From Selenomonadaceae bacterium (GTDB taxonomy: Bacteria; Bacillota; Negativicutes; Selenomonadales; Selenomonadaceae): a stretch of DNA of 64,000 nt. Within the stretch, counting starts at the first letter, position 1. Each line of letters starts with the position of its first letter. Positions 1 through 64,000 of the stretch are shown one piece after another. The position numbers and the translations under genes were made by a program. The stretch lies in the NCBI GenBank assembly GCA_017515635.1, contig JAFWFO010000001.1:1162-65161 (forward strand), given 5' to 3'. Under the pieces are notes generated by a model that saw nothing but the letters and a program-made list of their open reading frames with translations, did not search any database and was not told where the DNA came from.

Positions 1-494
1 TGATTTTGGTAGACGCATTTCAAGATATTTCGCCGCCGTTTCAGATGAGTTCGCTGGAATTTTTTTCGCTGGTGAAAAATCATTTGAACGCGGGCGGAAT
101 TATGGTTGTGAATATGAACATGCGGGCGAGTGGCGCGGGCAACATCAACGAATATTTGACGGACACGATCGGAAAAGTTTTCCCCGCGATGAAAATTGTC
201 GACGCTTCAAACTTCACAAACAAAATTTTATTCGCGGCGGACGACGAAAAATTTTTTGAGCCGTTAAAAAGTCGTGCCGAAAAAATTCCCGACGCAAAAC
301 TTTCGGCATTGATGATTCGCACGGCGAACGAGTGGAAAATTCCGACACGCGGCGAAAATATTTTGACGGACGACCGCGCTCCCGTCGAAATGTTGAGTAT
401 GCGGGCTTTGGACAATTTAATTCAGCTGAACTTGCAATATTACAAAGAAATTTATCGCCGCGAAGGTCTTGACGGCATTTTGAACAGTTTCTGA
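1..494 (+). CDS. spermidine-synthase-like methyltransferase-fold protein, C-terminal part (5' end outside window)
   Basis: The ORF is open to the window edge. VDAFQD..PF..EFF..VK..L..GG.MVVN and LTDDRAPVE resemble the C-terminal half of SpeE-like or fused MFS/spermidine-synthase proteins. Confidence 0.6.
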   Translation, partial: ILVDAFQDISPPFQMSSLEFFSLVKNHLNAGGIMVVNMNMRASGAGNINEYLTDTIGKVFPAMKIVDASNFTNKILFAADDEKFFEPLKSRAEKIPDAKLSALMIRTANEWKIPTRGENILTDDRAPVEMLSMRALDNLIQLNLQYYKEIYRREGLDGILNSF

Positions 495-592
495 ATCGCG
501 GTGGAGTTTCGTCTGGAAAAAACTTTTTTGCGGCTTGTGTTTTCATGCTAAATTCAATTATAATTAACGGCAAACAGGAGGGAGGCGGCATT

Positions 593-2074
593 TTGATAAA
601 AAAACTCAGCGAACTTGCGTTGCTCATCCCCGAAGCGAAAATTTTGGGCAACGACGTTGAAATTTCCGGTATTGAACACGATTCACGCAAGGTTACGGCG
701 AAAAATCTTTTCGTGTGCATGGAAGGCGCGCACGTTGACGGACATAATTTTATCCCGCAGGCAGTTGACGGAGGTGCGGTCGCAGTTCTCACGGCGCGAC
801 AAAATTTCACGCCGCCCGAAAATATTTCCGCGCTGGTTGTCCCCGACATGCTCAATGCGCTTGCGGTTATCGTCCCGTATTTTTACGATTATCCTGCGCG
901 GGCAATGCGAGTTGTCGGCGTCACCGGCACGAACGGCAAAACCACGACGACTTACATGTTGCGCGAAATTTTTTCGACTGCGGGACTTAAAGTCGGCGTA
1001 ATCGGCACGATTCAAATTTTGATTGGCGACGAAAGTTTTCCGAATCCGAACACTACGCCGAACGTCATCGACTTGCAACACGTTTTCGCGGACATGCGGG
1101 CGAAAAATGTTCAAGTTGTCGTCATGGAAGTTTCAAGCCACGCGCTTGCCGAAAATCGCGTTGCGGGCGTCGAATTCGATACGGCGATTTTCACGAACTT
1201 GACGCAAGATCATTTGGATTTTCATGGCACGATGGAAAATTATTTGCGGGCGAAGGCAAAACTTTTCGACATGGTTTCGCGCAAAGGTCGCAAGCAAAAT
1301 AAATCGGCGATTGTCAACGTCGACGACGCGGCGGGCGAAGAAATTTTACGTCATTGCCACTGCAACAAAATTTCTTACGGCGTCGAAAATTCGGCGGACT
1401 TGCACGCGGTTGACGTGAATGTTAAATCGGATGGCATGAAATTCAAAATCCGCGCAGATTTCGGCGTCATGAATTTGACTTTGCACGTGACGGGAATTTT
1501 CAACGTCTATAACGTGCTTGCGACAATCGGGGCGGCTCTTGCGGAAAATATTTCGCCCGAAATTATCAAGCGTGCCTTGGAAAATTTCCGTTGCGTGCCG
1601 GGACGTTTCGAGCGGATTTTTTCATCTGCACCGTTTGAAGTTATCGTCGACTACGCGCACACTCCCGACGGCGTCAAAAATGTTTTGGAGACAGCGCGGC
1701 AAATCGTCACGGGAAAAATTATTACGGTTTTCGGTTGCGGCGGAGATCGCGACAACAAAAAGCGTCCGATTATGGGCAAACTTGCGGCGGAACTTTCCGA
1801 CGTTGTGATTGCCACTTCCGACAATCCGCGCACCGAAAATCCCGAAAAAATTCTTGACGACATCGAAATCGGTATCCGCGAAGTTATCGGCGAAAAAATT
1901 TACGAACGAATTGCCGACAGACGTACCGCGATTTTCCGTGCGATTGAGCTGGCGAATTCCGGCGACGTGGTTTTGATTCTCGGCAAAGGTCACGAAGATT
2001 ATCAGATACTCAACACGGGCAAGATTCACTTTGACGACAGAGAAGTTGCTCGCGAAGCAATAGATAAGCTTTGA
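593..2074 (+). CDS. murE: UDP-N-acetylmuramoyl-L-alanyl-D-glutamate--2,6-diaminopimelate ligase
   Basis: Mur ligase P-loop GVTGTNGKTTT. A DNPR motif (SDNPRTE) is typical of meso-DAP-adding MurE. The start is placed at in-frame TTG 593, 8 nt after AGGAGGGAGG; the ORF-track ATG is at 545. Confidence 0.93.
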   Translation: MIKKLSELALLIPEAKILGNDVEISGIEHDSRKVTAKNLFVCMEGAHVDGHNFIPQAVDGGAVAVLTARQNFTPPENISALVVPDMLNALAVIVPYFYDYPARAMRVVGVTGTNGKTTTTYMLREIFSTAGLKVGVIGTIQILIGDESFPNPNTTPNVIDLQHVFADMRAKNVQVVVMEVSSHALAENRVAGVEFDTAIFTNLTQDHLDFHGTMENYLRAKAKLFDMVSRKGRKQNKSAIVNVDDAAGEEILRHCHCNKISYGVENSADLHAVDVNVKSDGMKFKIRADFGVMNLTLHVTGIFNVYNVLATIGAALAENISPEIIKRALENFRCVPGRFERIFSSAPFEVIVDYAHTPDGVKNVLETARQIVTGKIITVFGCGGDRDNKKRPIMGKLAAELSDVVIATSDNPRTENPEKILDDIEIGIREVIGEKIYERIADRRTAIFRAIELANSGDVVLILGKGHEDYQILNTGKIHFDDREVAREAIDKL

Positions 2075-2147
2075 GCTTTAAGGGGTAACGAAAAATTTCC
2101 TTAAAGCTTAAAGCTCATAAGCTCATAAGCTCATAAGCTCAAAGCTA
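2064..2147 (+). repeat. AAGCTTT heptamer-repeat hairpin plus AAGCTCAT x3 between murE and murF
   Basis: The arms AAGCTTTGAGCTTTAAGG and CCTTAAAGCTTAAAGCT flank a 15-nt loop, followed by (CATAAGCT)x3. The murE TGA lies inside the left arm. Confidence 0.85.
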
Positions 2148-2167
2148 ACAAACGGAGGTTACCACCC

Positions 2168-3526
2168 ATGAATAAATTATCTTTGGCGGAAGTCGCCCAA
2201 GTCACGAACGCCGAAAAAAATTCCGACGCCGAAATTTTCTTCGAGGGCATTACAACCGACAGCAGAAAAATTACGGCGGGTGTTTTATTTGTCGCGCTCA
2301 AAGGCGAAAAATTCAACGGCGAAGATTTTGCCGCCGACGCGCTCACAAAAGGTGCCTCGGCAGTTCTCGTCAGCAAAACTTTCGACAAAAATCTTGACGG
2401 CGTTGTTTTGAAAGTCGACGACACTTTGACTGCTTATCGGCAAATTGCGGGCGCGTGGCGAAATCGTTTCGACGTTCCGATTATCGCGGTCACCGGCTCG
2501 AACGGCAAGACCACCACGAAAGATTTAACTGCCGCCGCGTTGACTTTGTTCGGGCACGTGCTCAAGACTTCGGCGAACTTCAACAACGAAGTCGGCGTCC
2601 CCATGACGTTGCTTGCTCTCGACGAAACTCACCGCGTCGGCGTCGTCGAAATCGGTATGCGCGGTCTCGGACAAATTGAAACGCTTGCCAAAGTCGTCAA
2701 GCCGACAATCGGCATCGTTACCAACGTCAACGAAACGCACATTGAATTGCTCGGCTCGATTGAAAATATCGCGAAGGCGAAAAGCGAACTCGTCAGAGCA
2801 ATTCCCGCAGGCGGCACGGTGATTTTGAACGCGGACGATCCGAACGTTTCGGCAATGAAAAATTTCGTCGCGGACGGCGTCAAAGTCATAACTTACGGGC
2901 TGGAAAATCCCGCCGATTTAACCGCCGGCGAAATTGTAATCGGCAGCGTGTCGACGGAATTTATTTTGCGATACAACGGTTACGAATACGACTTTGAAAT
3001 TCCCATGCTCGGTCGCCACAACGTTTCAAATGCTTTGGCGGCGATTGCGGCGGGAATTGCGCTCGGTTTGAGCGTCGACGAAACTCAGCAGGGAATTTCC
3101 ACGTTGATGACGACAAAAATGCGTTACGAAGTGATTCGGCGCGACGGCTTGACGATTGTCAACGACGCTTACAATGCAAGTCCCGCGTCAATGCGCGTGG
3201 CGATTCGCACGACTGCCGAAATTTACGACGGGCGCAAATTTGCGGTTTTGGGCGACATGTTGGAACTCGGCGAAATTTCAAAAAGAGTTCACCGCGAAGT
3301 TGGTGCGGAGCTGGTCGAAAATAAATTCGACACGTTGATAACGATTGGCGGGCTTGGAAAATTTATTGCCGACGGGGCACGTGATGCCGGCATGAAAAAT
3401 GTTTACGCCGTCGACAGCCACGACGAAGCCGCGCAGAAAATTTTGGAGCTTGTCGAGGAAGGCGACACGATTTTATTCAAGGCGTCGCACGCAATGCACA
3501 TGGAAAAAATTATTGAGCTGATTTAA
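2168..3526 (+). CDS. murF: UDP-N-acetylmuramoyl-tripeptide--D-alanyl-D-alanine ligase
   Basis: Mur ligase P-loop AVTGSNGKTTT, 452 aa, and synteny directly after murE. GGAGG RBS upstream. Confidence 0.93.
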   Translation: MNKLSLAEVAQVTNAEKNSDAEIFFEGITTDSRKITAGVLFVALKGEKFNGEDFAADALTKGASAVLVSKTFDKNLDGVVLKVDDTLTAYRQIAGAWRNRFDVPIIAVTGSNGKTTTKDLTAAALTLFGHVLKTSANFNNEVGVPMTLLALDETHRVGVVEIGMRGLGQIETLAKVVKPTIGIVTNVNETHIELLGSIENIAKAKSELVRAIPAGGTVILNADDPNVSAMKNFVADGVKVITYGLENPADLTAGEIVIGSVSTEFILRYNGYEYDFEIPMLGRHNVSNALAAIAAGIALGLSVDETQQGISTLMTTKMRYEVIRRDGLTIVNDAYNASPASMRVAIRTTAEIYDGRKFAVLGDMLELGEISKRVHREVGAELVENKFDTLITIGGLGKFIADGARDAGMKNVYAVDSHDEAAQKILELVEEGDTILFKASHAMHMEKIIELI

Positions 3527-3760
3527 ATGAGTAAGCTTGAAAAACTTCTGCAACGAATCCGAAACAATCCCAAAACCGTTCGATTTGAGGAGCTTGACAA
3601 AATTCTTACGCGCCAAGAATACGAACGGACGCAACCACGCGGCGGCTCAAGTCACTACGTCTATAAAAAGCCCGGCAACAGAACGCTGACCATTCCCCGA
3701 CAAACGCCGTATGTAAATGAGTGCTACGTCAGAGACGTTTTGGAAGCACTCGGTTTCTGA
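3527..3760 (+). CDS. hicA: HicA-family toxin (YcfA-like mRNA interferase)
   Basis: 77 aa. The pattern ..VRFEELDKIL....YERTQPRGGSSHYVYKKPG..TLTIPRQ.PYV....VRDVLEALGF fits the HicA fold pattern. It abuts a HicB-like gene. Confidence 0.75.
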   Translation: MSKLEKLLQRIRNNPKTVRFEELDKILTRQEYERTQPRGGSSHYVYKKPGNRTLTIPRQTPYVNECYVRDVLEALGF

Positions 3761-4174
3761 ATGCAAAGGAGACTCCCTTTTATGGAAAACTCAGAACTGG
3801 AAAAAAAATTGAGCTACTACATGTCGTTGCCGTATCAGATTGTGGTTACGCCTTCACCGGAGGGCGGTTATGCCGCAAAAATCCCCGACTTGCCCGGTTG
3901 CATAACGCAGAGCGAAAGTCGCGAAGAAATTATCGCAATGATTGAAGACGCGAAACTTTGTTGGCTTACGGCTGAACTTGAAGATGAAGACGACATCCCC
4001 GAACCGCCCGACCCGTATAAATTCGACGGACAGTTAAGGTTGCGTATTCCGCGTTCACTGCACAAGGAATTATCGCGGTGTGCGGCACGTGACGGAGTGA
4101 ATCTCAATCAGATGGCGATTTATCTTATCGCGGATGGTTTAAGCAAACGTTTTGCGACTGACGGGCAGGATTGA
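3761..4174 (+). CDS. hicB: HicB-family antitoxin (UPF0150 N-domain plus RHH C-domain)
   Basis: Y.I.V.P..EGGY.A.IPDLPGC.T.....EE.....EDA is the HicB N-domain signature. RIPRSLHKELSRCAARDGVNLNQMAIYLIA is an RHH-like tail. The start codon follows the hicA stop directly; ATG 3782 is an alternative start. Confidence 0.8.
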   Translation: MQRRLPFMENSELEKKLSYYMSLPYQIVVTPSPEGGYAAKIPDLPGCITQSESREEIIAMIEDAKLCWLTAELEDEDDIPEPPDPYKFDGQLRLRIPRSLHKELSRCAARDGVNLNQMAIYLIADGLSKRFATDGQD

Positions 4175-4203
4175 ACTATGAAAAAAATTTTAATTGCGGG
4201 CGA

Positions 4204-4300
4204 CCACTTTAAAAGCGACGGAACAGTTTACGCGCCGAAATTTTATTGCAACCGTGATTCGTCGCCGCGTATCAAACGTTTCGCAAAAATTATCAGGGAG
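4204..4300 (+). repeat. dispersed intergenic element, copy A (degenerate)
   Basis: CCACTTTAAAAGCGACGGAACAGTT is followed by ..ACGTTTCGCAAAAATT, as in copies B and C. It lies between hicB and mraY. Confidence 0.6.
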
Positions 4301-4308
4301 AATTTTTA

Positions 4309-5301
4309 ATGACAGACATTTTAATCGCGGGTGCAATCGCGGCGGGTGTTGTAATTTTGCTTGCGCCGATTTGCATTCCGATTTTGCACAAACTCAAATT
4401 CGGGCAGAGTATTCGCGAAGAAGGGCCGAAGTCTCACCAAAAGAAAAGCGGCACACCAACAATGGGCGGAATATTTTTAATCGCGGGCATTGTTGTCGCC
4501 ACGCTGATTCAAGCAGAGTGGAATGCCGAAATTTTTCTTGCGCTGTTTATACTGCTCGGACATTTCATTTTGGGATTTATCGACGATTATTTAAAAGTCG
4601 TCCGCAAACACAATCAGGGACTTTTGGCGCGTTACAAACTTGCGGGACAAATTTTAATCGCGATCGTTACGACGTTCGTCGCAAGCGAACTTTTGATTGA
4701 CTTCAACCCGACGATTTGGATTCCGATTGTCAACGCGAAAATTGATGCGGGCGTGCTGTATCTGCCGTTCATGTTTTTGGTTTTGGTCGGTGCGTCAAAT
4801 GCGGTGAACTTGACGGACGGGCTTGACGGTTTGGCTTCGGGTTGCATGGCGGTTGCGGCAAGTTGTTACGCGGTGATTTGCCTGTTGACGGGGCACGACG
4901 AACTTGCAATTTTCTGTGCGGCGACGGTCGGGGCGTGTATCGGCTTTTTGAAATTTAATTTTCACCCCGCGAAAGTTTTCATGGGCGATACGGGTTCGCT
5001 TGCACTCGGCGGCGCGTTTGCGGCTGTCGGCATTTTGACGCGCACAGAACTTTTGTTGGCGGTCGTTGGCTTCGTGTTCGTGTGCGAGGCGTTGTCGGTA
5101 ATTTTGCAAGTCATTTCGTTTCAGACGACGGGCAAAAGAATTTTCCGCATGAGCCCGATACATCATCATTTTGAGCTGGGCGGCTGGTCGGAAGTCAAAG
5201 TCGTGTTTGTTTTCTGGACGGTCGGATTAATCGCGGGAATAATCGGGCTGACGTTGTTGAGTAACAATTCCGGAGCTGTTCAACTGGTTTTGGGCTTATA
5301 A
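4309..5301 (+). CDS. mraY: phospho-N-acetylmuramoyl-pentapeptide transferase
   Basis: 330 aa and polytopic, with the motifs PTMGG, NAVNLTDGLDGLA and MGDTGSLALGG. Confidence 0.95.
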   Translation: MTDILIAGAIAAGVVILLAPICIPILHKLKFGQSIREEGPKSHQKKSGTPTMGGIFLIAGIVVATLIQAEWNAEIFLALFILLGHFILGFIDDYLKVVRKHNQGLLARYKLAGQILIAIVTTFVASELLIDFNPTIWIPIVNAKIDAGVLYLPFMFLVLVGASNAVNLTDGLDGLASGCMAVAASCYAVICLLTGHDELAIFCAATVGACIGFLKFNFHPAKVFMGDTGSLALGGAFAAVGILTRTELLLAVVGFVFVCEALSVILQVISFQTTGKRIFRMSPIHHHFELGGWSEVKVVFVFWTVGLIAGIIGLTLLSNNSGAVQLVLGL

Positions 5302-5322
5302 AAATTTTTTGGAGTGACTCAA

Positions 5323-6684
5323 ATGGATTTGGAGAATAAAAAAGTTTTGGTTATCGGCGCGGCACGTAGCGGCATTGCGGCGGCGAAGGTTGCAAAAAAA
5401 TTCGGCGCACTCGTTATCTTGAGCGACGCCAAACTTGAGAGCGAAATTAATTTTGATTTTGACGAACTGCGCGGGCTTGGAATTGATTTGAGTTTCGGCA
5501 AGCAGACCGACGAACTTTTGAGCGGCGTGGATTTGATAATTGTTTCGCCCGCCGTCCCGATAAAAATTCCGTTGCTCAAAAGCGCGGCGGCAAAGAATAT
5601 TCCGATTATCAGCGAAGTCGAATTGGCTTACTCTTTGGCGAAGTCTCCGATTTGCGCGGTGACCGGCACCAACGGCAAAACCACGACGGTTACATTACTC
5701 GGTCTGTTGCTGAAAGAAAAATTTTCCAAAGTCGGCGTCGGCGGAAATATCGGCGTCCCGTTGAGCGAAGTTGCTTTGGAAGTCGGCGCGGGCGGTTGCA
5801 TTGCCGCTGAAATTTCCAGTTACCAAATGGAGGCGACGAAAAATTTTAAACCGCACGTCTCGGCGATTTTGAACGTCACGCCCGATCATTTGAAACGTCA
5901 TGGCTCAATGGAAGTTTATCAGGCGATGAAGGAAAAAATTTTCGCGCAGGAAACCACTGAAGATTTTCTGGTTTTGAATTACGACGACGAAAAAGTCCGC
6001 GAAATGATTGACCGCGCAGGTTGTCGCGTGCTTTACTTCAGCCGCAAAGTTAAACTTTTTGAAGGGGCGTTCGTCAAAAATAATCGGCTCGTCATCAAAT
6101 TCAACGGCGAAACTCACGAACTCTGCACGGTCGACGAACTCGGCATTAAAGGTTGGCATAACGTCGAAAATGCATTGGCGGCGGCATTGACGGCGTTTCT
6201 TGCGGGCGTCGACGCGGAAAAAATTTCCAACGTGCTGAAAACTTTTCAAGGCGTGGAACATCGAATTGAATTCGTGCGCGAAATTGACGGCGTGAAATAT
6301 TACAACGACTCGAAGGCGACAAACACCGATTCGGCGATTAAAGCTCTCGAAACTTTTGCGGGGCACATAATTTTGATTGCGGGCGGCGACGACAAGGGCA
6401 CTGACTTAACAGATTTTCTGCGGCTCGTCAATGAACGCGTCGATTATTTGATTCTCGTCGGTGACGCGGCGAAACGTTTCAAAACCTGCGCGCTTGCCGA
6501 AAATTTCCCTGCCGAAAAAATTTTGGAAGCGGGCTACTCCATGCAACGCGCCGTTGAACTTGCCAAAGAAATTGCTCGTCCGCCGCAAGTTGTATTGCTC
6601 AGTCCCGCCTGCGCAAGTTTCGACATGTACAGCGATTTTGAGGAACGCGGGCGAGATTTCAAGAAGATAGCTTTTGAGCTTTGA
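5323..6684 (+). CDS. murD: UDP-N-acetylmuramoylalanine--D-glutamate ligase
   Basis: N-terminal Rossmann motif VIGAARSG, Mur ligase P-loop AVTGTNGKTTT, and dcw synteny. ATG 5323 lies behind GGAG; the track start is GTG 5314. Confidence 0.93.
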   Translation: MDLENKKVLVIGAARSGIAAAKVAKKFGALVILSDAKLESEINFDFDELRGLGIDLSFGKQTDELLSGVDLIIVSPAVPIKIPLLKSAAAKNIPIISEVELAYSLAKSPICAVTGTNGKTTTVTLLGLLLKEKFSKVGVGGNIGVPLSEVALEVGAGGCIAAEISSYQMEATKNFKPHVSAILNVTPDHLKRHGSMEVYQAMKEKIFAQETTEDFLVLNYDDEKVREMIDRAGCRVLYFSRKVKLFEGAFVKNNRLVIKFNGETHELCTVDELGIKGWHNVENALAAALTAFLAGVDAEKISNVLKTFQGVEHRIEFVREIDGVKYYNDSKATNTDSAIKALETFAGHIILIAGGDDKGTDLTDFLRLVNERVDYLILVGDAAKRFKTCALAENFPAEKILEAGYSMQRAVELAKEIARPPQVVLLSPACASFDMYSDFEERGRDFKKIAFEL

Positions 6685-6703
6685 GCTTTAAGCTTTAAGG
6701 GGG
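6668..6703 (+). repeat. AAGCTTT heptamer repeat, left arm of the inverted repeat enclosing the four-helix-bundle gene
   Basis: GAGCTTTGAGCTTTAAGCTTTAAGG. Its reverse complement matches 7069-7093 at 23 of 25 positions. The murD TGA lies inside it. Confidence 0.85.
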
Positions 6704-6716
6704 AACCGGCTTCATT

Positions 6717-7088
6717 ATGGTTGCTAAAGACCACAAAGATTTAATCGTTTGGCAAAAGTCCATGGACTTGCTCGTCGAAGTTTATCGGCTCGTCAAGAAA
6801 TTGCCGCGTGAAGAAACTTACGCGCTTTCAGACCAAATGCGGCGGGCAGCTGTCTCCATTCCGTCGAACATTGCGGAAGGGCGCGGGCGTTCCTCCGAAA
6901 AAGATTACATCCGCTTTTTGTTCATTTCGCGGGGGTCGCGTGCTGAACTTGATACGCAACTTTTGGCGTGTATTCGGCTCGGCTATCTCGACGAATCCGA
7001 CGTTGAAAACGCTCTAAATTTATCTTCTGAAATCAGTAGCATGTTGAATTCCATGATTTACAAATTATCCTTAAAGCTTAAAGCTTAA
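6717..7088 (+). CDS. four-helix-bundle protein of the 23S rRNA intervening-sequence (S23p-like) family
   Basis: 123 aa. L.VWQKS.DL...VY.L.KKLP.EE.Y.L.DQ.RRAAVSIPSNIAEG.GR.S.KD...FL.I.RGS..EL.TQL matches the TIGR02436/PF05635 signature from memory. Confidence 0.8.
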   Translation: MVAKDHKDLIVWQKSMDLLVEVYRLVKKLPREETYALSDQMRRAAVSIPSNIAEGRGRSSEKDYIRFLFISRGSRAELDTQLLACIRLGYLDESDVENALNLSSEISSMLNSMIYKLSLKLKA

Positions 7089-7100
7089 AGCTTAAAGCTT
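7066..7100 (+). repeat. AAAGCTT heptamer repeat (x4), right arm of the inverted repeat
   Basis: CCTTAAAGCTTAAAGCTTAAAGCTTAAAGCTT. The TAA stop of the enclosed ORF lies inside it. Confidence 0.85.
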
Positions 7101-7123
7101 CGACAACGAGGCAAAAATAACAG

Positions 7124-8218
7124 ATGAGACTAATAGTATCGGGCGGCGGCACGGGCGGACACATTTACCCCGCGCTCACGCTCATTGACGCAATTAAAAC
7201 GAAACGCCCCGACGCAGAATTTTTATACGTCGGCACGAAAAAAGGTCTTGAGGCGGACATTGTCCCAAAGGCTGGAATAAATTTCACCGCGCTCAATCTC
7301 GAAGGCGGGCTGGAACGTCGATTCACTTTGGCGAACATTTCACGTGCCGCCAACGCGATTTGGAGTATCAAACACGCCTCGGACATTGTTCACGATTTCA
7401 AGCCGAATGTTGTTGTCGGCACGGGCGGTTATGTCTGCGGACCGATTCTGCTTGCCGCAAGCTTGATGAAAGTTCCCACGCTGATTCAGGAACAAAACGC
7501 CGTCGCGGGTGTCACGAATAAAATTTTGTCAAAGTTCGTGACGAAAATTGCTGTCGGGACTCATGACGCGCTGAAAAATTTCCCCGCAGAAAAAACCGTT
7601 TACACCGGCAACCCGATTCGTTCGGAAGTTCTTGCCGCGAAAAAATCCGACGGGCTTAAAGAATTCGGATTCACCGCCGACAAGCCGATTGTTTTAATTT
7701 CGGGCGGTTCTCGCGGCGCACGAAGCATTAATAACGCAATGATTGAAGTTTTAAAATCTGCCGCTCAAAAAAATTCCGCGCAGTTTCTTCACGTCACGGG
7801 CAAAGGCGAATTCGACGCCGTCACCGAAAAATTAACCGATGTACTCGACGCGCCGAATATAAAAGTAGTACCGTATCTTTACAACATGCCGCGTGCAATG
7901 GCGATGGCAGATTTGGCAATTTTCCGTGCGGGCGCGACGGGTTTGGCGGAATTGACGGCTCGCGGCGTCCCGTCGATTTTAATTCCGTATCCGTTCGCGG
8001 CGGAAAATCATCAGGAATTCAACGCACGGGCACTTGTCGAGGCAGGCGCGGCGCGAATGATTTTAAATAAAGACTTGACGGCAGAAATTTTATCGGCGAA
8101 AATTGACGAGTTATTGACTGCACCCGAAACGCTCAAAAAAATGTCCGAAGCAAGTTTGTCGCTCGGCAAACCGCACGCCGCCGACGAAATTGCAGAACTT
8201 ATTCTTGAGCTTATATAA
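7124..8218 (+). CDS. murG: undecaprenyldiphospho-muramoylpentapeptide beta-N-acetylglucosaminyltransferase
   Basis: N-terminal GGGTGGHIYPAL, GT28 architecture, and dcw synteny. Confidence 0.95.
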   Translation: MRLIVSGGGTGGHIYPALTLIDAIKTKRPDAEFLYVGTKKGLEADIVPKAGINFTALNLEGGLERRFTLANISRAANAIWSIKHASDIVHDFKPNVVVGTGGYVCGPILLAASLMKVPTLIQEQNAVAGVTNKILSKFVTKIAVGTHDALKNFPAEKTVYTGNPIRSEVLAAKKSDGLKEFGFTADKPIVLISGGSRGARSINNAMIEVLKSAAQKNSAQFLHVTGKGEFDAVTEKLTDVLDAPNIKVVPYLYNMPRAMAMADLAIFRAGATGLAELTARGVPSILIPYPFAAENHQEFNARALVEAGAARMILNKDLTAEILSAKIDELLTAPETLKKMSEASLSLGKPHAADEIAELILELI

Positions 8219-8244
8219 AAATTTTTTTACGGGGAGATTATGGC

Positions 8245-8520
8245 ATGGCCAACGAAGTGACTGTCGAGGTAAAGATTGACGCCGATTTGAAAGAGGCCGC
8301 CGAAAAAATTTTCACGCGGATGGATATGAGTTTTTCCGAGGCAATATCCGCTTTCGCCAAAGAAACAATCACGCAAAACCGCATGCCGTTTTACGTGAAG
8401 CCGAAAAGAAAATCCGCGTTCGGCTCGCTTGCAAAGTTCGCTAATCCAAAATGGGTCGGGCTTGAAGAAATCGCGTGGGAAAGGTTCGTGATCGAAAAGT
8501 ATGGCAAGGATATTAATTGA
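8245..8520 (+). CDS. RelB/DinJ-family antitoxin
   Basis: 91 aa. The N-terminus V.VKIDADLKEAAEKIF..MDMSFSEAISAF.KE.I.QNRMPF resembles the DinJ RHH domain. It overlaps the downstream PIN gene by 20 nt. Confidence 0.7.
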   Translation: MANEVTVEVKIDADLKEAAEKIFTRMDMSFSEAISAFAKETITQNRMPFYVKPKRKSAFGSLAKFANPKWVGLEEIAWERFVIEKYGKDIN

Positions 8521-8869
8521 CACAAACGTCGTGCTGCGTTACCTGTTGCGCGACCATCCGAAACAATCAATGCAGGCGAAAAAAGCTGTGGAAATCGGCG
8601 CGGTTGTTTTGCCCGAAGTTTTGGTTGAGACGGCGCACGCGTTGAAAAATGTTTATCGTGTCGACAGACAACACATCGCGGCGAATTTGATGACTTTGCT
8701 AAACGAAGTTGAAGTCGAACGAAAGCCGGTTATGGTTCACGCCGTGGAACTTTATGCCGACTCCCCCGATTTGGATTTTATGGACTGTATTATTTTGGCG
8801 TATTTCGACATTGAAAATATTCGCGTGTTTACCTTTGACCCGAAACTTAATCGCGTTCCGAAGTCTTGA
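8501..8869 (+). CDS. PIN-domain toxin (VapC-like ribonuclease)
   Basis: 122 aa. The N-terminal ILIDTNVVLRYL carries the first acidic residue, followed by E/D positions and a D.MDC motif typical of PIN domains. Confidence 0.7.
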   Translation: MARILIDTNVVLRYLLRDHPKQSMQAKKAVEIGAVVLPEVLVETAHALKNVYRVDRQHIAANLMTLLNEVEVERKPVMVHAVELYADSPDLDFMDCIILAYFDIENIRVFTFDPKLNRVPKS

Positions 8870-8878
8870 GGAGGTATT

Positions 8879-11221
8879 TTGAATTTGAAAGTTGACGGCT
8901 TGAAAAAATTTCATTTCATTGGTATCGGCGGCGTCGGCATGAGCGCGCTTGCCAAAATTTTAATCGAGAGCGGTTGCGAAGTCAGCGGCTCGGATATGAA
9001 AAATTCGCCGACTCTGGAAATGCTTAAGAGTATCGGCGCAAAAATTTTTGTCGGACATGACGCGAAAAATATTTTAGACGACGCGGGCAATCCTTGGCCT
9101 GAAGCCGTTGTTTGTTCCAGCGCAATCCCCGGCGACAATCCCGAAATAATTGCGGCGGCGAAGTTCAGAATTCCGAAACTCCACCGCTCCGACATAAATT
9201 CTTATCTGCTCAATTCGCGCAAGGGCATTGCGGTTTCCGGCTCGCACGGCAAAACCACGACAACTTCAATGATTGGTTACGTCTTGCACAGCGCGAACGT
9301 TGACCCGACGATAATTATCGGCGGCGAATCAACCGACTTGGGTACGGGTGCAATTCTCGGCGGCAGCGATTGGCTCGTCACGGAAGCCGACGAAAGCGAC
9401 GGAAGTTTTTTGACGCTCAAGCCGAAAATTGCCGTCGTCACCAACGTCGAAGATGATCACCTTGACCATTACGGCACGATTGAACGAATTCGCGCCGCGT
9501 TTAAAATTTTTATCGAAAACCTCGATCGCGAAACGGGCGTTGCCGTCGTTTGTTTCGACAACGATAATGTCCGCGAAATTGCCGGCGAAGTCGACAGAAA
9601 AATTATTTCCTACGCGATTCATCACGACGCGGACTTTATGGCGCGCAACATTCGCACGACAACCAGAGGCGTCGGCTTTGAAGTTGTTCAGCATGTCGGC
9701 GACGACGAAAAAATTCTCGGCAAAGTTAAGCTCGCGATTCACGGGCGGCATAATGTTTTGAACGCATTGGCGACGATTGCGACAGGTTTGCAAGTCGGCG
9801 TAAGTTTCGCGAAGATTGCCGAAGGTTTACGGACTTTTCACGGCGCAAAAAGACGTTTCCAATCCAAAGGACGAATCAGAAATGTTTTGGTCGTCGACGA
9901 TTACGCGCACCACCCGACGGAAATTGCCGCCACGCTCAAGGCCGCTCGCGAAATTAAACCGAATAAAGTCGTTTGCATTTTTCAGCCGCACCGTTACAGC
10001 CGCACGCAACTTTTGCTGAAGGAATTCGGCAACGCTTTTCGTGATGCGGACGTTTTGATTTTGACGGACATTTATTCTGCCGGCGAAGAAAAAATTTCGG
10101 GCGTCAGCGGCGAATCAATTCTGCATGAAGTTTTGCGCACGACGAATCAAGCCGTGTCGTACATTCCGAAACGCGAAGACATTGCCGCAGCGATTAAAGA
10201 CCAGCTCACGGCGGGCGATTTGGTTATCACTATGGGCGCGGGCGACATTTACAAGACCGGCGAAGAAATTTTGGAACTGCTCAAACAGGAACGCCGCAAA
10301 AAAATTGTCGTCATTGCGGGCGGCACGTCAACCGAGGCCGAAGTTTCACGCCGCACGGGCAAGGCCGTTGTCGACGCGCTTAAATCAAAAAATTACAACG
10401 TCGAAATGCTTGAACTTCAGCCGGAAACTTTTGCCGCCACGATTCGTGAAAAAAATCCGCTGATTGTTTTCAACGCGGTTCACGGAAAATACGGCGAAGA
10501 CGGCTTGATTCAAGGCACGCTCGATATGCTGAAAATTCCTTACACGGGGTCGGGCGTTCTTGCCGCCGCGCTGACGATGGACAAAGTCGCCACGAAACAT
10601 TTTTTGAACTCCGCCAACTTGTCCACGCCGAAATTTGCCGTCTATCGCGAAATTGACCGCACAGACGAACTTGCCGCCGAAGTCGAAAAAAAATTTGGAG
10701 TGCCCGTTGTTATCAAAGCCGCCGCGCAGGGTTCAAGTATCGGCGTGACGATTGTCGAACATGCGGACGACATTGACGAGGCGATTGACAACGCGTTTAC
10801 TTTTGGCGACGAAATTTTGGTTGAAGAATTCATCAAAGGCCGCGAATTGACGGTTGCAGTCATGGGCAACGAAGACGAGGCGGAAGCTCTGCCGATTATC
10901 GAAATCACCACGACAACGGGACGTTACGACTACAAAACGAAATACACTGCCGGCATGTCGACGCACATCTGTCCTGCGGAACTGCCCGAAGATTTGACCG
11001 ACGAAATCAAAAAACTTGCCGTTGCCGCGTTCAAACTTTGCAAATGCGCGGGTGTCGCTCGCGTTGACATGATGCTTTCCGAAAAAAATATTCCTTACGT
11101 TATCGAAGTAAATTCCGTGCCCGGCATGACGGAAACTTCACTTGTCCCCGACGCGGCTCGTGCGGCAGGTATCGAATTCCCCGAACTGTGCGAAAAAATT
11201 TTGGCGGCGGCGGGCTTCTGA
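8879..11221 (+). CDS. murC: bifunctional UDP-N-acetylmuramate--L-alanine ligase / D-alanine--D-alanine ligase (MurC-Ddl fusion)
   Basis: A single 780-aa ORF. The N-half carries FIGIGGVGMSALA and SGSHGKTTT (MurC). The C-half has an ATP-grasp ending EVNSVPGMTETSLVP (Ddl). TTG start behind GAGGAGG. Confidence 0.92.
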   Translation: MNLKVDGLKKFHFIGIGGVGMSALAKILIESGCEVSGSDMKNSPTLEMLKSIGAKIFVGHDAKNILDDAGNPWPEAVVCSSAIPGDNPEIIAAAKFRIPKLHRSDINSYLLNSRKGIAVSGSHGKTTTTSMIGYVLHSANVDPTIIIGGESTDLGTGAILGGSDWLVTEADESDGSFLTLKPKIAVVTNVEDDHLDHYGTIERIRAAFKIFIENLDRETGVAVVCFDNDNVREIAGEVDRKIISYAIHHDADFMARNIRTTTRGVGFEVVQHVGDDEKILGKVKLAIHGRHNVLNALATIATGLQVGVSFAKIAEGLRTFHGAKRRFQSKGRIRNVLVVDDYAHHPTEIAATLKAAREIKPNKVVCIFQPHRYSRTQLLLKEFGNAFRDADVLILTDIYSAGEEKISGVSGESILHEVLRTTNQAVSYIPKREDIAAAIKDQLTAGDLVITMGAGDIYKTGEEILELLKQERRKKIVVIAGGTSTEAEVSRRTGKAVVDALKSKNYNVEMLELQPETFAATIREKNPLIVFNAVHGKYGEDGLIQGTLDMLKIPYTGSGVLAAALTMDKVATKHFLNSANLSTPKFAVYREIDRTDELAAEVEKKFGVPVVIKAAAQGSSIGVTIVEHADDIDEAIDNAFTFGDEILVEEFIKGRELTVAVMGNEDEAEALPIIEITTTTGRYDYKTKYTAGMSTHICPAELPEDLTDEIKKLAVAAFKLCKCAGVARVDMMLSEKNIPYVIEVNSVPGMTETSLVPDAARAAGIEFPELCEKILAAAGF

Positions 11222-11222
11222 A

Positions 11223-11501
11223 ATGAAATATTTTTTCTCCGAAATTGACGAAGTAACTTTGACGTTCAGTGATATTCACGTCAATCGCAACGGCATGGAG
11301 TATATCCGAATTTATTTTGAGCATCCGAATTCGGACGGCTTTGATTTTTTGGAATCAACTTTGCCGACTTTGCAGATAAAAAATTCTTGCGGCTTCGACA
11401 AAGACGAATCGGCTAAACTTTTGGACTATGCGCGGACAAATGCCTTTTTGATTTGGGAAATTGCCCGCGAAGGCGGTGAAAAAATTGCCGCAAGTCTGTA
11501 G
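11223..11501 (+). CDS. hypothetical protein (92 aa)
   Basis: ATG lies 1 nt after the murC-ddl stop, and the ORF ends in TAG. No recognisable motif. Its end overlaps the following DUF4160-like ORF. Confidence 0.45.
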   Translation: MKYFFSEIDEVTLTFSDIHVNRNGMEYIRIYFEHPNSDGFDFLESTLPTLQIKNSCGFDKDESAKLLDYARTNAFLIWEIAREGGEKIAASL

Positions 11502-11733
11502 ACTGCTCGGTTACATAATTTTCTTTTGGTCAAACGAAAACAATGAGCCTGTTCATGTTCACGTTTGCAAGGGCAAGCCGCACGAAGACGCGACAAAAAT
11601 TTGGATTGAAGACGAGCCGCGATTGTAGCACAACAAAAGTCAAATTCCCGCCAAAGATTTAAACCGAATCATGCAGTGGTTGGCGGCAAACAGAAATTTT
11701 GTCGTGGACAAATGGAATAAACATTTCAACTGA
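11485..11733 (+). pseudogene. DUF4160-family gene interrupted by one in-frame TAG (11626-11628)
   Basis: Reading from TTG 11485 gives (M)PQVCRLLGYIIFFWSNENNEPVHVHVCKGKPHEDATKIWIEDEPRL*HNKSQIPAKDLNRIMQWLAANRNFVVDKWNKHFN. The G..I.F......EP.HVHV core and the ..W C-terminal part lie in the same frame on either side of the TAG. Confidence 0.6.
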
Positions 11734-11757
11734 GTGACGCGTTTCGGAGGTGAAAAC

Positions 11758-12495
11758 ATGGCGGTTATAAGACGGCGACGCAGATTCGGCAGATTGTTTC
11801 GCGGAATAATTTTTCTGTTCGTCAGCGCGATGGTTTTAAGTTTTTTCGTTTATGTGCCGTTCTTTACGCTCGAAAATATTAAACTCGTCGGCGCAAAATA
11901 TTTGACGCAGGAAGACATCATGCGAATTGGCGAAATTTATTTGGGCGAACCGCTTTTCAAACTCGAAACCGACCAAGTTCAAAGCCGCCTGTCAAAAGAT
12001 CTGCGAATCGAAGAAGTCACCGTAAAAAGAAATTTGCCGCACACGCTCGAAGTCACGATTAAGGAACGCCGCCCGATTGCAACCGTCGCTTGCAATTACG
12101 GCTATCTCGACATCGATCACGACGGAACAGTTTTGGACAGCTATAAAAGCTTGAAGATGATGAGAATCCCGATGATTAACGGCGTGCGCGTGCGCGATTT
12201 ATATATCGGCGACAAAGTTGACGACGAGTTGATAAAAAAAATTCTCGACTTCCTTCAGCGGCTCGACGAGGAAACGCTTAACGGCATTTCCGAAGTCGCT
12301 TTCGTTGAGGAAGATTACGTCGTCATGTACACCGCAACCGAACGCGCCGTGCAAATTCGTATCGGCAAACTTGAGCGGCTCGACGAAAAAGCACGCTTGA
12401 CGGAAGATTTTCTGCGCGATTTGGAAACGAATCCTCATCCCGTCGAATACGTCGATTTCAATTACACTGCGCCGTTTATCAAACTTGCTCAATAA
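11758..12495 (+). CDS. ftsQ: cell division protein FtsQ/DivIB
   Basis: Arg-rich N-terminus, a single TM segment and a POTRA-like region, at the dcw position after ddl. ATG 11758 lies behind GGAGG; the track start is 11734. Confidence 0.85.
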   Translation: MAVIRRRRRFGRLFRGIIFLFVSAMVLSFFVYVPFFTLENIKLVGAKYLTQEDIMRIGEIYLGEPLFKLETDQVQSRLSKDLRIEEVTVKRNLPHTLEVTIKERRPIATVACNYGYLDIDHDGTVLDSYKSLKMMRIPMINGVRVRDLYIGDKVDDELIKKILDFLQRLDEETLNGISEVAFVEEDYVVMYTATERAVQIRIGKLERLDEKARLTEDFLRDLETNPHPVEYVDFNYTAPFIKLAQ

Positions 12496-12531
12496 AAAAA
12501 TCCCCGTTCGATTGAGCGGGGAAATTTTTTT
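12494..12531. terminator. bidirectional terminator between ftsQ and sstT
   Basis: A7-TCCCCG-loop-CGGGGA-A3T7. Confidence 0.8.
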
Positions 12532-12547
12532 GTCCGTTTAAAAATTA

Positions 12548-13798
12548 TCATTCAGCGCGGGGCGTCAAGTCCGAAGCTTTAAGTTTGCCTGCTTTTTTGC
12601 GTTCAGCAAATTCCGCAGTCGCCGTGAAAAGCGCGTCACTCGACGAATTCAGCGCAGTTTCGCACGAGTCTTGCAACACGCCGATAATAAATCCGACGCC
12701 GACAACCTGCATTGCAATATCGTTGTCGATACCGAAACTTGCGCACGCAACGGGAATCAGCAAAAGCGAGCCGCCCGCAACGCCCGACGCTCCGCACGCG
12801 CCGACGGTTGAAATTATGCACAGCAACAACGCAGTCGGCATGTCAACGGAAATTCCCAACGTGTTCGCCGCCGCCAAACTTAAAACCGCAATCGTAATCG
12901 CCGCGCCCGCCATGTTAATCGTCGCGCCGAGAGGAATTGAAATCGAATACAAATCTTCGTTCAAGCCCAGACGTTTGCAAAGGCTCATGTTGACGGGAAT
13001 ATTCGCCGCACTCGAACGCGTGAAGAATGCGTAAATGCCGCTTTCCTTAAGCGTCGCCAAAACGAGCGGATAAGGATTCATGCCGAGTTTGAAGAAAACA
13101 ATTATCGGATTCATAATCAACGCCACGGAGAAGAACGCGCCCAAAAGTACCGCCAAAAGTTTCGCGTAGCCGAGGAGCGCATCAACGCCGCTGGTTGCAA
13201 TCGCGTCTGCAACAAGTCCCATGATACCGAACGGCGCGAAACGAATCACCCATTGCACGACTTTGGTGACGGCTTTGGCAACGTCGCTCAAAACTTCGTG
13301 GAGTTCGTCGCCCGCGTTACGGAATGCCAAACCCATAATCACGCCCCAAGCAAGAATTCCGATATAATTTGCCGTCGTCAGCGCGTGAATCGGATTGTCA
13401 ACGACGTTCATGATGACATTTTGCAAAACTTCAATGATGCCGCCCGGCGGAGTGATTGTCGTGTCCGCGCTGATTTGCAATTTCAATGTCGTTGGGAACA
13501 GGAAAGACGCCGTGACCGCAACCAGTGACGCCAGAAACGTTCCGATGACGTAAAGTTGAATTATCGGCTTCATTGTCGAATTTGATTCGGAGCGTTGGCT
13601 CATTGCGTTCATGACTAAAACGAAAACCAAAATCGGCGCGACGCCCTTCAACGCCTTGACGAAAAGTTGACCGAAAACCGCAATGAACGGCACGACCGCC
13701 GGCACGAACAAAGCCAACACAATACCGACAACCAAACCCACGGCGATTAATTTTATCAGCGCGGTTTCGCCGTAAGCTTTTGTAACTTTGGATAACAA
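12548..13798 (-). CDS. sstT: serine/threonine transporter SstT (DAACS family)
   Basis: 416 aa and polytopic. The N-terminus [18 protein letters not shown]...[21 protein letters not shown] and the overall pattern are typical of SstT. Confidence 0.85.
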
Positions 13799-14047
13799 GA
13801 TATAACCTCCTCATTTGAAAATAAAAAACTCCGTTGCATTATACAACCGAATCAATAAGCGTGCAAAATTTTTTGGCTGTATCGACGTTGCGGCAGGAGC
13901 AACGTGACGTTGCATCCAATTTGATTGACGTTTCGACGAGCAATCGGCATATGTGAAGATTTTTATTTCGACACGGCAGGAACTTTTTCGGCGGGCGCGA
14001 AAACTTCAAAGCAAATTCAATTCGTGAAAACGAAAGGAGCATATTAA

Positions 14048-15319
14048 ATGGTTGGTGTCAGAAAAGTTGTAGCGATAGTTTGCGGCGGTGGTCCCGCGCC
14101 CGGTATGAACGCCGTCATCAATGCGGTAACGAACACCGCGAACCGTCACGGTTGGGACGTTCTCGGCATGTACGACGGATTTTCGCATCTCGGTCGAGGC
14201 GAAAAAAGTTACATTCGCCTTGATTCGTCCGTCGTCAACAGAATTCATTTGACGGGCGGTTGTATTCTGCGCATGTCGCGTTTCAACCCCACGAAAAAAG
14301 AATCCGACTTGCGCACGGTCGTCGACACGTTGACTGAACTCGGCGTCGGCTATCTCGTGACAATCGGCGGCGACGATACCGCCTTCAGCTCATCGGCTGT
14401 TTCCGAATACGCCCGCAAACTCGGCAGGACGATTAACGTCGTGCACGTCCCGAAAACCATCGATAACGATTTGCCGTTGCCCGAAGGCATTCCGACTTTC
14501 GGCTTTGAAACCGCCCGCGCATTCGGCACGACGGAAATTCAAAACCTCATGGAGGACGCGCACACCTCGAACAATCGCTGGTACTTCACAATCGCAATGG
14601 GACGCACGGCAGGACATCTCGCGTTGGGCATGGGACGCAGTGCAGGTGCCGCCGTTACTATTATCCCTGAAGAATTCCCGCAGGAAAAAATTCGTCTGCA
14701 ACAGGTCGTTGACATTATCACCGGCTCGATTGTCAAACGCTACCTTATCGGCAAAAATTACGGCGTTGCGGTCGTCGCTGAAGGCGTCATCGAAAAAATT
14801 GCTGAGGAAGATTTCCAAGAACTCGGCAACGTCGTCCTCGACGAACACGGCCACATTCGTTATGCGGAATTGGACTTCGGCGAAATTCTTAAGCAAAAAG
14901 TTTTGTCGGAACTCAAACGCCTTGATTTGAAATTCTCAATCGTCGACAAAGAAATCGGCTACGAACTGCGTTGCACGGCTCCGATCGCTTACGACATCGA
15001 CTATGCCCGCAATTTGGGTTACGAAGCAATGCAATTCCTTATGCGCGGCGACAGTGGTGCACTTATCACGATTCAAGACAACAAGGCCGTTCCGCTCCGC
15101 TTTGAAGACATTCGCGACCCCGCCACGGGTAAAACTTTCGTGCGCAGAGTCAACATCGATTCCGTTCACTACAGAATTGCTCGCGGCTTCATGACTCGCC
15201 TTGAACGTGACGATTTGGATGACGCCGGTGTTGCCAACGCATTCCGCATGAGCCCCGAAGAATTCAAAAATCGCTACATGTATTTGTTCGACGAAGAACC
15301 GACGCTTAACAATGCGTAA
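14048..15319 (+). CDS. pfp: pyrophosphate-dependent 6-phosphofructokinase (PPi-PFK type)
   Basis: GGGPAPGMN is present. GGDDT and PKTIDND replace the GGDGS and PGTIDND of ATP-dependent PFKs. The Asp and Lys substitutions are the established PPi-specificity markers. Confidence 0.85.
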   Translation: MVGVRKVVAIVCGGGPAPGMNAVINAVTNTANRHGWDVLGMYDGFSHLGRGEKSYIRLDSSVVNRIHLTGGCILRMSRFNPTKKESDLRTVVDTLTELGVGYLVTIGGDDTAFSSSAVSEYARKLGRTINVVHVPKTIDNDLPLPEGIPTFGFETARAFGTTEIQNLMEDAHTSNNRWYFTIAMGRTAGHLALGMGRSAGAAVTIIPEEFPQEKIRLQQVVDIITGSIVKRYLIGKNYGVAVVAEGVIEKIAEEDFQELGNVVLDEHGHIRYAELDFGEILKQKVLSELKRLDLKFSIVDKEIGYELRCTAPIAYDIDYARNLGYEAMQFLMRGDSGALITIQDNKAVPLRFEDIRDPATGKTFVRRVNIDSVHYRIARGFMTRLERDDLDDAGVANAFRMSPEEFKNRYMYLFDEEPTLNNA

Positions 15320-15342
15320 TGCGTAATGCTTAATGCGTAATT
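15311..15342 (+). repeat. GCGTAAT heptamer tandem repeat (4 units) carrying the pfp stop codon
   Basis: AATGCGTAATGCGTAATGCTTAATGCGTAATT. TAA occurs at 15317, 15324, 15331 and 15338, which covers all three frames. Confidence 0.9.
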
Positions 15343-15383
15343 GAAAAAATCCCCGACGCTCGATTGAACGTTGGGGATTTTTG
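15343..15383. terminator. bidirectional terminator between pfp and mrdA
   Basis: A6-ATCCCCGACG-loop-CGTTGGGGAT-T4. Confidence 0.8.
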
Positions 15384-15396
15384 ATTGTCGATTTAA

Positions 15397-17202
15397 TTAA
15401 CGCGCCGACGGAGCCGCCATTTCGCCGCGTTGAATCATCAACTCAAAAGCTTTTTCCATAATCACGCGCCCGATAGGAACTGCGGAAACCGCACCGAAAC
15501 TTCCGTTTTCGACGATAACCGCGACGCTGATTGTCGGATTGTCAAATGGCCCGTAGCCGACAAACCAGCCGTGGTCGACGCCTTGAGAGTTTTCCGCCGT
15601 GCCGGTCTTGCCCGCGATTTCATACGGGAAGCCGACAAAGTTTCGCGCCGCCGTGCCGTTTTTGGTAACGTCATTCAAGCCCGATTGCACAAGCTCAATA
15701 ACCCACGGCTCAACTTGCAACTCGCTGAGCAATTCGGGCTGAAAATCTTTGATGACTTCCTTATCTTGCGTGACGATTTGTTTAACCAAATGCGGCTTGT
15801 AACGTTTGCCGTTCGCCGCGATTTCGCCCATGACCATTGCCGCTTGCAAAGGCGTCACCAGATTGAAGCCTTGACCGATAGCCGCGTCCATGATTTCCGA
15901 AAGATAAAAATCGTCTTCGTAAACTTCGCGCTTGTATTCTTTCCAGTCGGAAAGTCCCGGCGATTCGTAAGGCAAATCAATTCCCGTCACGGAACCAAGC
16001 CCGAACATTCGCGCATAATGCTCAAGCAAGTCGGCACCGAGTCTGTTGCCCATTTCGTAAAAATAAACGTTATCCGAGTGTGAAAGCGCGGTGTGAAAAT
16101 CCAGCCAACCGAGAGCCTCGCCGCCCGCGTTGCCTTTGGGAACGAGCCAGTGCGTGCCGCCGTCGAAAATCATTTCGTAGGGATCAACTTTGCCCGAAGC
16201 AAGAGCCGCCGTGCCAGTGACAATTTTGAACGTCGAACCGGGCGGATATTCGCCCGTTATCGCCTTGTTGTCCATCGGGTGGTAAGGATTTTCGTTAATC
16301 GCGTTCCAGTCTTTGGTTGAAATGCCGTGCGCGAAAAGATTCGGGTCGAATGCGGGACGAGAGACCAACGCAAGCACTTCGCCCGTCTGAGGATTCAAAA
16401 CGACGGCAGCCGCCGCGTGACAGCCGAGCGCGCTCAACATGTCGTCGACGGCTTTTTCGGACGCTTCCTGTAAATCTTTGTCAATCGTCAAAATTAAATC
16501 GTAACCGGGTTTCGGCTCCTTCTTGCCGAGAATTTGGACGGGTTTGCCCGCCACGTCAACTTCAACTTGTTCACCGCCGTTTTCGCCGCGAATTTCTTTG
16601 TCGTAAACTTTTTCAAGCCCGAACTTGCCGATAATATCGCCGGACTTGTAGCCTTCTTCTTTTTTGCGTTCAAGTTCCGCGTCGGAAATTTCGCTGACGT
16701 AGCCGAAAGTGTGTGCGCCTTCCTGCTTGAGTATGTAATTTCTAATCGGCTGAACTTCGATAACGACGCCCGGGTATAAATCTTTTTGCTCCTCGATAAT
16801 CGAAACGATGTCTTGCGTCACGTCGAGGCGAATTCGTATCGGATCGAAGCCCGAATGCACGGAAATTTTTTGCTGAATATCTTCAATCGGCACGTTCAAA
16901 AGTTTTGAGATTCGTGCGACGACTTCAGGCGAAATCGGCTCCGTTAACGGCAAAAGACTTACCGTAAAGCCCGGGCGATTTGTCACGAGCAGTTGACCGT
17001 TGCGGTCGTAAAAAGTTCCACGCGGTGCCATTGACGGGATAATTCGGATTCGGTTGCCGTCCGCCAAATGCGCGTAATATTCGCCGTCGTAAATCTGCAG
17101 GTAGCCGACGCGGGCAATCAAAATAAAAATTACGAGCGTCACCATTATCGCCAAAGGTTTAAGTCGCCCGATATATTCTTCGCCGTTGTTGTTATCTATC
17201 AC
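15397..17202 (-). CDS. mrdA: penicillin-binding protein 2 (peptidoglycan D,D-transpeptidase)
   Basis: N-terminal TM segment, and the STFK, SHSDN (SxN) and KTGTAE motifs in the canonical order. Confidence 0.9.
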   Translation of the reverse strand: MIDNNNGEEYIGRLKPLAIMVTLVIFILIARVGYLQIYDGEYYAHLADGNRIRIIPSMAPRGTFYDRNGQLLVTNRPGFTVSLLPLTEPISPEVVARISKLLNVPIEDIQQKISVHSGFDPIRIRLDVTQDIVSIIEEQKDLYPGVVIEVQPIRNYILKQEGAHTFGYVSEISDAELERKKEEGYKSGDIIGKFGLEKVYDKEIRGENGGEQVEVDVAGKPVQILGKKEPKPGYDLILTIDKDLQEASEKAVDDMLSALGCHAAAAVVLNPQTGEVLALVSRPAFDPNLFAHGISTKDWNAINENPYHPMDNKAITGEYPPGSTFKIVTGTAALASGKVDPYEMIFDGGTHWLVPKGNAGGEALGWLDFHTALSHSDNVYFYEMGNRLGADLLEHYARMFGLGSVTGIDLPYESPGLSDWKEYKREVYEDDFYLSEIMDAAIGQGFNLVTPLQAAMVMGEIAANGKRYKPHLVKQIVTQDKEVIKDFQPELLSELQVEPWVIELVQSGLNDVTKNGTAARNFVGFPYEIAGKTGTAENSQGVDHGWFVGYGPFDNPTISVAVIVENGSFGAVSAVPIGRVIMEKAFELMIQRGEMAAPSAR

Positions 17203-17272
17203 GATAAAATTTCCTCCGCAAAATTTTTAGGTTATAATTGCCGCGATTATAGCACGCGAAGGAGATTTTGTA

Positions 17273-18694
17273 ATGCGAAATAATTTTTACGCGCCGATTG
17301 TCGACGCCATGAAAAAATATTCGGCGGATAAAGTTTTACCGTTTCACACGCCAGGACACAAGCACGGTCGCGGCGCACATGAATTTTTGCGAGAACTGTT
17401 GACGCCCGAAGGTTTTCGGCAGGAAGTTTCGTTAATGGACGAACTGGACGACTTGCACGCGCCGCACGCCTGCATTAAACGCGCTCAAGAATTGGCGGCA
17501 AAACTTTGGCACGCGGACGAAACAATTTTTTTCGTCAACGGGACAACTTCCGCGATTCAAGCAATGATTTTCGGGACGCTCAAGCCGAACGATTTAATTT
17601 TCGTGCCGCGCAACGCCCATCGTTCGGTAATTTCGGGATTGATTTTGTCGGGCGCGACGCCGATATTTTTGCCCGTGGAATTCGACGCCGAATTTAATTT
17701 GCCGCTCAACGTCACAGTCAAAACGGTCACGCGGGCGATAAAAAAATTCCCGCAGGCAAAAGCGTTGTTGCTCGTGTCGCCGAATTATTACGGCGTGGCG
17801 GCGGACGTACGAAAAATTTCGGAACTCGTTCACGCGGCGGGCATGATTCTTTTGGTCGACGAAGCTCACGGCGCACATTTGCAATTCAGCGACGAACTTC
17901 CGCTTTCGGCTATGGATTCGGGCGCAGATTTGGCGGCACAATCCACGCACAAAATTTTAGGCTCGTTGACGCAAACTTCAATGTTGCACATGCGAAAAAA
18001 TTTTTCCGCGCAGGTCAAGCGGGCGGCAAGTTTGTTGCAGACGACAAGCCCGAATCAAATTTTGTTGGCGTCGCTGGACGTTGCGCGATTGCAAATGGAA
18101 GTTGACGGACGCGGATTGATTCAAGCGGCGGTTGAGCTGTCGAAAAATCTGCGCGGGCAGTTGAAACGAATCGGCTTGAAAGTTTTCGACGCACCGAAAA
18201 ATTTTTCATTCGACCCGACGAAAGTCACCGTCAACGTTTCGGAACTCGGCTTGACGGGCGCACAGGCTGAAGAAATTTTGCGGCACGAATTGAAAATCCA
18301 ATGCGAACTTTCGGACGCGGCGAACGTTTTATTTTTGCTGACTTTCGCTGATGACGAATCAACCGTTACAAAACTCGTCGACGCGCTGAAACTTTTGCCC
18401 GCCCGCGAATCGATAAAAATTTCGTCGACGAACTTGCCGCGTGAAATTTCTCGTGCGAAACTTTCACCGCGAGAAACTTTTTACGCGCCGACAATTTCTG
18501 TCAAACTGCGTGACGCCATAGGAAAAATCTGCGCAGAAGAAGTAACATTTTATCCGCCCGGTATTCCCCTGTTAATGCCTGGCGAAGAAATTTCCGCGCA
18601 GGTCGTCGAACAGATTGAACGCGAAAAACTTTCGGGCGGGAAAATTTTTGGCGTCGAAGATTCAACATTGAACACGATAAAAATTGTTTGCTGA
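17273..18694 (+). CDS. PLP-dependent Orn/Lys/Arg decarboxylase family protein
   Basis: PFHTPGHK near the N-terminus, DEAHGAH, and STHKILGSLTQ (PLP lysine). The length of 473 aa resembles Bacillus SpeA/YaaO. Confidence 0.85.
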   Translation: MRNNFYAPIVDAMKKYSADKVLPFHTPGHKHGRGAHEFLRELLTPEGFRQEVSLMDELDDLHAPHACIKRAQELAAKLWHADETIFFVNGTTSAIQAMIFGTLKPNDLIFVPRNAHRSVISGLILSGATPIFLPVEFDAEFNLPLNVTVKTVTRAIKKFPQAKALLLVSPNYYGVAADVRKISELVHAAGMILLVDEAHGAHLQFSDELPLSAMDSGADLAAQSTHKILGSLTQTSMLHMRKNFSAQVKRAASLLQTTSPNQILLASLDVARLQMEVDGRGLIQAAVELSKNLRGQLKRIGLKVFDAPKNFSFDPTKVTVNVSELGLTGAQAEEILRHELKIQCELSDAANVLFLLTFADDESTVTKLVDALKLLPARESIKISSTNLPREISRAKLSPRETFYAPTISVKLRDAIGKICAEEVTFYPPGIPLLMPGEEISAQVVEQIEREKLSGGKIFGVEDSTLNTIKIVC

Positions 18695-18744
18695 AAAATT
18701 TCATGATATAATGCCGTAAAATTTTTTGAAGGATAGGCGTTTAA

Positions 18745-20742
18745 ATGAACGATAAATACACCTCGACAAAATTCATGGCGTTTTGCGTGGGCGCAATAAT
18801 TTTCAACCTCGGTGTCTCAAGACTCGTCAAATCATTGGTTGACACGCCGCTGTATCTTGACACGGGCGGCACAATTTTTATTTCGGCACTCGGCGGCGTC
18901 GCGCCCGGAATAATCGTCGGCTTTTTGACGAACGTGACCGCGTCAATTATAAATAACGTGATGACATTTCTTGCGGACAACTCGGACGCGATGATTACTC
19001 TGGATTTCACGGACGTTTATTTCAGTGCAGTCAACGCGTTAATCGCGATAATCACGTCGTATTTGGCTCATCGCGGTTATTACACCAGCTTCAAGAAAGT
19101 TTTAATAGCAATTCCCCAGACTGTCATCATAACGACGTTCGCGAATATGTCGATTGAATTTCTTTTGGGCTTCACGGATGAAAATTTATTCCTGAGCGCA
19201 CTGGAAACAAATTTTTTGCCGAATCTCGGACTTGAGACAATCGACAAAGGTTTAATGATTATCTCGGTTTATTTCGCGCTGAAACTCGTCCCGAAACAGC
19301 TCGGCAGAAATTTTCGTGCGTTCGGCAGACATCAAGCCAACTTGCCCGAAGAGGCGTTCAAAGAAGTTCGGAAAAGTATTTTTAATCTGGCGTCACTGCG
19401 CACGAAAATGATGCTCGCGTTGTTGGCGTTAATGCTCATCATTGCCGTTTCCGTGGCGGGTGTCGGCTACATGATTTACAAAGACTCGATTGTCAAAGAC
19501 CGCGTACGAATCGCCGACGGAATAACTTCAATGATTGTGAGCGAAATAAATCCCAATCTTGTTGATGATTACCTTGAACACGGACGCGACGTTGAAGGTT
19601 ACAACGACGTGGAGCGGAATCTTTATCGAATTCGCGCCGGCAATTCCGATATAAAATTTCTTTACGTCTACAGAATTTTGGAGGACGGCTGCCATGTTGT
19701 TTTCGATTTGGAAACGTCCGACGTGCCGGCTTCCGCGCCCGGTGAAATTCAAGAGTTTGACGAAGGTTTTCGAGCTTACCTGCCGGATTTGCTTGCAGGC
19801 AAACCCGTTCCGCCGATAATCACCGACGACACTTACGGAAATTTGCTGACGGTTTACAAGCCCGTTTACGATCACAACGGACGATGCGTCTGTTATGCGG
19901 CGGTTGATTTTTCAATGGGCGTGATTCACGACTACGGCAGGAGTTTCGCCGCTCAAATTACCGCGTTACTTGCCGGCATGTTCATTTTCATTTTCGTCTG
20001 CGTGCTTGTGTTTATCGAAAATAATCTTATCTTGCCGATTAATACAATGGCTTGGTGCGCCGAAAAATTTTCCTACAAAGACGAGCCGTCGCGCATGGAA
20101 AATGTTCGCTTAATCAGAAGTTTGGAGATTCAAACGGGCGACGAAATTGAACATTTGTACACGTCGCTGGTTAAATCGGCGGAAACGGACATGCAAAATT
20201 TCCACGACCTGCGCAAGGCCGAAATTAAAGTTGCCGTCATGGACGAATTGGCGCACACGGATTCGCTCACGAGCATAAAGAATAAAACTGCTTATGTGGA
20301 GCTGACGAAAAAAATCGACGAACAAATTGCCGAGGGCAGCGTCAAGCAATTTTGTATCGTGATGATTGACGTAAACTATCTCAAACGCGTCAACGACACT
20401 TACGGGCACGAGCGCGGCAACGAATATTTGATTAACGCTTGCAAACTTGCCGGTTCGATTTTCGGCATAGAAAATATTTTCCGCGTCGGCGGCGACGAAT
20501 TTGTTGCGGTGTTGACGGGCGACGCCGTTGACAAGTCAAAAAAAATGATTCAGCAAATCAACGAAGAGATCAAAAAGTTCAAAGCAAACAACGAACTTCA
20601 GCCGTGGGAAAAAGTTTCGGCGGCGGTCGGTGCGGGTTACTATCGCGAAGGCGTCGACAAAAATTGTGAAGAAGTTTTCAAGCGAGCGGATACTCAAATG
20701 TACAAAAATAAATTGGCAATGAAGGCAATGCGCACGGATTAA
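18745..20742 (+). CDS. membrane sensor diguanylate cyclase (GGDEF domain)
   Basis: Multiple N-terminal TM segments, an extracytoplasmic segment between TMs, and a C-terminal GGDEF domain (RVGGDEFVAVL). No RxxD I-site is seen 5 residues upstream. Confidence 0.85.
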   Translation: MNDKYTSTKFMAFCVGAIIFNLGVSRLVKSLVDTPLYLDTGGTIFISALGGVAPGIIVGFLTNVTASIINNVMTFLADNSDAMITLDFTDVYFSAVNALIAIITSYLAHRGYYTSFKKVLIAIPQTVIITTFANMSIEFLLGFTDENLFLSALETNFLPNLGLETIDKGLMIISVYFALKLVPKQLGRNFRAFGRHQANLPEEAFKEVRKSIFNLASLRTKMMLALLALMLIIAVSVAGVGYMIYKDSIVKDRVRIADGITSMIVSEINPNLVDDYLEHGRDVEGYNDVERNLYRIRAGNSDIKFLYVYRILEDGCHVVFDLETSDVPASAPGEIQEFDEGFRAYLPDLLAGKPVPPIITDDTYGNLLTVYKPVYDHNGRCVCYAAVDFSMGVIHDYGRSFAAQITALLAGMFIFIFVCVLVFIENNLILPINTMAWCAEKFSYKDEPSRMENVRLIRSLEIQTGDEIEHLYTSLVKSAETDMQNFHDLRKAEIKVAVMDELAHTDSLTSIKNKTAYVELTKKIDEQIAEGSVKQFCIVMIDVNYLKRVNDTYGHERGNEYLINACKLAGSIFGIENIFRVGGDEFVAVLTGDAVDKSKKMIQQINEEIKKFKANNELQPWEKVSAAVGAGYYREGVDKNCEEVFKRADTQMYKNKLAMKAMRTD

Positions 20743-20932
20743 CACAGGAAATTATGCGGAATTAAATTCGCGTCAACAATTCCAAATTCACATTCCAAAT
20801 TGCAGTTTCAGCGCACGGATCAACGCAAAAAGTTTTCGTGAACGCAATTTTTCGCTAAGCTTGACAAAGCAACTTTACAAATTATCAAACGCGGCGTAAA
20901 ATCCCTAGCTTTAGCTATAAGCTTTAACAAAC

Positions 20933-20961
20933 TTGCAAAATTCCTTTTTGAGTTCTATAAT
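20933..20961 (+). promoter_or_regulatory. sigma-70-type promoter TTGCAA-17nt-TATAAT
   Basis: -35 at 20933-20938, an exact 17-nt spacer, and a consensus -10 at 20956-20961. It lies about 365 nt upstream of the GntR ORF. Confidence 0.6.
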
Positions 20962-20967
20962 GTAAAA

Positions 20968-21327
20968 AAATTTTTAGTGAGAGGTGAGAATTAAAACTTG
21001 AATAGCGGATAAAGGTGTCAGGAAGACAACCCGGACAACCACCAAACAGGTGAGCTGTGGTCAAGAAGTCGCCACACCTCCGCAGGTTCGCCACACGCCA
21101 AGAGGGAGGGGCAAAGTTAAGGGTAAAATCGGCACTCCAGCGTTGGACAGACAGACCAAAAAGAAAAGTTCGCAAGAACACAGGGCGGGGCATCGTCCTG
21201 CGCAGGAGACCTTGTTAGTCTTCACTTTCATTAGAAGCATAGGTTGATGATAACGGAATCCCCCGACTTTAGCCGTGGGGAGTTTGTCAAAATTAATACA
21301 AAGTTTTAACAGAAAGGACGTTGCCTT
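20968..21327 (+). ncRNA. candidate structured RNA or long 5' leader of unknown class
   Basis: About 360 nt with no credible ORF, downstream of a near-consensus promoter. It is visibly more GC-rich than its flanks. It contains the repeated TCGCCACAC (21069, 21088), the palindrome CCTGCGCAGG and a possible long-range pair GAAGAC/GTCTTC. Confidence 0.35.
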
Positions 21328-22059
21328 ATGCAAATCGGCGATGTTGTTGAGAAAAATTTTTTGCGACCAATCGACAACACGTCGGTTGTACAACAGGTTA
21401 TCGACCGTTTGACTTACGCGATGATTTACAAAGAACTGCGCCCCGGTGACAAGTTGCCGACTGAAATGGAGCTTGCGGCAAGTTTCGGCGTCGGACGCAA
21501 TTCGATTCGCGAGGCGATAAAAATTTTGGTTTCGTTCGGCGTGCTCGACATTCGCCGCCCCGAAGGAACTTTCGTTGCAAACGGCTTTTCGGACAAAATG
21601 ATTAATCCGTTGCTCTACGGAATAATTCTCGATCAATCGGACTCAATCGATTCGCTGAAAGAACTGCGCGAGTGGGTTGACTTGGGCATTCTCGAATTGG
21701 CAATGGAAAAAGCCGCGCCCGAAGATATTTTTCAGCTCGAAGAACAACTGCAACGGCTGTTCCGGTCAATCGACGACGGAGATGCGGAAAAAGTTTTCCG
21801 TGCCGATGACGGTTTTCACGAAGCAATTTCAACCGCCGCGCATAATTCGTTGCTTGCACAAATCGCCAAACTTGTTCGGACGTTGACAAGCGAAATGCGC
21901 ATGAACACGACGCGCAACATGCTTACACTTGGCAAAGGCGACGAACTCAAAAAAGCGCACGAAAATTTATTTAACATTGTCGAGCGCAAAAACGACAATT
22001 CGGCGCGGAAACTTTTGGTCGAAGGTTATTTTTACAAGTACAACATCTTGCGTAAGTAA
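21328..22059 (+). CDS. GntR-family transcriptional regulator with FadR-type (FCD) C-terminal domain
   Basis: The winged-HTH signature LPTEMELAASFGVGRNSIREAIKILVSFGVLDIRRPEGTFV is followed by a helical C-domain. Confidence 0.88.
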   Translation: MQIGDVVEKNFLRPIDNTSVVQQVIDRLTYAMIYKELRPGDKLPTEMELAASFGVGRNSIREAIKILVSFGVLDIRRPEGTFVANGFSDKMINPLLYGIILDQSDSIDSLKELREWVDLGILELAMEKAAPEDIFQLEEQLQRLFRSIDDGDAEKVFRADDGFHEAISTAAHNSLLAQIAKLVRTLTSEMRMNTTRNMLTLGKGDELKKAHENLFNIVERKNDNSARKLLVEGYFYKYNILRK

Positions 22060-22070
22060 ATTTGAATTTC

Positions 22071-22105
22071 AAAACTCCTCTCGAACCGCGAGGGGAGTTT
22101 TTTTG
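22071..22105 (+). terminator. rho-independent terminator
   Basis: Stem CTCCTCTCG/CGAGGGGAG followed by a T7 run. Confidence 0.75.
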
Positions 22106-22142
22106 TGATATAATCGTCAAAAAATTTTATGGGGAAATCTTT

Positions 22143-25100
22143 ATGCATAAACTTTTGACGGAGGCTCTTCGCGACGAATTAATCAGAGACGCGACGAAAA
22201 AATTTTCGCGGCACGGAGAGTTTTTGATTTACGGCGTGGCAGGCACGCAAAAAGTTTTGGTCACGGCGACGGCCTGCGAACTTTATCCGCGTCCGACAAT
22301 AATTTTAGTCAGCGAACGCGAAAAAATTTCCGAGTGGCGCGACGATTTAAATGAATTTTTGCCCGAAGTCGAAGTCGTCGAACTTCCCGAACTTGATTTG
22401 GCGGAAGTGAACGCGTCAACTGTCGGCATTGAACGGCGGGCGCGACGTTTTGAAATTTTGGCACGACTTCTGCGCGGCGAAAAAATAATCGTGCTTGCGA
22501 CGGTAGCGGCGGCCGTCAAAAAAGATTTTTCGCGTGCGGATTTCTTAAAGTTTCAACTGCGCGTCGAAGTCGGACAGAAAATTTCGCTGGAAGATTTTTT
22601 ATCGCGGCTTGTCGGTTTCGGCTACGAGCGAAGCGATGAAGTCGACGCAATCGGGAAATTCGCAGTCAACGGCGGACTTGTCGATATTTTTCCGCTGAAC
22701 GAGTCGACACCGCTGCGCGTGGAATTTTTCGGCGACGAAATTGATTCAATCCGCTCAATCAGCTTGGAGACACGGCGCAGTTTGAAAAAATTTTCGTCGC
22801 TGACCGTTTTGCCGATAAAAAATTTCGCAACCGCAAGCGAACCATTTTTGACGTGCGCGGGCGAAGGCGGCACAATAATTTTCGACGAACCCGCAAGAAT
22901 TTTCGAAGCGATTCACCGATTGACAGTCGAAGATCCTTCGCTCAAGAAAAAAATTTTCACGTTCGAGCAACTTGTCAAAAGTTCACGCGCAGGCAGTTTG
23001 ATTCATCTGGAATTGATGCTGAAAAAAATTCGTTCGCTGGAGCCGTCTGAGAGTTTTGGAATCACGGCGGCAAACGTCACCAGTTTTCAGGGACAGACGA
23101 AATTTTTTCTGGACGAATTGGCGCATTTGCTTGAACTCGGACAAAAAATTTTCCTGTACTTCGCGAGTGAAGCAAAACTTCTCGGCATGGAAAAACTTTT
23201 GGCGGAAAATAATCTGCGCGGCATAAATTTGGAACTCGGCAACTTGAGCGACGGTTTTTCAATGTCGGGCGCAAAATTTATCGTCTTCACGGAGAAAAAT
23301 CTTTTCGGCATTGCGAGCAGGCGGCGGCGGGCAAGTCGATTTGAAAATTCGGGCGAAAAAATTCGTGCGTTCAGCGACATAAAGCCCGGCGATTACGTCG
23401 TCCACGTCGACAACGGCATCGGAAAATATCTCGGCGTCGAAACTTTGGATTTTAACGGCGTGCGAAAAGATTTTCTGCATATTAAATACAGCGGCGAAGA
23501 CAAATTATTTATTCCCGTCGAGCAAGTCGGCTTGTTGCAAAAATATATTTCGGATGACGGCACGGCTCCAAAACTTTCGCGACTCGGTTCCGGCGATTGG
23601 GCGCGTGCCAAGTCCAAAGCCGCTTCCGCCGTCGAAGACATTGCCGAAAAACTTTTGGAACTTTACGCCCGTCGCGAAAAGTCCGCAGGTTTTGCTTTCG
23701 CGCCCGACGACGCAAGTCAAGCCGAATTCGAGGACGCTTTTCCCTACGAAGAGACGCCCGACCAAATTCGCGCCGTTGCGGACGTGAAACGCGACATGGA
23801 ACGCCCGCGACCGATGGACAGGCTCGTTTGCGGCGACGTGGGCTTCGGCAAAACCGAAATCGCGATTCGTGCGGCGTACAAGGCGGCAATGAACGGCAAA
23901 CAATGCGCCGTGCTTGTCCCGACGACCGTTTTGGCTCAGCAACATTATCAAACTTTTTCGGAACGCTTTGCGGGATTTTTGCCGACCGTCGACGTTATCT
24001 GCCGTTTCCGCACGCCCAAAGAACAGCGAACCACCTTGCAAAAAGTCCGCGCAGGTCAAATCGACGTGTTAATCGGCACGCACGCAATTTTGTCGAAAAG
24101 AATTCAGTTCAAAGATTTGGGCTTGTTGATTATCGACGAAGAACAGCGATTCGGCGTCAAGCAGAAAGAAAAAATTCGCGAAATGAGCGTTGGCGTCGAC
24201 GTGCTGACACTTTCGGCGACACCGATTCCGCGAACGTTGCACATGAGCCTTGCCGGTGCTCGCGACATGAGTTTGATTGAAACTGCGCCGGCGGAAAGAT
24301 TTCCCGTGCAAACTTACATAATCGAGGACGACGACGAAATTATTTCGGAAGCGATTCGGCGCGAAATTCGGCGCGGCGGACAAATTTATTTCGTCTACAA
24401 CAAAATCGAGACGATAGACCTTATGCGCGACCGTTTGGCGAAAATCGTCCCCGAAGCCAAAATTCAAACGGCGCACGGGCGAATGTCGGCGGATTTTTTG
24501 GAAACTATCATGATGGATTTTTACGAAGGCACATTCAACGTGCTGTTGTCGACGACGATTATCGAGAGCGGGCTTGACGTTGCCAACGCGAATACGATTA
24601 TCGTTTACGACGCGGATAATTTTGGTTTGGCGCAACTTTATCAAATGCGCGGGCGTGTCGGGCGTTCGAGTCGGATGGCGTTTGCGTATTTCGTTCATCG
24701 TGTCGGACAAGTTTTGACCGAAACCGCCGAAAAACGATTAAATGCAATGCGCGAATTCGCTCAACTCGGCGCGGGCTTTAAAATTGCGATGAAAGACCTT
24801 GAAATTCGCGGCGCGGGAAATTTGTTGGGCGCGGAACAACACGGACACATTGCGGGCGTCGGTTTTGAAATGTATTGCCGACTTTTGGAAGATGCCGTCA
24901 ACAAACTGCAACACAAAGATTCGCCCGAAAAAATTTCCGAACCCGATCCGATAATTTCGTTGCCGATCGAAGCTTTTATCGACAGAAATTACATTTCAAA
25001 CGCCGCCGACAAGATTGAAATTTATCGGAGACTTTCCGCCATGCGCGAGGACGTTGAAGTTAAAGACCTGCGCGACGAATTGACTGACAGATTCGGAAAT

Positions 25101-25382
25101 ATTACTGAGCCCGTCGAAAATTTGTTACTCGTGGCGCGAATTAGGATTGCGGCGAAAAATTTGGATGTGAAGTCGATTCAGGAAAAAAATCTGCGCGTGG
25201 AAATTATTTTCGGCGACGTAAAAAAAATTTCGTCATACGGATTGATTCAGCTCGGAAAAATTTTCCGCAAAGATTTAAAGTTCGTCGAGAGTGCCCAACG
25301 ATTATTTTTGACGTTCCACACGAAAAAAAATCTCCTAAACAAAATTTTCAACGTGCTGAAAGGTTTGACGCGGCGCGCTTGA
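22143..25382 (+). CDS. mfd: transcription-repair coupling factor
   Basis: About 1080 aa. It has a UvrB-homology N-terminal region, an RNAP-interaction domain, an SF2 helicase (GDVGFGKTE, DEEQRFG) and a TRCF C-domain. ATG 22143 lies after the upstream terminator; the track ORF starts at 22062, inside the terminator. Confidence 0.95.
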   Translation: MHKLLTEALRDELIRDATKKFSRHGEFLIYGVAGTQKVLVTATACELYPRPTIILVSEREKISEWRDDLNEFLPEVEVVELPELDLAEVNASTVGIERRARRFEILARLLRGEKIIVLATVAAAVKKDFSRADFLKFQLRVEVGQKISLEDFLSRLVGFGYERSDEVDAIGKFAVNGGLVDIFPLNESTPLRVEFFGDEIDSIRSISLETRRSLKKFSSLTVLPIKNFATASEPFLTCAGEGGTIIFDEPARIFEAIHRLTVEDPSLKKKIFTFEQLVKSSRAGSLIHLELMLKKIRSLEPSESFGITAANVTSFQGQTKFFLDELAHLLELGQKIFLYFASEAKLLGMEKLLAENNLRGINLELGNLSDGFSMSGAKFIVFTEKNLFGIASRRRRASRFENSGEKIRAFSDIKPGDYVVHVDNGIGKYLGVETLDFNGVRKDFLHIKYSGEDKLFIPVEQVGLLQKYISDDGTAPKLSRLGSGDWARAKSKAASAVEDIAEKLLELYARREKSAGFAFAPDDASQAEFEDAFPYEETPDQIRAVADVKRDMERPRPMDRLVCGDVGFGKTEIAIRAAYKAAMNGKQCAVLVPTTVLAQQHYQTFSERFAGFLPTVDVICRFRTPKEQRTTLQKVRAGQIDVLIGTHAILSKRIQFKDLGLLIIDEEQRFGVKQKEKIREMSVGVDVLTLSATPIPRTLHMSLAGARDMSLIETAPAERFPVQTYIIEDDDEIISEAIRREIRRGGQIYFVYNKIETIDLMRDRLAKIVPEAKIQTAHGRMSADFLETIMMDFYEGTFNVLLSTTIIESGLDVANANTIIVYDADNFGLAQLYQMRGRVGRSSRMAFAYFVHRVGQVLTETAEKRLNAMREFAQLGAGFKIAMKDLEIRGAGNLLGAEQHGHIAGVGFEMYCRLLEDAVNKLQHKDSPEKISEPDPIISLPIEAFIDRNYISNAADKIEIYRRLSAMREDVEVKDLRDELTDRFGNITEPVENLLLVARIRIAAKNLDVKSIQEKNLRVEIIFGDVKKISSYGLIQLGKIFRKDLKFVESAQRLFLTFHTKKNLLNKIFNVLKGLTRRA

Positions 25383-25404
25383 ATTTCAAACCGATTTTGC
25401 AACG

Positions 25405-25435
25405 AAAAGCCCCGACGTTGTGTCGAGGCTTTTTA
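25405..25435 (+). terminator. rho-independent terminator
   Basis: AGCCCCGAC-loop-GTCGAGGCT followed by TTTTT. Confidence 0.7.
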
Positions 25436-25504
25436 TAATGTTTGCCGAAAAATTTTTGCTTGCCGATAAAATTTTTGCTAAACTGCCGGCAGGGAGATGA
25501 TTTT

Positions 25505-27406
25505 ATGGCGAACGATTACGATTTTGCGGCAAGCTTGATGCGAATTCTGTCGGAAAAGTATCCGACGAAAGAATCCATCTACGAAAAACTGATTTACTTG
25601 CAATCGCGGCTGTTTTTGCCGAAAGACACCGAACATTTCATGAGCGACCTGCACGGCGAATACGATTTATTTTTGCACATACTCAACAACTGTTCGGGCG
25701 TGATTCGCGAGAAAGTCGAATATATTTTCGGCGACTTGCTTGGCGAGGACGAAATTGGCGAGTTTTGCACGCTGATTTATTATCCGAAAGAAAAAATCGC
25801 GCAGATTAAATCGCAGGGGCGGGCAACTTCCGTTTGGTATCGAAAAAATCTTGCTCGGCTTGTGAAACTGTCGAAGTTCATGAGTTTTAAGTTTCCGTCG
25901 TTCAAAATGCGCGACCTGATTCCGAATCGCTACGAAACGGTGATTTTGGAGCTGTTAAACACGCACCCCGAAGACGACGAGGCGCAGAAAATTTATTACG
26001 AAAAACTTTTAAATTCTGTCGTCGAAGTCGGCGGCGCGGAAGATTTTATCACAGCGTTAAGCATGTTGATAAAAAATATGGCGGTTCACCGTCTGCATTT
26101 AGTCGGCGACTTTTTCGACCGTGGCGACCGTCCCGACGCGATTTTGAATTTGCTTTAGAATTATCCGGCCGAAATCGACATTCAATGGGGCAATCACGAC
26201 GTGGTTTGGATGGGAGCGGCTCTCGGCAGTGAAGTTTGTATCGCGACGGTTGTGCGGAATTCGTTGCACTACGACAACACGGACGTTCTTGAGCGCGGCT
26301 ACGGAATTTCACTGCGTCCCTTGACGATTTTTGCGTCGAAACTTTATCCGAATGAAAATCCGACACGCGCCGCCGAATTTGCGATGTTAATGATGATGTT
26401 CAAGCTTGAAGGGCAAATGATTCGCAGAAATCCCGATTTTAAAATGGACAGCCGACTTTTGCTAGACAAAATTAATTTCGACGACTTGACGGTTACAATC
26501 GGAGACAAAATTTGCAAGTTGACGCGTTCGGACTTCCCGACCGTCGACAAAAACGGCGACAGATACGCTTTGACGGACGACGAACAGAAAATTATTGACG
26601 ATCTGCGCGAAAATTTCTTGGAAAGTTCGCGACTTCAAGCGCACGTCGATTATTTATACAAAAAAGGCGGAGTTTACACCTGTCACAACGGAAATTTGCT
26701 TTTTCATGCGAACGTGCCTTTGACGGCGGACGGAGACTTCAAAAAAATTACTTTCGAGGGCAAAACGTTCAGCGGCAAAAATTATTTCGATTACGTGGAC
26801 GCCCGCGCCCGTCGCGCATATTTTGAACGCCAACAAAACGATTTGGACTTCATGTATTTTCTGTGGTGCGGAATTTTATCGCCGATAGCCGGCAGAGAGT
26901 TTCGGACATTTGAGCGCGCCTTCACGGACGACAAAGACGTTCAAAAGGAGCCTGCCGACGCGTACTATGATTTGATTAACGACGAAAAAATTTGCGACAA
27001 GATTTTGATTGAATTCGGGCTTGATACCGAGCGCGGGCACATTATCAACGGGCATGTTCCCGTTCGCGTGCGAAAAGGCGAAACTCCGATTAAAGCGGGC
27101 GGCAAGGCGTTGTTGATTGACGGAGGATTTTCGACGCCGTATCACGAACGCACGGGCATTTCGGGTTACACGCTGATTTCAAATTCTCGCGGCTTGAGAT
27201 TATTGCGTCATCAAAAAATTGCCGACGTGAAACTTGCGCTTGCTGAAAACAAAGACATTGAGTCGACGACAGAGACCGTCGAAATTTTGTCGCATCACAT
27301 GACAATCGGCGACACCGACCACGGGCAAGGCATTCGTCAAGAAATTGTCGGCTTGCACAAACTTTTGCAGGCATATCAACGCGGAACAATTCAGCCGAAA
27401 AATTGA
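25505..27406 (+). pseudogene. fbp: class 3 (Firmicutes-type) fructose-1,6-bisphosphatase interrupted by a single in-frame TAG at 26156-26158
   Basis: Both track ORFs (25442..26158 and 26201..27406) are in the same frame. The read-through sequence ..[45 protein letters not shown].. is colinear with intact class-3 FBPases. The metallophosphoesterase motifs GDxxDRG and GNHD fall on opposite sides of the stop. Confidence 0.85.
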
Positions 27407-27414
27407 CTGTTCAA

Positions 27415-27455
27415 TAAAAAATTACCGACAGGATAAAATCCCGTCGGTTTTTTGT
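27415..27455. terminator. bidirectional terminator between fbp and the TPR gene
   Basis: ACCGACAGG-loop-CCCGTCGGT, flanked by an A-run and a T-run. Confidence 0.7.
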
Positions 27456-27469
27456 TTCGGAACAAATTT

Positions 27470-28708
27470 TTATTTGCTCATTGCCTCAATGCAAAGTTGA
27501 CGAGTTTTCTTCGCACGTTCAAAATTTGGATTGAGTTCAAGAGCTTTGTCCAAACTTTTTATCGCTTGCCGGTAATCTTTCAGGAAATAATAAGCCGCGC
27601 CGCGATTGTTGTACGCCTCGGTATAATTCGGATTAAGCTGAATTGCTCTATCGAAATCTTTAACCGCCCGCTCGTATTGCTTGTTGTGGAAGTGAATAAT
27701 TCCGCGATTATTGTAAGCCAAAGCATAATTCGGGTTGATTTGAATTGCCTTGTCGAAATTTTGAAACGCTTGCTCATATTGCTGTTTATGCAAGTAAGCG
27801 TTGCCGCGATTGTAATATGCTTTGTCGAAATTCGGATTGAGTCGAATTGCTTCGTCGTAATCTTGAATCGCTCTATCGTATTGATTCAAATTGTCGTAAA
27901 CACTTCCGCGGTTATTGTACGCCAGAACATAATTCGGATTGAGTTCGATGGCCTTGTCATAATCTTGAATCGCCCGCTCGTATTGTCTCAAGTCGTCGTA
28001 AACGTTTCCGCGATTGTTATACGCTCCAAAATAATTCGGATTGATTTGAATTGCTTCGTCGTAAAGTTTCATCGCTCCGTTGTAATTTTTGGCGTAATAA
28101 AGTTTGTTGCCCGCGTCAAGTTTTTGCTCCGCTAAAAATTCACGGTCGGCGTCGTTTATCTGCTCGCGAATTTGATTTTTTTCGTCTTGAGATGTTGCGC
28201 TCCGATATTGTTCCTGCAAATTCTCGGCAAGCTCGTCATTTCTCTGAATCGCGTCTTGCAAGTCGTTATTCTGCCTCAGAATTGCAACTTTGTCTGTTTC
28301 GTCGCGGTTAATCCAATCGTAAATGCCGTCGGGGTCGATTTTCGCTTGAAGTGTCGCCGTATAAAGAATTGTCGTCTGACTGTCGCTGAGCGGAATAATT
28401 TTTTTGTCGAAGTTGACTTCGCCGATAATCTCGATGATATTGTTCGTGACCGCTGAAATTTCGTCTTCCGCAAGCTCAAGGTTGACGGTTTTTGAAAAAG
28501 TTTTGAGATAAACGCCGGCTTTTTTCTGAGCGTCGAGTTGAGCGCGTTGGCTTGCGCGAGACATTGCAATTTTTTGATTGTCGTCGTCGTTGGTGTGCCA
28601 TTCGCCTTTGCCGTCAAAAATTTGTACGGCCGCAACGCAAATCGTCGCCGAAATCACACACGCGACAATAAAAATCGCCGTCAACGCCCGTCGAAAAAAT
28701 TTTTTCAT
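27470..28708 (-). CDS. membrane-anchored tetratricopeptide-repeat protein
   Basis: N-terminal TM or signal segment, then a coiled segment. At least 7 tandem 34-aa TPR units follow (AIQ.NPNY..AYNNRG..Y..L.QY..AI.D.D.AI). ATG lies behind GAGGAGGTGA. Confidence 0.85.
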   Translation of the reverse strand: MKKFFRRALTAIFIVACVISATICVAAVQIFDGKGEWHTNDDDNQKIAMSRASQRAQLDAQKKAGVYLKTFSKTVNLELAEDEISAVTNNIIEIIGEVNFDKKIIPLSDSQTTILYTATLQAKIDPDGIYDWINRDETDKVAILRQNNDLQDAIQRNDELAENLQEQYRSATSQDEKNQIREQINDADREFLAEQKLDAGNKLYYAKNYNGAMKLYDEAIQINPNYFGAYNNRGNVYDDLRQYERAIQDYDKAIELNPNYVLAYNNRGSVYDNLNQYDRAIQDYDEAIRLNPNFDKAYYNRGNAYLHKQQYEQAFQNFDKAIQINPNYALAYNNRGIIHFHNKQYERAVKDFDRAIQLNPNYTEAYNNRGAAYYFLKDYRQAIKSLDKALELNPNFERAKKTRQLCIEAMSK

Positions 28709-28784
28709 GTCGTCACCTCCTCTCGACAAAAATATTTTCGACGCAAATGTCTTTCGTCACGTGAATAAAATTCCCTGCGCGGGC

Positions 28785-28820
28785 AAAAAAAATCCTCTGC
28801 CGTAAACTTTCGACAGAGGA
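28785..28820 (-). terminator. rho-independent terminator of the PRC-barrel gene
   Basis: Stem TCCTCTGxCG/CGxCAGAGGA, with a T-run on the minus strand. Confidence 0.7.
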
Positions 28821-28830
28821 TAATTGATTT

Positions 28831-30021
28831 TTATTGAACGTTCATGGACAGTTCGATAAATTTGTTCGACAATCTTGCGCGTTGCAGAACTTCTTCGGTG
28901 ACTTCCGCGCCGGCTTCGACGACGATTGTGCCGCTGTCCGCCATAATCGTTTTGGTCGCGTGTTTTCCGAGCAAAACTCTGCGGCGGCGTTCGTCAACGG
29001 CTTTTTCGCGTGAAGATTTTGGCTTGTCTTCGGTGCCCATTGCTTTTTGCAACGCGGATTTCAATTCTTCCGCCTGCTGAGTCATTGCCGCGATTTTATC
29101 TTCGGCGGGTTGTTCGTCGAAGGTGGGCATTTCGTTGACAACGGGGATATCCGAAAGCGTCGGGATGTCAGCCGGTTGTTCTTCAACTTCGAGAGTTGGC
29201 TCTTCGGTGAACGGCGTAAACGGTTCTTCATTAACTTCCGCTTCAACTTCGGGCATCGGGTCGGGTGTCATCATTTCTTCGAGTGACGCTTGAGCTTCTT
29301 CGGGCGTCTCGTTGAAAATGTCGTCCGTGTTCGTTTGTTCTGCGGTTGCGTCGAAAGTTTCAGTCGGGAAATTTGCGGGCGCGTCAAAATTTTGCGTCTG
29401 AGCGTCGAAAGTTTCCTGCGTCACGTCAAAATTTTCTTGCGGAATTTCTGCAGGTTCTTCAACAGGCGGCGTCCAAGTATCTTGCGCGGGTTCTTCAGCC
29501 TGAGCCTCAACCGTCGGAGTGAATGCGGGCGCGCTCGTCACAAAATTATTTTTTTTTTCTGTGCCGGCGTCCACAACAGTGACTTGTTTGCCGAAAATCG
29601 AAATTTGATCTGCATCAACTTCGTTGGCGGAACCTTCGGGCGTGGTGATTTCGACTTTGACGATTTTGCCGCCTTCGCCGATGAAAACTTCGGTGACTTT
29701 GCCTTGAATGCGTCCGGTTTTGGTTATCGCCTTGGTGCCGATGACGCGAATATTTTCATTCAAGAAACGTTCGTAGTCGCCCGCCTCTTCCAAATTCAAA
29801 ATGTTGTCGCTGTGCGTGATTGTAACGGCGTCCTCGCCGATAGCGATAACTGATTCGTAGGGAATGAGTTTGACGCCGCGATACCAGTCGTCGTCCTCTA
29901 TCGTTATCGCCGCAACAACGCCGTTTTTCGCGTCAATAAGCAAGGTTTTACTCATGCCCAGTTCGCGACCTTCGGTTATGCTGATAATCGGCAGTCCCAG
30001 AATTTCAACGCTTTTTTTCAT
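28831..30021 (-). CDS. PRC-barrel domain protein with an acidic Pro/Glu/Thr-rich linker
   Basis: The N-terminus ILGLPIISITEGRELG....LLID.KNG.V.AI.IE is YlmC/YmxH-like, and a second barrel follows. A long low-complexity acidic linker and a C-terminal domain complete the protein. Confidence 0.7.
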   Translation of the reverse strand: MKKSVEILGLPIISITEGRELGMSKTLLIDAKNGVVAAITIEDDDWYRGVKLIPYESVIAIGEDAVTITHSDNILNLEEAGDYERFLNENIRVIGTKAITKTGRIQGKVTEVFIGEGGKIVKVEITTPEGSANEVDADQISIFGKQVTVVDAGTEKKNNFVTSAPAFTPTVEAQAEEPAQDTWTPPVEEPAEIPQENFDVTQETFDAQTQNFDAPANFPTETFDATAEQTNTDDIFNETPEEAQASLEEMMTPDPMPEVEAEVNEEPFTPFTEEPTLEVEEQPADIPTLSDIPVVNEMPTFDEQPAEDKIAAMTQQAEELKSALQKAMGTEDKPKSSREKAVDERRRRVLLGKHATKTIMADSGTIVVEAGAEVTEEVLQRARLSNKFIELSMNVQ

Positions 30022-30124
30022 GCTTGATACCTCCAAAAGTTTTTGTCAATCGGATATGAAATGCACGACTTGACTTTATATCGCTTGCGGCGCGGCGTCA
30101 AGTGCTGCGATAAAACTTTTTTCG

Positions 30125-31306
30125 TCATTTGGCGGAATTGCGAATCTCGGCGTCGATTTCGCGCAAAAATTCTTTGGAAAGTTTGCTGAACGGCGTCGAC
30201 AATGCGCGGTGTCGAAGTAAGACTGTTCGCACGGCGCGCAGGTACTCCAAATTTTTGACGAATTCTTTTTGTGTCTCGGTACTTCGTTCAACCGCCGGCA
30301 AAGTCAAAGCCTCTTCGTAAATTTTTATCGCCTTCGAGTAAAGAGCTTCCTCCTTGTAGACGTTGCCCAAATCAATCGCCACGAAAGGTGCGTATTCGTC
30401 GTTGCGGTAGCGTTCCAGTGCCTTGCGATAAAAATCAATCGCCTGCCAAACGTGTCCTTTTGAGCGTTCCGAATAAGCGCGATCTAAAATGTCGTCGAGC
30501 GTTTCGATTTTTTCTTCGAGTTCGGGCGACGGCTCATGGTGCGAAATTTTTTCCTCGTCCTGAATTTTTTCAATCGTTTCGGGCTTGACGGCGTCGAGCG
30601 GCTTGAAAACTTCTTCATACGGAAAAACTTCGCTTGGCTTCGGTTCGGGCACGGGCTTGGATTTTTTTTCTTCACGCGCAAACTTTTCGAGCTTTTCTAT
30701 CGGCACGGTTTCGAGCGGCTTGAAAACTTCCTCCAGCGGAAATTCTTCAGCCGATTTTTTTTCGGAAGATTTTTCGTCCGATGATTTATTTTCAGCGGGC
30801 GAATCGGTTTCATCCTGCGCGGAAAATTCGTTGTAATGCGAAACGTTGTCGGAAGTTTCTTCAGCTTTTGCAGGTTCGGAAATTTCTGCGTTGACGGTCT
30901 CGACTTTTTCGCCCCACTCAAATTGTTCGACGGGGACAACATCATCTTTAACGTCGGGCGTTTCATCTGCTTTTGAAGAATCTTTTTCGACTTCGGCGCG
31001 ATAGGCGGCACGAACTTCCTCGTTAAAATTTTTCTCCTCTGTTCGCTTTCGTTTGACAAAAAAAATATTCGCCAAAGTCAACACGACCGCTGACGCCGCA
31101 ACCAAAATTCCCAGTCGCAAGAAAAAAGTTTTGTCGGCTGCGGGCGAAATGAATACCGCCGCAAAATCTGCCGCGAAAGCCGCCAAAGCCGCCGCGACCA
31201 ATGTACCGTAATATATTCGCAACCCCATGCGATTTGCCAGCGCGTGAACGAACAGGACGCTGACTATCATGACGGAAGGCACTATCAAAAAAAATGCCAA
31301 CTCCAT
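30125..31306 (-). CDS. membrane protein with an acidic internally repeated region and a TPR-like C-terminus
   Basis: Three predicted TM helices. EEVFKPL(E/D).V..E..EK is repeated twice. The C-terminus W.AIDFYRKALE...NDEY...IDLGNVYKEEALYSKAIKIYEEAL is TPR-like. The start is uncertain (ATG 31306, or TTG 6 nt downstream). Confidence 0.55.
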   Translation of the reverse strand: MELAFFLIVPSVMIVSVLFVHALANRMGLRIYYGTLVAAALAAFAADFAAVFISPAADKTFFLRLGILVAASAVVLTLANIFFVKRKRTEEKNFNEEVRAAYRAEVEKDSSKADETPDVKDDVVPVEQFEWGEKVETVNAEISEPAKAEETSDNVSHYNEFSAQDETDSPAENKSSDEKSSEKKSAEEFPLEEVFKPLETVPIEKLEKFAREEKKSKPVPEPKPSEVFPYEEVFKPLDAVKPETIEKIQDEEKISHHEPSPELEEKIETLDDILDRAYSERSKGHVWQAIDFYRKALERYRNDEYAPFVAIDLGNVYKEEALYSKAIKIYEEALTLPAVERSTETQKEFVKNLEYLRAVRTVLLRHRALSTPFSKLSKEFLREIDAEIRNSAK

Positions 31307-31497
31307 CCCTCCACGAAAAATTTTCAAGTTCAGCTTGCTTGTCGATTTGACTTCGACGCGGCAATTAAAATTCCTTTTGGCAACAAAAATTATCGACAAC
31401 AATTCTGCGCCGCCGCCGGAAATCCTTTAAAAAATTTCGGGCAACTGATATAATCGTCAAAAAGCTTTAAGCTCAAAGTTACAAACGGAGGCAACTC

Positions 31498-32277
31498 GTG
31501 CATCAAATTTTATTTTACGTCGGGGACTTCCCGATTCGTTCTTACGGCGCGATTTTAAGCCTGTCAATTTTTTTGGCGACGGGCGTCGGATATTTTATGG
31601 CGAAATTCGACGGGCGCGGCTACGAAAAATTTTTAATTGACATCGGTTTAACCGGCGGATTTTTCGGCTTACTCGGCGCACGACTTTGGGACGTGTTCTT
31701 TTTCGACTGGGATTATTACCAAAATCATCTCGACGAAATTTTGAACGTGTGGCAAGGCGGCATGGCTGTTCAAGGCGGAATTATTTTGGGCGTGACGGCG
31801 GGCGGACTTTATGCCTACACAAAAAAACTTGACGTGATTCATCTGGCGGATATTTTGGCACCGGCAATCGTCCTCGGTCAAGCTTTGGGACGTTGCGCAA
31901 ATCTTTTGAACGGCGACGCATTCGGAGCACCGACCGGCGGAAATTTCGGCATAATTTATCCCGACACGACGCTTGCTTATCGAACTTACGGGGCGCAACC
32001 GCTTTTTCCCGCCGAAATTTGGGAATGTCAGCTTGACATTGTAATTTTTGCGTTGCTGTTGATTTTCCGTTGCACCAATTACGTCAAAGGTCAATGTTTC
32101 GCGCTGTATGTCATGCTTTACGCGGCGGCAAGATTTTTTCTGGAATTTCTTCGCGGCGACTATACTCAACAAGTTTTCGGCGTCTTGAAGTCCGCGCAGG
32201 TTACAAGCGTCGTGGCGTTCAGCGTCGCGCTGATAATTTTCGTTTATTTACAGTTCAGGAGGTCACGAAATGGCTAA
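31498..32277 (+). CDS. lgt: prolipoprotein diacylglyceryl transferase
   Basis: 259 aa and polytopic. The Y.....S......G, W.GG(M)A..GG and GR..N..N.....G patterns of Lgt are present. GTG start behind GGAGG. Confidence 0.85.
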   Translation: MHQILFYVGDFPIRSYGAILSLSIFLATGVGYFMAKFDGRGYEKFLIDIGLTGGFFGLLGARLWDVFFFDWDYYQNHLDEILNVWQGGMAVQGGIILGVTAGGLYAYTKKLDVIHLADILAPAIVLGQALGRCANLLNGDAFGAPTGGNFGIIYPDTTLAYRTYGAQPLFPAEIWECQLDIVIFALLLIFRCTNYVKGQCFALYVMLYAAARFFLEFLRGDYTQQVFGVLKSAQVTSVVAFSVALIIFVYLQFRRSRNG

Positions 32278-32548
32278 TCAATCCATGGAAGACGTTTTAA
32301 AATTGGTTCACAGCTACAACAACCCGCCGAACAGATTGCGTTCCGTGCAGGAAATTAACGCCCGTTACCTGCAAACGCTTGAGAATTACAAAAAAATTTG
32401 TTTCATGTCGGGCGACGTACGCGACCAAAAAATCGCCGTCCACGCCGAAATTAAAATGCTCGGTTGGGTTTTGGGCAAGCCCGAAAAGGACATTATCAAG
32501 GACATCAACGATCATTCCAATCGTCCGAATTTTCCTTTGCAACTATGA
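32270..32548 (+). CDS. hypothetical protein (92 aa)
   Basis: The ATG overlaps the lgt stop region, suggesting translational coupling. No recognisable motif. Confidence 0.5.
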   Translation: MANQSMEDVLKLVHSYNNPPNRLRSVQEINARYLQTLENYKKICFMSGDVRDQKIAVHAEIKMLGWVLGKPEKDIIKDINDHSNRPNFPLQL

Positions 32549-33099
32549 ACGAGTTAAAAGAACTTCAAAAAATTTTGTACGAGGAGACCGCGCAGTTTCG
32601 GAAATTCTCGCGGAAGTTTTATTTCATCGCGGCGGCAATTTTTTTCGCGCTGGCTTTCGCGGTTGTGCTTTATCCGAAAGACGACACGCCGCCCAGTTGG
32701 CACGAAGAAATTTTTCCGTCCGAAAGAATCAGTTTTATTCGTGACGGAAAACTTGTCGCGTTGCCTGACGGAAATTATCCGCTTGCAATGCCGCCCGCAG
32801 GAACTTTCGTCGGGGAAGTTGCGCCGCTTATGCTCGTGCAAGTCGACGCCGAATGGTATCCGCTGAACATCGTCGACGATTCGATTATCCCGCGTCAAGG
32901 AAAACTTTTGCCACTGAAAATTTTATTCGGCTTCACGTCCGCGCACGCCGAAAACACGCTCAAGTACAAAGAAAAAAACGGCAACGATCCCGTCGCCGAT
33001 TATCGGAAAAAAGCGTTTTATTATCTGTCAGTTGTTGACGGTTACGGTCAAGTTAAGCGCGGTTTTGAAATTAAAGACGTGCCGCCGAAAAAAAATTAG
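32545..33099 (+). CDS. hypothetical single-pass membrane protein (184 aa)
   Basis: ATGA overlap with the previous ORF. One TM segment (FYFIAAAIFFALAFAVVLY). The ORF ends in TAG. Confidence 0.5.
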   Translation: MNELKELQKILYEETAQFRKFSRKFYFIAAAIFFALAFAVVLYPKDDTPPSWHEEIFPSERISFIRDGKLVALPDGNYPLAMPPAGTFVGEVAPLMLVQVDAEWYPLNIVDDSIIPRQGKLLPLKILFGFTSAHAENTLKYKEKNGNDPVADYRKKAFYYLSVVDGYGQVKRGFEIKDVPPKKN

Positions 33100-33116
33100 G
33101 AACGCGGCTCCGATTT

Positions 33117-34163
33117 TTAATTCCCAACGCCCAATTGCTTTTTCGCGGCGTCGATAACTTGCGCGGGCGTGACGTTTTGCAGGCAGGCGGGTTTCGGGAA
33201 CGTCGGACACTGTTCGGCTTTGAAAGTGCACGGACAACAATTTTCGCGGCTCGTGAAAGCAATCGCATTCGGATTAATCGGGTGCCAGCGGTCGGGGCTT
33301 GTGCAACCGTACATCGTTATCATTTTGACGCCGGTCGTCGCGGCAATGTGCGTTGCGCCCGTGTCGACGGTGATAAATAAATCTGCGCGCCGAAAAAGTT
33401 CCGCCAAATCCGTCAGCGAAGTTTCGCCACAAAAATTTTCCACGTCAAAGCCGATTTCGCGAATAACTTCGTCGGCATAATCTTTATCATTCGGCGCACC
33501 GACAACGAAAAATGCCGCGTCATAACTTTTGTTGAGTTCGCGAACGACTTCGGCAAAATATTCTTTGCTCCACGTCTTGAGCGGAAAAGTTCCTTTGACA
33601 CACAGCGCGATTTTAAATTTTTTATCGGGCAAACGTGCAAGCAACTTTTCTGCGACGGGCGAATTTTTTTGCGGGAATTTGGGCGTCTCGTGCCCGTCAA
33701 TGCCGAAAAATTTGCGGACAATTTCTTGATAAGTTTCCGCCTGCAAAGTTTTGTTCAGATCGTGCGAAATTTCTATAACGTCGGTGTAAAGCATGGTTAC
33801 GCGACTTTTGTTGTTGTCAAAAACTTTCGTCGGGCAAACTCTGCGCGGAATTCTCGCCAAAAATGTCAGCAACGCGGGACGAAGTTTTCTGTCAAACGAA
33901 ATTGCCAAATCGAAATTCCGCCGCCGAATTTCTTTGATGAGCGCACGCATTTTGCCGAAAGAATTTTCCTTGGCGCGGTAGTCCAAAATTATCACGTCGT
34001 CGACAACGGGATTGTCAATCACGGCGTCTTTGACAACGGGCTTGACGAGCATCGTGATTTTCGTTTCGGGGAAATTTTTTTTAATGAGCGCAAGCGCGGA
34101 AGTCGTCAACACCACGTCGCCGAGATTTACCAGCGCATTGACCAAAATATTTTTAAACATCAT
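33117..34163 (-). CDS. glycosyltransferase family 9 (LPS heptosyltransferase-like)
   Basis: NILV..L..LGDVVLTT.AL..IKK.FP...I..LV is the typical GT9 N-terminus. The C-terminal pattern D.GA.H.AA..G is also present. Confidence 0.85.
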   Translation of the reverse strand: MMFKNILVNALVNLGDVVLTTSALALIKKNFPETKITMLVKPVVKDAVIDNPVVDDVIILDYRAKENSFGKMRALIKEIRRRNFDLAISFDRKLRPALLTFLARIPRRVCPTKVFDNNKSRVTMLYTDVIEISHDLNKTLQAETYQEIVRKFFGIDGHETPKFPQKNSPVAEKLLARLPDKKFKIALCVKGTFPLKTWSKEYFAEVVRELNKSYDAAFFVVGAPNDKDYADEVIREIGFDVENFCGETSLTDLAELFRRADLFITVDTGATHIAATTGVKMITMYGCTSPDRWHPINPNAIAFTSRENCCPCTFKAEQCPTFPKPACLQNVTPAQVIDAAKKQLGVGN

Positions 34164-34938
34164 TTTGCTCCGTTACATGAATATTTTCTTTGCCGTAATA
34201 ATACAGCTTGACATATTTCGCCATCGTGTAGAAATAATGGAAGCCCGCCAGCACGAAGCCGATTCGCCCGTCGAGGAAGCCGCCGCGCAAAAAATACATG
34301 CGAAAACTCGCCCAAATCGGATGAAAAATCATATCCAAAATGTTCGCGGATTTGCCTTGCTCGTGCGCTTTTTTCGCGGCAAGCGTCGTGTAAAAGTTCA
34401 GCTTGTTAAAATAGTGATTCCAATCGCGATACGGATAGTGAACCAGGTACGCCGATTCGGGAAAATCTTTTTCGGTGCACGGGTGATGAATTTGCGGGTG
34501 AACAAAGCCCGTGACGTAACTGCCCTGCGTCGGGAAAAGTCGCGTGACGTAATCGGGGAACCAGCCGCCGTGTTTGAGCGGTTGACCCCAAAAATAACTC
34601 AGCCGCGCCGTTCGCCAAGCAATTTTTTTGTCGTCAGTAGCCAAAATTTTTTTTATCTCGGCGGAAAGTTCGGGCGTGGCGCGTTCGTCGGCGTCAATGA
34701 AAAAAACCCAATCGAATTTCGCCTGTTGAATTGCAAACGTCTGTTGCCCGCCCCAATCGCCCGCAAGTGCACGTTGCACGACACGCGCTCCGAGCTCGGC
34801 GGAAATTTTCGCAGTCGCGTCGGTGCTGAAGTCGTCGATAACAACAACTTCGTCCGCAAAATCCAAAACACTTTTTATGCACGCAGCGATAAATTTTTCT
34901 TCGTTCTTCGCCAGAATCAGCACGGAAACTTTAGCCAT
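34153..34938 (-). CDS. glycosyltransferase family 2 (LPS-core type)
   Basis: VSVLILAKNEE..I..CI.SV..FADEVVVIDDFSTD.T and FIDADE (DxD) motifs. Confidence 0.85.
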   Translation of the reverse strand: MAKVSVLILAKNEEKFIAACIKSVLDFADEVVVIDDFSTDATAKISAELGARVVQRALAGDWGGQQTFAIQQAKFDWVFFIDADERATPELSAEIKKILATDDKKIAWRTARLSYFWGQPLKHGGWFPDYVTRLFPTQGSYVTGFVHPQIHHPCTEKDFPESAYLVHYPYRDWNHYFNKLNFYTTLAAKKAHEQGKSANILDMIFHPIWASFRMYFLRGGFLDGRIGFVLAGFHYFYTMAKYVKLYYYGKENIHVTEQNDV

Positions 34939-35004
34939 TAAATTCCTCCAAAGTTGATTTTAAAAATTTTTGTGATACAATCTTGTTGAAAGGAGTTGAT
35001 TTTC

Positions 35005-35289
35005 ATGTATGCAATCGCTTTTAATTTGAAAATTGACGACCTTAAACGTGAGTATGGAGACCCTTACAACGGTGCTTACGATGAAATTCGCCGTGAACTT
35101 ACGACACTCGGTTTTGATTGGACACAAGGGAGCGTTTACGTCAGCAACAGCGAAAAAGATTCTTTGACAACGGTTTACAAGGCGATTATCAAGCTCTCAA
35201 ATATCGGCTGGTTTAAGCGTAGTGTCCGAGACATTCGTGCTTTTAAAGTAGAAGATTGGTCTGACTTCACTGAAGTTGTTAAAGGTTGA
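35005..35289 (+). CDS. vapD: virulence-associated protein D (VapD, Cas2-fold endoribonuclease family)
   Basis: MYAIAF.L......Y...Y..AY..I...L...GF...QGSVY.......L..VY.AI..L....[18 protein letters not shown] is colinear with the VapD sequences I recall. AAGGAG RBS upstream. Confidence 0.85.
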
Positions 35290-35302
35290 CAGAAAAAATC
35301 TT

Positions 35303-35331
35303 GCCTCGAACGAAAAGTCGGGGCTTTTTTA
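35303..35331 (+). terminator. rho-independent terminator after vapD
   Basis: GCCTCGA-loop-TCGGGGC followed by T6. Confidence 0.65.
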
Positions 35332-35387
35332 TTGCAGAAATTTTTTCAATACGTTTGGCAAAATTCATGGGCGAGTCGCTCGAAAAT

Positions 35388-36521
35388 TCAAGTGTTGATA
35401 ATTTTTTCGATACGTTTGGCGAAATTCACGGGTGAAAAATTTTCTCCCGCCGCCTGCAAGTTCGCCGCATATGTCGGAAAGTTTTTGTCGAAGTCGTTGA
35501 TAAAAGTTTCAAGCACGCGGGCAAGTTCGTCCAAATTTCCGCTCTCGAAAGTTTCGCCGACGCGGTACAGGTCGAAAACTTCGGGATTCATGTCGTTGCT
35601 TGCGACAACGGGCTTGCCGAAGCCGATCGCCGTGAAAAGCATTCCGCCCCAATGATAACGGTAACGCTCCGCAGAATACGGCATCAACAGCGCGTCCACG
35701 CCGAAAATCGCCCGTTGCCACTCCGCGCCGATTAAACCTTTGTGCAAAAAACTTAACCGTTCGTCGCCGCCGTATTGCCGAATAATTTCTTCAAAGTCGT
35801 CCGAATCCTCTTTGTGCATCGTCGAACCTTGAACTTGCAATTTAACTTTCCGCGTGTACTTTCCGCGTAAAAAAACTTCCAGCAACCCGCGCAGATTTTT
35901 TTCGCGACGATACTGCCCGAAGAAGCCGACTTTCAAAACTTCGCCCGCCGCAGAAATTTTCGGAGCAACTTTCAAATCTCGTGCGGTGTACGTTGGCGGG
36001 TAAATCGTGAAAATATTTTCGCGCCGCTGTCCGAAAATCGAATCGCCGAACGTCAAAACAACTGGCTTGATATTTCTGTTCGACGAAAGTTTTTCAGCTT
36101 CCGCCAAAAATTTCGGTGCTTCTGTCGGATTTATTCCGTGCAAGATAAAAATCATCGGGACGGAAATTTTTTTCAACGAACTGTGATTCAACGCCCGCAA
36201 ATATCTGTAAGTCGACGTGGGGACAATCAGCGCGTCGAAATTTTTTTGTGCGTCGAAAAGCTGACTGTACCAGCGTTGACGATTTATTTCGCGTTTGGCG
36301 GCGGCAAAAATTTTCTTCAACCCGCGTGAATTCGTGTAAGTGACGGCGTCGCCATTGAGCCGCGTAACGGGCGTGTGATAATCGAATTGGAACGAAAAAT
36401 TTTCGGGGACGTAAAACTCGACGCTGTGACCGAGTGCGCGAAATTCCTCAACGATAATTCTGTCGAATTCGACTTCGTGACCGCCGGGCGTCATTATGTT
36501 TTCAAAAATTGCAAGCTTCAA
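35388..36521 (-). CDS. glycosyltransferase family 4 (group 1)
   Basis: 377 aa with a GT-B layout. The N-terminus is ..GGHEVEF and the C-terminal half has conserved E...E-type spacing. The TTG start overlaps the upstream stop (TTGA). Confidence 0.7.
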   Translation of the reverse strand: MKLAIFENIMTPGGHEVEFDRIIVEEFRALGHSVEFYVPENFSFQFDYHTPVTRLNGDAVTYTNSRGLKKIFAAAKREINRQRWYSQLFDAQKNFDALIVPTSTYRYLRALNHSSLKKISVPMIFILHGINPTEAPKFLAEAEKLSSNRNIKPVVLTFGDSIFGQRRENIFTIYPPTYTARDLKVAPKISAAGEVLKVGFFGQYRREKNLRGLLEVFLRGKYTRKVKLQVQGSTMHKEDSDDFEEIIRQYGGDERLSFLHKGLIGAEWQRAIFGVDALLMPYSAERYRYHWGGMLFTAIGFGKPVVASNDMNPEVFDLYRVGETFESGNLDELARVLETFINDFDKNFPTYAANLQAAGENFSPVNFAKRIEKIINT

Positions 36522-37438
36522 CGTTCAAACCCCCGTAACGTGTCGACAATCGATTTATCCAGCTCATCAAGCAACGCGAATCGCCGACGATATTGGGCGC
36601 GTTTGTGTGACGGAATTTCTTCGACGGTTTTGCGCGTCTCTGTGAGCGGCAACTCGAAAAATCTTACGTCGTTCGTCTGCAAGCCGCCGACTTCCGCCCA
36701 AAAGTCGCTGAACGAAGTTTTTAATTTTCTGTCGCTGCGAATGTGATTGTTGGCGTAATAGCCTGCGTTCGTGACGGCAAAAATTTTCGTCAATCCCAAA
36801 CTTCGGGCAACGGACTGCGCGGCGTAGAGAATCAAATTTTTCGTGCGGTAAGCGTGACATTTTTTCGTTATGCGTTTGACCAAATCTTTCGCGTCGTCGA
36901 CGTTGGGGCCTTGCATTGCGCCAATCCACATCGCCCACGAGCCGTCGCGATTAATCAATTCGTCCCGCGCAATCCAAAACAAAATTTGATACACGGGCAC
37001 TTCACCGGGCAAATTGAACATTACCGCCGCGAGACCTTCTTTGCGTTGACCGGATTCCGCGCACAAGACCAAATTCATTTCGCCTAAAGTTTCATCCAAA
37101 GCCATTCGCCACAGTTCGATTTTTTTGTCGCCGTAAAGTTTCAGCATGAAGTCATCGTTCATGCGTGCCGACAAAAATTCCATGTTTTCTTCGACAAGCC
37201 GCGCCCGTTCCTCGAACGTCGACTTGTGATAAAAAAATGCCCGCGTCGCCTGTTCGTAAACAAACGGATAACCTTCCGCGATTTTTTTGAACAGCTCCGA
37301 CTGCCCGAAAAATTTTTCCAAGCGGCTCATGCGTTGCGGGTGCAAAAGACAGCGCGCAAGAAACACGGCGAATCGGTGCGCCTCGCGTGGATTGTTCAAG
37401 TCATAAATTTTTTTTCCGAGTTCTATAAAGTTGCTCAC
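36518..37438 (-). CDS. VirK/YbjX-family protein (DUF535)
   Basis: 306 aa. Regions such as ..EG..........WIGA.QGP and F..FW.E.GG and the C-terminal basic tail fit DUF535. It sits in the LPS-core context. Confidence 0.7.
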   Translation of the reverse strand: MSNFIELGKKIYDLNNPREAHRFAVFLARCLLHPQRMSRLEKFFGQSELFKKIAEGYPFVYEQATRAFFYHKSTFEERARLVEENMEFLSARMNDDFMLKLYGDKKIELWRMALDETLGEMNLVLCAESGQRKEGLAAVMFNLPGEVPVYQILFWIARDELINRDGSWAMWIGAMQGPNVDDAKDLVKRITKKCHAYRTKNLILYAAQSVARSLGLTKIFAVTNAGYYANNHIRSDRKLKTSFSDFWAEVGGLQTNDVRFFELPLTETRKTVEEIPSHKRAQYRRRFALLDELDKSIVDTLRGFER

Positions 37439-37944
37439 GATAATTTTTCAACCTCAGTTTTGACAGCCTCAAAAAGATTTCCGCCCGTGAATAAAATTCC
37501 GTCGCGAAGACCCGCCGCCCGTGCCGAATCAATGTCGCGTTGAGAATCACCAAACAAAATCGACCGCGCAGGATCGATTTGCAATTCTTCACACGCCCGC
37601 AAAATCATTCCCGGTTTCGGCTTGCGACAATCGCAGGTGACGGCAAATTCGGCGACGGTTCCTTCGGGGTGGTGCGGACAAAAATAAAACGCGTCGATAT
37701 GTGCGCCGACCTCCGACAAACTTTTTTGCATGAAGTCATGAAGTTTGGCGACATCTGCGGCGGTGTACATTCCGCGAGCAATTCCGCTTTGATTCGTGAC
37801 GACGACGACCAAAAGCCCGCGTTCGTTGCAAAATTTAATCGCGTCGCATGCGCCGTCAATCCACACGAATTTTTCAATCTGCCAAAGGTAACCGACTTCC
37901 GCGTTTAAAACGCCGTCTCTGTCAAAAAAAATCGCCGCGTTCAT
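37435..37944 (-). CDS. gmhB: D-glycero-beta-D-manno-heptose 1,7-bisphosphate 7-phosphatase
   Basis: HAD-IIIA motifs FFDRDGVLN, VVVTNQSGI and GDS.RD, plus the GmhB Zn-loop CPHHP....C.CRKPKPGM. ATG lies behind GGAGG. Confidence 0.9.
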   Translation of the reverse strand: MNAAIFFDRDGVLNAEVGYLWQIEKFVWIDGACDAIKFCNERGLLVVVVTNQSGIARGMYTAADVAKLHDFMQKSLSEVGAHIDAFYFCPHHPEGTVAEFAVTCDCRKPKPGMILRACEELQIDPARSILFGDSQRDIDSARAAGLRDGILFTGGNLFEAVKTEVEKLS

Positions 37945-38036
37945 TGCTTCGCCTCCGAAAAAATTTTCGCTATCGTGATTCGTCGACGCGCCGTCAAATT
38001 CCTGCCGCAGTTTTGTCACAATAACGCGCCGAAAAA

Positions 38037-38068
38037 ATTCCTAACTCCTAATTCCAAACTCCTAACTG
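38037..38068. repeat. CCTAA(C/T)T heptamer-like repeat in the gmhB/ctsR divergent region
   Basis: ATTCCTAACTCCTAATTCCAAACTCCTAACTG. It has a single arm and no inverted partner nearby. Confidence 0.7.
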
Positions 38069-38077
38069 AAAAAACGC

Positions 38078-38106
38078 TTGCCGATTTGATTTTTTACGGC
38101 TATAAT
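38078..38106 (+). promoter_or_regulatory. sigma-70-type promoter TTGCCG-17nt-TATAAT, with one CtsR-box-like half-site (GTCAAAA) directly downstream
   Basis: -35 at 38078-83 and -10 at 38101-06. GTCAAAA at 38107-13 resembles one heptad of the (A/G)GTCAAA-NAN-(A/G)GTCAAA CtsR operator. The second heptad is not convincing. Confidence 0.5.
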
Positions 38107-38135
38107 GTCAAAATATCAAGACGAGGTGATTGATT

Positions 38136-38612
38136 ATGTTGAACAACAAAGCGGACACGATTGAGAAATATATCCTCAGCCGACTGGAAGGCAACGAAGA
38201 GAAAAAAATTGAACTCAAGCGCACGGCTTTGGCGGACGAAATCAGTTGTGCGCCGTCACAGATCAGTTACGTTTTGAGTACGCGTTTCACGACCGAACGC
38301 GGCTTTGCGGTTGAATCGCGGCGCGGTTTGGGCGGCTACATTCGCATTGCCGTCATTGCCGAGGAGGTTGATCGCAAGCAACTTTTGTTCCGCGAAATGA
38401 TTGAAGAGATTGACGAATACACGCCCTTTGCCCGAATCAAAACGATGCTTGATTTTCTGTTGAACAATCGAATTGTCACGCGGCGTGAGGCTGAACTTGT
38501 CGCGCAGATGTCGGCGAACCTGTACAAATCCGAGTTGGCGAAAAAAATTTCTCCGGAAGAACGCGCAAAATTAATCCGCTCAACTTTTGTGACGCTGGCA
38601 AAAATAACCTGA
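38136..38612 (+). CDS. ctsR: class III stress-gene repressor CtsR
   Basis: ..D.IE.YI...L......E.KR..LA..I.CAPSQISYVLSTRFT.ERGF.VESRRG.GGYIRI is the CtsR signature. Confidence 0.9.
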   Translation: MLNNKADTIEKYILSRLEGNEEKKIELKRTALADEISCAPSQISYVLSTRFTTERGFAVESRRGLGGYIRIAVIAEEVDRKQLLFREMIEEIDEYTPFARIKTMLDFLLNNRIVTRREAELVAQMSANLYKSELAKKISPEERAKLIRSTFVTLAKIT

Positions 38613-38625
38613 CGGGTGACTTGAC

Positions 38626-39243
38626 TTGAAACGAGAACTTGAACATTTTTATATCGGCGACTCTTACGGCGGGCAACAGGAATGGTATTCGCGCCTGACG
38701 AATTTCGGAATGCACATCGGCGGCTGCGCGGCGATAACTGCCTGCGACTGTTCGATTTACTTCACGAAATATTTCGGGCGCAAACTTTATCCGTTCGACG
38801 CGCAAAATCTCACTAAGGTTGAGTATTTGGAGTTCGGTAAAATTATGGAGCCGTACTTGTATCCGCGCTGGTCGGGCGTCGACAAACTGGAAATTTACAT
38901 TGACGGCTACGGCAGATTTCTGCGCGACCATGACGAAAAATCTTTGACGCTTGCGCCGTGGTCGGGTGAAAATTCTTTCGAGGACACGCGGGAAATTGTT
39001 CGCCGACAAATTGACGCGGGCTTTCCGATACCCTGCCTGACGCTGAATCACCACGAGCCGGCACTTGAAGATTACAACTGGCACTGGTTTATTTTGAACG
39101 CTTACGACGAATGCGACGGGAAATTTTTCGTCAAGGCGGTGACTTACGGCGTCGGGCGTTGGTTCGACTTGCAGACGTTGTGGGACACGGGCTATCAGCG
39201 TAAAGGCGGCTTGATTTTGTTCGGATTTGACAGCAAAAATTAA
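38626..39243 (+). CDS. hypothetical protein, possibly a papain-like Cys/His fold
   Basis: 205 aa. GGCAAITACD and NWHWFILNAY give a Cys...His arrangement reminiscent of C39-like or BtrH-like peptidases. This rests on weak recognition only. Confidence 0.4.
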   Translation: MKRELEHFYIGDSYGGQQEWYSRLTNFGMHIGGCAAITACDCSIYFTKYFGRKLYPFDAQNLTKVEYLEFGKIMEPYLYPRWSGVDKLEIYIDGYGRFLRDHDEKSLTLAPWSGENSFEDTREIVRRQIDAGFPIPCLTLNHHEPALEDYNWHWFILNAYDECDGKFFVKAVTYGVGRWFDLQTLWDTGYQRKGGLILFGFDSKN

Positions 39244-39281
39244 TAATGTTATCTTTAATCGCAAAACTTGGGGCGGAGCGA
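39225..39281 (+). repeat. direct repeat copy 1 (rib promoter plus the first ~20 nt of the FMN aptamer)
   Basis: TTTGACAGCAAAAATTAATnnTGTTATCTTTAATCGCnAAACTTGGGGCGGAGCGA recurs at 39363-39419 with 3 mismatches. Confidence 0.85.
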
Positions 39282-39355
39282 CCCGCTTTAAAAGCGGGGG
39301 AACAGTTGGCGTAACTCGCAACGCTGTTACCGCGTCCCGACGTTTCAATCGACAC
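39282..39355 (+). repeat. dispersed intergenic element, copy B
   Basis: CCCGCTTTAAAAGCGGGGGAACAGTTGG is shared with 4204-4228 (+) and 51087-51113 (-). A hairpin CCCGC-TTTAAAA-GCGGG is present. Confidence 0.75.
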
Positions 39356-39364
39356 GCAAAAAAT

Positions 39365-39393
39365 TTGACAGCAAAAATTAATCGTGTTATCTT
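39365..39393 (+). promoter_or_regulatory. rib operon promoter TTGACA-17nt-TATCTT
   Basis: Consensus -35 at 39365-70, a 17-nt spacer and a weak -10 at 39388-93, immediately 5' of the FMN aptamer P1. Confidence 0.55.
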
Positions 39394-39401
39394 TAATCGC
39401 G

Positions 39402-39594
39402 AAACTTGGGGCGGAGCGAAATTCTCCACCGGCGGTGACAGTCCGCGAGCCTTTTTTCAGTTAGGAATTTGGAATTAGGAATTAGGAATTAGTTGAACGA
39501 CTTAATTCCTAACTGCTAACTCCTCACTCCTAATTAAAAAGGTTGACTCGGCGAAATTCCGAGACCGACGGTTAAAGTCCGGATGTGAAAGTTT
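39402..39594 (+). promoter_or_regulatory. FMN riboswitch (RFN element) aptamer with an enlarged variable hairpin
   Basis: P1 is AAACUU/AAGUUU. The conserved blocks are GGGGCGGAGCGAAAUUCUCCACCGGCGGU, AGUCCGCGAGCC and GGCGAAAUUCCGAGACCGACGGUUAAAGUCCGGAUG.GA.AG. A ~90-nt heptamer-repeat hairpin sits in the variable loop. Confidence 0.9.
39459..39538 (+). repeat. AATTAGG heptamer-repeat hairpin
   Basis: AGTTAGGAATTTGGAATTAGGAATTAGGAATTA-loop-TAATTCCTAACTGCTAACTCCTCAC. The 33-nt left arm is identical to the reverse complement of part of 62941-63016. Confidence 0.85.
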
Positions 39595-39612
39595 TGCAAA
39601 CATCAATTTGAA

Positions 39613-39652
39613 TTTACCCGCCCGAAGTGTAAAAATTTTTGGGCGGTTTTTG
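39613..39652 (+). terminator. riboswitch expression-platform terminator
   Basis: CCGCCC-17-nt loop-GGGCGG followed by TTTTT, 17 nt before the first ORF. Confidence 0.75.
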
Positions 39653-39668
39653 ATTGGAGGGTTTGACC

Positions 39669-40355
39669 ATGAAAAAAATTTTTGTCCTTGGCGTCATGTT
39701 GAGCCTGCTTTTCGTCGCGCAGTCGGCTTTCGCAATGACGTTTCAACAGCCCGTCAAGATCGGCAGAATCGGTTTCCCGGTTCAAGCACCGTATCACGGA
39801 TTAATTATTGACGGCGCTAATTATAATGACGGCACGCCTTACCGCGAAAAAAGCAATAAAACAACTTACACGAAAGGCACGGCGCGTTTCGGCGAAGGGA
39901 CGAACGCTCTTTGGTGCAGATATAATTTTGAGCGAAAAAATTCCGCTGATTGTTTCATTAAATTCGGCGGCGCGAATGATTTTGTCTTGACTCAATACAT
40001 CGCTGACAAAGAGATTTTCCGAATCGACAACGACGCAGGCGTCGCGCTCTATGCAAGTTATCATATTTATTGCGTAACCGATTTGAAAATCCTCGGCACG
40101 CGAAAAGATGGCAAATGGGTTGTTTACATTGACAGTAAAAAAATCAGCGATAAATATTTTGGCGGCAAGGATTCTTACAAATTGGACGGCGGCGTTCTCT
40201 ACGAAGTGCCAACCTGCGCGGGAGATACGTTGATTGTTCAATATCGTCGCTGGCATTGGTCAACTAACGGCGGCATATCTGAGCCCGAAGGCGAATTCCG
40301 TTTCAAGTGGGACGACAAGGCGCAGTGGTTCGGCGTCGAGCAGATTGTTTATTGA
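39669..40355 (+). CDS. secreted protein of unknown function, rib-operon paralog 1
   Basis: Signal peptide MKKIFVLGVMLSLLFVAQSAFA|MTFQQPVK, and the C-terminus [21 protein letters not shown]. Paralogous to 41005..41688 and 42440..43162. Confidence 0.8.
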   Translation: MKKIFVLGVMLSLLFVAQSAFAMTFQQPVKIGRIGFPVQAPYHGLIIDGANYNDGTPYREKSNKTTYTKGTARFGEGTNALWCRYNFERKNSADCFIKFGGANDFVLTQYIADKEIFRIDNDAGVALYASYHIYCVTDLKILGTRKDGKWVVYIDSKKISDKYFGGKDSYKLDGGVLYEVPTCAGDTLIVQYRRWHWSTNGGISEPEGEFRFKWDDKAQWFGVEQIVY

Positions 40356-40364
40356 GGTGACGAA

Positions 40365-40991
40365 ATGTTCACTGGGATTGTTGAGGAAGTCGGCAAGCTC
40401 AGAAGTTTGGACGGCGGGCGAATCGAAATTTCTTGCGCGAAAGTTTTGGACGACGTGAAAATCGGCGACAGCATAAACACGAACGGAATTTGCTTGACGG
40501 TCGTCGACTTCGGCGAAAATTTTTTTGCGGCAGACGTAATGCCTGAAACTTTCCGCAAAACTTCGCTTGACGAATTGAAACGCGGCGGCATTGTAAATCT
40601 TGAACGCGCCTTGAAAGTCGGCGACAGATTCGGCGGGCACATCGTCAGCGGGCACATTGACGGCGTCGGAAAAATTTTGAGCATTCGTCCCGAAGGCAAC
40701 GCGGTTTTGATCGACGTGGCGGCAGAAAATTTTTTGCTCCGACAAATCGCGTCGAAAGGTTCCGTTGCGCTTGACGGAATTAGTTTGACGGTCGTGGACG
40801 CGGGCAACGAAAAATTTTCCGTGTCGATGATTCCGCACACTCGCGCCGTCACGAACTTTCAATCTAAGCGCGTCGGCAGTCCCGTCAACATTGAAACGGA
40901 CGTTTTGGCAAAGTATGTCGAACGCTTGCTTAATTTCAAAACTTCCGCAAACGTGACGAAAAATTTTTTGGAGGCGAACGGTTTCATTTAA
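40365..40991 (+). CDS. ribE: riboflavin synthase (alpha chain)
   Basis: MFTGIVEE.G.........I.......L.D.K.GDSI..NG.CLTV, plus the internal duplication (GHIVSGHIDG...DGISLTVV). Confidence 0.93.
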   Translation: MFTGIVEEVGKLRSLDGGRIEISCAKVLDDVKIGDSINTNGICLTVVDFGENFFAADVMPETFRKTSLDELKRGGIVNLERALKVGDRFGGHIVSGHIDGVGKILSIRPEGNAVLIDVAAENFLLRQIASKGSVALDGISLTVVDAGNEKFSVSMIPHTRAVTNFQSKRVGSPVNIETDVLAKYVERLLNFKTSANVTKNFLEANGFI

Positions 40992-41004
40992 GGATGGATT
41001 GATC

Positions 41005-41688
41005 ATGAAAAAATTTTTACTCGGCGTCGTTTTAAGCGTGCTTTTCGTCGCGCAGTCGGCTTTCGCCATGACTTTTCAACAGCCCGTCAAGCTTGGTGAT
41101 TTTGTTTGGAAGCAAGTTCACCATAACAGCTTTGAAATTAAAGGCGCGACTTACAACAGTGGGCAATCGAACGTTGAGCCACGCTCGGGTAGGATTTATT
41201 ATACAAAAGGCGTTGCGCGCTTTGGTGACGGCGATTCGGCGATCTGGTTACACTATAACAAAGAAAATCGTCCTCCTTTTGGAAAACTTGGCGGACAAAA
41301 TTTCAATAACGTCTTGTCTGAAGATTTTTTGGGAACAGGCTACGAAATTTTTTTTATCGGCGAAGAGCGTGGCTTTAAATTTTACGCCATCAGGGGCGGC
41401 TACGACCTTCCTTCCGCTCAATTTCGTTACGAGTACGACATTATAGGGCGCAAGCCGGATGGTACTTGGGTTAAATATCTCAACACGGGAAAACTTTTGA
41501 AGCAGTACATCGGCAAAGATTACGCCTGTTCGATTCAAAACGTTACGACATCGGGCAATACGATCATCATGCAATACAAAATTCTGGAATATAAACTCAG
41601 ACGCGTGACAGACGGTCGTTGCGGCGAACTTCGATTCAAATGGGACGAGACGGCGCAGTGGTTCGGCGTCGAACAAGTGAGGTACTGA
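41005..41688 (+). CDS. secreted protein of unknown function, rib-operon paralog 2
   Basis: Signal peptide ..VLFVAQSAFA|MTFQQPVK, and the C-terminus [21 protein letters not shown]. Confidence 0.8.
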   Translation: MKKFLLGVVLSVLFVAQSAFAMTFQQPVKLGDFVWKQVHHNSFEIKGATYNSGQSNVEPRSGRIYYTKGVARFGDGDSAIWLHYNKENRPPFGKLGGQNFNNVLSEDFLGTGYEIFFIGEERGFKFYAIRGGYDLPSAQFRYEYDIIGRKPDGTWVKYLNTGKLLKQYIGKDYACSIQNVTTSGNTIIMQYKILEYKLRRVTDGRCGELRFKWDETAQWFGVEQVRY

Positions 41689-41689
41689 A

Positions 41690-42424
41690 ATGAAAATTTT
41701 CAAAAAATTAATCGCAGTCGTCGCGGCAATGATTTTTCTGTCGAACACGGCAATCGCTCAACGGCACGAAAGCCCCAAATCTTGGCTGAAATATCTTTCG
41801 GGCGATTGGTACGACAACAACGGCAAGCTTGTCCTGTCGATTCACGACGGCTACATCAACGGTTGCAAAATTTTGTACTGCCAACGCGTGGCGGGTGGAG
41901 GCGGTTTGGCGGGCGGCGATTTTTGTATTTCGGAGGGCGCGGGCAACAGGTTGATTCATCTGTCGTGGAATATTCAACATCAACAATCCGATTCATTGGC
42001 AGTCGACAGGCGGCAAACTCTCCACAAATTTTTTCCATTCCATTTCGAGTCGGTCGGCGGAGTTCATCTGGGCATGACGCGGGACGAAGTCAACAAAAAA
42101 CTCGGCAACGACATCAAGAAAATTTCCAAAAGCGAAGTTACCAGATTAACGGGCGACACTTTCGGTTTTGACGACACATGGTTTGTTGAAAAACTCGGAG
42201 TAATACTGACGTTCGAGGCGGGCAGCGTTGACAGAATAATTCTGTTGAAGTCGAGTAAAAATGTTTTGGAGCATTCGCGCCTGAATTGTTCAAACAGTTT
42301 AAAAGAATTTGCCGCCGCATATCAAAAGCCGCTCCCAAAGAAATATTTAGGCATCGGGCACGGCGAACATATTTCTTTCGGCGAAGGAATGCGTTATATC
42401 ATGCTGTCGAATTACAACAACTGA
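41690..42424 (+). CDS. secreted protein of unknown function (244 aa, unrelated to the paralog family)
   Basis: Signal peptide MKIFKKLIAVVAAMIFLSNTAIA|Q. Its start is 1 nt after the upstream stop. Confidence 0.65.
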   Translation: MKIFKKLIAVVAAMIFLSNTAIAQRHESPKSWLKYLSGDWYDNNGKLVLSIHDGYINGCKILYCQRVAGGGGLAGGDFCISEGAGNRLIHLSWNIQHQQSDSLAVDRRQTLHKFFPFHFESVGGVHLGMTRDEVNKKLGNDIKKISKSEVTRLTGDTFGFDDTWFVEKLGVILTFEAGSVDRIILLKSSKNVLEHSRLNCSNSLKEFAAAYQKPLPKKYLGIGHGEHISFGEGMRYIMLSNYNN

Positions 42425-42439
42425 ACGGAGGTTTTCACC

Positions 42440-43162
42440 ATGAAAAAAATTTTTGTCGCCGTCGTCGTGAGCGTGCTTTTTGTCGCGCAAACCGCTTTGG
42501 CAATGACGTTTCAACAGCCCGTGAAAGTCGGCAGGGTCAGCGGAACACCTCAAGGCGGTTTCAGCATTGACGGCGCATCTTATAACAACGGCACTTCATT
42601 TCAAAACGGGAAATTGGATAAACAATGGGGCAAGCTTTACGAAAAAGGAATTGCCCGTTTCGGTGACGGCGATGCCGCGTTGTACATGCATTACGATTGT
42701 TCGCCGAACAAAAGTCGACAGTATTGGGACGCTTACGCGCCAAAATTCGGTGACAAGGACGCCAAAAGAACTGTTTCATTGTGGGCTGGCGAAGGCGAAA
42801 CCGTTACGATATACACAACAAAAAATGACGGCAATGTCACTTTGTATTTGCTCAGGGGTGAAGGTCCGATAGCGGGAACGACAAATTACATTCTTCTTGG
42901 CAGACGCTCGGACGGGATTTTTGTCAAATATTTCGACTTGGAAGACATAAACATCAAATACTTTGGCTTGCAAAAAAACAAATACGGCACGACGAGAGGA
43001 CGTTTGAGCCCGTGGTATAAAAACCTTCGTTGTCAAGGCGATACGATTATAATCGATTACGAACGTTCACACGGGCGGAGCGGTTACGTCAAAGAGGGCG
43101 AATTCCGTTTCAAGTGGGACGAGGCGGCGCAGTGGTTCGGCGTCGAACAAATTATCTATTGA
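42440..43162 (+). CDS. secreted protein of unknown function, rib-operon paralog 3
   Basis: Signal peptide ..[10 protein letters not shown]|MTFQQPVK, and the C-terminus [21 protein letters not shown]. Confidence 0.8.
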
Positions 43163-43175
43163 GGTGAAAATTTTT

Positions 43176-44369
43176 ATGAGTGAATTTGCAACGATTGAGC
43201 AGGCTATTGACGACATTAAGCGCGGCAAGATGATTGTTGTTGTCGACGACGAAGACCGCGAAAACGAAGGCGACTTGATTGTTGCCGCCGAGACCGTCAC
43301 GCCCGCCGACATAAATTTTATGGCGACGCACGCCAAAGGTTTGATTTGCACGCCCATTGACGGCAAACGCCTTGACGAACTGGAAATCGGGCAGATGGTC
43401 ACCAACAACACCGACAATCACGAAACGGCCTTCACGGTGTCGATTGACGCTTACGACACGGACACGGGCATTTCCGCTTACGAACGCTGTCACACGATTA
43501 AAATGTTGCTTGACCCTGCCGCGAAGTCTTCAAGTTTTCGTCGACCGGGTCACGTCTTCCCGCTACGTTCGGTTGAGGGCGGAGTTTTGCGCCGCGCCGG
43601 TCACACGGAGACGACAACCGACCTTGCGCGATTGGCGGGCTTTTATCCTGCGGGTTTGTGTTGCGAAATTATGGATGACGACGGGCACATGATGCGCACG
43701 GAAAATCTTAAAAAATTCGCGGACAAACACGGGCTGAACATTATCAGTGTTCGGGCGTTGATTGAATATCGCAAGCGCACGGAAAAATTCGTCAAGCAAA
43801 TTGCCGACGTGGATTTTCCCAGCAAGTACGGGCATTTTCGGCTTAAAGCTTATGAAAGCACGCTTGACGGCAAATGTCATCTGGCGATTGTCAAAGGCGA
43901 CGTTGCGGGCAAGTCGAACGTTTTGGTTCGCGTGCATTCGGAGTGCCTGACGGGCGACGCGTTGGGAAGTTTGCGTTGTGATTGCGGCGATCAACTTGCC
44001 ACGGCGCTGAAAAAAATCGACGCGGCGGGCGAAGGCGTTTTGCTTTACATGCGGCAGGAAGGTCGCGGAATCGGACTTGCCAACAAAATTCGGGCTTACG
44101 CACTTCAAGACGCGGGCAAAGACACTGTCGAAGCGAACGTTATTTTGGGATTCAAGCCCGATCTTCGCGATTACGGTATCGGCGCGCAGATTCTTTCCGA
44201 CTTGGGCTTGACGACGATAAAACTTTTGACGAACAATCCCGCCAAACGCGCAGGACTTGAAGGGCACGGCTTGACTATAACCGAACGCGTCCCGATTGTC
44301 ATTGCGCCGACGAAGTTCGATAAAAATTATCTCACCGTCAAAAAAACTAAAATGGGTCACGTATTGTAA
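43176..44369 (+). CDS. ribBA: bifunctional 3,4-dihydroxy-2-butanone-4-phosphate synthase / GTP cyclohydrolase II
   Basis: [11 protein letters not shown] (DHBP synthase), and [20 protein letters not shown] (the GCH II zinc site). Confidence 0.95.
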
Positions 44370-44449
44370 GCTTTTAGCTTATGAGCTTTAAGCTTTAAGT
44401 AAAATTTTCGTCACTCCCTTAAAGCTCAAAGCTTGCAGTTTAAAGCTAA
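44366..44449 (+). repeat. AAGCTTT heptamer-repeat hairpin between ribBA and ribH
   Basis: The arms GAGCTTTAAGCTTTAAG and CTTAAAGCTCAAAGCTT flank a ~18-nt loop. The ribBA stop TAA begins the repeat. Confidence 0.8.
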
Positions 44450-44468
44450 TTTTTCGGAGGCGATTTAC

Positions 44469-44951
44469 TTGAAAATTTACGAAGGCAACATCAGCGGCCG
44501 CGATTTAAAATTTGCGATTGTCGTCGCAAGGTTTAACGAATTCATCACGAGCAAACTTTTGAGCGGCGCGATTGACGCGTTGAAACGTCACGAGACGCCC
44601 GAAGAAAATATTTCCGTCGCATGGGTGCCGGGCGCGTTTGAAATTCCGTTGGTTGCCAAAAAGTTGGCGGAGACCAAAAATTTCGACGCGATAATTTGTC
44701 TGGGCTGTGTGATTCGCGGATCGACAACGCATTATGATTACGTCTGCAACGAAGTTTCCAAAGGCGTGGCTCAAGTTGGTTTGCAAAGCGGCATTCCGAC
44801 AATTTTCGGCGTCGTCACAACCGAAAACATTCAACAGGCGATTGAACGTTCCGGCACGAAAGCCGGCAACAAAGGTTTTGACGCGGCGATTTCAGCAATG
44901 GAAATGGCAAACCTGTTAAAAAATCTTCCGAGCGTCGAAATAAATTTTTGA
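44469..44951 (+). CDS. ribH: 6,7-dimethyl-8-ribityllumazine synthase
   Basis: ..[20 protein letters not shown]........V.WVPGAFE.P......A......DA.ICLG.VIRG.T.HYDYV. TTG start behind GGAGG; the track start is 44433. Confidence 0.93.
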
Positions 44952-45032
44952 GCGATTCTTTCGCGGCGACAAAATTTGAATTGCGACAAGGACGCGTAGC
45001 GTCAACTGTTTGGTTACTTTTTAAAAGTAACC

Positions 45033-45067
45033 AAAAAAACCCTCTCCAAATTCGGAGGGGGCTTTTT
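45033..45067. terminator. bidirectional terminator after ribH and the zinc-ribbon gene
   Basis: CCCTCTCC-loop-GGAGGGGG, flanked by A7 and T5. Confidence 0.75.
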
Positions 45068-45082
45068 CGTTGCAAGTTGACA

Positions 45083-45298
45083 TCAAGATTTTTTCTGTTT
45101 GGCAATGACGCTGACGGTATCTTCGTCTTCATCAATTTCCGCGCCGCAACGCGGACAACATTCGTATTCGGTGCCGTCGGGCAAAGAGCGTCTCCCCTTG
45201 CATTTTTGGCAGAAAATCAGCGAGCAACGTTTGCACTCCAAAATTTCGCCAAAATCTTTGCGCCCGCATTTCGGACAGCTGACATATTCTTTCGCCAT
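45083..45298 (-). CDS. zinc-ribbon protein (71 aa, four CxxC pairs)
   Basis: CPKC..., CKRC..., CQKC... and CPRC, with an acidic tail. Confidence 0.6.
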   Translation of the reverse strand: MAKEYVSCPKCGRKDFGEILECKRCSLIFCQKCKGRRSLPDGTEYECCPRCGAEIDEDEDTVSVIAKQKKS

Positions 45299-45314
45299 GA
45301 TAAATCGCCTCCGT

Positions 45315-45650
45315 TCAATAGTGCGGATTCGCTTTGACGTAATCGACGGGGCGGCTCCAATCGACGTGAACGCCCGTAGCCTCCCAAAGCCGCGTCAAAA
45401 CAATTTTCAAACTCTCTGCGCTTTTGTTGGCATCGAAAGTTTCTTCGGTGAAGTCCAACAGTGTTTCGTGCGGAACTTTTATTTCGTGCGGCGTCGACAA
45501 AAATTCTTCGGCAAGCTTTTTGCCTTCGTCGTCGCCCAAAAAAACTTTTGCGCGTTTTTCCGCTTCGTCGTATTCAACCCAGCCGAGACTTCCTTTGAAA
45601 CTTATCGCCACGCTGAAATTCTCCAAACAAATCAACTCCCTGAAACTCAC
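45315..45650 (-). CDS. hypothetical protein (111 aa)
   Basis: GTG start with no clear RBS, and no recognisable motif. It is preceded by a TTGACG-16-TAAAAT promoter-like sequence. Confidence 0.45.
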   Translation of the reverse strand: MSFRELICLENFSVAISFKGSLGWVEYDEAEKRAKVFLGDDEGKKLAEEFLSTPHEIKVPHETLLDFTEETFDANKSAESLKIVLTRLWEATGVHVDWSRPVDYVKANPHY

Positions 45651-45699
45651 TTAAATATATCTGCCGATAATTTTAGCAAAAAAATTTCAACCGTCAACG

Positions 45700-45733
45700 A
45701 AAAAACCCCCCGACATTTGCCGAAGGGTTTTTT
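45700..45733 (-). terminator. cassette terminator (copy 1 of 3)
   Basis: The minus strand reads CCCTTCG-GCAAATGT-CGGGGGG plus a T-run. The same design occurs at 46107 and 46683. Confidence 0.75.
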
Positions 45734-45750
45734 GTTTGCGTTGCGACTTA

Positions 45751-45966
45751 TTAACTGGTTATCCAGTCCCAAGCCTGTTTAATCTTGTCACCAAGTGCAC
45801 TGCCGCCCGCCACGTTGTCGAGTTCCTCGTCGCTGAGTTGCTCCAAATCGTAGCCTTCAGCCTTCGCCAGCGCGATTGCTTGCGACTCGTTTTCCACGCC
45901 TTTGAATTTTGCGGCAAATTCCGCGTCGCTCTCGATTCTTGATTTAAATTCCTTGAAACCTTTCAT
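45751..45966 (-). CDS. Nif11-type double-glycine leader peptide precursor (16-aa core SALGDKIKQAWDWITS)
   Basis: MKGFKEFKSRIESDAEFAAKFKGVENESQAIALAKAEGYDLEQLSDEELDNVAGG|SALGDKIKQAWDWITS. It has the Nif11 N-terminal helix pattern and the LSDEEL..VAGG cleavage motif. Confidence 0.75.
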   Translation of the reverse strand: MKGFKEFKSRIESDAEFAAKFKGVENESQAIALAKAEGYDLEQLSDEELDNVAGGSALGDKIKQAWDWITS

Positions 45967-46009
45967 GATTATCATCCTCTAAATTGTAAATTGTTTCTTT
46001 CTGCACCTT

Positions 46010-46036
46010 ATACGTTGGAGTTCCGATTTCGTTACA
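46010..46036 (-). promoter_or_regulatory. ECF-sigma-like promoter TGTAAC-16nt-CGTAT (upstream of the Nif11 precursor)
   Basis: The minus strand reads TGTAAC (46036-31), a 16-nt spacer, then CGTAT (46014-10). A sigma-A-like TTGCGG-16-TAAAGT lies just upstream. Confidence 0.45.
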
Positions 46037-46074
46037 CACTTTAGCAGAAAATTTTTCAGCCGCAAAGAATTTTT

Positions 46075-46107
46075 CATTACGCATTACGAATTACGCATTA
46101 CGCATTG
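46075..46107 (-). repeat. GCGTAAT heptamer tandem repeat (4-5 units)
   Basis: The minus strand reads CAATGCGTAATGCGTAATTCGTAATGCGTAATG, with a 7-nt period. Confidence 0.85.
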
Positions 46108-46144
46108 AAAAAACCCTCCGACATTTGCCGAAGGGCTTTTTTTA
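46107..46144 (-). terminator. cassette terminator (copy 2 of 3)
   Basis: The minus strand reads CCCTTCG-GCAAATGT-CGGAGGG plus T6. Confidence 0.75.
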
Positions 46145-46161
46145 CTGCCGAGACGATTTTT

Positions 46162-46533
46162 TTACCATTTCCAATCTTTTTCCGTCATGTAGTGTCCGGT
46201 AACTTTCATTGCGTGCTGACGCGCCTGTTCCTGCGTAACTTGCTGACCGTTGATGAAATATTTATTGGGGGCTCCTTCACCGATTATATAACCCGAATGA
46301 AGTTCTGCCTTGACTCCGACTGTTGCCCAAGCTTTTGTGATTTCTTCGCCGTGCGATTGATTTCTAATTCGCCATTCACCATAGCGGTCGCATGAGCCGT
46401 TCAAACTGTTCAAAAAGCGGCTGTCATCTGCCATTTCAGTTGTAGTGCCGCCCGCGACCCGGTCGAGTTCCTTGTCGTTCAACTTTTCCAGCTCGTCGTT
46501 GATTTTTTTGAGGTTTTCTTCACGTGTTGCCAT
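46162..46533 (-). CDS. double-glycine-leader secreted protein, paralog A (123 aa; 94-aa core)
   Basis: MATREENLKKINDELEKLNDKELDRVAGG|TTTEMADDSRFLNSL.... AGGAG RBS. Own promoter and terminator. Confidence 0.75.
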   Translation of the reverse strand: MATREENLKKINDELEKLNDKELDRVAGGTTTEMADDSRFLNSLNGSCDRYGEWRIRNQSHGEEITKAWATVGVKAELHSGYIIGEGAPNKYFINGQQVTQEQARQHAMKVTGHYMTEKDWKW

Positions 46534-46624
46534 TGTTATCAATCTCCTTTGATTTGATTAAAAATTTTTTTCGGCAGTGCTGTCAATTCAGCGTGTCCCT
46601 TGCGGCTCTGTTTTTCTGACTGTT

Positions 46625-46651
46625 ATACGACGTGAAACGCATTTCGTTACA
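46625..46651 (-). promoter_or_regulatory. ECF-sigma-like promoter TGTAAC-16nt-CGTAT (upstream of paralog A)
   Basis: The minus strand has TGTAAC (46651-46) and CGTAT (46629-25). A sigma-A-like TTGACG-16-TAAATT lies at 46680-46653. Confidence 0.45.
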
Positions 46652-46682
46652 GAATTTAGCAGAAATTTTTTGTCCGTCAACG

Positions 46683-46716
46683 AAAAAAACCTCCGACGTG
46701 TGCCGAAGGGATTTTT
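46683..46716 (-). terminator. cassette terminator (copy 3 of 3)
   Basis: The minus strand reads CCCTTCG-GCACACGT-CGGAGG plus T7. Confidence 0.75.
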
Positions 46717-46746
46717 AACGATTGCGACCGTGCGCCGCATTTTGAT

Positions 46747-47088
46747 TCAACCCCACGCAACCGATCTTGCATGAGCGTACGCTTCGTCGCGGGAAACATC
46801 CTTGCCATTGACTTTATATTCGTTGTCGTAAACCGCGCCGCCGTGCCACTTAAACTCAACGCCGTATCTTGCCCATTCTTCCTTGATGAGATTTTCAGTA
46901 ACTGTACCGGGCGTAAACGCAAGTGCAGCTTCGTTGATTTCATTAAAATCGGGATTCAACGTGTGCAGAAAATGACTGTCGTCAGCGGTTTGATGCCAAG
47001 TGCCGCCCGCGACCTCTTCAAGCTGTTCGTCGCTCAATTTTTCGAGTTCGTCATTGATTTTTTTGAGATTTTCTTCGCGTGTTGCCAT
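46747..47088 (-). CDS. double-glycine-leader secreted protein, paralog B (113 aa; 84-aa core)
   Basis: MATREENLKKINDELEKLSDEQLEEVAGG|TWHQTADDSHFLHTL...WHGGAVYDNEY...SRDEAYAHA. Confidence 0.75.
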   Translation of the reverse strand: MATREENLKKINDELEKLSDEQLEEVAGGTWHQTADDSHFLHTLNPDFNEINEAALAFTPGTVTENLIKEEWARYGVEFKWHGGAVYDNEYKVNGKDVSRDEAYAHARSVAWG

Positions 47089-47122
47089 TTGAGATTTCTC
47101 CTTTCATTGAAGGTTCCGAAGA

Positions 47123-47464
47123 TTATTTACCGAAAATGCTTTTCGCGTGGTTGATAGCTTCATCGCGGGAGACTTTTCTCGTGCCAATGTAGTATTCGTT
47201 GTCGTAAATCGCGCCGCCGTGCCAAATGAAGTTTATGCCGCAAGCTTTCCACGCCGCTTGAACTTCTTCCTCTTTGCTTGAGCCGGCTGTAAATGCGAGT
47301 TCAGCACCGGTGTACTTTTCGCACAAGTCCGCCAAGTTATGAAGAAATTCACTGTCATCAGCAGTTTGACCCCAAGTGCCGCCCGTGATTTGTTCAAGTT
47401 GTTCGTCGCTCAACTGTTCGAGCTTGGCATTGATTTTTTTGAAGTTTTCTTCGCGTGTTGCCAT
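47123..47464 (-). CDS. double-glycine-leader secreted protein, paralog C (113 aa; 84-aa core)
   Basis: MATREENFKKINAKLEQLSDEQLEQITGG|TWGQTADDSEFLHNL...WHGGAIYDNEY...SRDEAINHA. Confidence 0.75.
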   Translation of the reverse strand: MATREENFKKINAKLEQLSDEQLEQITGGTWGQTADDSEFLHNLADLCEKYTGAELAFTAGSSKEEEVQAAWKACGINFIWHGGAIYDNEYYIGTRKVSRDEAINHAKSIFGK

Positions 47465-47482
47465 GTTAATCAGTCTCCTTTC

Positions 47483-47851
47483 TTATTCGCGACCCAAGAG
47501 TTTCGAGGCGTAAGTCCATGCCTGTGATTGAGTAAGTTTTTCGCCGGTATCCTTTACGACATAATCGTTAGTGGGACCAAGAATATGTTCGGTAAAATCA
47601 ATGCCCAGCACACCCCAAGCTTTTTTGACATCGTCCGGACTCGCGGTGCGAGTTCTGATAATTCCCAACAACATCGTATGAACATCAGGTCTTTTAGGGG
47701 CATCGGCGGTTCCCTTCAAAAGAGCGTTCAGAAAGGAAGCGTCTCTTATGGTTTGGGTACGAGTGCCGCCCGCGACTTGTTCAAGCTGTTCGTCGCTCAA
47801 CTGTTCGAGTTGCTCGTTAATTTTTTTGAGATTTTCTTCGCGTGTTGTCAT
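47483..47851 (-). CDS. double-glycine-leader secreted protein, paralog D (122 aa; 93-aa core)
   Basis: MTTREENLKKINEQLEQLSDEQLEQVAGG|TRTQTIRDASFLNAL.... ATG 47851 lies behind AAGGAGA. The longer track ORF (to 48022) only translates the promoter and leader. Confidence 0.75.
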   Translation of the reverse strand: MTTREENLKKINEQLEQLSDEQLEQVAGGTRTQTIRDASFLNALLKGTADAPKRPDVHTMLLGIIRTRTASPDDVKKAWGVLGIDFTEHILGPTNDYVVKDTGEKLTQSQAWTYASKLLGRE

Positions 47852-47938
47852 GTTGAACGGTCTCCTTTCCGATAAAAGTTTAATTCGCTGTGCTGTCAAT
47901 TCAGCTTGTCCCTTGCGGATTGTTTCTTTCTGCATGTT

Positions 47939-47965
47939 ATACGCCGTGAATCCGATTTCGTTACG
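47939..47965 (-). promoter_or_regulatory. ECF-sigma-like promoter CGTAAC-16nt-CGTAT (upstream of paralogs D-C-B)
   Basis: The minus strand has CGTAAC (47965-60) and CGTAT (47943-39). A sigma-A-like TTGACC-16-TAAAGT lies at 47994-47967 and overlaps the RND stop codon. Confidence 0.45.
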
Positions 47966-47990
47966 CACTTTAGCAAAAAATTTTTTGCGG

Positions 47991-50900
47991 TCAATTTTTC
48001 CCATTGAGGTAAACTGCCGCATACATGACGGGCAAAACCAACAACGTCAAGACCGTCGCCACGAGCAAGCCGCCCGCGATTGCAACCGCCATCGGTGCCC
48101 AAAAGACGCTTAACATCAACGGAAACATGCCGAGAATCGCCGCCGCCGCCGTCAACATTATCGGGCGGAAACGCAAAATTGCCGAATCGATTATCGCGTC
48201 GTGAAGATTTTCGCCCGCCGTGACGTGTTGTTGAATTTGGTCGATTAAAATTACCGAGTTGCGAATTATCATGCCCGACAGCGCGATAACGCCGAGTTCC
48301 GCCACGAAGCCCAAAGGTTTCGACAAAATTATCAGCGCGAAGATAACGCCGATTAATCCGAGCGGCGCGGTCAAAAGCGTCAACACCATTGCTTTGGCGT
48401 CGTTGAGCTGAAACATTAGCAACGTCATTATCACGAACACGACAAGCGGCAACATTGCGGCGAGATGTCCCGTCGATTTTTCGGATTGCTCCAAATCGCC
48501 CGCAGGTTCAATCGAATAACCGAGCGGCAAATCTTTTCGCAAGTCTTCCGTTGCGTCGAAGGCTTTTTTGGTTGCGTCGTTCGCCGTGCCCGATAAAATA
48601 TTCGCCTGCACAGTAATTGTCGGTTTCAAGTCGCGTCGGACAATCAAGCCGTATTCCGCGTCGAAAGAAATTTTTGCAATTTGTTCAAGTGGCACGTAAC
48701 CCGCCGCGCCGAGATAAATCGGCAAATTTTTCAACGCGGCAAGATTATTTCTGTCCGCCGCTGCAAGTCTCAAATCAATGTCAATCGTCCTGTCGCCCGT
48801 GTAAAATTCTGCCGACTTCGCGCCCGTGATTTCCGTGTACAGTGTGGACTTGACGGCTTGACTTGAAACGCCGAGCGCACGAAGTTTATCCTGGTCAAGC
48901 TCAATGCGCACGACTTTAGATTTTTCGTTCCAGTCAAGGTGAACGTTCACGGCGTTTGGATTTTCGGCAACGCGGTCTGAAACTTTTTCGGCGAGCGCGT
49001 GAACTTTTTCAATGTCCGTGCCGGAAACGCGCAACATAATCGGATAATCGGCGGGCGGCCCCGTTTGAATCAGCTGAATATTTGTCCGCACGTTCGGAAA
49101 ATTTTCGGCAAGTTCGTTACGGATTTTGTAAATCAAATCGTCGCGAACGTCTTCGGATTTTGCGGTAACGACGAATTTTGCGCGATTGTCGGCGTCGGTT
49201 TTCGGCGCGATAGTCAACACGAAACGCGGCGTGTCTTTGCCGACATAGCAGGCGAAATTTTCAATGTTATCGCGTTCAGTCTCCAGAAATTTCGTGAACT
49301 CGTCGACTTCGGCTTGAGTGGCGGCGATTGAAGAACCTTCGGGCAAACGCATTTCGATTAAAATTTCGGGACGAATCGACGGCGGGAAAAATTCCAGCTG
49401 CACGAATCCTGCCGCGAAAATTGTCACTGCGAAACTTGCGATTGTTCCGGCGAGTACCAAAATTTTGTTGTCCAAAAAAATTTCAAGCACGCGCCGAAAA
49501 CTTCTGTAAAAACGCCCGTCGTAAAGTTCGGCGGGAAATTTTTTTTCGACTTTGATTAAGTGCCAACCGAACAGCGGCGCGACCATAACCGAGACAATCC
49601 ACGACAGCAACAGCGCGATTGACACGACCCAAAACATGTCGCGGCAAAATTCGCTTGCCATGCCTTTCGCGAACGCCACGGGGATAAAGCCCGCGCAGGT
49701 TATCAGCGTGCCCGTCAGCATCGGTTTTGCCGTGACGTTGAACGCGTGACAGGCGGCGTCGAATCGTGACAGCCCGCGCTCAAGTTGCACGCTCATCATT
49801 TCCACGGCGATTATCGCGTCGTCGACGAGCAACCCCAACGCGATTATCAGCGAGCCGAGCGAAACTTTGTGCAGGTCAATTCCGAGCACGAACATAAAGC
49901 AAAATGTCCCCGCCAAAACCAGCGGAATGCAACCCGCGACGACTAAACCCGTTCGCACGCCGAGACTTGCGAAACTCACGCCCAAAACGATTACGATTGC
50001 CAAAACTAAAGTTTCAATGAATTCGCTGATTGATTCTTCGACGACTTCAGGTTGATTTGATACTTGATGAAGTTCCAAACCCAGCGGCAATTCGGATTGA
50101 ATTTCTTCCGTCATGACGCGCAGATTTTCGCCGAGTCGCAAAATATTTCCGCCTTCTTCCATTGACACGGCAATTCCAATCGCGGGCTTGCCGTCGAAAA
50201 ACATTTTCGGTTCGGGCGGGTCAATGTAACGTCGCTCAACTTTGGCAATGTCTGCTAGCCGAAAAATTTTCCCGTTCGCATTAATCGGCAGATTTTTTAT
50301 CGCATCCACGTCGTCGAAAATTCCCGTCACGCGCAAATAAACGTTGTCGCTTGAAGTTTCGACCATGCCGGCGGGCGTCATCGAATTTTGCGCGGCGAGC
50401 GTGTTTGAAATTATTTGCGGACTGATTCCGAGTTCCGAAAGTTTGACGTGCTCAATTTCGACGTAAACAATTTCGGATTGCACGCCGACGAGTTCAATTT
50501 TTTTCACGTCGTGAACGTCAAGAAGCAAGCGGCGAATATTTTCCGCGTGTTGTCGAAGTTCTTCATAAGTGAAGCCGTCGCCCGTCAACGCGTAAATCGA
50601 GCCGAAAACTTCGTCGTAAGTGTCATTAAAAAAAATTCCCGCAACACCTTCGGGCAGTTCGCTTTTGATGTCCGAGCAATAATTTCGCACGTCGCGCCAC
50701 GTCGGACGAATCTGCGCGGTCGGCAATTCGTCATTCAGCTCAACATAAATCACGGTGGAATTCGGGCGCGTTTCGCTCCGCAAATTGTCAAGTCCGGGAA
50801 TATCCTGCAATTTTTTTTCGAGCTTGTCGGTAACCTGTCGTTGCATTTCGTCGGCGGTTGCGCCCGGCCAATACGCGGCGACAATCATTTGACGGACGAC

Positions 50901-51023
50901 AAATTTCGGATCTTCCATGCGCCCAAGTTTGAAGTAAGAAAAAATCCCGCCGATAACCGCGACAAAAATAAAATACCAAATCAGCGAACGATTTTTGAGC
51001 GACAGTTCCGTTAGATTTCTCAA
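47991..51023 (-). CDS. RND-family efflux transporter permease (AcrB/CzcA superfamily)
   Basis: About 1010 aa with a 12-TM layout and two large periplasmic loops. The start is placed at TTG 51023 behind AGGTGA ((M)RNLTELSLKNRSLIWYFIF...). The track extension to 51122 runs through an intergenic repeat. Confidence 0.88.
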   Translation of the reverse strand: MRNLTELSLKNRSLIWYFIFVAVIGGIFSYFKLGRMEDPKFVVRQMIVAAYWPGATADEMQRQVTDKLEKKLQDIPGLDNLRSETRPNSTVIYVELNDELPTAQIRPTWRDVRNYCSDIKSELPEGVAGIFFNDTYDEVFGSIYALTGDGFTYEELRQHAENIRRLLLDVHDVKKIELVGVQSEIVYVEIEHVKLSELGISPQIISNTLAAQNSMTPAGMVETSSDNVYLRVTGIFDDVDAIKNLPINANGKIFRLADIAKVERRYIDPPEPKMFFDGKPAIGIAVSMEEGGNILRLGENLRVMTEEIQSELPLGLELHQVSNQPEVVEESISEFIETLVLAIVIVLGVSFASLGVRTGLVVAGCIPLVLAGTFCFMFVLGIDLHKVSLGSLIIALGLLVDDAIIAVEMMSVQLERGLSRFDAACHAFNVTAKPMLTGTLITCAGFIPVAFAKGMASEFCRDMFWVVSIALLLSWIVSVMVAPLFGWHLIKVEKKFPAELYDGRFYRSFRRVLEIFLDNKILVLAGTIASFAVTIFAAGFVQLEFFPPSIRPEILIEMRLPEGSSIAATQAEVDEFTKFLETERDNIENFACYVGKDTPRFVLTIAPKTDADNRAKFVVTAKSEDVRDDLIYKIRNELAENFPNVRTNIQLIQTGPPADYPIMLRVSGTDIEKVHALAEKVSDRVAENPNAVNVHLDWNEKSKVVRIELDQDKLRALGVSSQAVKSTLYTEITGAKSAEFYTGDRTIDIDLRLAAADRNNLAALKNLPIYLGAAGYVPLEQIAKISFDAEYGLIVRRDLKPTITVQANILSGTANDATKKAFDATEDLRKDLPLGYSIEPAGDLEQSEKSTGHLAAMLPLVVFVIMTLLMFQLNDAKAMVLTLLTAPLGLIGVIFALIILSKPLGFVAELGVIALSGMIIRNSVILIDQIQQHVTAGENLHDAIIDSAILRFRPIMLTAAAAILGMFPLMLSVFWAPMAVAIAGGLLVATVLTLLVLPVMYAAVYLNGKN

Positions 51024-51029
51024 GCGCAA

Positions 51030-51118
51030 TTCACCTGCCAGAAAATTTTTCAACGTATGCGAACGAAAACAAGTCAAAGTTATTCCAACTGTTCCGCCGC
51101 TTTTAAAGCGGCCGCACG
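51030..51118 (-). repeat. dispersed intergenic element, copy C
   Basis: The minus strand reads GCGGCCGCTTTAAAAGCGGCGGAACAGTTGGAATAACT..., between the MFP and RND genes. Confidence 0.75.
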
Positions 51119-52168
51119 TCAATCACCCGTCCTGACTTGCTGCCCGTCGCGCAGTTTGTGCACGCCGGCAACGACAACTTTATCGCCCGACTTCAGCCCG
51201 CGCACGCGCACGGAATTTTCGTCGAACGCGGAAACTTCAACTTGACGCAACGAAACTTTATCGCCGTCGACAAGCCAAACTTGAGCAACTCCGCCCGTTT
51301 GATAAATCGCGCTGAGAGGCACAACAATCGCGCTTGAAGAAATTTTTGACGCCGGTGAAACGCTTGCCGTCATGCCGAGCCGAATATTGGGCACGTCGGG
51401 CAAAGAAATTTTCACGGCGAACGTTCGGGACGCGGGATCAGCCATCGGGGAAATTTCGCGAACGGAACCGCTTACACCGTCGCCCGTCGCCCAAAATTTT
51501 ATCGTGACGCGTTGACCGATTTGCACAGAAGAAATTTTGTTTTCGGGAATGTTGACGACGACATCAAAATCATTTGTCTGCACGAGCGTCAAAACGGTTT
51601 GCCCCGCCGCAACGACTTGACCGATTTCCGCGTTGACGTTCGAGATGACCCCGTCGGCGTTCGCGGTTAAATGCGTGTAACCCAGCGCGTTTTGACTTTG
51701 GCGGGCTTGAGCAACTGCGGCGTCGTAAGTTGCCAAAGCGGCGTCGTATTGAGTTTTGTATTGATCGAGCACGGCGGCGGCTATCGCTTCGGATTTAAAA
51801 AGTTCCGTATATCTGTCGAGATTCGCTTTGGCAAGTTGCAGTTGAGCTTGAGCGGAGGCAACCTGCGCGGCGGCGGAATGCGATTGTTCGACGATGTCTT
51901 TCGGGTCGAGCGTCATTAAAATTTCGCCCGCGTGAACCAAGTCGCCCGTTTGCACGTCGCGAGAAATAATTTTCCCGCTGACTTGAAACGACATATTTGT
52001 TTCGTAACGGCCTTTGACGACGCCCGAATAATTTTCTTCGTCGGCGGTGTCGGAAAGTTTGACTTGCTGAACTTTGACGACGGGCGGTTTCATCGGAACA
52101 ACAACTTCGTTGCACCCCGTCACAAAAAAACTCGCCGTGATTATTCCCGTCACAAAAAAATTACGCAT
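51119..52168 (-). CDS. efflux RND periplasmic adaptor (membrane fusion protein), probable lipoprotein
   Basis: Lipobox FFVTGC, with barrel-sandwich, coiled-coil and beta-barrel order typical of the HlyD_D23 family. The start is ambiguous (ATG 52168 or GTG 52180) because it lies in a heptamer repeat. Confidence 0.85.
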   Translation of the reverse strand: MRNFFVTGIITASFFVTGCNEVVVPMKPPVVKVQQVKLSDTADEENYSGVVKGRYETNMSFQVSGKIISRDVQTGDLVHAGEILMTLDPKDIVEQSHSAAAQVASAQAQLQLAKANLDRYTELFKSEAIAAAVLDQYKTQYDAALATYDAAVAQARQSQNALGYTHLTANADGVISNVNAEIGQVVAAGQTVLTLVQTNDFDVVVNIPENKISSVQIGQRVTIKFWATGDGVSGSVREISPMADPASRTFAVKISLPDVPNIRLGMTASVSPASKISSSAIVVPLSAIYQTGGVAQVWLVDGDKVSLRQVEVSAFDENSVRVRGLKSGDKVVVAGVHKLRDGQQVRTGD

Positions 52169-52190
52169 TACGCATTCCACATTCCTAATT
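52160..52190 (-). repeat. GCGTAAT / AATTAGG-like heptamer repeats at the gamma-CA/MFP junction
   Basis: The minus strand reads AATTAGGAATGTGGAATGCGTAATGCGTAAT. Confidence 0.7.
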
Positions 52191-52195
52191 GCTTT

Positions 52196-52738
52196 TCAGT
52201 CGTCCATCCACGCGCTCATGCCCATATTAACGACGTATTCTTTCGCGCACTCGTAATAATGCATCGCTGAAGTTCTCAACGCGGCAATTTCGTCTTGACG
52301 CAAGGCACGCATAATTTTTGCGGGGTTGCCGAAAACCAAAGAGTTATTCGGAATTTTTTTGTACTGCGTGATGACGGTGCCCGCGCCGATAATGCAGTTG
52401 TCGCCAATTTCGGAGTAACCCAAAATAATTGAGCCCATACCGATTAAACAGTCATTGCCGATTGAGCGGCAGTGAATAATCGCGTTGTGTCCGACAGTGA
52501 CATAATTGCCGATAACCGTCGGCTCGTCGCCCATGACGTGCACGGTGCAGTTGTCTTGAATATTCGTGTAGCAGCCGATTCGCACGGGCTGAAAATCTCC
52601 GCGCACGATGACACCAAACCAAATACTTGAGCCTGCACCGATTGTCACGTCTCCGACAACAGACGCACTCGGCGCAACAAAAACGTCCTTAGCGATTTGC
52701 GGTTGCTTGCCCTTGTACGGCAAAATGACAGGTTCCAT
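52196..52738 (-). CDS. gamma-carbonic-anhydrase-family / hexapeptide-repeat protein (YrdA/PaaY-like)
   Basis: Left-handed beta-helix repeats and the I.DNC.VHV....P..IG..VTVGHNA..H pattern. Confidence 0.85.
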   Translation of the reverse strand: MEPVILPYKGKQPQIAKDVFVAPSASVVGDVTIGAGSSIWFGVIVRGDFQPVRIGCYTNIQDNCTVHVMGDEPTVIGNYVTVGHNAIIHCRSIGNDCLIGMGSIILGYSEIGDNCIIGAGTVITQYKKIPNNSLVFGNPAKIMRALRQDEIAALRTSAMHYYECAKEYVVNMGMSAWMDD

Positions 52739-52742
52739 TTAA

Positions 52743-53990
52743 TCAAACCTCCGTAAAAATTTTGAACGTCGAATAAATTTTTTTGAAACGGCGAACGCGT
52801 TCGTCGTGAATCCATTTGCCGATTTCGACGCCTTTAAGTTCGGGCGGGGCATGTCGTCCGCCGATTTTCAACAGCTCGGAAATAATTTCTTCCGCGTGCT
52901 CAAGATACGGCGGCAGTCCGTGATTGTCCGCGTTGATTATGTCGCAGAAATCCCGCACGGAAATTTTCTGCGCGTACATGCCCAAAAGCAAGTCGACGAT
53001 TTTACCCGCGTGGCTCAAGTGCGGGGCGCGCATGTGTTCGCGAATAACGAATTCGGCAGATTTTTTCCAGTCGCTCGGCAAAATCATTCGTTCGCCCATT
53101 TGCTTTAAAACGTCAAGCCCGCGTCGTTCGTGTTTGTAATGGTGCGGCAACATGTCCGGCGGCGTGGTGCCTTTGCCAACGTCGTGCATCAACGCCGCGA
53201 ATCGCACAATCGGTTTCGGGTTGACTTTCGCCACTTCGTCCAAAATATTCAGCGTGTGTTCGTAAGCGTCGCCTTCGGGGTGAAATTCCGTCGGTTGAGT
53301 TTTGCCGCGCAGATTTTCAATTTCGGGGAAAGTTATCGCCAACAAATCCGCCCGCTCCAAACTGCGGAAAAAAATCGACGGCTTATCGGTTTTGAGCGCG
53401 GTCGCCAGTTCGTCGAAAATTCTTTCGGTCGGTTCGTTGGCAACTTCTTCGCCGCAAAGTCTCATAGCGTCAATAGTTTCCGCCGAAATTTCAAAATTAA
53501 ATTGAGCCGCCTGCCGCGCCGCCCGCAACGCACGAACGGGGTCGTCGGTGAAATGTTCGCTGACCGCACGAATTTTTTTGTTTAAAACGTCTTCGCGCCC
53601 GCCGAACGGGTCGACAAGTTCGCCCGACAAAATTTCAATCGCCATTGCGTTAATCGTCGTGTCGCGCCGAAATAAATCTTGTTCAATCGTCACGTTCGGC
53701 GAAAACAAAATTTCAAAGCCGCGATAACCCGTGCCGATTTTTCTTTCCGTGCGTGCGAAAGCAACTTCGCAATGCTCGCCGTCAATTTCAATCGAATACA
53801 CGGGGAAACTTTTGCCGAATTTATCCGCGTCGGGGAAAATTTCCGTGAAAGTTTTTTCGTCAATGCCCGTGACGCAATAATCGCGGTCGTGAGCTTCGAC
53901 GTTGCGAAATTTGTCGCGAACCGCGCCGCCGACAAGGTAAGCCGTGCCGCCCGCCTCGCGAATTTTTTTTGCAAAATCAAGTTCAGTCAT
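52743..53990 (-). CDS. cca: CCA-adding tRNA nucleotidyltransferase with a C-terminal HD domain
   Basis: GGAVRD.....,.DRD head-domain motifs, RRD.TINA, and an HD motif (LMHDVGK). ATG 53990 lies behind GGAGA. Confidence 0.88.
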   Translation of the reverse strand: MTELDFAKKIREAGGTAYLVGGAVRDKFRNVEAHDRDYCVTGIDEKTFTEIFPDADKFGKSFPVYSIEIDGEHCEVAFARTERKIGTGYRGFEILFSPNVTIEQDLFRRDTTINAMAIEILSGELVDPFGGREDVLNKKIRAVSEHFTDDPVRALRAARQAAQFNFEISAETIDAMRLCGEEVANEPTERIFDELATALKTDKPSIFFRSLERADLLAITFPEIENLRGKTQPTEFHPEGDAYEHTLNILDEVAKVNPKPIVRFAALMHDVGKGTTPPDMLPHHYKHERRGLDVLKQMGERMILPSDWKKSAEFVIREHMRAPHLSHAGKIVDLLLGMYAQKISVRDFCDIINADNHGLPPYLEHAEEIISELLKIGGRHAPPELKGVEIGKWIHDERVRRFKKIYSTFKIFTEV

Positions 53991-54129
53991 TGGCAAATCT
54001 CCATGAATTTATATGACGCCGGAAATTATACAACAAACGCGGCGGCTAATCCACTTCGCGGCAAAAAAATTCGACACGCTGAAAATTTCAACGTGCCGCG
54101 TGAAAATTTATGACTGCATGAAAAAATTT

Positions 54130-55635
54130 TTACGTCCGTGAAAATTGGTCTCTCAGAATTACATCGTGACTGCCGCCCTCGACAATGCTGGTCGACGAAA
54201 CCAAAGTCATCCGCGCTTTGTCGCGAAGTTCCGCCAAATTCAATGCGCCGCAGTTGCACATAGTCGAACGAATTTTTGACAGCGTGATATTAACGTTATC
54301 TTTGAGCGTGCCGGCGTAAGGAACGTAAGAGTCAACGCCTTCCTCGAACGAAAGTTTTTTGTCGCCGCCCAAATCGTAACGTTGCCAGTTGCGCGCACGG
54401 TTGGAACCTTCGCCCCAATACTCTTTGTAATACGTGCCGTTGATTCGGATTTTGTCCGTCGGCGATTCGTCGAAGCGCGAAAAATATCTGCCGAGCATGA
54501 GAAAATCCGCGCCCATTGCAAGTGCAAGCGTCATGTGATAATCGTGAACAATGCCGCCGTCGGAGCACACGGGAATATAAATTCCGGTCTCCTTAAAATA
54601 TTCGTCCCGCGCACGACACACGTCGATAACCGCCGTCGCCTGTCCGCGTCCGATGCCTTTCGTTTCGCGTGTAATACAGATTGAGCCGCCGCCGATACCG
54701 ACTTTGACGAAATCCGCGCCCGCCTCCGCCAAAAATCTAAATCCGTCAGCGTCGACGACATTGCCCGCGCCGACTTTGACATCTTCGCCAAATTCGCGGT
54801 GAATGTAATCGAGCGTAATTTTTTGCCATTCGCTGAAACCTTCGGAGCTGTCGATACACAAAACGTCCGCGCCGGCTTTGAGCAACGCGGGAACTCTGTC
54901 AGCGTAGTCGCGAGTGTTTATGCCCGCGCCGACAACGTAACGTTTCCTGCGGTCGATTAATTCAAGCGGATTGGTTTTGTTGTCCGTGTAATCTTTGCGG
55001 AAAACCATGTAGCGCAGACGTTGTTTCTTGTCGACGAGCGGCAACATGTTGAGCTTGTGCTCCCAAATTAAATCGTTCGCCTTCGGGAGAGTGGTTGAAT
55101 CGGCGTCAGCGTAAATTAATTTGTCAAACGGCGTCATAAAAGTTTGAACTTGTTCGTCGCCCGTCATGCGCGTGATTCGATAATCGCGGCTGGTGACGAT
55201 GCCCAAAAGTTTTCCCGTGGGCTTGCCGTCTTCGGTGACCGCCATTGTCGAATGTCCCGTTTCCTGCAACAGCTCCAACATTTCGCGCAACGTCGTTGTC
55301 GGTTTTAAATTCGAGTCGCTGGACACAAAACCCGATTTGTAATTCTTGACGCGGGTAACCATTGCCGCCTGTTCTTTGATCGGTTGCGAGCCGAAAATAA
55401 ACGAAATGCCGCCTTCCTTCGCAAGCGCGATGGCCATCGTGTCATTTGAGACCGACTGCATTATCGCCGAGACAAGCGGAATGTTCAGCGAAAATTTGCA
55501 CTCTTCGCCACGCTTGAACTTGACGAGCGGCGTGGACAAGTCGACGTTTGCGGGAATGCAATCTGTCGACGAATAGCCCGGCACCAACAAATATTCGCCG
55601 AAAGTGTGAGACGGTTCCTTGTAATAAAATGCCAC
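54130..55635 (-). CDS. guaB: IMP dehydrogenase family protein (with CBS pair)
   Basis: The N-terminus is (M)[24 protein letters not shown] pair is present, and the catalytic loop is [16 protein letters not shown] start 55635 lies behind GGGAGGG; the track start is 55737. Confidence 0.88.
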
Positions 55636-55771
55636 TTCAATCCCTCCCGAAAAATCTTTTTCGCTAAATTCGGCGACGGGCGGGATAATTCCTGCGCGGA
55701 AGTTGACGAAAAAATTTTCCGCCGCTTGACGAAACAAATTGCGGTGTTAAAATTTTTCTTCGGTGATTCGG

Positions 55772-56572
55772 ATGTTGCAAAATATAACGTTGGGGCAATT
55801 TTTCCCCGGCAAATCAATACTCCACAAGCTTGACCCGCGCACGAAAATAATTTGCCTGTTCGCGCTGATAGTGTTAATTTTCGCAGTCGACGGTTGGCCT
55901 GCTTATGCGGCGTTGACGGGCGTGACGGTCGCGCTGATTTTTTTGTCGCAAGTGCCGCCGCTCACCGTGATAAAATCCGTCAAGCCGTTGTCGTGGATAA
56001 TTTTATTTACGCTACTGATTCATTTCGTCAGCCACGACGGAGAAGTTCTCGCGAAATTTTTCGTGTTCAAAATCACGGCCGAAGGAATTTTTTACGGCGT
56101 GCAGATAAGTTTGCGATTGGTCTTGCTGATAATTTTGTCGAGCCTGTTGACGTTCACGACTTCGCCGCTGAAATTGACGGACGCGACGGAAAAACTTTTG
56201 TCGCCGCTGGAAAAAATCGGCGTGCCCGCACACGAATTGGCAATGATGATGACAATCGCAATTCGATTCGTGCCGACGTTGCTTGAGGAGACCGACAAAA
56301 TTATCAAGGCGCAAAAATCACGCGGGCTTGACTTTAATTCGGGCGGAGTGGTCACGCGGCTCAAAGCGTTCGTTCCGATTTTGGTGCCGTTATTTCTGTC
56401 GAGTTTTCGGCGTGCGGAAGATTTGGCAATGGCGATGGAGGCGCGCTGTTATCGCGGCGGCGAAGGACGAACACATTTGAAGGCGTTGAAATTTTCGCGT
56501 GCAGATTTTTTGGCGGCGGGCGTGACGATTTTAATTTGCGCGGCGGTCGGAGGTTTAAGTTATGCGGGCTGA
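55772..56572 (+). CDS. ecfT: energy-coupling factor transporter transmembrane subunit EcfT
   Basis: LGQFFPG.S.LHKLDPRTK, a CbiQ-family polytopic layout, and the conserved pair ARG..F/..R....A....A...RG. Confidence 0.85.
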   Translation: MLQNITLGQFFPGKSILHKLDPRTKIICLFALIVLIFAVDGWPAYAALTGVTVALIFLSQVPPLTVIKSVKPLSWIILFTLLIHFVSHDGEVLAKFFVFKITAEGIFYGVQISLRLVLLIILSSLLTFTTSPLKLTDATEKLLSPLEKIGVPAHELAMMMTIAIRFVPTLLEETDKIIKAQKSRGLDFNSGGVVTRLKAFVPILVPLFLSSFRRAEDLAMAMEARCYRGGEGRTHLKALKFSRADFLAAGVTILICAAVGGLSYAG

Positions 56573-57347
56573 AAATAAAGCACAGATGAAATTGCGGCGG
56601 CGAAATATCGCGTTGACGGTCGCTTATGACGGAACAAATTATCACGGCTTCCAGTGGCAAAATCCTCCGCGAATTGCCGTGCAAAACGTTTTGGAAGAAC
56701 GATTGGAAAAAATTTTCGGCGACAAGATTGAATTGGCGGCGTCCGGTCGAACTGATGCGGGCGTCCATGCTTTCGGGCAAGTCGTCAACTTTTTCACGGA
56801 CGGACGAATCGCTGTCGACAAAATTCCGATTGCGGCGCGTTCGGTTTTGCCGGATGATATTGTCGTTCGCGAGGCGCGGGAAGTCGACAAAAATTTCAGC
56901 GCGTTGCACTCGGCGAAGAGCAAAATTTATCTGTATCGAATCTTGCGCGGCGCGGCGTCGAATCCGTTCGTCAATCGGTTTGCGTGGCACATTTTCCGCC
57001 CGCTTGAAGTTGAGCCGATGCGCGAAGTTTTGAGCCTGTTGGTCGGCACGCATGATTTTTCGTCGTTCAAATCGGCAAGCAATGTTCAAAGAGACCCCGT
57101 GCGAGAAATTTTGGCGGCGGAAATTTTTAACGAAGAATTTTTCGGTAGCGAAGTGCTCACGATAAAAATTCACGCGACGGGATTTTTATATCACATGGCG
57201 CGAAATATCGTTGCGGCGGTCGTCGAAGTCGGGCGAAATCGTTGGAGCGTCGAAGATTTCAAAAAAGTTTTCGCCGCCCGTGACAGGTCGCTTGTTCCCG
57301 CAACTGCGCCCGCCTGCGGTTTGTGTCTGCAAAAAGTTTTCTATTAA
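56562..57347 (+). CDS. truA: tRNA pseudouridine(38-40) synthase
   Basis: YDGT.YHGFQ.Q and SGRTDAGVHA (catalytic Asp). The alternative start is ATG 56586. Confidence 0.92.
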   Translation: MRAENKAQMKLRRRNIALTVAYDGTNYHGFQWQNPPRIAVQNVLEERLEKIFGDKIELAASGRTDAGVHAFGQVVNFFTDGRIAVDKIPIAARSVLPDDIVVREAREVDKNFSALHSAKSKIYLYRILRGAASNPFVNRFAWHIFRPLEVEPMREVLSLLVGTHDFSSFKSASNVQRDPVREILAAEIFNEEFFGSEVLTIKIHATGFLYHMARNIVAAVVEVGRNRWSVEDFKKVFAARDRSLVPATAPACGLCLQKVFY

Positions 57348-57396
57348 AAAATCCCGTCGAGGTTATCGGCGGGAAATTTTTTCGCGAAAATTATTG

Positions 57397-58653
57397 TCAG
57401 CCGTTTTTCAGCTCGTCAAATTTGGCAAGCGCGTCGGAAAATCTTTTTTCAACGTCGCTGAGCAAATACAAGCCGTCAGAATTCGTCTGCAAGCCTTTCA
57501 AGCGCAACGGATAAATTTTCGGCGGATTTTCAAGCGTGAACGGCGACAAATTTTTAATCTGCGCGTCGCTCATGTAAACAAAATTCAACGAAACGTAATC
57601 TTGACCGTCTGAAATATTTTTCCAGCGTTCGATAAGAATTTTCCCGCCAATCGGCGTGCGATACTCGACAGTTTCGGGCAACGAATAATCTTCGACGTTC
57701 AAGACCGACAAAATTTCGTTGATGTTCGAGTCGTGACCGCAGACAAACGAAAATTTTCTGTCGCTTGCAAGTTCGTCGCTCAAAAATTTCATCAGCGGTT
57801 GCGAAACGTTCACCGCAATATTTTCGATGCCGATCATGCCGATAGAAAATTCTTTGACGTTGCCGATTTGGTGCCATTGCTTGTCGCTCAATTTTTTCCC
57901 GAACGCCGCGCCTGTTTCGTAATATTGCATAATCAGCGCGTCGGCGGAGGAGTAAATCGGCAACATTGAACCGCGAAACACCGGAGTTTTGTCAAGCTCC
58001 AAAATAAATTCGGTGGCATTCGTGCTCATTGAAGTTTCGCCCGTTTTTCTCGCGTAACGGGAATTTTTGAAGTCCAGAACGTTTTCGAGGAGCGCGATTT
58101 CATTTTTCAAATTCGACCCCGTAAGGCGCAAATCTTCGACGCCGCAATATTCCTTAAGACTTTTCGTCACGTCGGCAAGATATTTTTCGTTCATGAAATT
58201 AAATTTCGCGTTGAAAACGTCATCCCAATTTCCGAGCGGCAAGGCGTGTTCGATTTCGACATTCGCGACGGGCAAAAGTCCGCTTGAAAAATATTTCGCG
58301 GTCGCAACCGTGCGTTGAATCGAATTCGCATAAAATCTGAACTCGCCGGCAGTCGGCTGATAATTTTCCGTCATGAAATTTTCGTCGACAAGATACTTGC
58401 GAAAATATTGCCCCAGCGAAGTTTCAAGCAGTCCGCCGCGCAGTGAAAGTTCGCCCGAAGCCGCCGTCCACTTAAACCATTTTTGCGGCGTCAAATCTCG
58501 CGTTCTGTCGATATTCGGCGAACGGATGTTGTGGCGGCTGAAAATCAAAACTTTGTCGAGCTGATAATTTTCGCCGAATTTTTTTGCCTCGACTGTCACG
58601 AACGACGAAATTATCACCGCGACAACCAAAAGCGTCAGAAAAAATTTTTTCAT
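57397..58653 (-). CDS. secreted histidine-type acid phosphatase (branch 2; Agp/AppA-like)
   Basis: A signal peptide, RHNIRSP (the RHGxRxP motif) and the C-terminal GHDSN (HD motif). Confidence 0.8.
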   Translation of the reverse strand: MKKFFLTLLVVAVIISSFVTVEAKKFGENYQLDKVLIFSRHNIRSPNIDRTRDLTPQKWFKWTAASGELSLRGGLLETSLGQYFRKYLVDENFMTENYQPTAGEFRFYANSIQRTVATAKYFSSGLLPVANVEIEHALPLGNWDDVFNAKFNFMNEKYLADVTKSLKEYCGVEDLRLTGSNLKNEIALLENVLDFKNSRYARKTGETSMSTNATEFILELDKTPVFRGSMLPIYSSADALIMQYYETGAAFGKKLSDKQWHQIGNVKEFSIGMIGIENIAVNVSQPLMKFLSDELASDRKFSFVCGHDSNINEILSVLNVEDYSLPETVEYRTPIGGKILIERWKNISDGQDYVSLNFVYMSDAQIKNLSPFTLENPPKIYPLRLKGLQTNSDGLYLLSDVEKRFSDALAKFDELKNG

Positions 58654-58684
58654 GTGCAAACCTCACTTCACGAAAATTTTTGAA

Positions 58685-59347
58685 TCAATTTTTCATTGCG
58701 CGTTCAAAGTTCGCAATCGCGGCGGCCGTCCCGATGACAAAAATTTTATCGCCCTCAACAAAAATTCGTTTCGGCGGCGGCGTCACGAGAGTTTCTCCGT
58801 TTTTCGCGACAATCGCGGCGATATTCACGTTGTAAGTTCCGCGCAGATTCGCTTCGATAATATTTTTCCCGACAAATTGTTTCGGAATCGTCAAGCTCAA
58901 AATATTTATGCCCACGTCAACGCTTATGAAGTCAACCGAATTCGTCGAAACCAAACTCATTGCCACGCGCCGCGCAGTGTCACGTTCGGAAAAAATTATC
59001 TGCGTTGCACCGAGTCGCCGCGCCATTTCGGCATGACGTTCGTCAATCGCTTTAACGACAATTTCCGAAACGTTCATTTCTTTGCAAAGCATCGTTGCCA
59101 TCAAACTTGCTTCAAGATTTTTCGACGCGATAATAACCGTGTCGAAATTTTCAATGCCGGCCTCTTCAAGGGCGCGCACGTCGCGAATGTCAAAACTCAC
59201 GACGCGAGTCAAACTTTCGGACAGTTGATCGATAACATTTTCGTCTTTGTCGACGCCGAGCACGTCATAGCCCATTTCTTCGAGCGTCAAGGCAACGTTC
59301 CTGCCGAAACGTCCCAGCCCGAATACCGCAAAATTTTTTTTCGCCAA
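58685..59347 (-). CDS. trkA: K+ uptake system NAD-binding subunit (TrkA/KtrA)
   Basis: FAVFGLGRFG Rossmann motif, with RCK_N and RCK_C layout, 220 aa. Confidence 0.88.
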   Translation of the reverse strand: MAKKNFAVFGLGRFGRNVALTLEEMGYDVLGVDKDENVIDQLSESLTRVVSFDIRDVRALEEAGIENFDTVIIASKNLEASLMATMLCKEMNVSEIVVKAIDERHAEMARRLGATQIIFSERDTARRVAMSLVSTNSVDFISVDVGINILSLTIPKQFVGKNIIEANLRGTYNVNIAAIVAKNGETLVTPPPKRIFVEGDKIFVIGTAAAIANFERAMKN

Positions 59348-59358
59348 AATTTTTCACC

Positions 59359-60750
59359 TCAGCCAATCATAATATCTTCGGGCGGATATTTTATCCGATT
59401 TTCGTGTTGCGTAATGAGCGACAACATAAACGTCATGATTCCGACCCTGCCGACGAGCATTGTCAACACGAGAATTAATTTTCCCCAATCATCCCATTCG
59501 GAAGTTACGCCGACGCCCATTCCAACCGTCGCGAAAGCCGAAACCGTCTCGAAAAGCACATGGGTGAGTTTGTGAACTTCGCCGTCAATCGCCGACAAAA
59601 TCATTGCCGCCGTTACAACCCAAATCGTGCCCATTGTGAAGATTGCGAACGCCTGATCGCGGATTTTATCGGAAATTCGCCGCCCGAAAACGACAATATC
59701 ATCTTTGCCGCGAAAAACCGCCCACATCGACATAACGATAACAAAAAATGTCGTGCTCTTGATTCCGCCGCCGGTTGACAGCGGAGCCGCGCCGATAAAC
59801 ATCAGCAAAATCATCGTCAGCATCGTAATTTGTTCCGCCTCATTCAAAACGAAAGTATTCATGCCCGCCGTCCTGCAAGAAACGGACGTGAAAACCGATT
59901 GCGCAATTTGTTCGCTCAACGGCAAACCTTCCAGCGTGTACGGATTTAAACTTTCGACCGCGAAAATCACCGCGCCGCCGATAAAAACCAGCGCAAAATT
60001 CATGACGATAACAATTTTTGTGTGCAGAGAAAATTTTTTCCACTTGCGGCGGTGAATCACGTCATAAATTACGGTAAAGCCCGTGTTGCCCAAAAGAATC
60101 AGCGAACCGATACACGTCAGCAGAAAAAAATCATCTCCGCGCCCGCAAAGACTGTCATAGTTGCCGAACAAGTCAAAGCCCGCGTTGCAAAATGACGAGA
60201 CCGAGTGGAAAATTCCGTAACCGACGGCATTGATCGCGCCAAATTCGGGCACGAAATGAATCGTCAGCAACACGGCGAAAAATCCTTCAATCACGAACGT
60301 ATATTTGATTATTCGAGCGATTAAAGTGACCAAACCCGCCTGCGAACGTTGATTCAGCGACTCTTGCAAAATCAAAGTTTCTTTAAGCCGAAAACGATAG
60401 CCCATTGTGTGAATTACGAGCGTCGCCAACGTCATTATGCCGAGCCCGCCGATTTGAATCAAAATCACCATAACGACTTGCCCGAACAAAGTTAAATCGT
60501 TGTGCACGTCGACGACCGTCAAGCCGACCACGCACGAGGCGGACGTTGCGACAAAAAGCGCGTCAAAAAAATTCAAGCCGAGATTGTTCGTCGTGCTTAT
60601 CGGCAACATTAAAAAAAAAGTCCCGATTACAACCATCAAGACAAAACTCAAAATAATTATTTGAGTCGGCTTCATTCGGAAAGTTTTTTGCAGACGCGAA
60701 CCATCAAATTTTTTTTCGAGCTTTAAAATCCCCATTGATTGTCCTTTCAC
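59359..60750 (-). CDS. trkH: K+ transporter membrane subunit (TrkH/KtrB family)
   Basis: Polytopic, with repeated pore-loop-like GF/GL segments (CNAGF, TGGG..). The start is uncertain (GTG 60750, ATG 60735 or ATG 60675). Confidence 0.85.
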   Translation of the reverse strand: MKGQSMGILKLEKKFDGSRLQKTFRMKPTQIIILSFVLMVVIGTFFLMLPISTTNNLGLNFFDALFVATSASCVVGLTVVDVHNDLTLFGQVVMVILIQIGGLGIMTLATLVIHTMGYRFRLKETLILQESLNQRSQAGLVTLIARIIKYTFVIEGFFAVLLTIHFVPEFGAINAVGYGIFHSVSSFCNAGFDLFGNYDSLCGRGDDFFLLTCIGSLILLGNTGFTVIYDVIHRRKWKKFSLHTKIVIVMNFALVFIGGAVIFAVESLNPYTLEGLPLSEQIAQSVFTSVSCRTAGMNTFVLNEAEQITMLTMILLMFIGAAPLSTGGGIKSTTFFVIVMSMWAVFRGKDDIVVFGRRISDKIRDQAFAIFTMGTIWVVTAAMILSAIDGEVHKLTHVLFETVSAFATVGMGVGVTSEWDDWGKLILVLTMLVGRVGIMTFMLSLITQHENRIKYPPEDIMIG

Positions 60751-60765
60751 TTCAAAATTTCGTAA

Positions 60766-61956
60766 TCATTTCATGCGCAACGAATTCGCCAAAATTATCG
60801 CGGCGAAAATTGCGACGCCCGCAACGGACGCCAACGGATGCCACGGCAACGGCGAATTTTCCAGCGCGGAAACGACTGCGGGCGGCACCAAAATTACCCA
60901 CGACGCCAATGCCAGCCGCCGATTGAGTTTCAGGACGCTGATAACTTTTCGGGCGATTGAGTACACCGCCAAAAATTTTTCGAGCGACGGAATTTCAAAG
61001 TCGATTTTTATTTCGTTCAGCTCTTCGGGATTCAACGAGCCGTCCGCCAGCAAAAATGAAACGTCCGCATTAATCATCGCGGGCAAGTCATGAAATTCGT
61101 TTCCGACGGCGGCAACGATATTTCCCTTGGCGCGGAAAATTTGAACTTCGCGGGCTTTACCTTCGGGCGTCAAATTTGTGCGCACGTGATTTAACGGAAA
61201 ATCTTTCGACAGACGACTTGCCATTTTTTTCGGCGCGGCAGTCAAAAGCAACGTTTCAATTTTGCGCAACTGCAACGCCGCCAAAAATTTTCTCGCATCT
61301 TCGTTCAAGTCGTCTTTGAGCGCAATAATTCCGCGTGCAACTTGATTCATGCTGAAAAGCAAAACCGTTTTGCCTTTGACGACGAGTTGATCAATTTTCG
61401 TGCGCAAATTCGCGCTGACGGTGGCGCCTTGACTTTCAACCCATGCGGGGTGACCGACGCGCACCAAAGTTCCCGTGACGTTTGCTTCAACGCCGCGACC
61501 TGCCAATTCCCGAAAATTTGTCGAGCCTTGCAAACGCAATGCACGATGAGCCGCCGTGTCGTAAATCGTGCGTCCCAAAAGATGTTGGGCGTCGCGTTCG
61601 GCACTTGCGGCGATTGTGAGCAACGCGGCCTGCGAAAGACCTTCCGGCACCAAATCCGTCACGTAACATTCTCCGCACGTCAAAATTCGGTTGTACGGCA
61701 GGGCGAAAACATTCACGTCCGCCAAAGTTTTCAGCGCGGCAGGATTGTTAATCGTTACACCCGCTTCGGCAATTTTTCTGCCGGCAAGATAAAGCGTGAA
61801 CGGCGCGGCAAGTACAAGACATATCGGCGAAAACGCGATAAAGACCGACAGTCCGACCATGAACGCTTCATCAAGTCCACGCGTCATGAAAACGTAGCCG
61901 CCGACTGCCGCCGTTGCCAGCACGTCCAGAAACAGAAGTAAAATTATTTTTTTCAT
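60766..61956 (-). CDS. truncated, catalytically degenerate P1B-type ATPase-like membrane protein
   Basis: Colinear with TM6 to the C-terminus of heavy-metal ATPases. CPC is replaced by SPIC, DKTGT by PYNRI, and GDGIND by GNEFHD. The actuator and metal-binding domains are absent. Confidence 0.65.
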   Translation of the reverse strand: MKKIILLLFLDVLATAAVGGYVFMTRGLDEAFMVGLSVFIAFSPICLVLAAPFTLYLAGRKIAEAGVTINNPAALKTLADVNVFALPYNRILTCGECYVTDLVPEGLSQAALLTIAASAERDAQHLLGRTIYDTAAHRALRLQGSTNFRELAGRGVEANVTGTLVRVGHPAWVESQGATVSANLRTKIDQLVVKGKTVLLFSMNQVARGIIALKDDLNEDARKFLAALQLRKIETLLLTAAPKKMASRLSKDFPLNHVRTNLTPEGKAREVQIFRAKGNIVAAVGNEFHDLPAMINADVSFLLADGSLNPEELNEIKIDFEIPSLEKFLAVYSIARKVISVLKLNRRLALASWVILVPPAVVSALENSPLPWHPLASVAGVAIFAAIILANSLRMK

Positions 61957-61957
61957 G

Positions 61958-62923
61958 TCAGTTGACGACGTTGACGGGCTTGCCCGCCAGAAAAGCTTTA
62001 ACATTTTCGACGGCGATATTCATCAGACGCACGCGGGATTCTTTCGGTGCCCAGCTGATATGCGGCGTGATGAAACAATTTTTTGCGCCCAAAAGCGGAT
62101 TGTCGGCTTTAATCGGTTCAGCCGACACAACGTCAACGCCCGCCGCGTAAACTTTGCCGCTGTCGAGAGCGTCGCGCAAATCCTGTTCGACAACCAAACC
62201 GCCGCGCCCGTTGTTGATGATTATGACGCCGTCTTTCATCTTCGCGATATTTTCTTTGCAGATAATTCCCTGCGTCGACGGGAACAACGGACAATGCAAG
62301 GCAATAACGTCCGAAGTTTTAAAAAGTTCGTCAAGCTCCACGAATGAACAATCGCCCAATTTCGTACCGATTTCACGATGAGGAGCGAACGCGATAACTT
62401 TCATGCCGAACGCTTGAGCAAGTTTGCCCGTGGTTTGACCGATTCGCCCGTAACCGATAATGCCAATCGTCTTGCCCGCAAGCTCAATCAGCGGATGTTC
62501 CCAAAAACAAAAATCGGCGGAACTTTCCCAACGCCCCGCATGAACGGCCGCGCTGTGGTCGCCGACACGACTGCAAATTTCCAAAAGCAACGCGAACGCA
62601 AATTGTGCGGCGGCTTGCGTGCTGTAGTTCGGGACGTTCGTAACGGGAATATTTTTTTCGCGAGCGGCTTGCACGTCGACAACGTTATAGCCCGTTGCCA
62701 AAACTCCAACGTAGCGAATACTTTTACAGGCGTCGAAAATATTTTTCGTTATCGGCGTTTTATTCGTGATGATAATCTGCGCGTCGCCGATACGCGAAAT
62801 AATTTCCGCTTCGTCGGTTAAACTTGTGCGGTCGTAGATTTTGCATTCGCCGAGCGCGTTAAAGCCGTCCCAGCTCAAATCGCCGGGGTTGAGCGTGTAT
62901 CCGTCCAAAACAACAATTTTCAT
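61958..62923 (-). CDS. D-isomer-specific 2-hydroxyacid dehydrogenase (glycerate dehydrogenase-like)
   Basis: GIIGYGRIGQ NAD motif, with R..., E... and H catalytic spacing (FITPHISW). Confidence 0.88.
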   Translation of the reverse strand: MKIVVLDGYTLNPGDLSWDGFNALGECKIYDRTSLTDEAEIISRIGDAQIIITNKTPITKNIFDACKSIRYVGVLATGYNVVDVQAAREKNIPVTNVPNYSTQAAAQFAFALLLEICSRVGDHSAAVHAGRWESSADFCFWEHPLIELAGKTIGIIGYGRIGQTTGKLAQAFGMKVIAFAPHREIGTKLGDCSFVELDELFKTSDVIALHCPLFPSTQGIICKENIAKMKDGVIIINNGRGGLVVEQDLRDALDSGKVYAAGVDVVSAEPIKADNPLLGAKNCFITPHISWAPKESRVRLMNIAVENVKAFLAGKPVNVVN

Positions 62924-62940
62924 GCGGCAACCTCCAATCA

Positions 62941-63016
62941 GTGAGGAGTTTGAAGTTAGGAGTTAGGAGTTAATCTCGTCTTAATTCCTAATTCCTAATT
63001 CCAAATTCCTAACTCA
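62941..63016 (-). repeat. AATTAGG heptamer-repeat hairpin (same element as in the FMN riboswitch loop)
   Basis: The minus strand reads GAGTTAGGAATTTGGAATTAGGAATTAGGAATTA-loop-AACTCCTAACTCCTAACTTCAAACTCCTCAC. The TAG stop of the upstream gene lies in the first unit. Confidence 0.85.
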
Positions 63017-63968
63017 TAATTGCTTTATCGACGCCCGTCTCGTCGAAAGTTTTCATTTCGTTTAACATGGTCAATGCCGCTTCGACAATCTCGACGCCCG
63101 CGCAGGATGCCTCGCCGTCAAAACCATTAGGCGTGCCGTCGTCGGACTCATAAACAATCAGCCTGTCGACGCGCAAAATGAACGGGCGAATTTCGGGACA
63201 AATTTTTTCCATGTAGCGGGCAATGATGTCCGCCGCGCCCGTGTCGACGACAATCAACGTGGAATTATGCGCCGCCGCGACAAGTGCCCCGATAATCGCG
63301 CCGGTCATTGCCTGATAATTTTTCGGGACGTGACGCAAAAATTCTTCGGGCGGGAATTTTAAATCGCCGTCGGGCGTCAACAACGCGTCGTAAAATTTTT
63401 CGGCAAGTCTGTCCTCCAAAAGGTTACCCAAATCCGTGAGCGCAAGAATCGGCGTTTCAAAAGAAATTTCTTCGGCAAGGTTGCGTCCGAAATTGAACGC
63501 GGCATTTAAATTTTCTTCGGGATTGATGACGCCCAAAAAAATTTTCATGCCGAAAGTTCGAGTCGTCGCGCTGAAATCCATTGCCAAATCACGGCGACCG
63601 CCCTTCACGTTGGGATTGTAATTTTCGTCGGTGAATGACGGGCAGTTTTCAAAATTCGTGAAGGCAAGCGCGGCATGACGCAATTTGTTCGTCGGACAAT
63701 CTTCGTTGGAAATTCCCGCCGCCTGCACTGCAATTTCTTCGAGATAACCCAAACTTCCACGCGGCTTTGTCAAGTTGTCGATAAGTTCGCGGCAATTTTT
63801 CATTGCACGGTCGTTGAGTTTCGGCATCGTCTGCAGATAAAAATTAAAAGTTCTGTCGGTCGCGACAACACGGTCGTCGTCGTCCTCGCCCATGACGCGC
63901 ACAGCCATCGGATAAGCGCGGGGAATGTTCATTTTGTTCGTGTCGAACGGCAATTCAATGCTGTCCAT
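63009..63968 (-). CDS. CobT-like (nicotinate-nucleotide--dimethylbenzimidazole phosphoribosyltransferase family) protein
   Basis: LTKPRGSLGYLEEIAVQAAGI matches the CobT KPxGSLGxLE signature. The reading frame stays open upstream to the window edge, so the true start may lie beyond 64000. The ORF ends in TAG. Confidence 0.65.
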   Translation of the reverse strand: MDSIELPFDTNKMNIPRAYPMAVRVMGEDDDDRVVATDRTFNFYLQTMPKLNDRAMKNCRELIDNLTKPRGSLGYLEEIAVQAAGISNEDCPTNKLRHAALAFTNFENCPSFTDENYNPNVKGGRRDLAMDFSATTRTFGMKIFLGVINPEENLNAAFNFGRNLAEEISFETPILALTDLGNLLEDRLAEKFYDALLTPDGDLKFPPEEFLRHVPKNYQAMTGAIIGALVAAAHNSTLIVVDTGAADIIARYMEKICPEIRPFILRVDRLIVYESDDGTPNGFDGEASCAGVEIVEAALTMLNEMKTFDETGVDKAIMS

Positions 63969-64000
63969 GCGGTGTTCGCTGACGTGAAAGTCAACGGGAA

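Follow-up and report, generated by a model that had tools for sequence, protein, structure and literature searches.

A cargo-only cluster of double-glycine-leader genes that probably belongs to a scattered secretion regulon of rumen Selenomonadaceae

Five precursor genes, one Nif11-type and four paralogs of 113-123 aa, lie on the minus strand at positions 45751-47851 of a 64-kb window (the whole stretch of rumen Selenomonadaceae DNA that was analyzed, 64,000 nucleotides). The best overall explanation, which we consider probable, is that the cluster contains cargo only and is part of a secretion regulon widespread in rumen Selenomonadaceae: that is, that the genes are read from ECF-type promoters, that their products are exported by an unlinked peptidase-ABC transporter (PCAT), and that the RND pair next door is unrelated. 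An earlier note on this DNA had described the five precursors beside an MFP-RND pair, with no peptidase-ABC exporter in sight and no modification enzyme or membrane immunity gene nearby; all five ORFs are in place, and the locus was found to have neither a PCAT nor a gene for modification or membrane immunity. The features of the locus are as follows.

45700-45727, minus strand: intrinsic terminator 3' of g1
45751-45966, minus strand: g1, Nif11-type precursor, 71 aa, with a 55-aa leader (ending NVAGG) and a 16-aa core, SALGDKIKQAWDWITS
46008-46035, minus strand: promoter P3, ECF-type box, for g1
46108-46135, minus strand: intrinsic terminator 3' of g2
46162-46533, minus strand: g2, GG-leader cargo protein, 123 aa (29 + 94), with C-terminal tail HYMTEKDWKW
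46577-46605, minus strand: second copy of the conserved 5'UTR insert
46623-46650, minus strand: promoter P2, ECF-type box, for g2
46683-46710, minus strand: intrinsic terminator closing the g5-g4-g3 unit, repeat family D4
46747-47088, minus strand: g3, GG-leader cargo protein, 113 aa (29 + 84), MBR2518206.1, locus tag IKE46_00245
47123-47464, minus strand: g4, GG-leader cargo protein, 113 aa (29 + 84)
47483-47851, minus strand: g5, GG-leader cargo protein, 122 aa (29 + 93), with Shine-Dalgarno AGGAGA 5' of the ATG
47890-47918, minus strand: conserved 5'UTR insert, CCGCAAGGGACAAGCTGAATTGACAGCAC
47937-47964, minus strand: promoter P1, ECF-sigma-type box GTAAC-N16-CGTATAA, for g5-g4-g3
47991-51122, minus strand: RND permease, AcrB-type, ACR_tran E 3.9e-165
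51119-52180, minus strand: MFP (RND adaptor), TIGR01730 257.6 bits (cut-off 94.9), with lipobox-like N-terminus FVTGC

Gene g1 was first listed as 45751-45975; translation probably begins at the ATG at 45966, which has a Shine-Dalgarno sequence upstream and gives the 71 aa of the public gene call. The paralogs, aligned with g2 as reference, show 37-45% identity to g2. The arrangement of boxes and terminators defines three predicted transcription units, g5-g4-g3, g2, and g1, each started by a promoter box and ended by a near-identical terminator.

The leaders of g2-g5 are invariant at M1, T3-N7, K9-N12, L15, E16, L18, D20, L23, G28, and G29, matching the 29-aa double-glycine consensus that the earlier note had given for the four paralogs. 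All five genes carry L-S-D-E-(E/Q)-L-x-x-(V/I)-(A/T)-G-G or a close variant, in agreement with the double-glycine consensus LSxxELxx(I/V)xGG, and positions L-12, S-11, L-7, V/I-4, G-2, and G-1 conform to the PCAT recognition rule, that is, hydrophobic residues at -4, -7, and -12 before Gly-Gly (PMC6959990). Scores against TIGR01847, the 15-position model for double-glycine leaders of the class II bacteriocin type, are 12.4-15.2 bits, just under the cut-off of 15.7. The fifth gene had been called a Nif11-leader precursor, and g1 indeed passes both curated Nif11 models, TIGR03798 by a narrow margin (32.8 bits, cut-off 32.3) and Pfam PF07862 with 29.2 bits (cut-off 23.8). The paralogs fall below the TIGR03798 cut-off (three at 12-15.5 bits, g4 unlisted), with matches to model positions 45-68 only; by these scores, g2-g5 share the Nif11 cleavage-site segment, yet are not members of the family. 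The leader-coding DNA forms a five-copy direct repeat (family D2), and across 120 ORFs from 48 sequence sources one leader is found on many unrelated cores, short (19-40 aa) and long (~80-95 aa); at locus L042, the g1 leader recurs behind the same promoter with an unrelated 70-aa core.

The window contains three perfect copies of GTAAC-N16-CGTATAA, all in the precursor cluster and all on the minus strand. Related loci contain 68 copies in 1.33 Mb, with less than one estimated by chance; the spacing is invariant in the 68, and at least 58 of them are followed by a GG-leader ORF. The box has the form expected of an ECF promoter (AAC at -35 and CGT at -10, separated by ~16-17 nt), and the Bacillus subtilis SigW consensus, TGAAAC-N16-CGTATA, likewise places AAC and CGT boxes 16 nt apart. 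The motif thus suggests that the five genes are probably switched on by a specialized (ECF) sigma factor. The box is open to another reading, because about half of the promoters carry plausible sigma70 hexamers just upstream: that is, the upstream block (TTGACx-16-TAAAxT, with an extended -10) could be a sigma70 promoter, and GTAAC...CGTATAA an operator or leader-RNA element. Sigma70-like hexamers with a TG motif lie directly upstream at all three window promoters (at P1, an A/T-rich element and TTGACC-16-TAAAGT at 47967-47994) and at 35 of 68 boxes overall, and a fourth hexamer copy, without a box, lies 5' of a 111-aa ORF at 45315-45650. However, the other 33 boxes, including all those at locus L013, keep the fixed spacing without hexamers, the AAC and CGT boxes 16 nt apart agree with the ECF consensus, ECF sigma genes co-localize with the system at four independent places, and the GTAAC...CGTATAA segment is not an inverted repeat. 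We consider a sigma70 promoter unlikely and read the boxes as ECF-type promoters.

No C39-ABC transporter occurs among the large ORFs scanned in the window, nor does a further 10 kb of the contig, past the window start, contain one; the same 64 kb plus 10 kb have neither the export genes TIGR03794, TIGR03796, and TIGR03797 nor the ECF sigma gene of this MAG; no PCAT accession among the matches listed falls within the accession range of this MAG. Relatives supply the connection. At locus L022, five Nif11-type genes and a gene that shares leader and promoter with the present cargo genes adjoin a PCAT (TIGR03796, 1001.7 bits, cut-off 853.3), an ABC2 protein (TIGR03797, 751 bits, cut-off 709), and an ECF sigma gene, the same leader lying 3 kb from the PCAT. 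At locus L054, genes for an MFP, TIGR03794, TIGR03796, TIGR03797, and an ECF sigma factor form one string, with all three export models over cut-off (TIGR03794 at 217.6 bits vs. 156.2) and no cargo nearby; in MAG RGIG8298, exporter operon and cargo genes lie on the same contig, ~340 kb apart. Homologs of the precursors therefore do co-occur with PCAT-type exporters, in L022 and in RGIG8298, an association whose absence the earlier note had named as counting against its proposal. Cargo genes are spread over two or three separate contigs in at least eight MAGs, and more than 100 PCAT variants are among the matches listed, all those with an organism name being from Selenomonadaceae. In L022 and L054 the exporter operon ends with the ECF sigma gene (TIGR02937, 106-112 bits, cut-off 42.9), and homologs of this gene lie within the cargo cluster of L013 and adjoin the cargo gene of L020; of four exporter operons compared, two (L052 and L055) have no sigma gene next to them, and no anti-sigma factor was identified. 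Taken together, these gene arrangements suggest that export of the cargo is probably the task of a dedicated transporter with genes at another site in the genome, and not of the neighboring drug-efflux pump.

The pump itself is an RND system, with an AcrB-type permease and a periplasmic adaptor, and has no outer-membrane factor gene adjacent. The earlier note had raised the question whether the pair serves in export or self-protection: that is, whether it carries the mature proteins over the outer membrane or shields the producer. The pair is directly adjacent to the precursors on the same strand, the sigma70-like element upstream of P1 overlaps the RND stop codon, locus L007 keeps the arrangement, and at locus L027 the cluster is 2 kb away from another RND pair. 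Comparison of 45 related loci from rumen Selenomonadaceae does not bear such a role out. RND pairs are near cargo in only 2 of the 45, about what chance would give, and the other 43 have no RND genes; L007 is merely a near-identical syntenic relative, with an orthologous pair of 93% identity, and the L027 pair is unrelated (21% identity). To our knowledge, RND pumps do not transport proteins of 9-10 kDa, and the lineage has a dedicated exporter with membrane-fusion proteins of its own. Apart from cargo, every gene family is limited to at most 5 of the 45 loci, and no immunity, modification or transport gene recurs. We consider a role for the RND pair very unlikely and judge it an ordinary efflux pump that is next door by chance, not part of the system.

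The cores, of 94 (g2), 84 (g3), 84 (g4), and 93 (g5) aa, carry the motifs of the earlier note in full in g3 and g4, but only in part in g2 and g5. They are hydrophilic (GRAVY -0.4 to -0.9; family median pI about 6), low in Cys (0-2), and not enriched in Ser or Thr. In an AF2 model of g3 the leader is predicted to be disordered (pLDDT ~54), whereas the g3 core modeled alone reaches pLDDT 93.1 and pTM 0.83; the core is thus confidently predicted to be a compact alpha/beta domain that folds by itself without the leader. The earlier note had not recognized the core family, and we likewise find no Pfam or NCBIfam model, no PDB relative, and no structural match. A core-only profile search finds 437 representative proteins at E <= 0.001, that is, 437 clusters at 50% identity, mostly from ruminant-gut Selenomonadaceae and annotated throughout as 'hypothetical'; the best 150 of the 437 matches are all 67-167 aa long, with the core never inside a larger protein. 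At least five members of the family carry a classical Sec signal peptide in place of the GG leader, and Sec-dependent versions are found as lone genes. On the contig of one of them, a neighboring gene is 79-85% identical to genes of Oscillospiraceae, which we take to be single-membrane bacteria. The finding of a core with a Sec signal peptide on an Oscillospiraceae-like, presumably single-membrane, contig suggests that the core works outside the cytoplasm.

The Sec-borne members also contradict the possibility, raised in the earlier note, that the family acts inside the cell and that the 'leader' is a structural helix. The sole point in favor of intracellular action is the lack of a nearby exporter, and against it stand, in addition, the fusion of the same leader to unrelated cores, the low AF2 confidence of the leader next to a core that folds alone, and the leader that adjoins a PCAT in L022; we regard intracellular action as extremely unlikely. 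We consider it improbable, though less so, that the proteins are RiPP precursors whose cores are modified before export by enzymes encoded elsewhere, as prochlorosins are. The classical function of Nif11/NHLP-type leaders is in RiPP synthesis, together with unlinked enzymes (PMC2887384), and a radical-SAM/SPASM gene lies 6 kb from the L055 exporter operon; however, the cores are poor in Cys and not rich in Ser/Thr, they are modeled confidently as unmodified globular domains, the Sec-dependent homologs lack the leader to which a modifying enzyme would attach, and no modification enzyme recurs near the clusters.

The closest known systems are the NHLP/Nif11 precursor families with their TIGR03794-TIGR03796-TIGR03797 export cluster (Haft et al., 2010, PMC2887384), best known from the prochlorosins of marine cyanobacteria. 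Like them, the present genes combine a conserved leader up to Gly-Gly with hypervariable cores, form large paralogous families within one genome, and often lie at a distance from the export genes (PMC2887384); g1 is a formal TIGR03798 member, and the relatives' exporter passes all three TIGRFAM cut-offs. Unlike them, four of the five leaders here are only 29 aa, equivalent to the final third of a Nif11 leader, and score below cut-off, the cores are folded hydrophilic proteins of 84-94 aa rather than short Cys/Ser/Thr-rich peptides, and the genes have a common ECF-type promoter and no associated modifying enzyme. Precursors without an exporter are thus a familiar NHLP/Nif11 habit, in which cargo genes stay distant from the transporter; annotation of the RND pump as a component of a bacteriocin cluster is therefore to be avoided. 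The resemblance to PCAT1 and its substrate CtA of Clostridium thermocellum extends to a small-protein substrate (CtA has a 24-aa GG leader and a 66-aa cargo), recognition through the leader only, by -12, -7, and -4, and movement of the cargo unfolded (PMC6959990); the cargo here is larger, and its genes are many and unlinked to the exporter. Selenomonadaceae are two-membrane Negativicutes, and the two membranes of the host account for the membrane-fusion proteins and the second ABC protein that the exporter has, unlike PCAT1. The likeness to class II microcins seen in the earlier note stands for size and leader, but not for the hydrophilic cores and their compact alpha/beta fold. Like class II microcins of Enterobacterales, such as microcin V, which are exported by a PCAT with a membrane-fusion protein, the proteins have a GG leader, are at most ~10 kDa, belong to a two-membrane host, and are apparently unmodified; class II microcins, however, are typically Gly-rich and hydrophobic, not hydrophilic helix-and-sheet globular domains, have no sequence similarity to the cores, and are encoded beside exporter and immunity genes, whereas here no PCAT/MFP/immunity set is found as neighbors, and no such gene accompanies the cargo in more than 5 of the 45 loci. 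Dedicated ECF sigma factors for ribosomal peptide genes, with AAC/CGT-like promoter boxes, are a feature also of compact actinomycete lantibiotic clusters with an anti-sigma factor (microbisporicin, MibX/MibW; planosporicin, PspX/PspW); in contrast, the sigma gene here closes the exporter operon, the genes that it presumably controls are dispersed over the chromosome, and no anti-sigma factor is seen.

From the relatives and from established PCAT biochemistry, the following mechanism may be proposed. The ECF sigma factor, in some relatives encoded by the last gene of the exporter operon, would turn on the dispersed cargo genes. An unlinked PCAT of the NHLP/Nif11 type (TIGR03796) would then act through its C39 peptidase domain, which would bind the amphipathic leader by its hydrophobic residues -4, -7, and -12 and cleave it after Gly-Gly. 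With its partners, the ABC protein TIGR03797, membrane-fusion proteins of the TIGR03794 type, and presumably an outer-membrane channel, the PCAT would pass the unfolded 84-94-aa core across both membranes of the two-membrane Firmicute, and the core would then fold outside the cell into a small hydrophilic alpha/beta domain.

For the role of the proteins, we infer that competition between bacteria, as unmodified bacteriocin-like proteins, is the most likely, because the genes are present in many copies, their cores diverge fast while the leader stays constant, and the rumen is a crowded habitat. Counting against a bacteriocin, the cargo genes have no accompanying immunity gene beside any cluster, which is unusual for bacteriocins, and the cores are globular, acidic to neutral, hydrophilic, and without membrane-active character, unlike most class II bacteriocins and microcins. 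The proteins could thus be secreted but non-toxic, as cell-cell signals, adhesion or matrix factors, or binding proteins, with short-core members perhaps acting as pheromones, and we hold this to be a real, though lesser, possibility. The Sec-dependent versions that occur as lone genes fit it, and the function of CtA, the best-studied comparable PCAT cargo, is not addressed in PMC6959990. Against it, many divergent paralogs per genome behind a constant leader are the pattern of antagonistic peptides (Haft et al., 2010, PMC2887384), and neither a cognate receptor nor a two-component system is nearby.

Four elements are new here: the ECF-type box at each unit, the sigma gene found with exporter or cargo in relatives, the unmatched fold, and the Sec-borne core. 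We suggest, tentatively, that the cores are a new fold family of unmodified secreted proteins of ~85 aa and represent an unrecognized class of protein bacteriocins or intercellular effectors in gut and rumen Firmicutes, deployed in Selenomonadaceae as a scattered regulon in which an ECF sigma factor co-transcribed with an NHLP-type PCAT, apparently without an anti-sigma factor, couples the exporter to dozens of cargo genes, and in single-membrane relatives through Sec. The sigma gene at the end of the exporter operon is testable wiring, and the family is an uncharacterized one with a confidently predicted compact fold and no known structural match. Selenomonadaceae and Quinella are abundant rumen fermenters associated with low-methane phenotypes, and secreted factors for competition or signaling in them are therefore of practical interest. 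The sharply defined signature GTAAC-N16-CGTATAA makes it possible to locate every cargo gene of the regulon in these genomes, even the short ones overlooked by gene callers. The 5'UTR insert, present in two copies at this locus, also occurs in seven other loci; its predicted structure is weak, with one compensatory pair.

The short genes at 45751–47851 of the window form a cluster of five on the minus strand, upstream of which, on the same strand, lie genes for an AcrB-type RND permease and an adaptor.

Genes of the cluster and adjoining genes (window coordinates)
45083–45298, minus strand: 71-aa zinc-ribbon ORF with four CxxC motifs, after the cargo cluster; no family match
45315–45650, minus strand: 111-aa acidic ORF, after the cargo cluster; no family match
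45751–45966 (most likely extent), minus strand: g1, Nif11-type precursor; core of 16 residues, no Cys
46162–46533, minus strand: g2, GG-leader paralog; reference sequence of the paralog alignment
46747–47088, minus strand: g3, GG-leader paralog
47123–47464, minus strand: g4, GG-leader paralog
47483–47851, minus strand: g5, GG-leader paralog
47991–51122, minus strand: RND permease
51119–52180, minus strand: adaptor

In an alignment of g2–g5, the paralogs are 37–45% identical to g2, the N-terminal 29 residues are almost invariant, M(A/T)TREENxKKINxxLExLxDxxLxx(V/I)(A/T)GG, and the cores (the part after Gly-Gly) are 84–94 residues long. The g1 product scores above the curated cut-offs of both Nif11 leader models by a narrow margin (TIGR03798, 32.8 vs. 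32.3 bits), and the g3 product has the same sequence as MBR2518206.1, 'hypothetical protein IKE46_00245', from a ruminant-gut MAG of Selenomonadaceae. No peptidase-ABC exporter (PCAT, with C39 peptidase) is encoded among the scanned large ORFs of the window or in the 10 kb of source contig beyond the window start. Gene positions, leader alignment, model scores, RND neighbors, and lack of a PCAT in the DNA scanned therefore bear out in full the five-gene observation of the earlier note.

The exporter is present in relatives. At locus L022, found in a MAG from red-deer rumen, five Nif11-type precursor genes have as neighbor a gene that shares the leader and upstream element of the window genes, and, ~3 kb from those genes, lies a gene for a 735-aa protein having C39 peptidase, ABC membrane, and ABC ATPase domains (TIGR03796, 1001.7 bits vs. 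a cut-off of 853.3), followed by a TIGR03797 gene (751 bits vs. 709). At locus L054, genes for an RND-type adaptor, TIGR03794 (217.6 vs. 156.2 bits), TIGR03796, TIGR03797, and an ECF sigma factor form one string, with no cargo gene (GG-leader precursor gene) near it; L052 and L055 carry the same four transport genes. In MAG RGIG8298, one contig (JAGABT010000016.1) carries both the exporter operon, at ~446 kb, and cargo genes, at ~97 kb (L023), and in at least eight MAGs cargo genes lie on two or three separate contigs. Variants of the L022-type PCAT number more than 100 among the matches listed (66–97% identical; NCBI name 'NHLP family bacteriocin export ABC transporter peptidase/permease/ATPase subunit'), and all organism-named variants among those matches are from Selenomonadaceae. 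The exporter in relatives matches the system of Haft et al., 2010 (PMC2887384). A comparison of 20 Selenomonadaceae PCAT accession ranges (NCBI) with MBR2518206, for the window MAG's own PCAT, gave none in range. Exporter and sigma gene are linked to cargo in relatives, at the level of sequence; for the window genome we infer that export would occur in trans. We conclude that the finding represents a PCAT secretion system of the NHLP/Nif11 type in which cargo genes are scattered; short leaders, large globular cores whose fold is unknown, and a dedicated promoter signature of ECF type (ECF box, GTAAC-N16-CGTATAA) set it apart from known systems of this type.

The proposal that the RND pair adjoining g5 provides export or self-protection is unsupported. 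Homologs of the window RND permease and adaptor occur in one other locus only, L007, which is 93% identical to and syntenic with the window and so represents the same chromosomal neighborhood in a close relative; L027 has a second, unrelated RND pair (21% identity) 2 kb away from its cluster. The presence of RND genes near cargo in only 2 of 45 loci is about the chance expectation given the abundance of RND pumps. We conclude that the RND pair is a bystander. When all ORFs within 4 kb of cargo genes were clustered across the 45 loci, no recurrent neighbor family (immunity or accessory) was found in more than five, indicating that cargo genes have no conserved partner for immunity, modification, or transport. 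Only cargo genes make up the clusters, whose chromosomal settings vary and often include adjacent toxin-antitoxin modules. The window's 111-aa ORF and zinc-ribbon ORF sit as a pair behind sigma70-like hexamers (45670–45697) without an ECF box and recur only in L017 (2361–2915; 81% and 89% identical), where they follow a different cargo cluster, not syntenic with the window.

The window cluster comprises three transcription units, g5-g4-g3, g2, and g1, each opened by a near-identical block and closed by a near-identical terminator. Perfect copies of the ECF box number exactly three in the window, all within the cluster and in minus-strand orientation; a shuffled-sequence control allowing one mismatch gave ~1 match. 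In 1.33 Mb of related loci there are 68 boxes, for an estimated chance expectation of <1, and a GG-leader ORF follows 58 of the 68 according to an automatic start-finder and, on visual inspection, also most of the other ten. Information content is highest in three segments, TGTAACGAAAT, CGTATAA, and, farther downstream, cAGAAA, and the spacer in between varies, as in a two-box promoter and unlike a palindromic operator. A 16-nt gap between AAC and CGT boxes is a hallmark of ECF sigma promoters, and the B. subtilis SigW promoter reads TGAAAC-N16-CGTATA. The box is probably an ECF sigma promoter. One caveat is the presence of plausible sigma70 hexamers: a TTGACx-16-TAAAxT pair stands before 35 of the 68 boxes, the three window copies among them, but at L013 the box persists in promoters without those hexamers. 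The ECF-promoter reading fits with the ECF sigma genes found at exporter and cargo loci. A 185–186-aa ECF sigma gene (TIGR02937, 106–112 bits vs. 42.9; best sub-models BldN, SigW, and SigX) closes the exporter string in L022, where it overlaps the stop codon of the ABC2 gene, and in L054, and sigma homologs 38–40% identical lie inside the L013 cargo cluster and beside the L020 cargo gene. The exporter operons have their own sigma70-like promoter, and no ECF box, as autoregulation of the sigma gene would entail, is found upstream of them. Right after the L013 sigma homolog, and overlapping the next cargo gene, is an 87-aa ORF (13086–13349, plus strand) with a degenerate leader-like segment (LDDKELNWVVAAG), possibly an anti-sigma or regulatory partner.

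An Rfam search of 44500–53000 for known leader RNAs, at a permissive threshold, returned chance-level matches only. A 5'UTR insert of ~30 nt, CCGCAAGGGACAaGCTGAATTGACAGCAC, is present in a subset of cargo genes only, at 47890–47918 and 46577–46605 of the window (minus strand) and in L003, L005, L007, L012, L015, L033, and L035; as a conserved RNA structure it is not convincing (it can form two very small hairpins at −6 kcal/mol, and L012 shows the single compensatory change). A 7-nt tandem repeat, (TGCGTAA) x4 (46077–46104, minus strand), is located in the stretch that separates the g2 terminator from the g1 promoter.

Homologs of g3 number 340, all named ones being 'hypothetical' proteins from Selenomonadaceae or Quinella, and a scan of species-representative genomes yielded 45 loci, 43 of them from Selenomonadaceae, Selenomonadales, or Quinella MAGs. 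Across the retrieved loci there are 120 leader-bearing ORFs; the cores behind the common leader are diverse (several families of ~80–95 aa and many short cores of 19–40 aa), and a second leader subtype, M..EKIL.DE.LsDEELDNVAGG, alternates with the first inside the same clusters. A core-only profile run against 1.84 billion representative proteins matched 437 at a threshold of E ≤ 0.001. The best 150 of these 437 are 67–167 aa long, and in them the core always starts after a short N-terminal extension and never lies inside a larger protein. The core family had rightly been described as unrecognized: no Pfam or NCBIfam model scored above cut-off on the cores, and there was no significant Foldseek or PDB-profile match. 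The Pfam version searched did not contain PF28158.1, which is precomputed on two family members (P0013 and P0014), and so this very recent entry may already cover part of the core family. The literature yielded nothing specific on the core family or on ECF-controlled PCAT systems in Selenomonadaceae. One short-core cargo, FYARSN(V/S)GDV(K/E)… (19–36 aa), has the same leader and promoter in L011, L015, L017 (for example, 770–1054), L027, and L028, with internal repeats in some genomes (…RILHVRDEQSRIIHVR), and could be a signal peptide or another kind of product.

AlphaFold2 modeling with the full-length alignment gave a pLDDT of ~54 for the leader and high confidence for the core; the core modeled alone (pLDDT 93.1, pTM 0.83) is predicted to have three helices, a three-stranded sheet, and a C-terminal helix. 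No fold or sequence comparison reached the significance threshold of E ≤ 0.001: the best E values were 0.39 (TM below 0.4) for the full-length model against PDB and 0.46 against BFVD (Foldseek), 0.4 for the core-only model (pLDDT 93) against PDB (Foldseek), and 0.19 for the core sequence profile against PDB sequences. The cores are hydrophilic (GRAVY −0.4 to −0.9), with few cysteines and a family median pI near 6. From these properties and the predicted fold, we conclude that the mature cores are small soluble proteins, neither membrane-active peptides nor Cys/Ser/Thr-rich RiPP cores.

At least five of the best 143 core-family representatives have, instead of the GG leader, a classical Sec signal peptide, with a K/R-rich start, a hydrophobic stretch of at least 12 residues, and an Ala-rich cleavage region. 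On one contig encoding such a version, the neighboring SulP gene is 79–85% identical to genes of Oscillospiraceae, which we take to be single-membrane Firmicutes; Selenomonadaceae, as Negativicutes, are Firmicutes that possess an outer membrane. The core domain, exported by Sec where the cell has one membrane and fitted with a PCAT leader where it has two, must work outside the cytoplasm. The occurrence of Sec-signal members in addition to PCAT-leader members rules out the alternative raised in the earlier note, that the family has an intracellular function and the leader is a structural helix.

The leader consensus, promoter boxes, terminators, operon layout, folded core, and family distribution are shown at the level of sequence; by analogy with PCAT biochemistry (PMC6959990), the leader would bind PCAT through residues −12, −7, and −4, cleavage would take place after Gly-Gly, and the cargo would be moved unfolded. 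PCAT1 transports a 66-aa cargo and has a cavity of ~15,000 cubic angstroms (PMC6959990), and by our estimate a cavity of that size should be big enough for 84–94 aa. The envelope type suggests that the outer membrane would be crossed through fusion proteins and a putative TolC-like channel. A competitive, bacteriocin-like role we would infer only tentatively, and with some doubt; the main alternative, a non-toxic extracellular role of the cores, is favored by the absence of immunity genes near cargo. The exporter puzzle dissolves, and what remains is a secreted-protein regulon, uncharted and easy to test, in abundant rumen bacteria.

Elsewhere in the window, three paralogous proteins of ~230–240 aa (39654–40355, 40999–41688, and 42440–43162, plus strand), with Sec-type signal peptides (…LLFVAQSAFA/MTFQQPVK), a common C-terminus ending (I/V).Y, and no Pfam match, are interleaved with the riboflavin genes ribE (40365–40991), ribBA (43164–44369), and ribH (44433–44951); a fourth protein there (41690–42424, plus strand) has an apparent signal peptide and is likewise without a Pfam match. 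The mur/dcw cell-wall cluster is broken up by small toxin-antitoxin-like genes (HicB-like, 23S_rRNA_IVP/bAvd, and RelB plus PIN) at ~3780–4170, ~6845–7216, and ~8370–9000, and at 8879–11221 MurC is fused to D-Ala-D-Ala ligase in a single 780-aa ORF.
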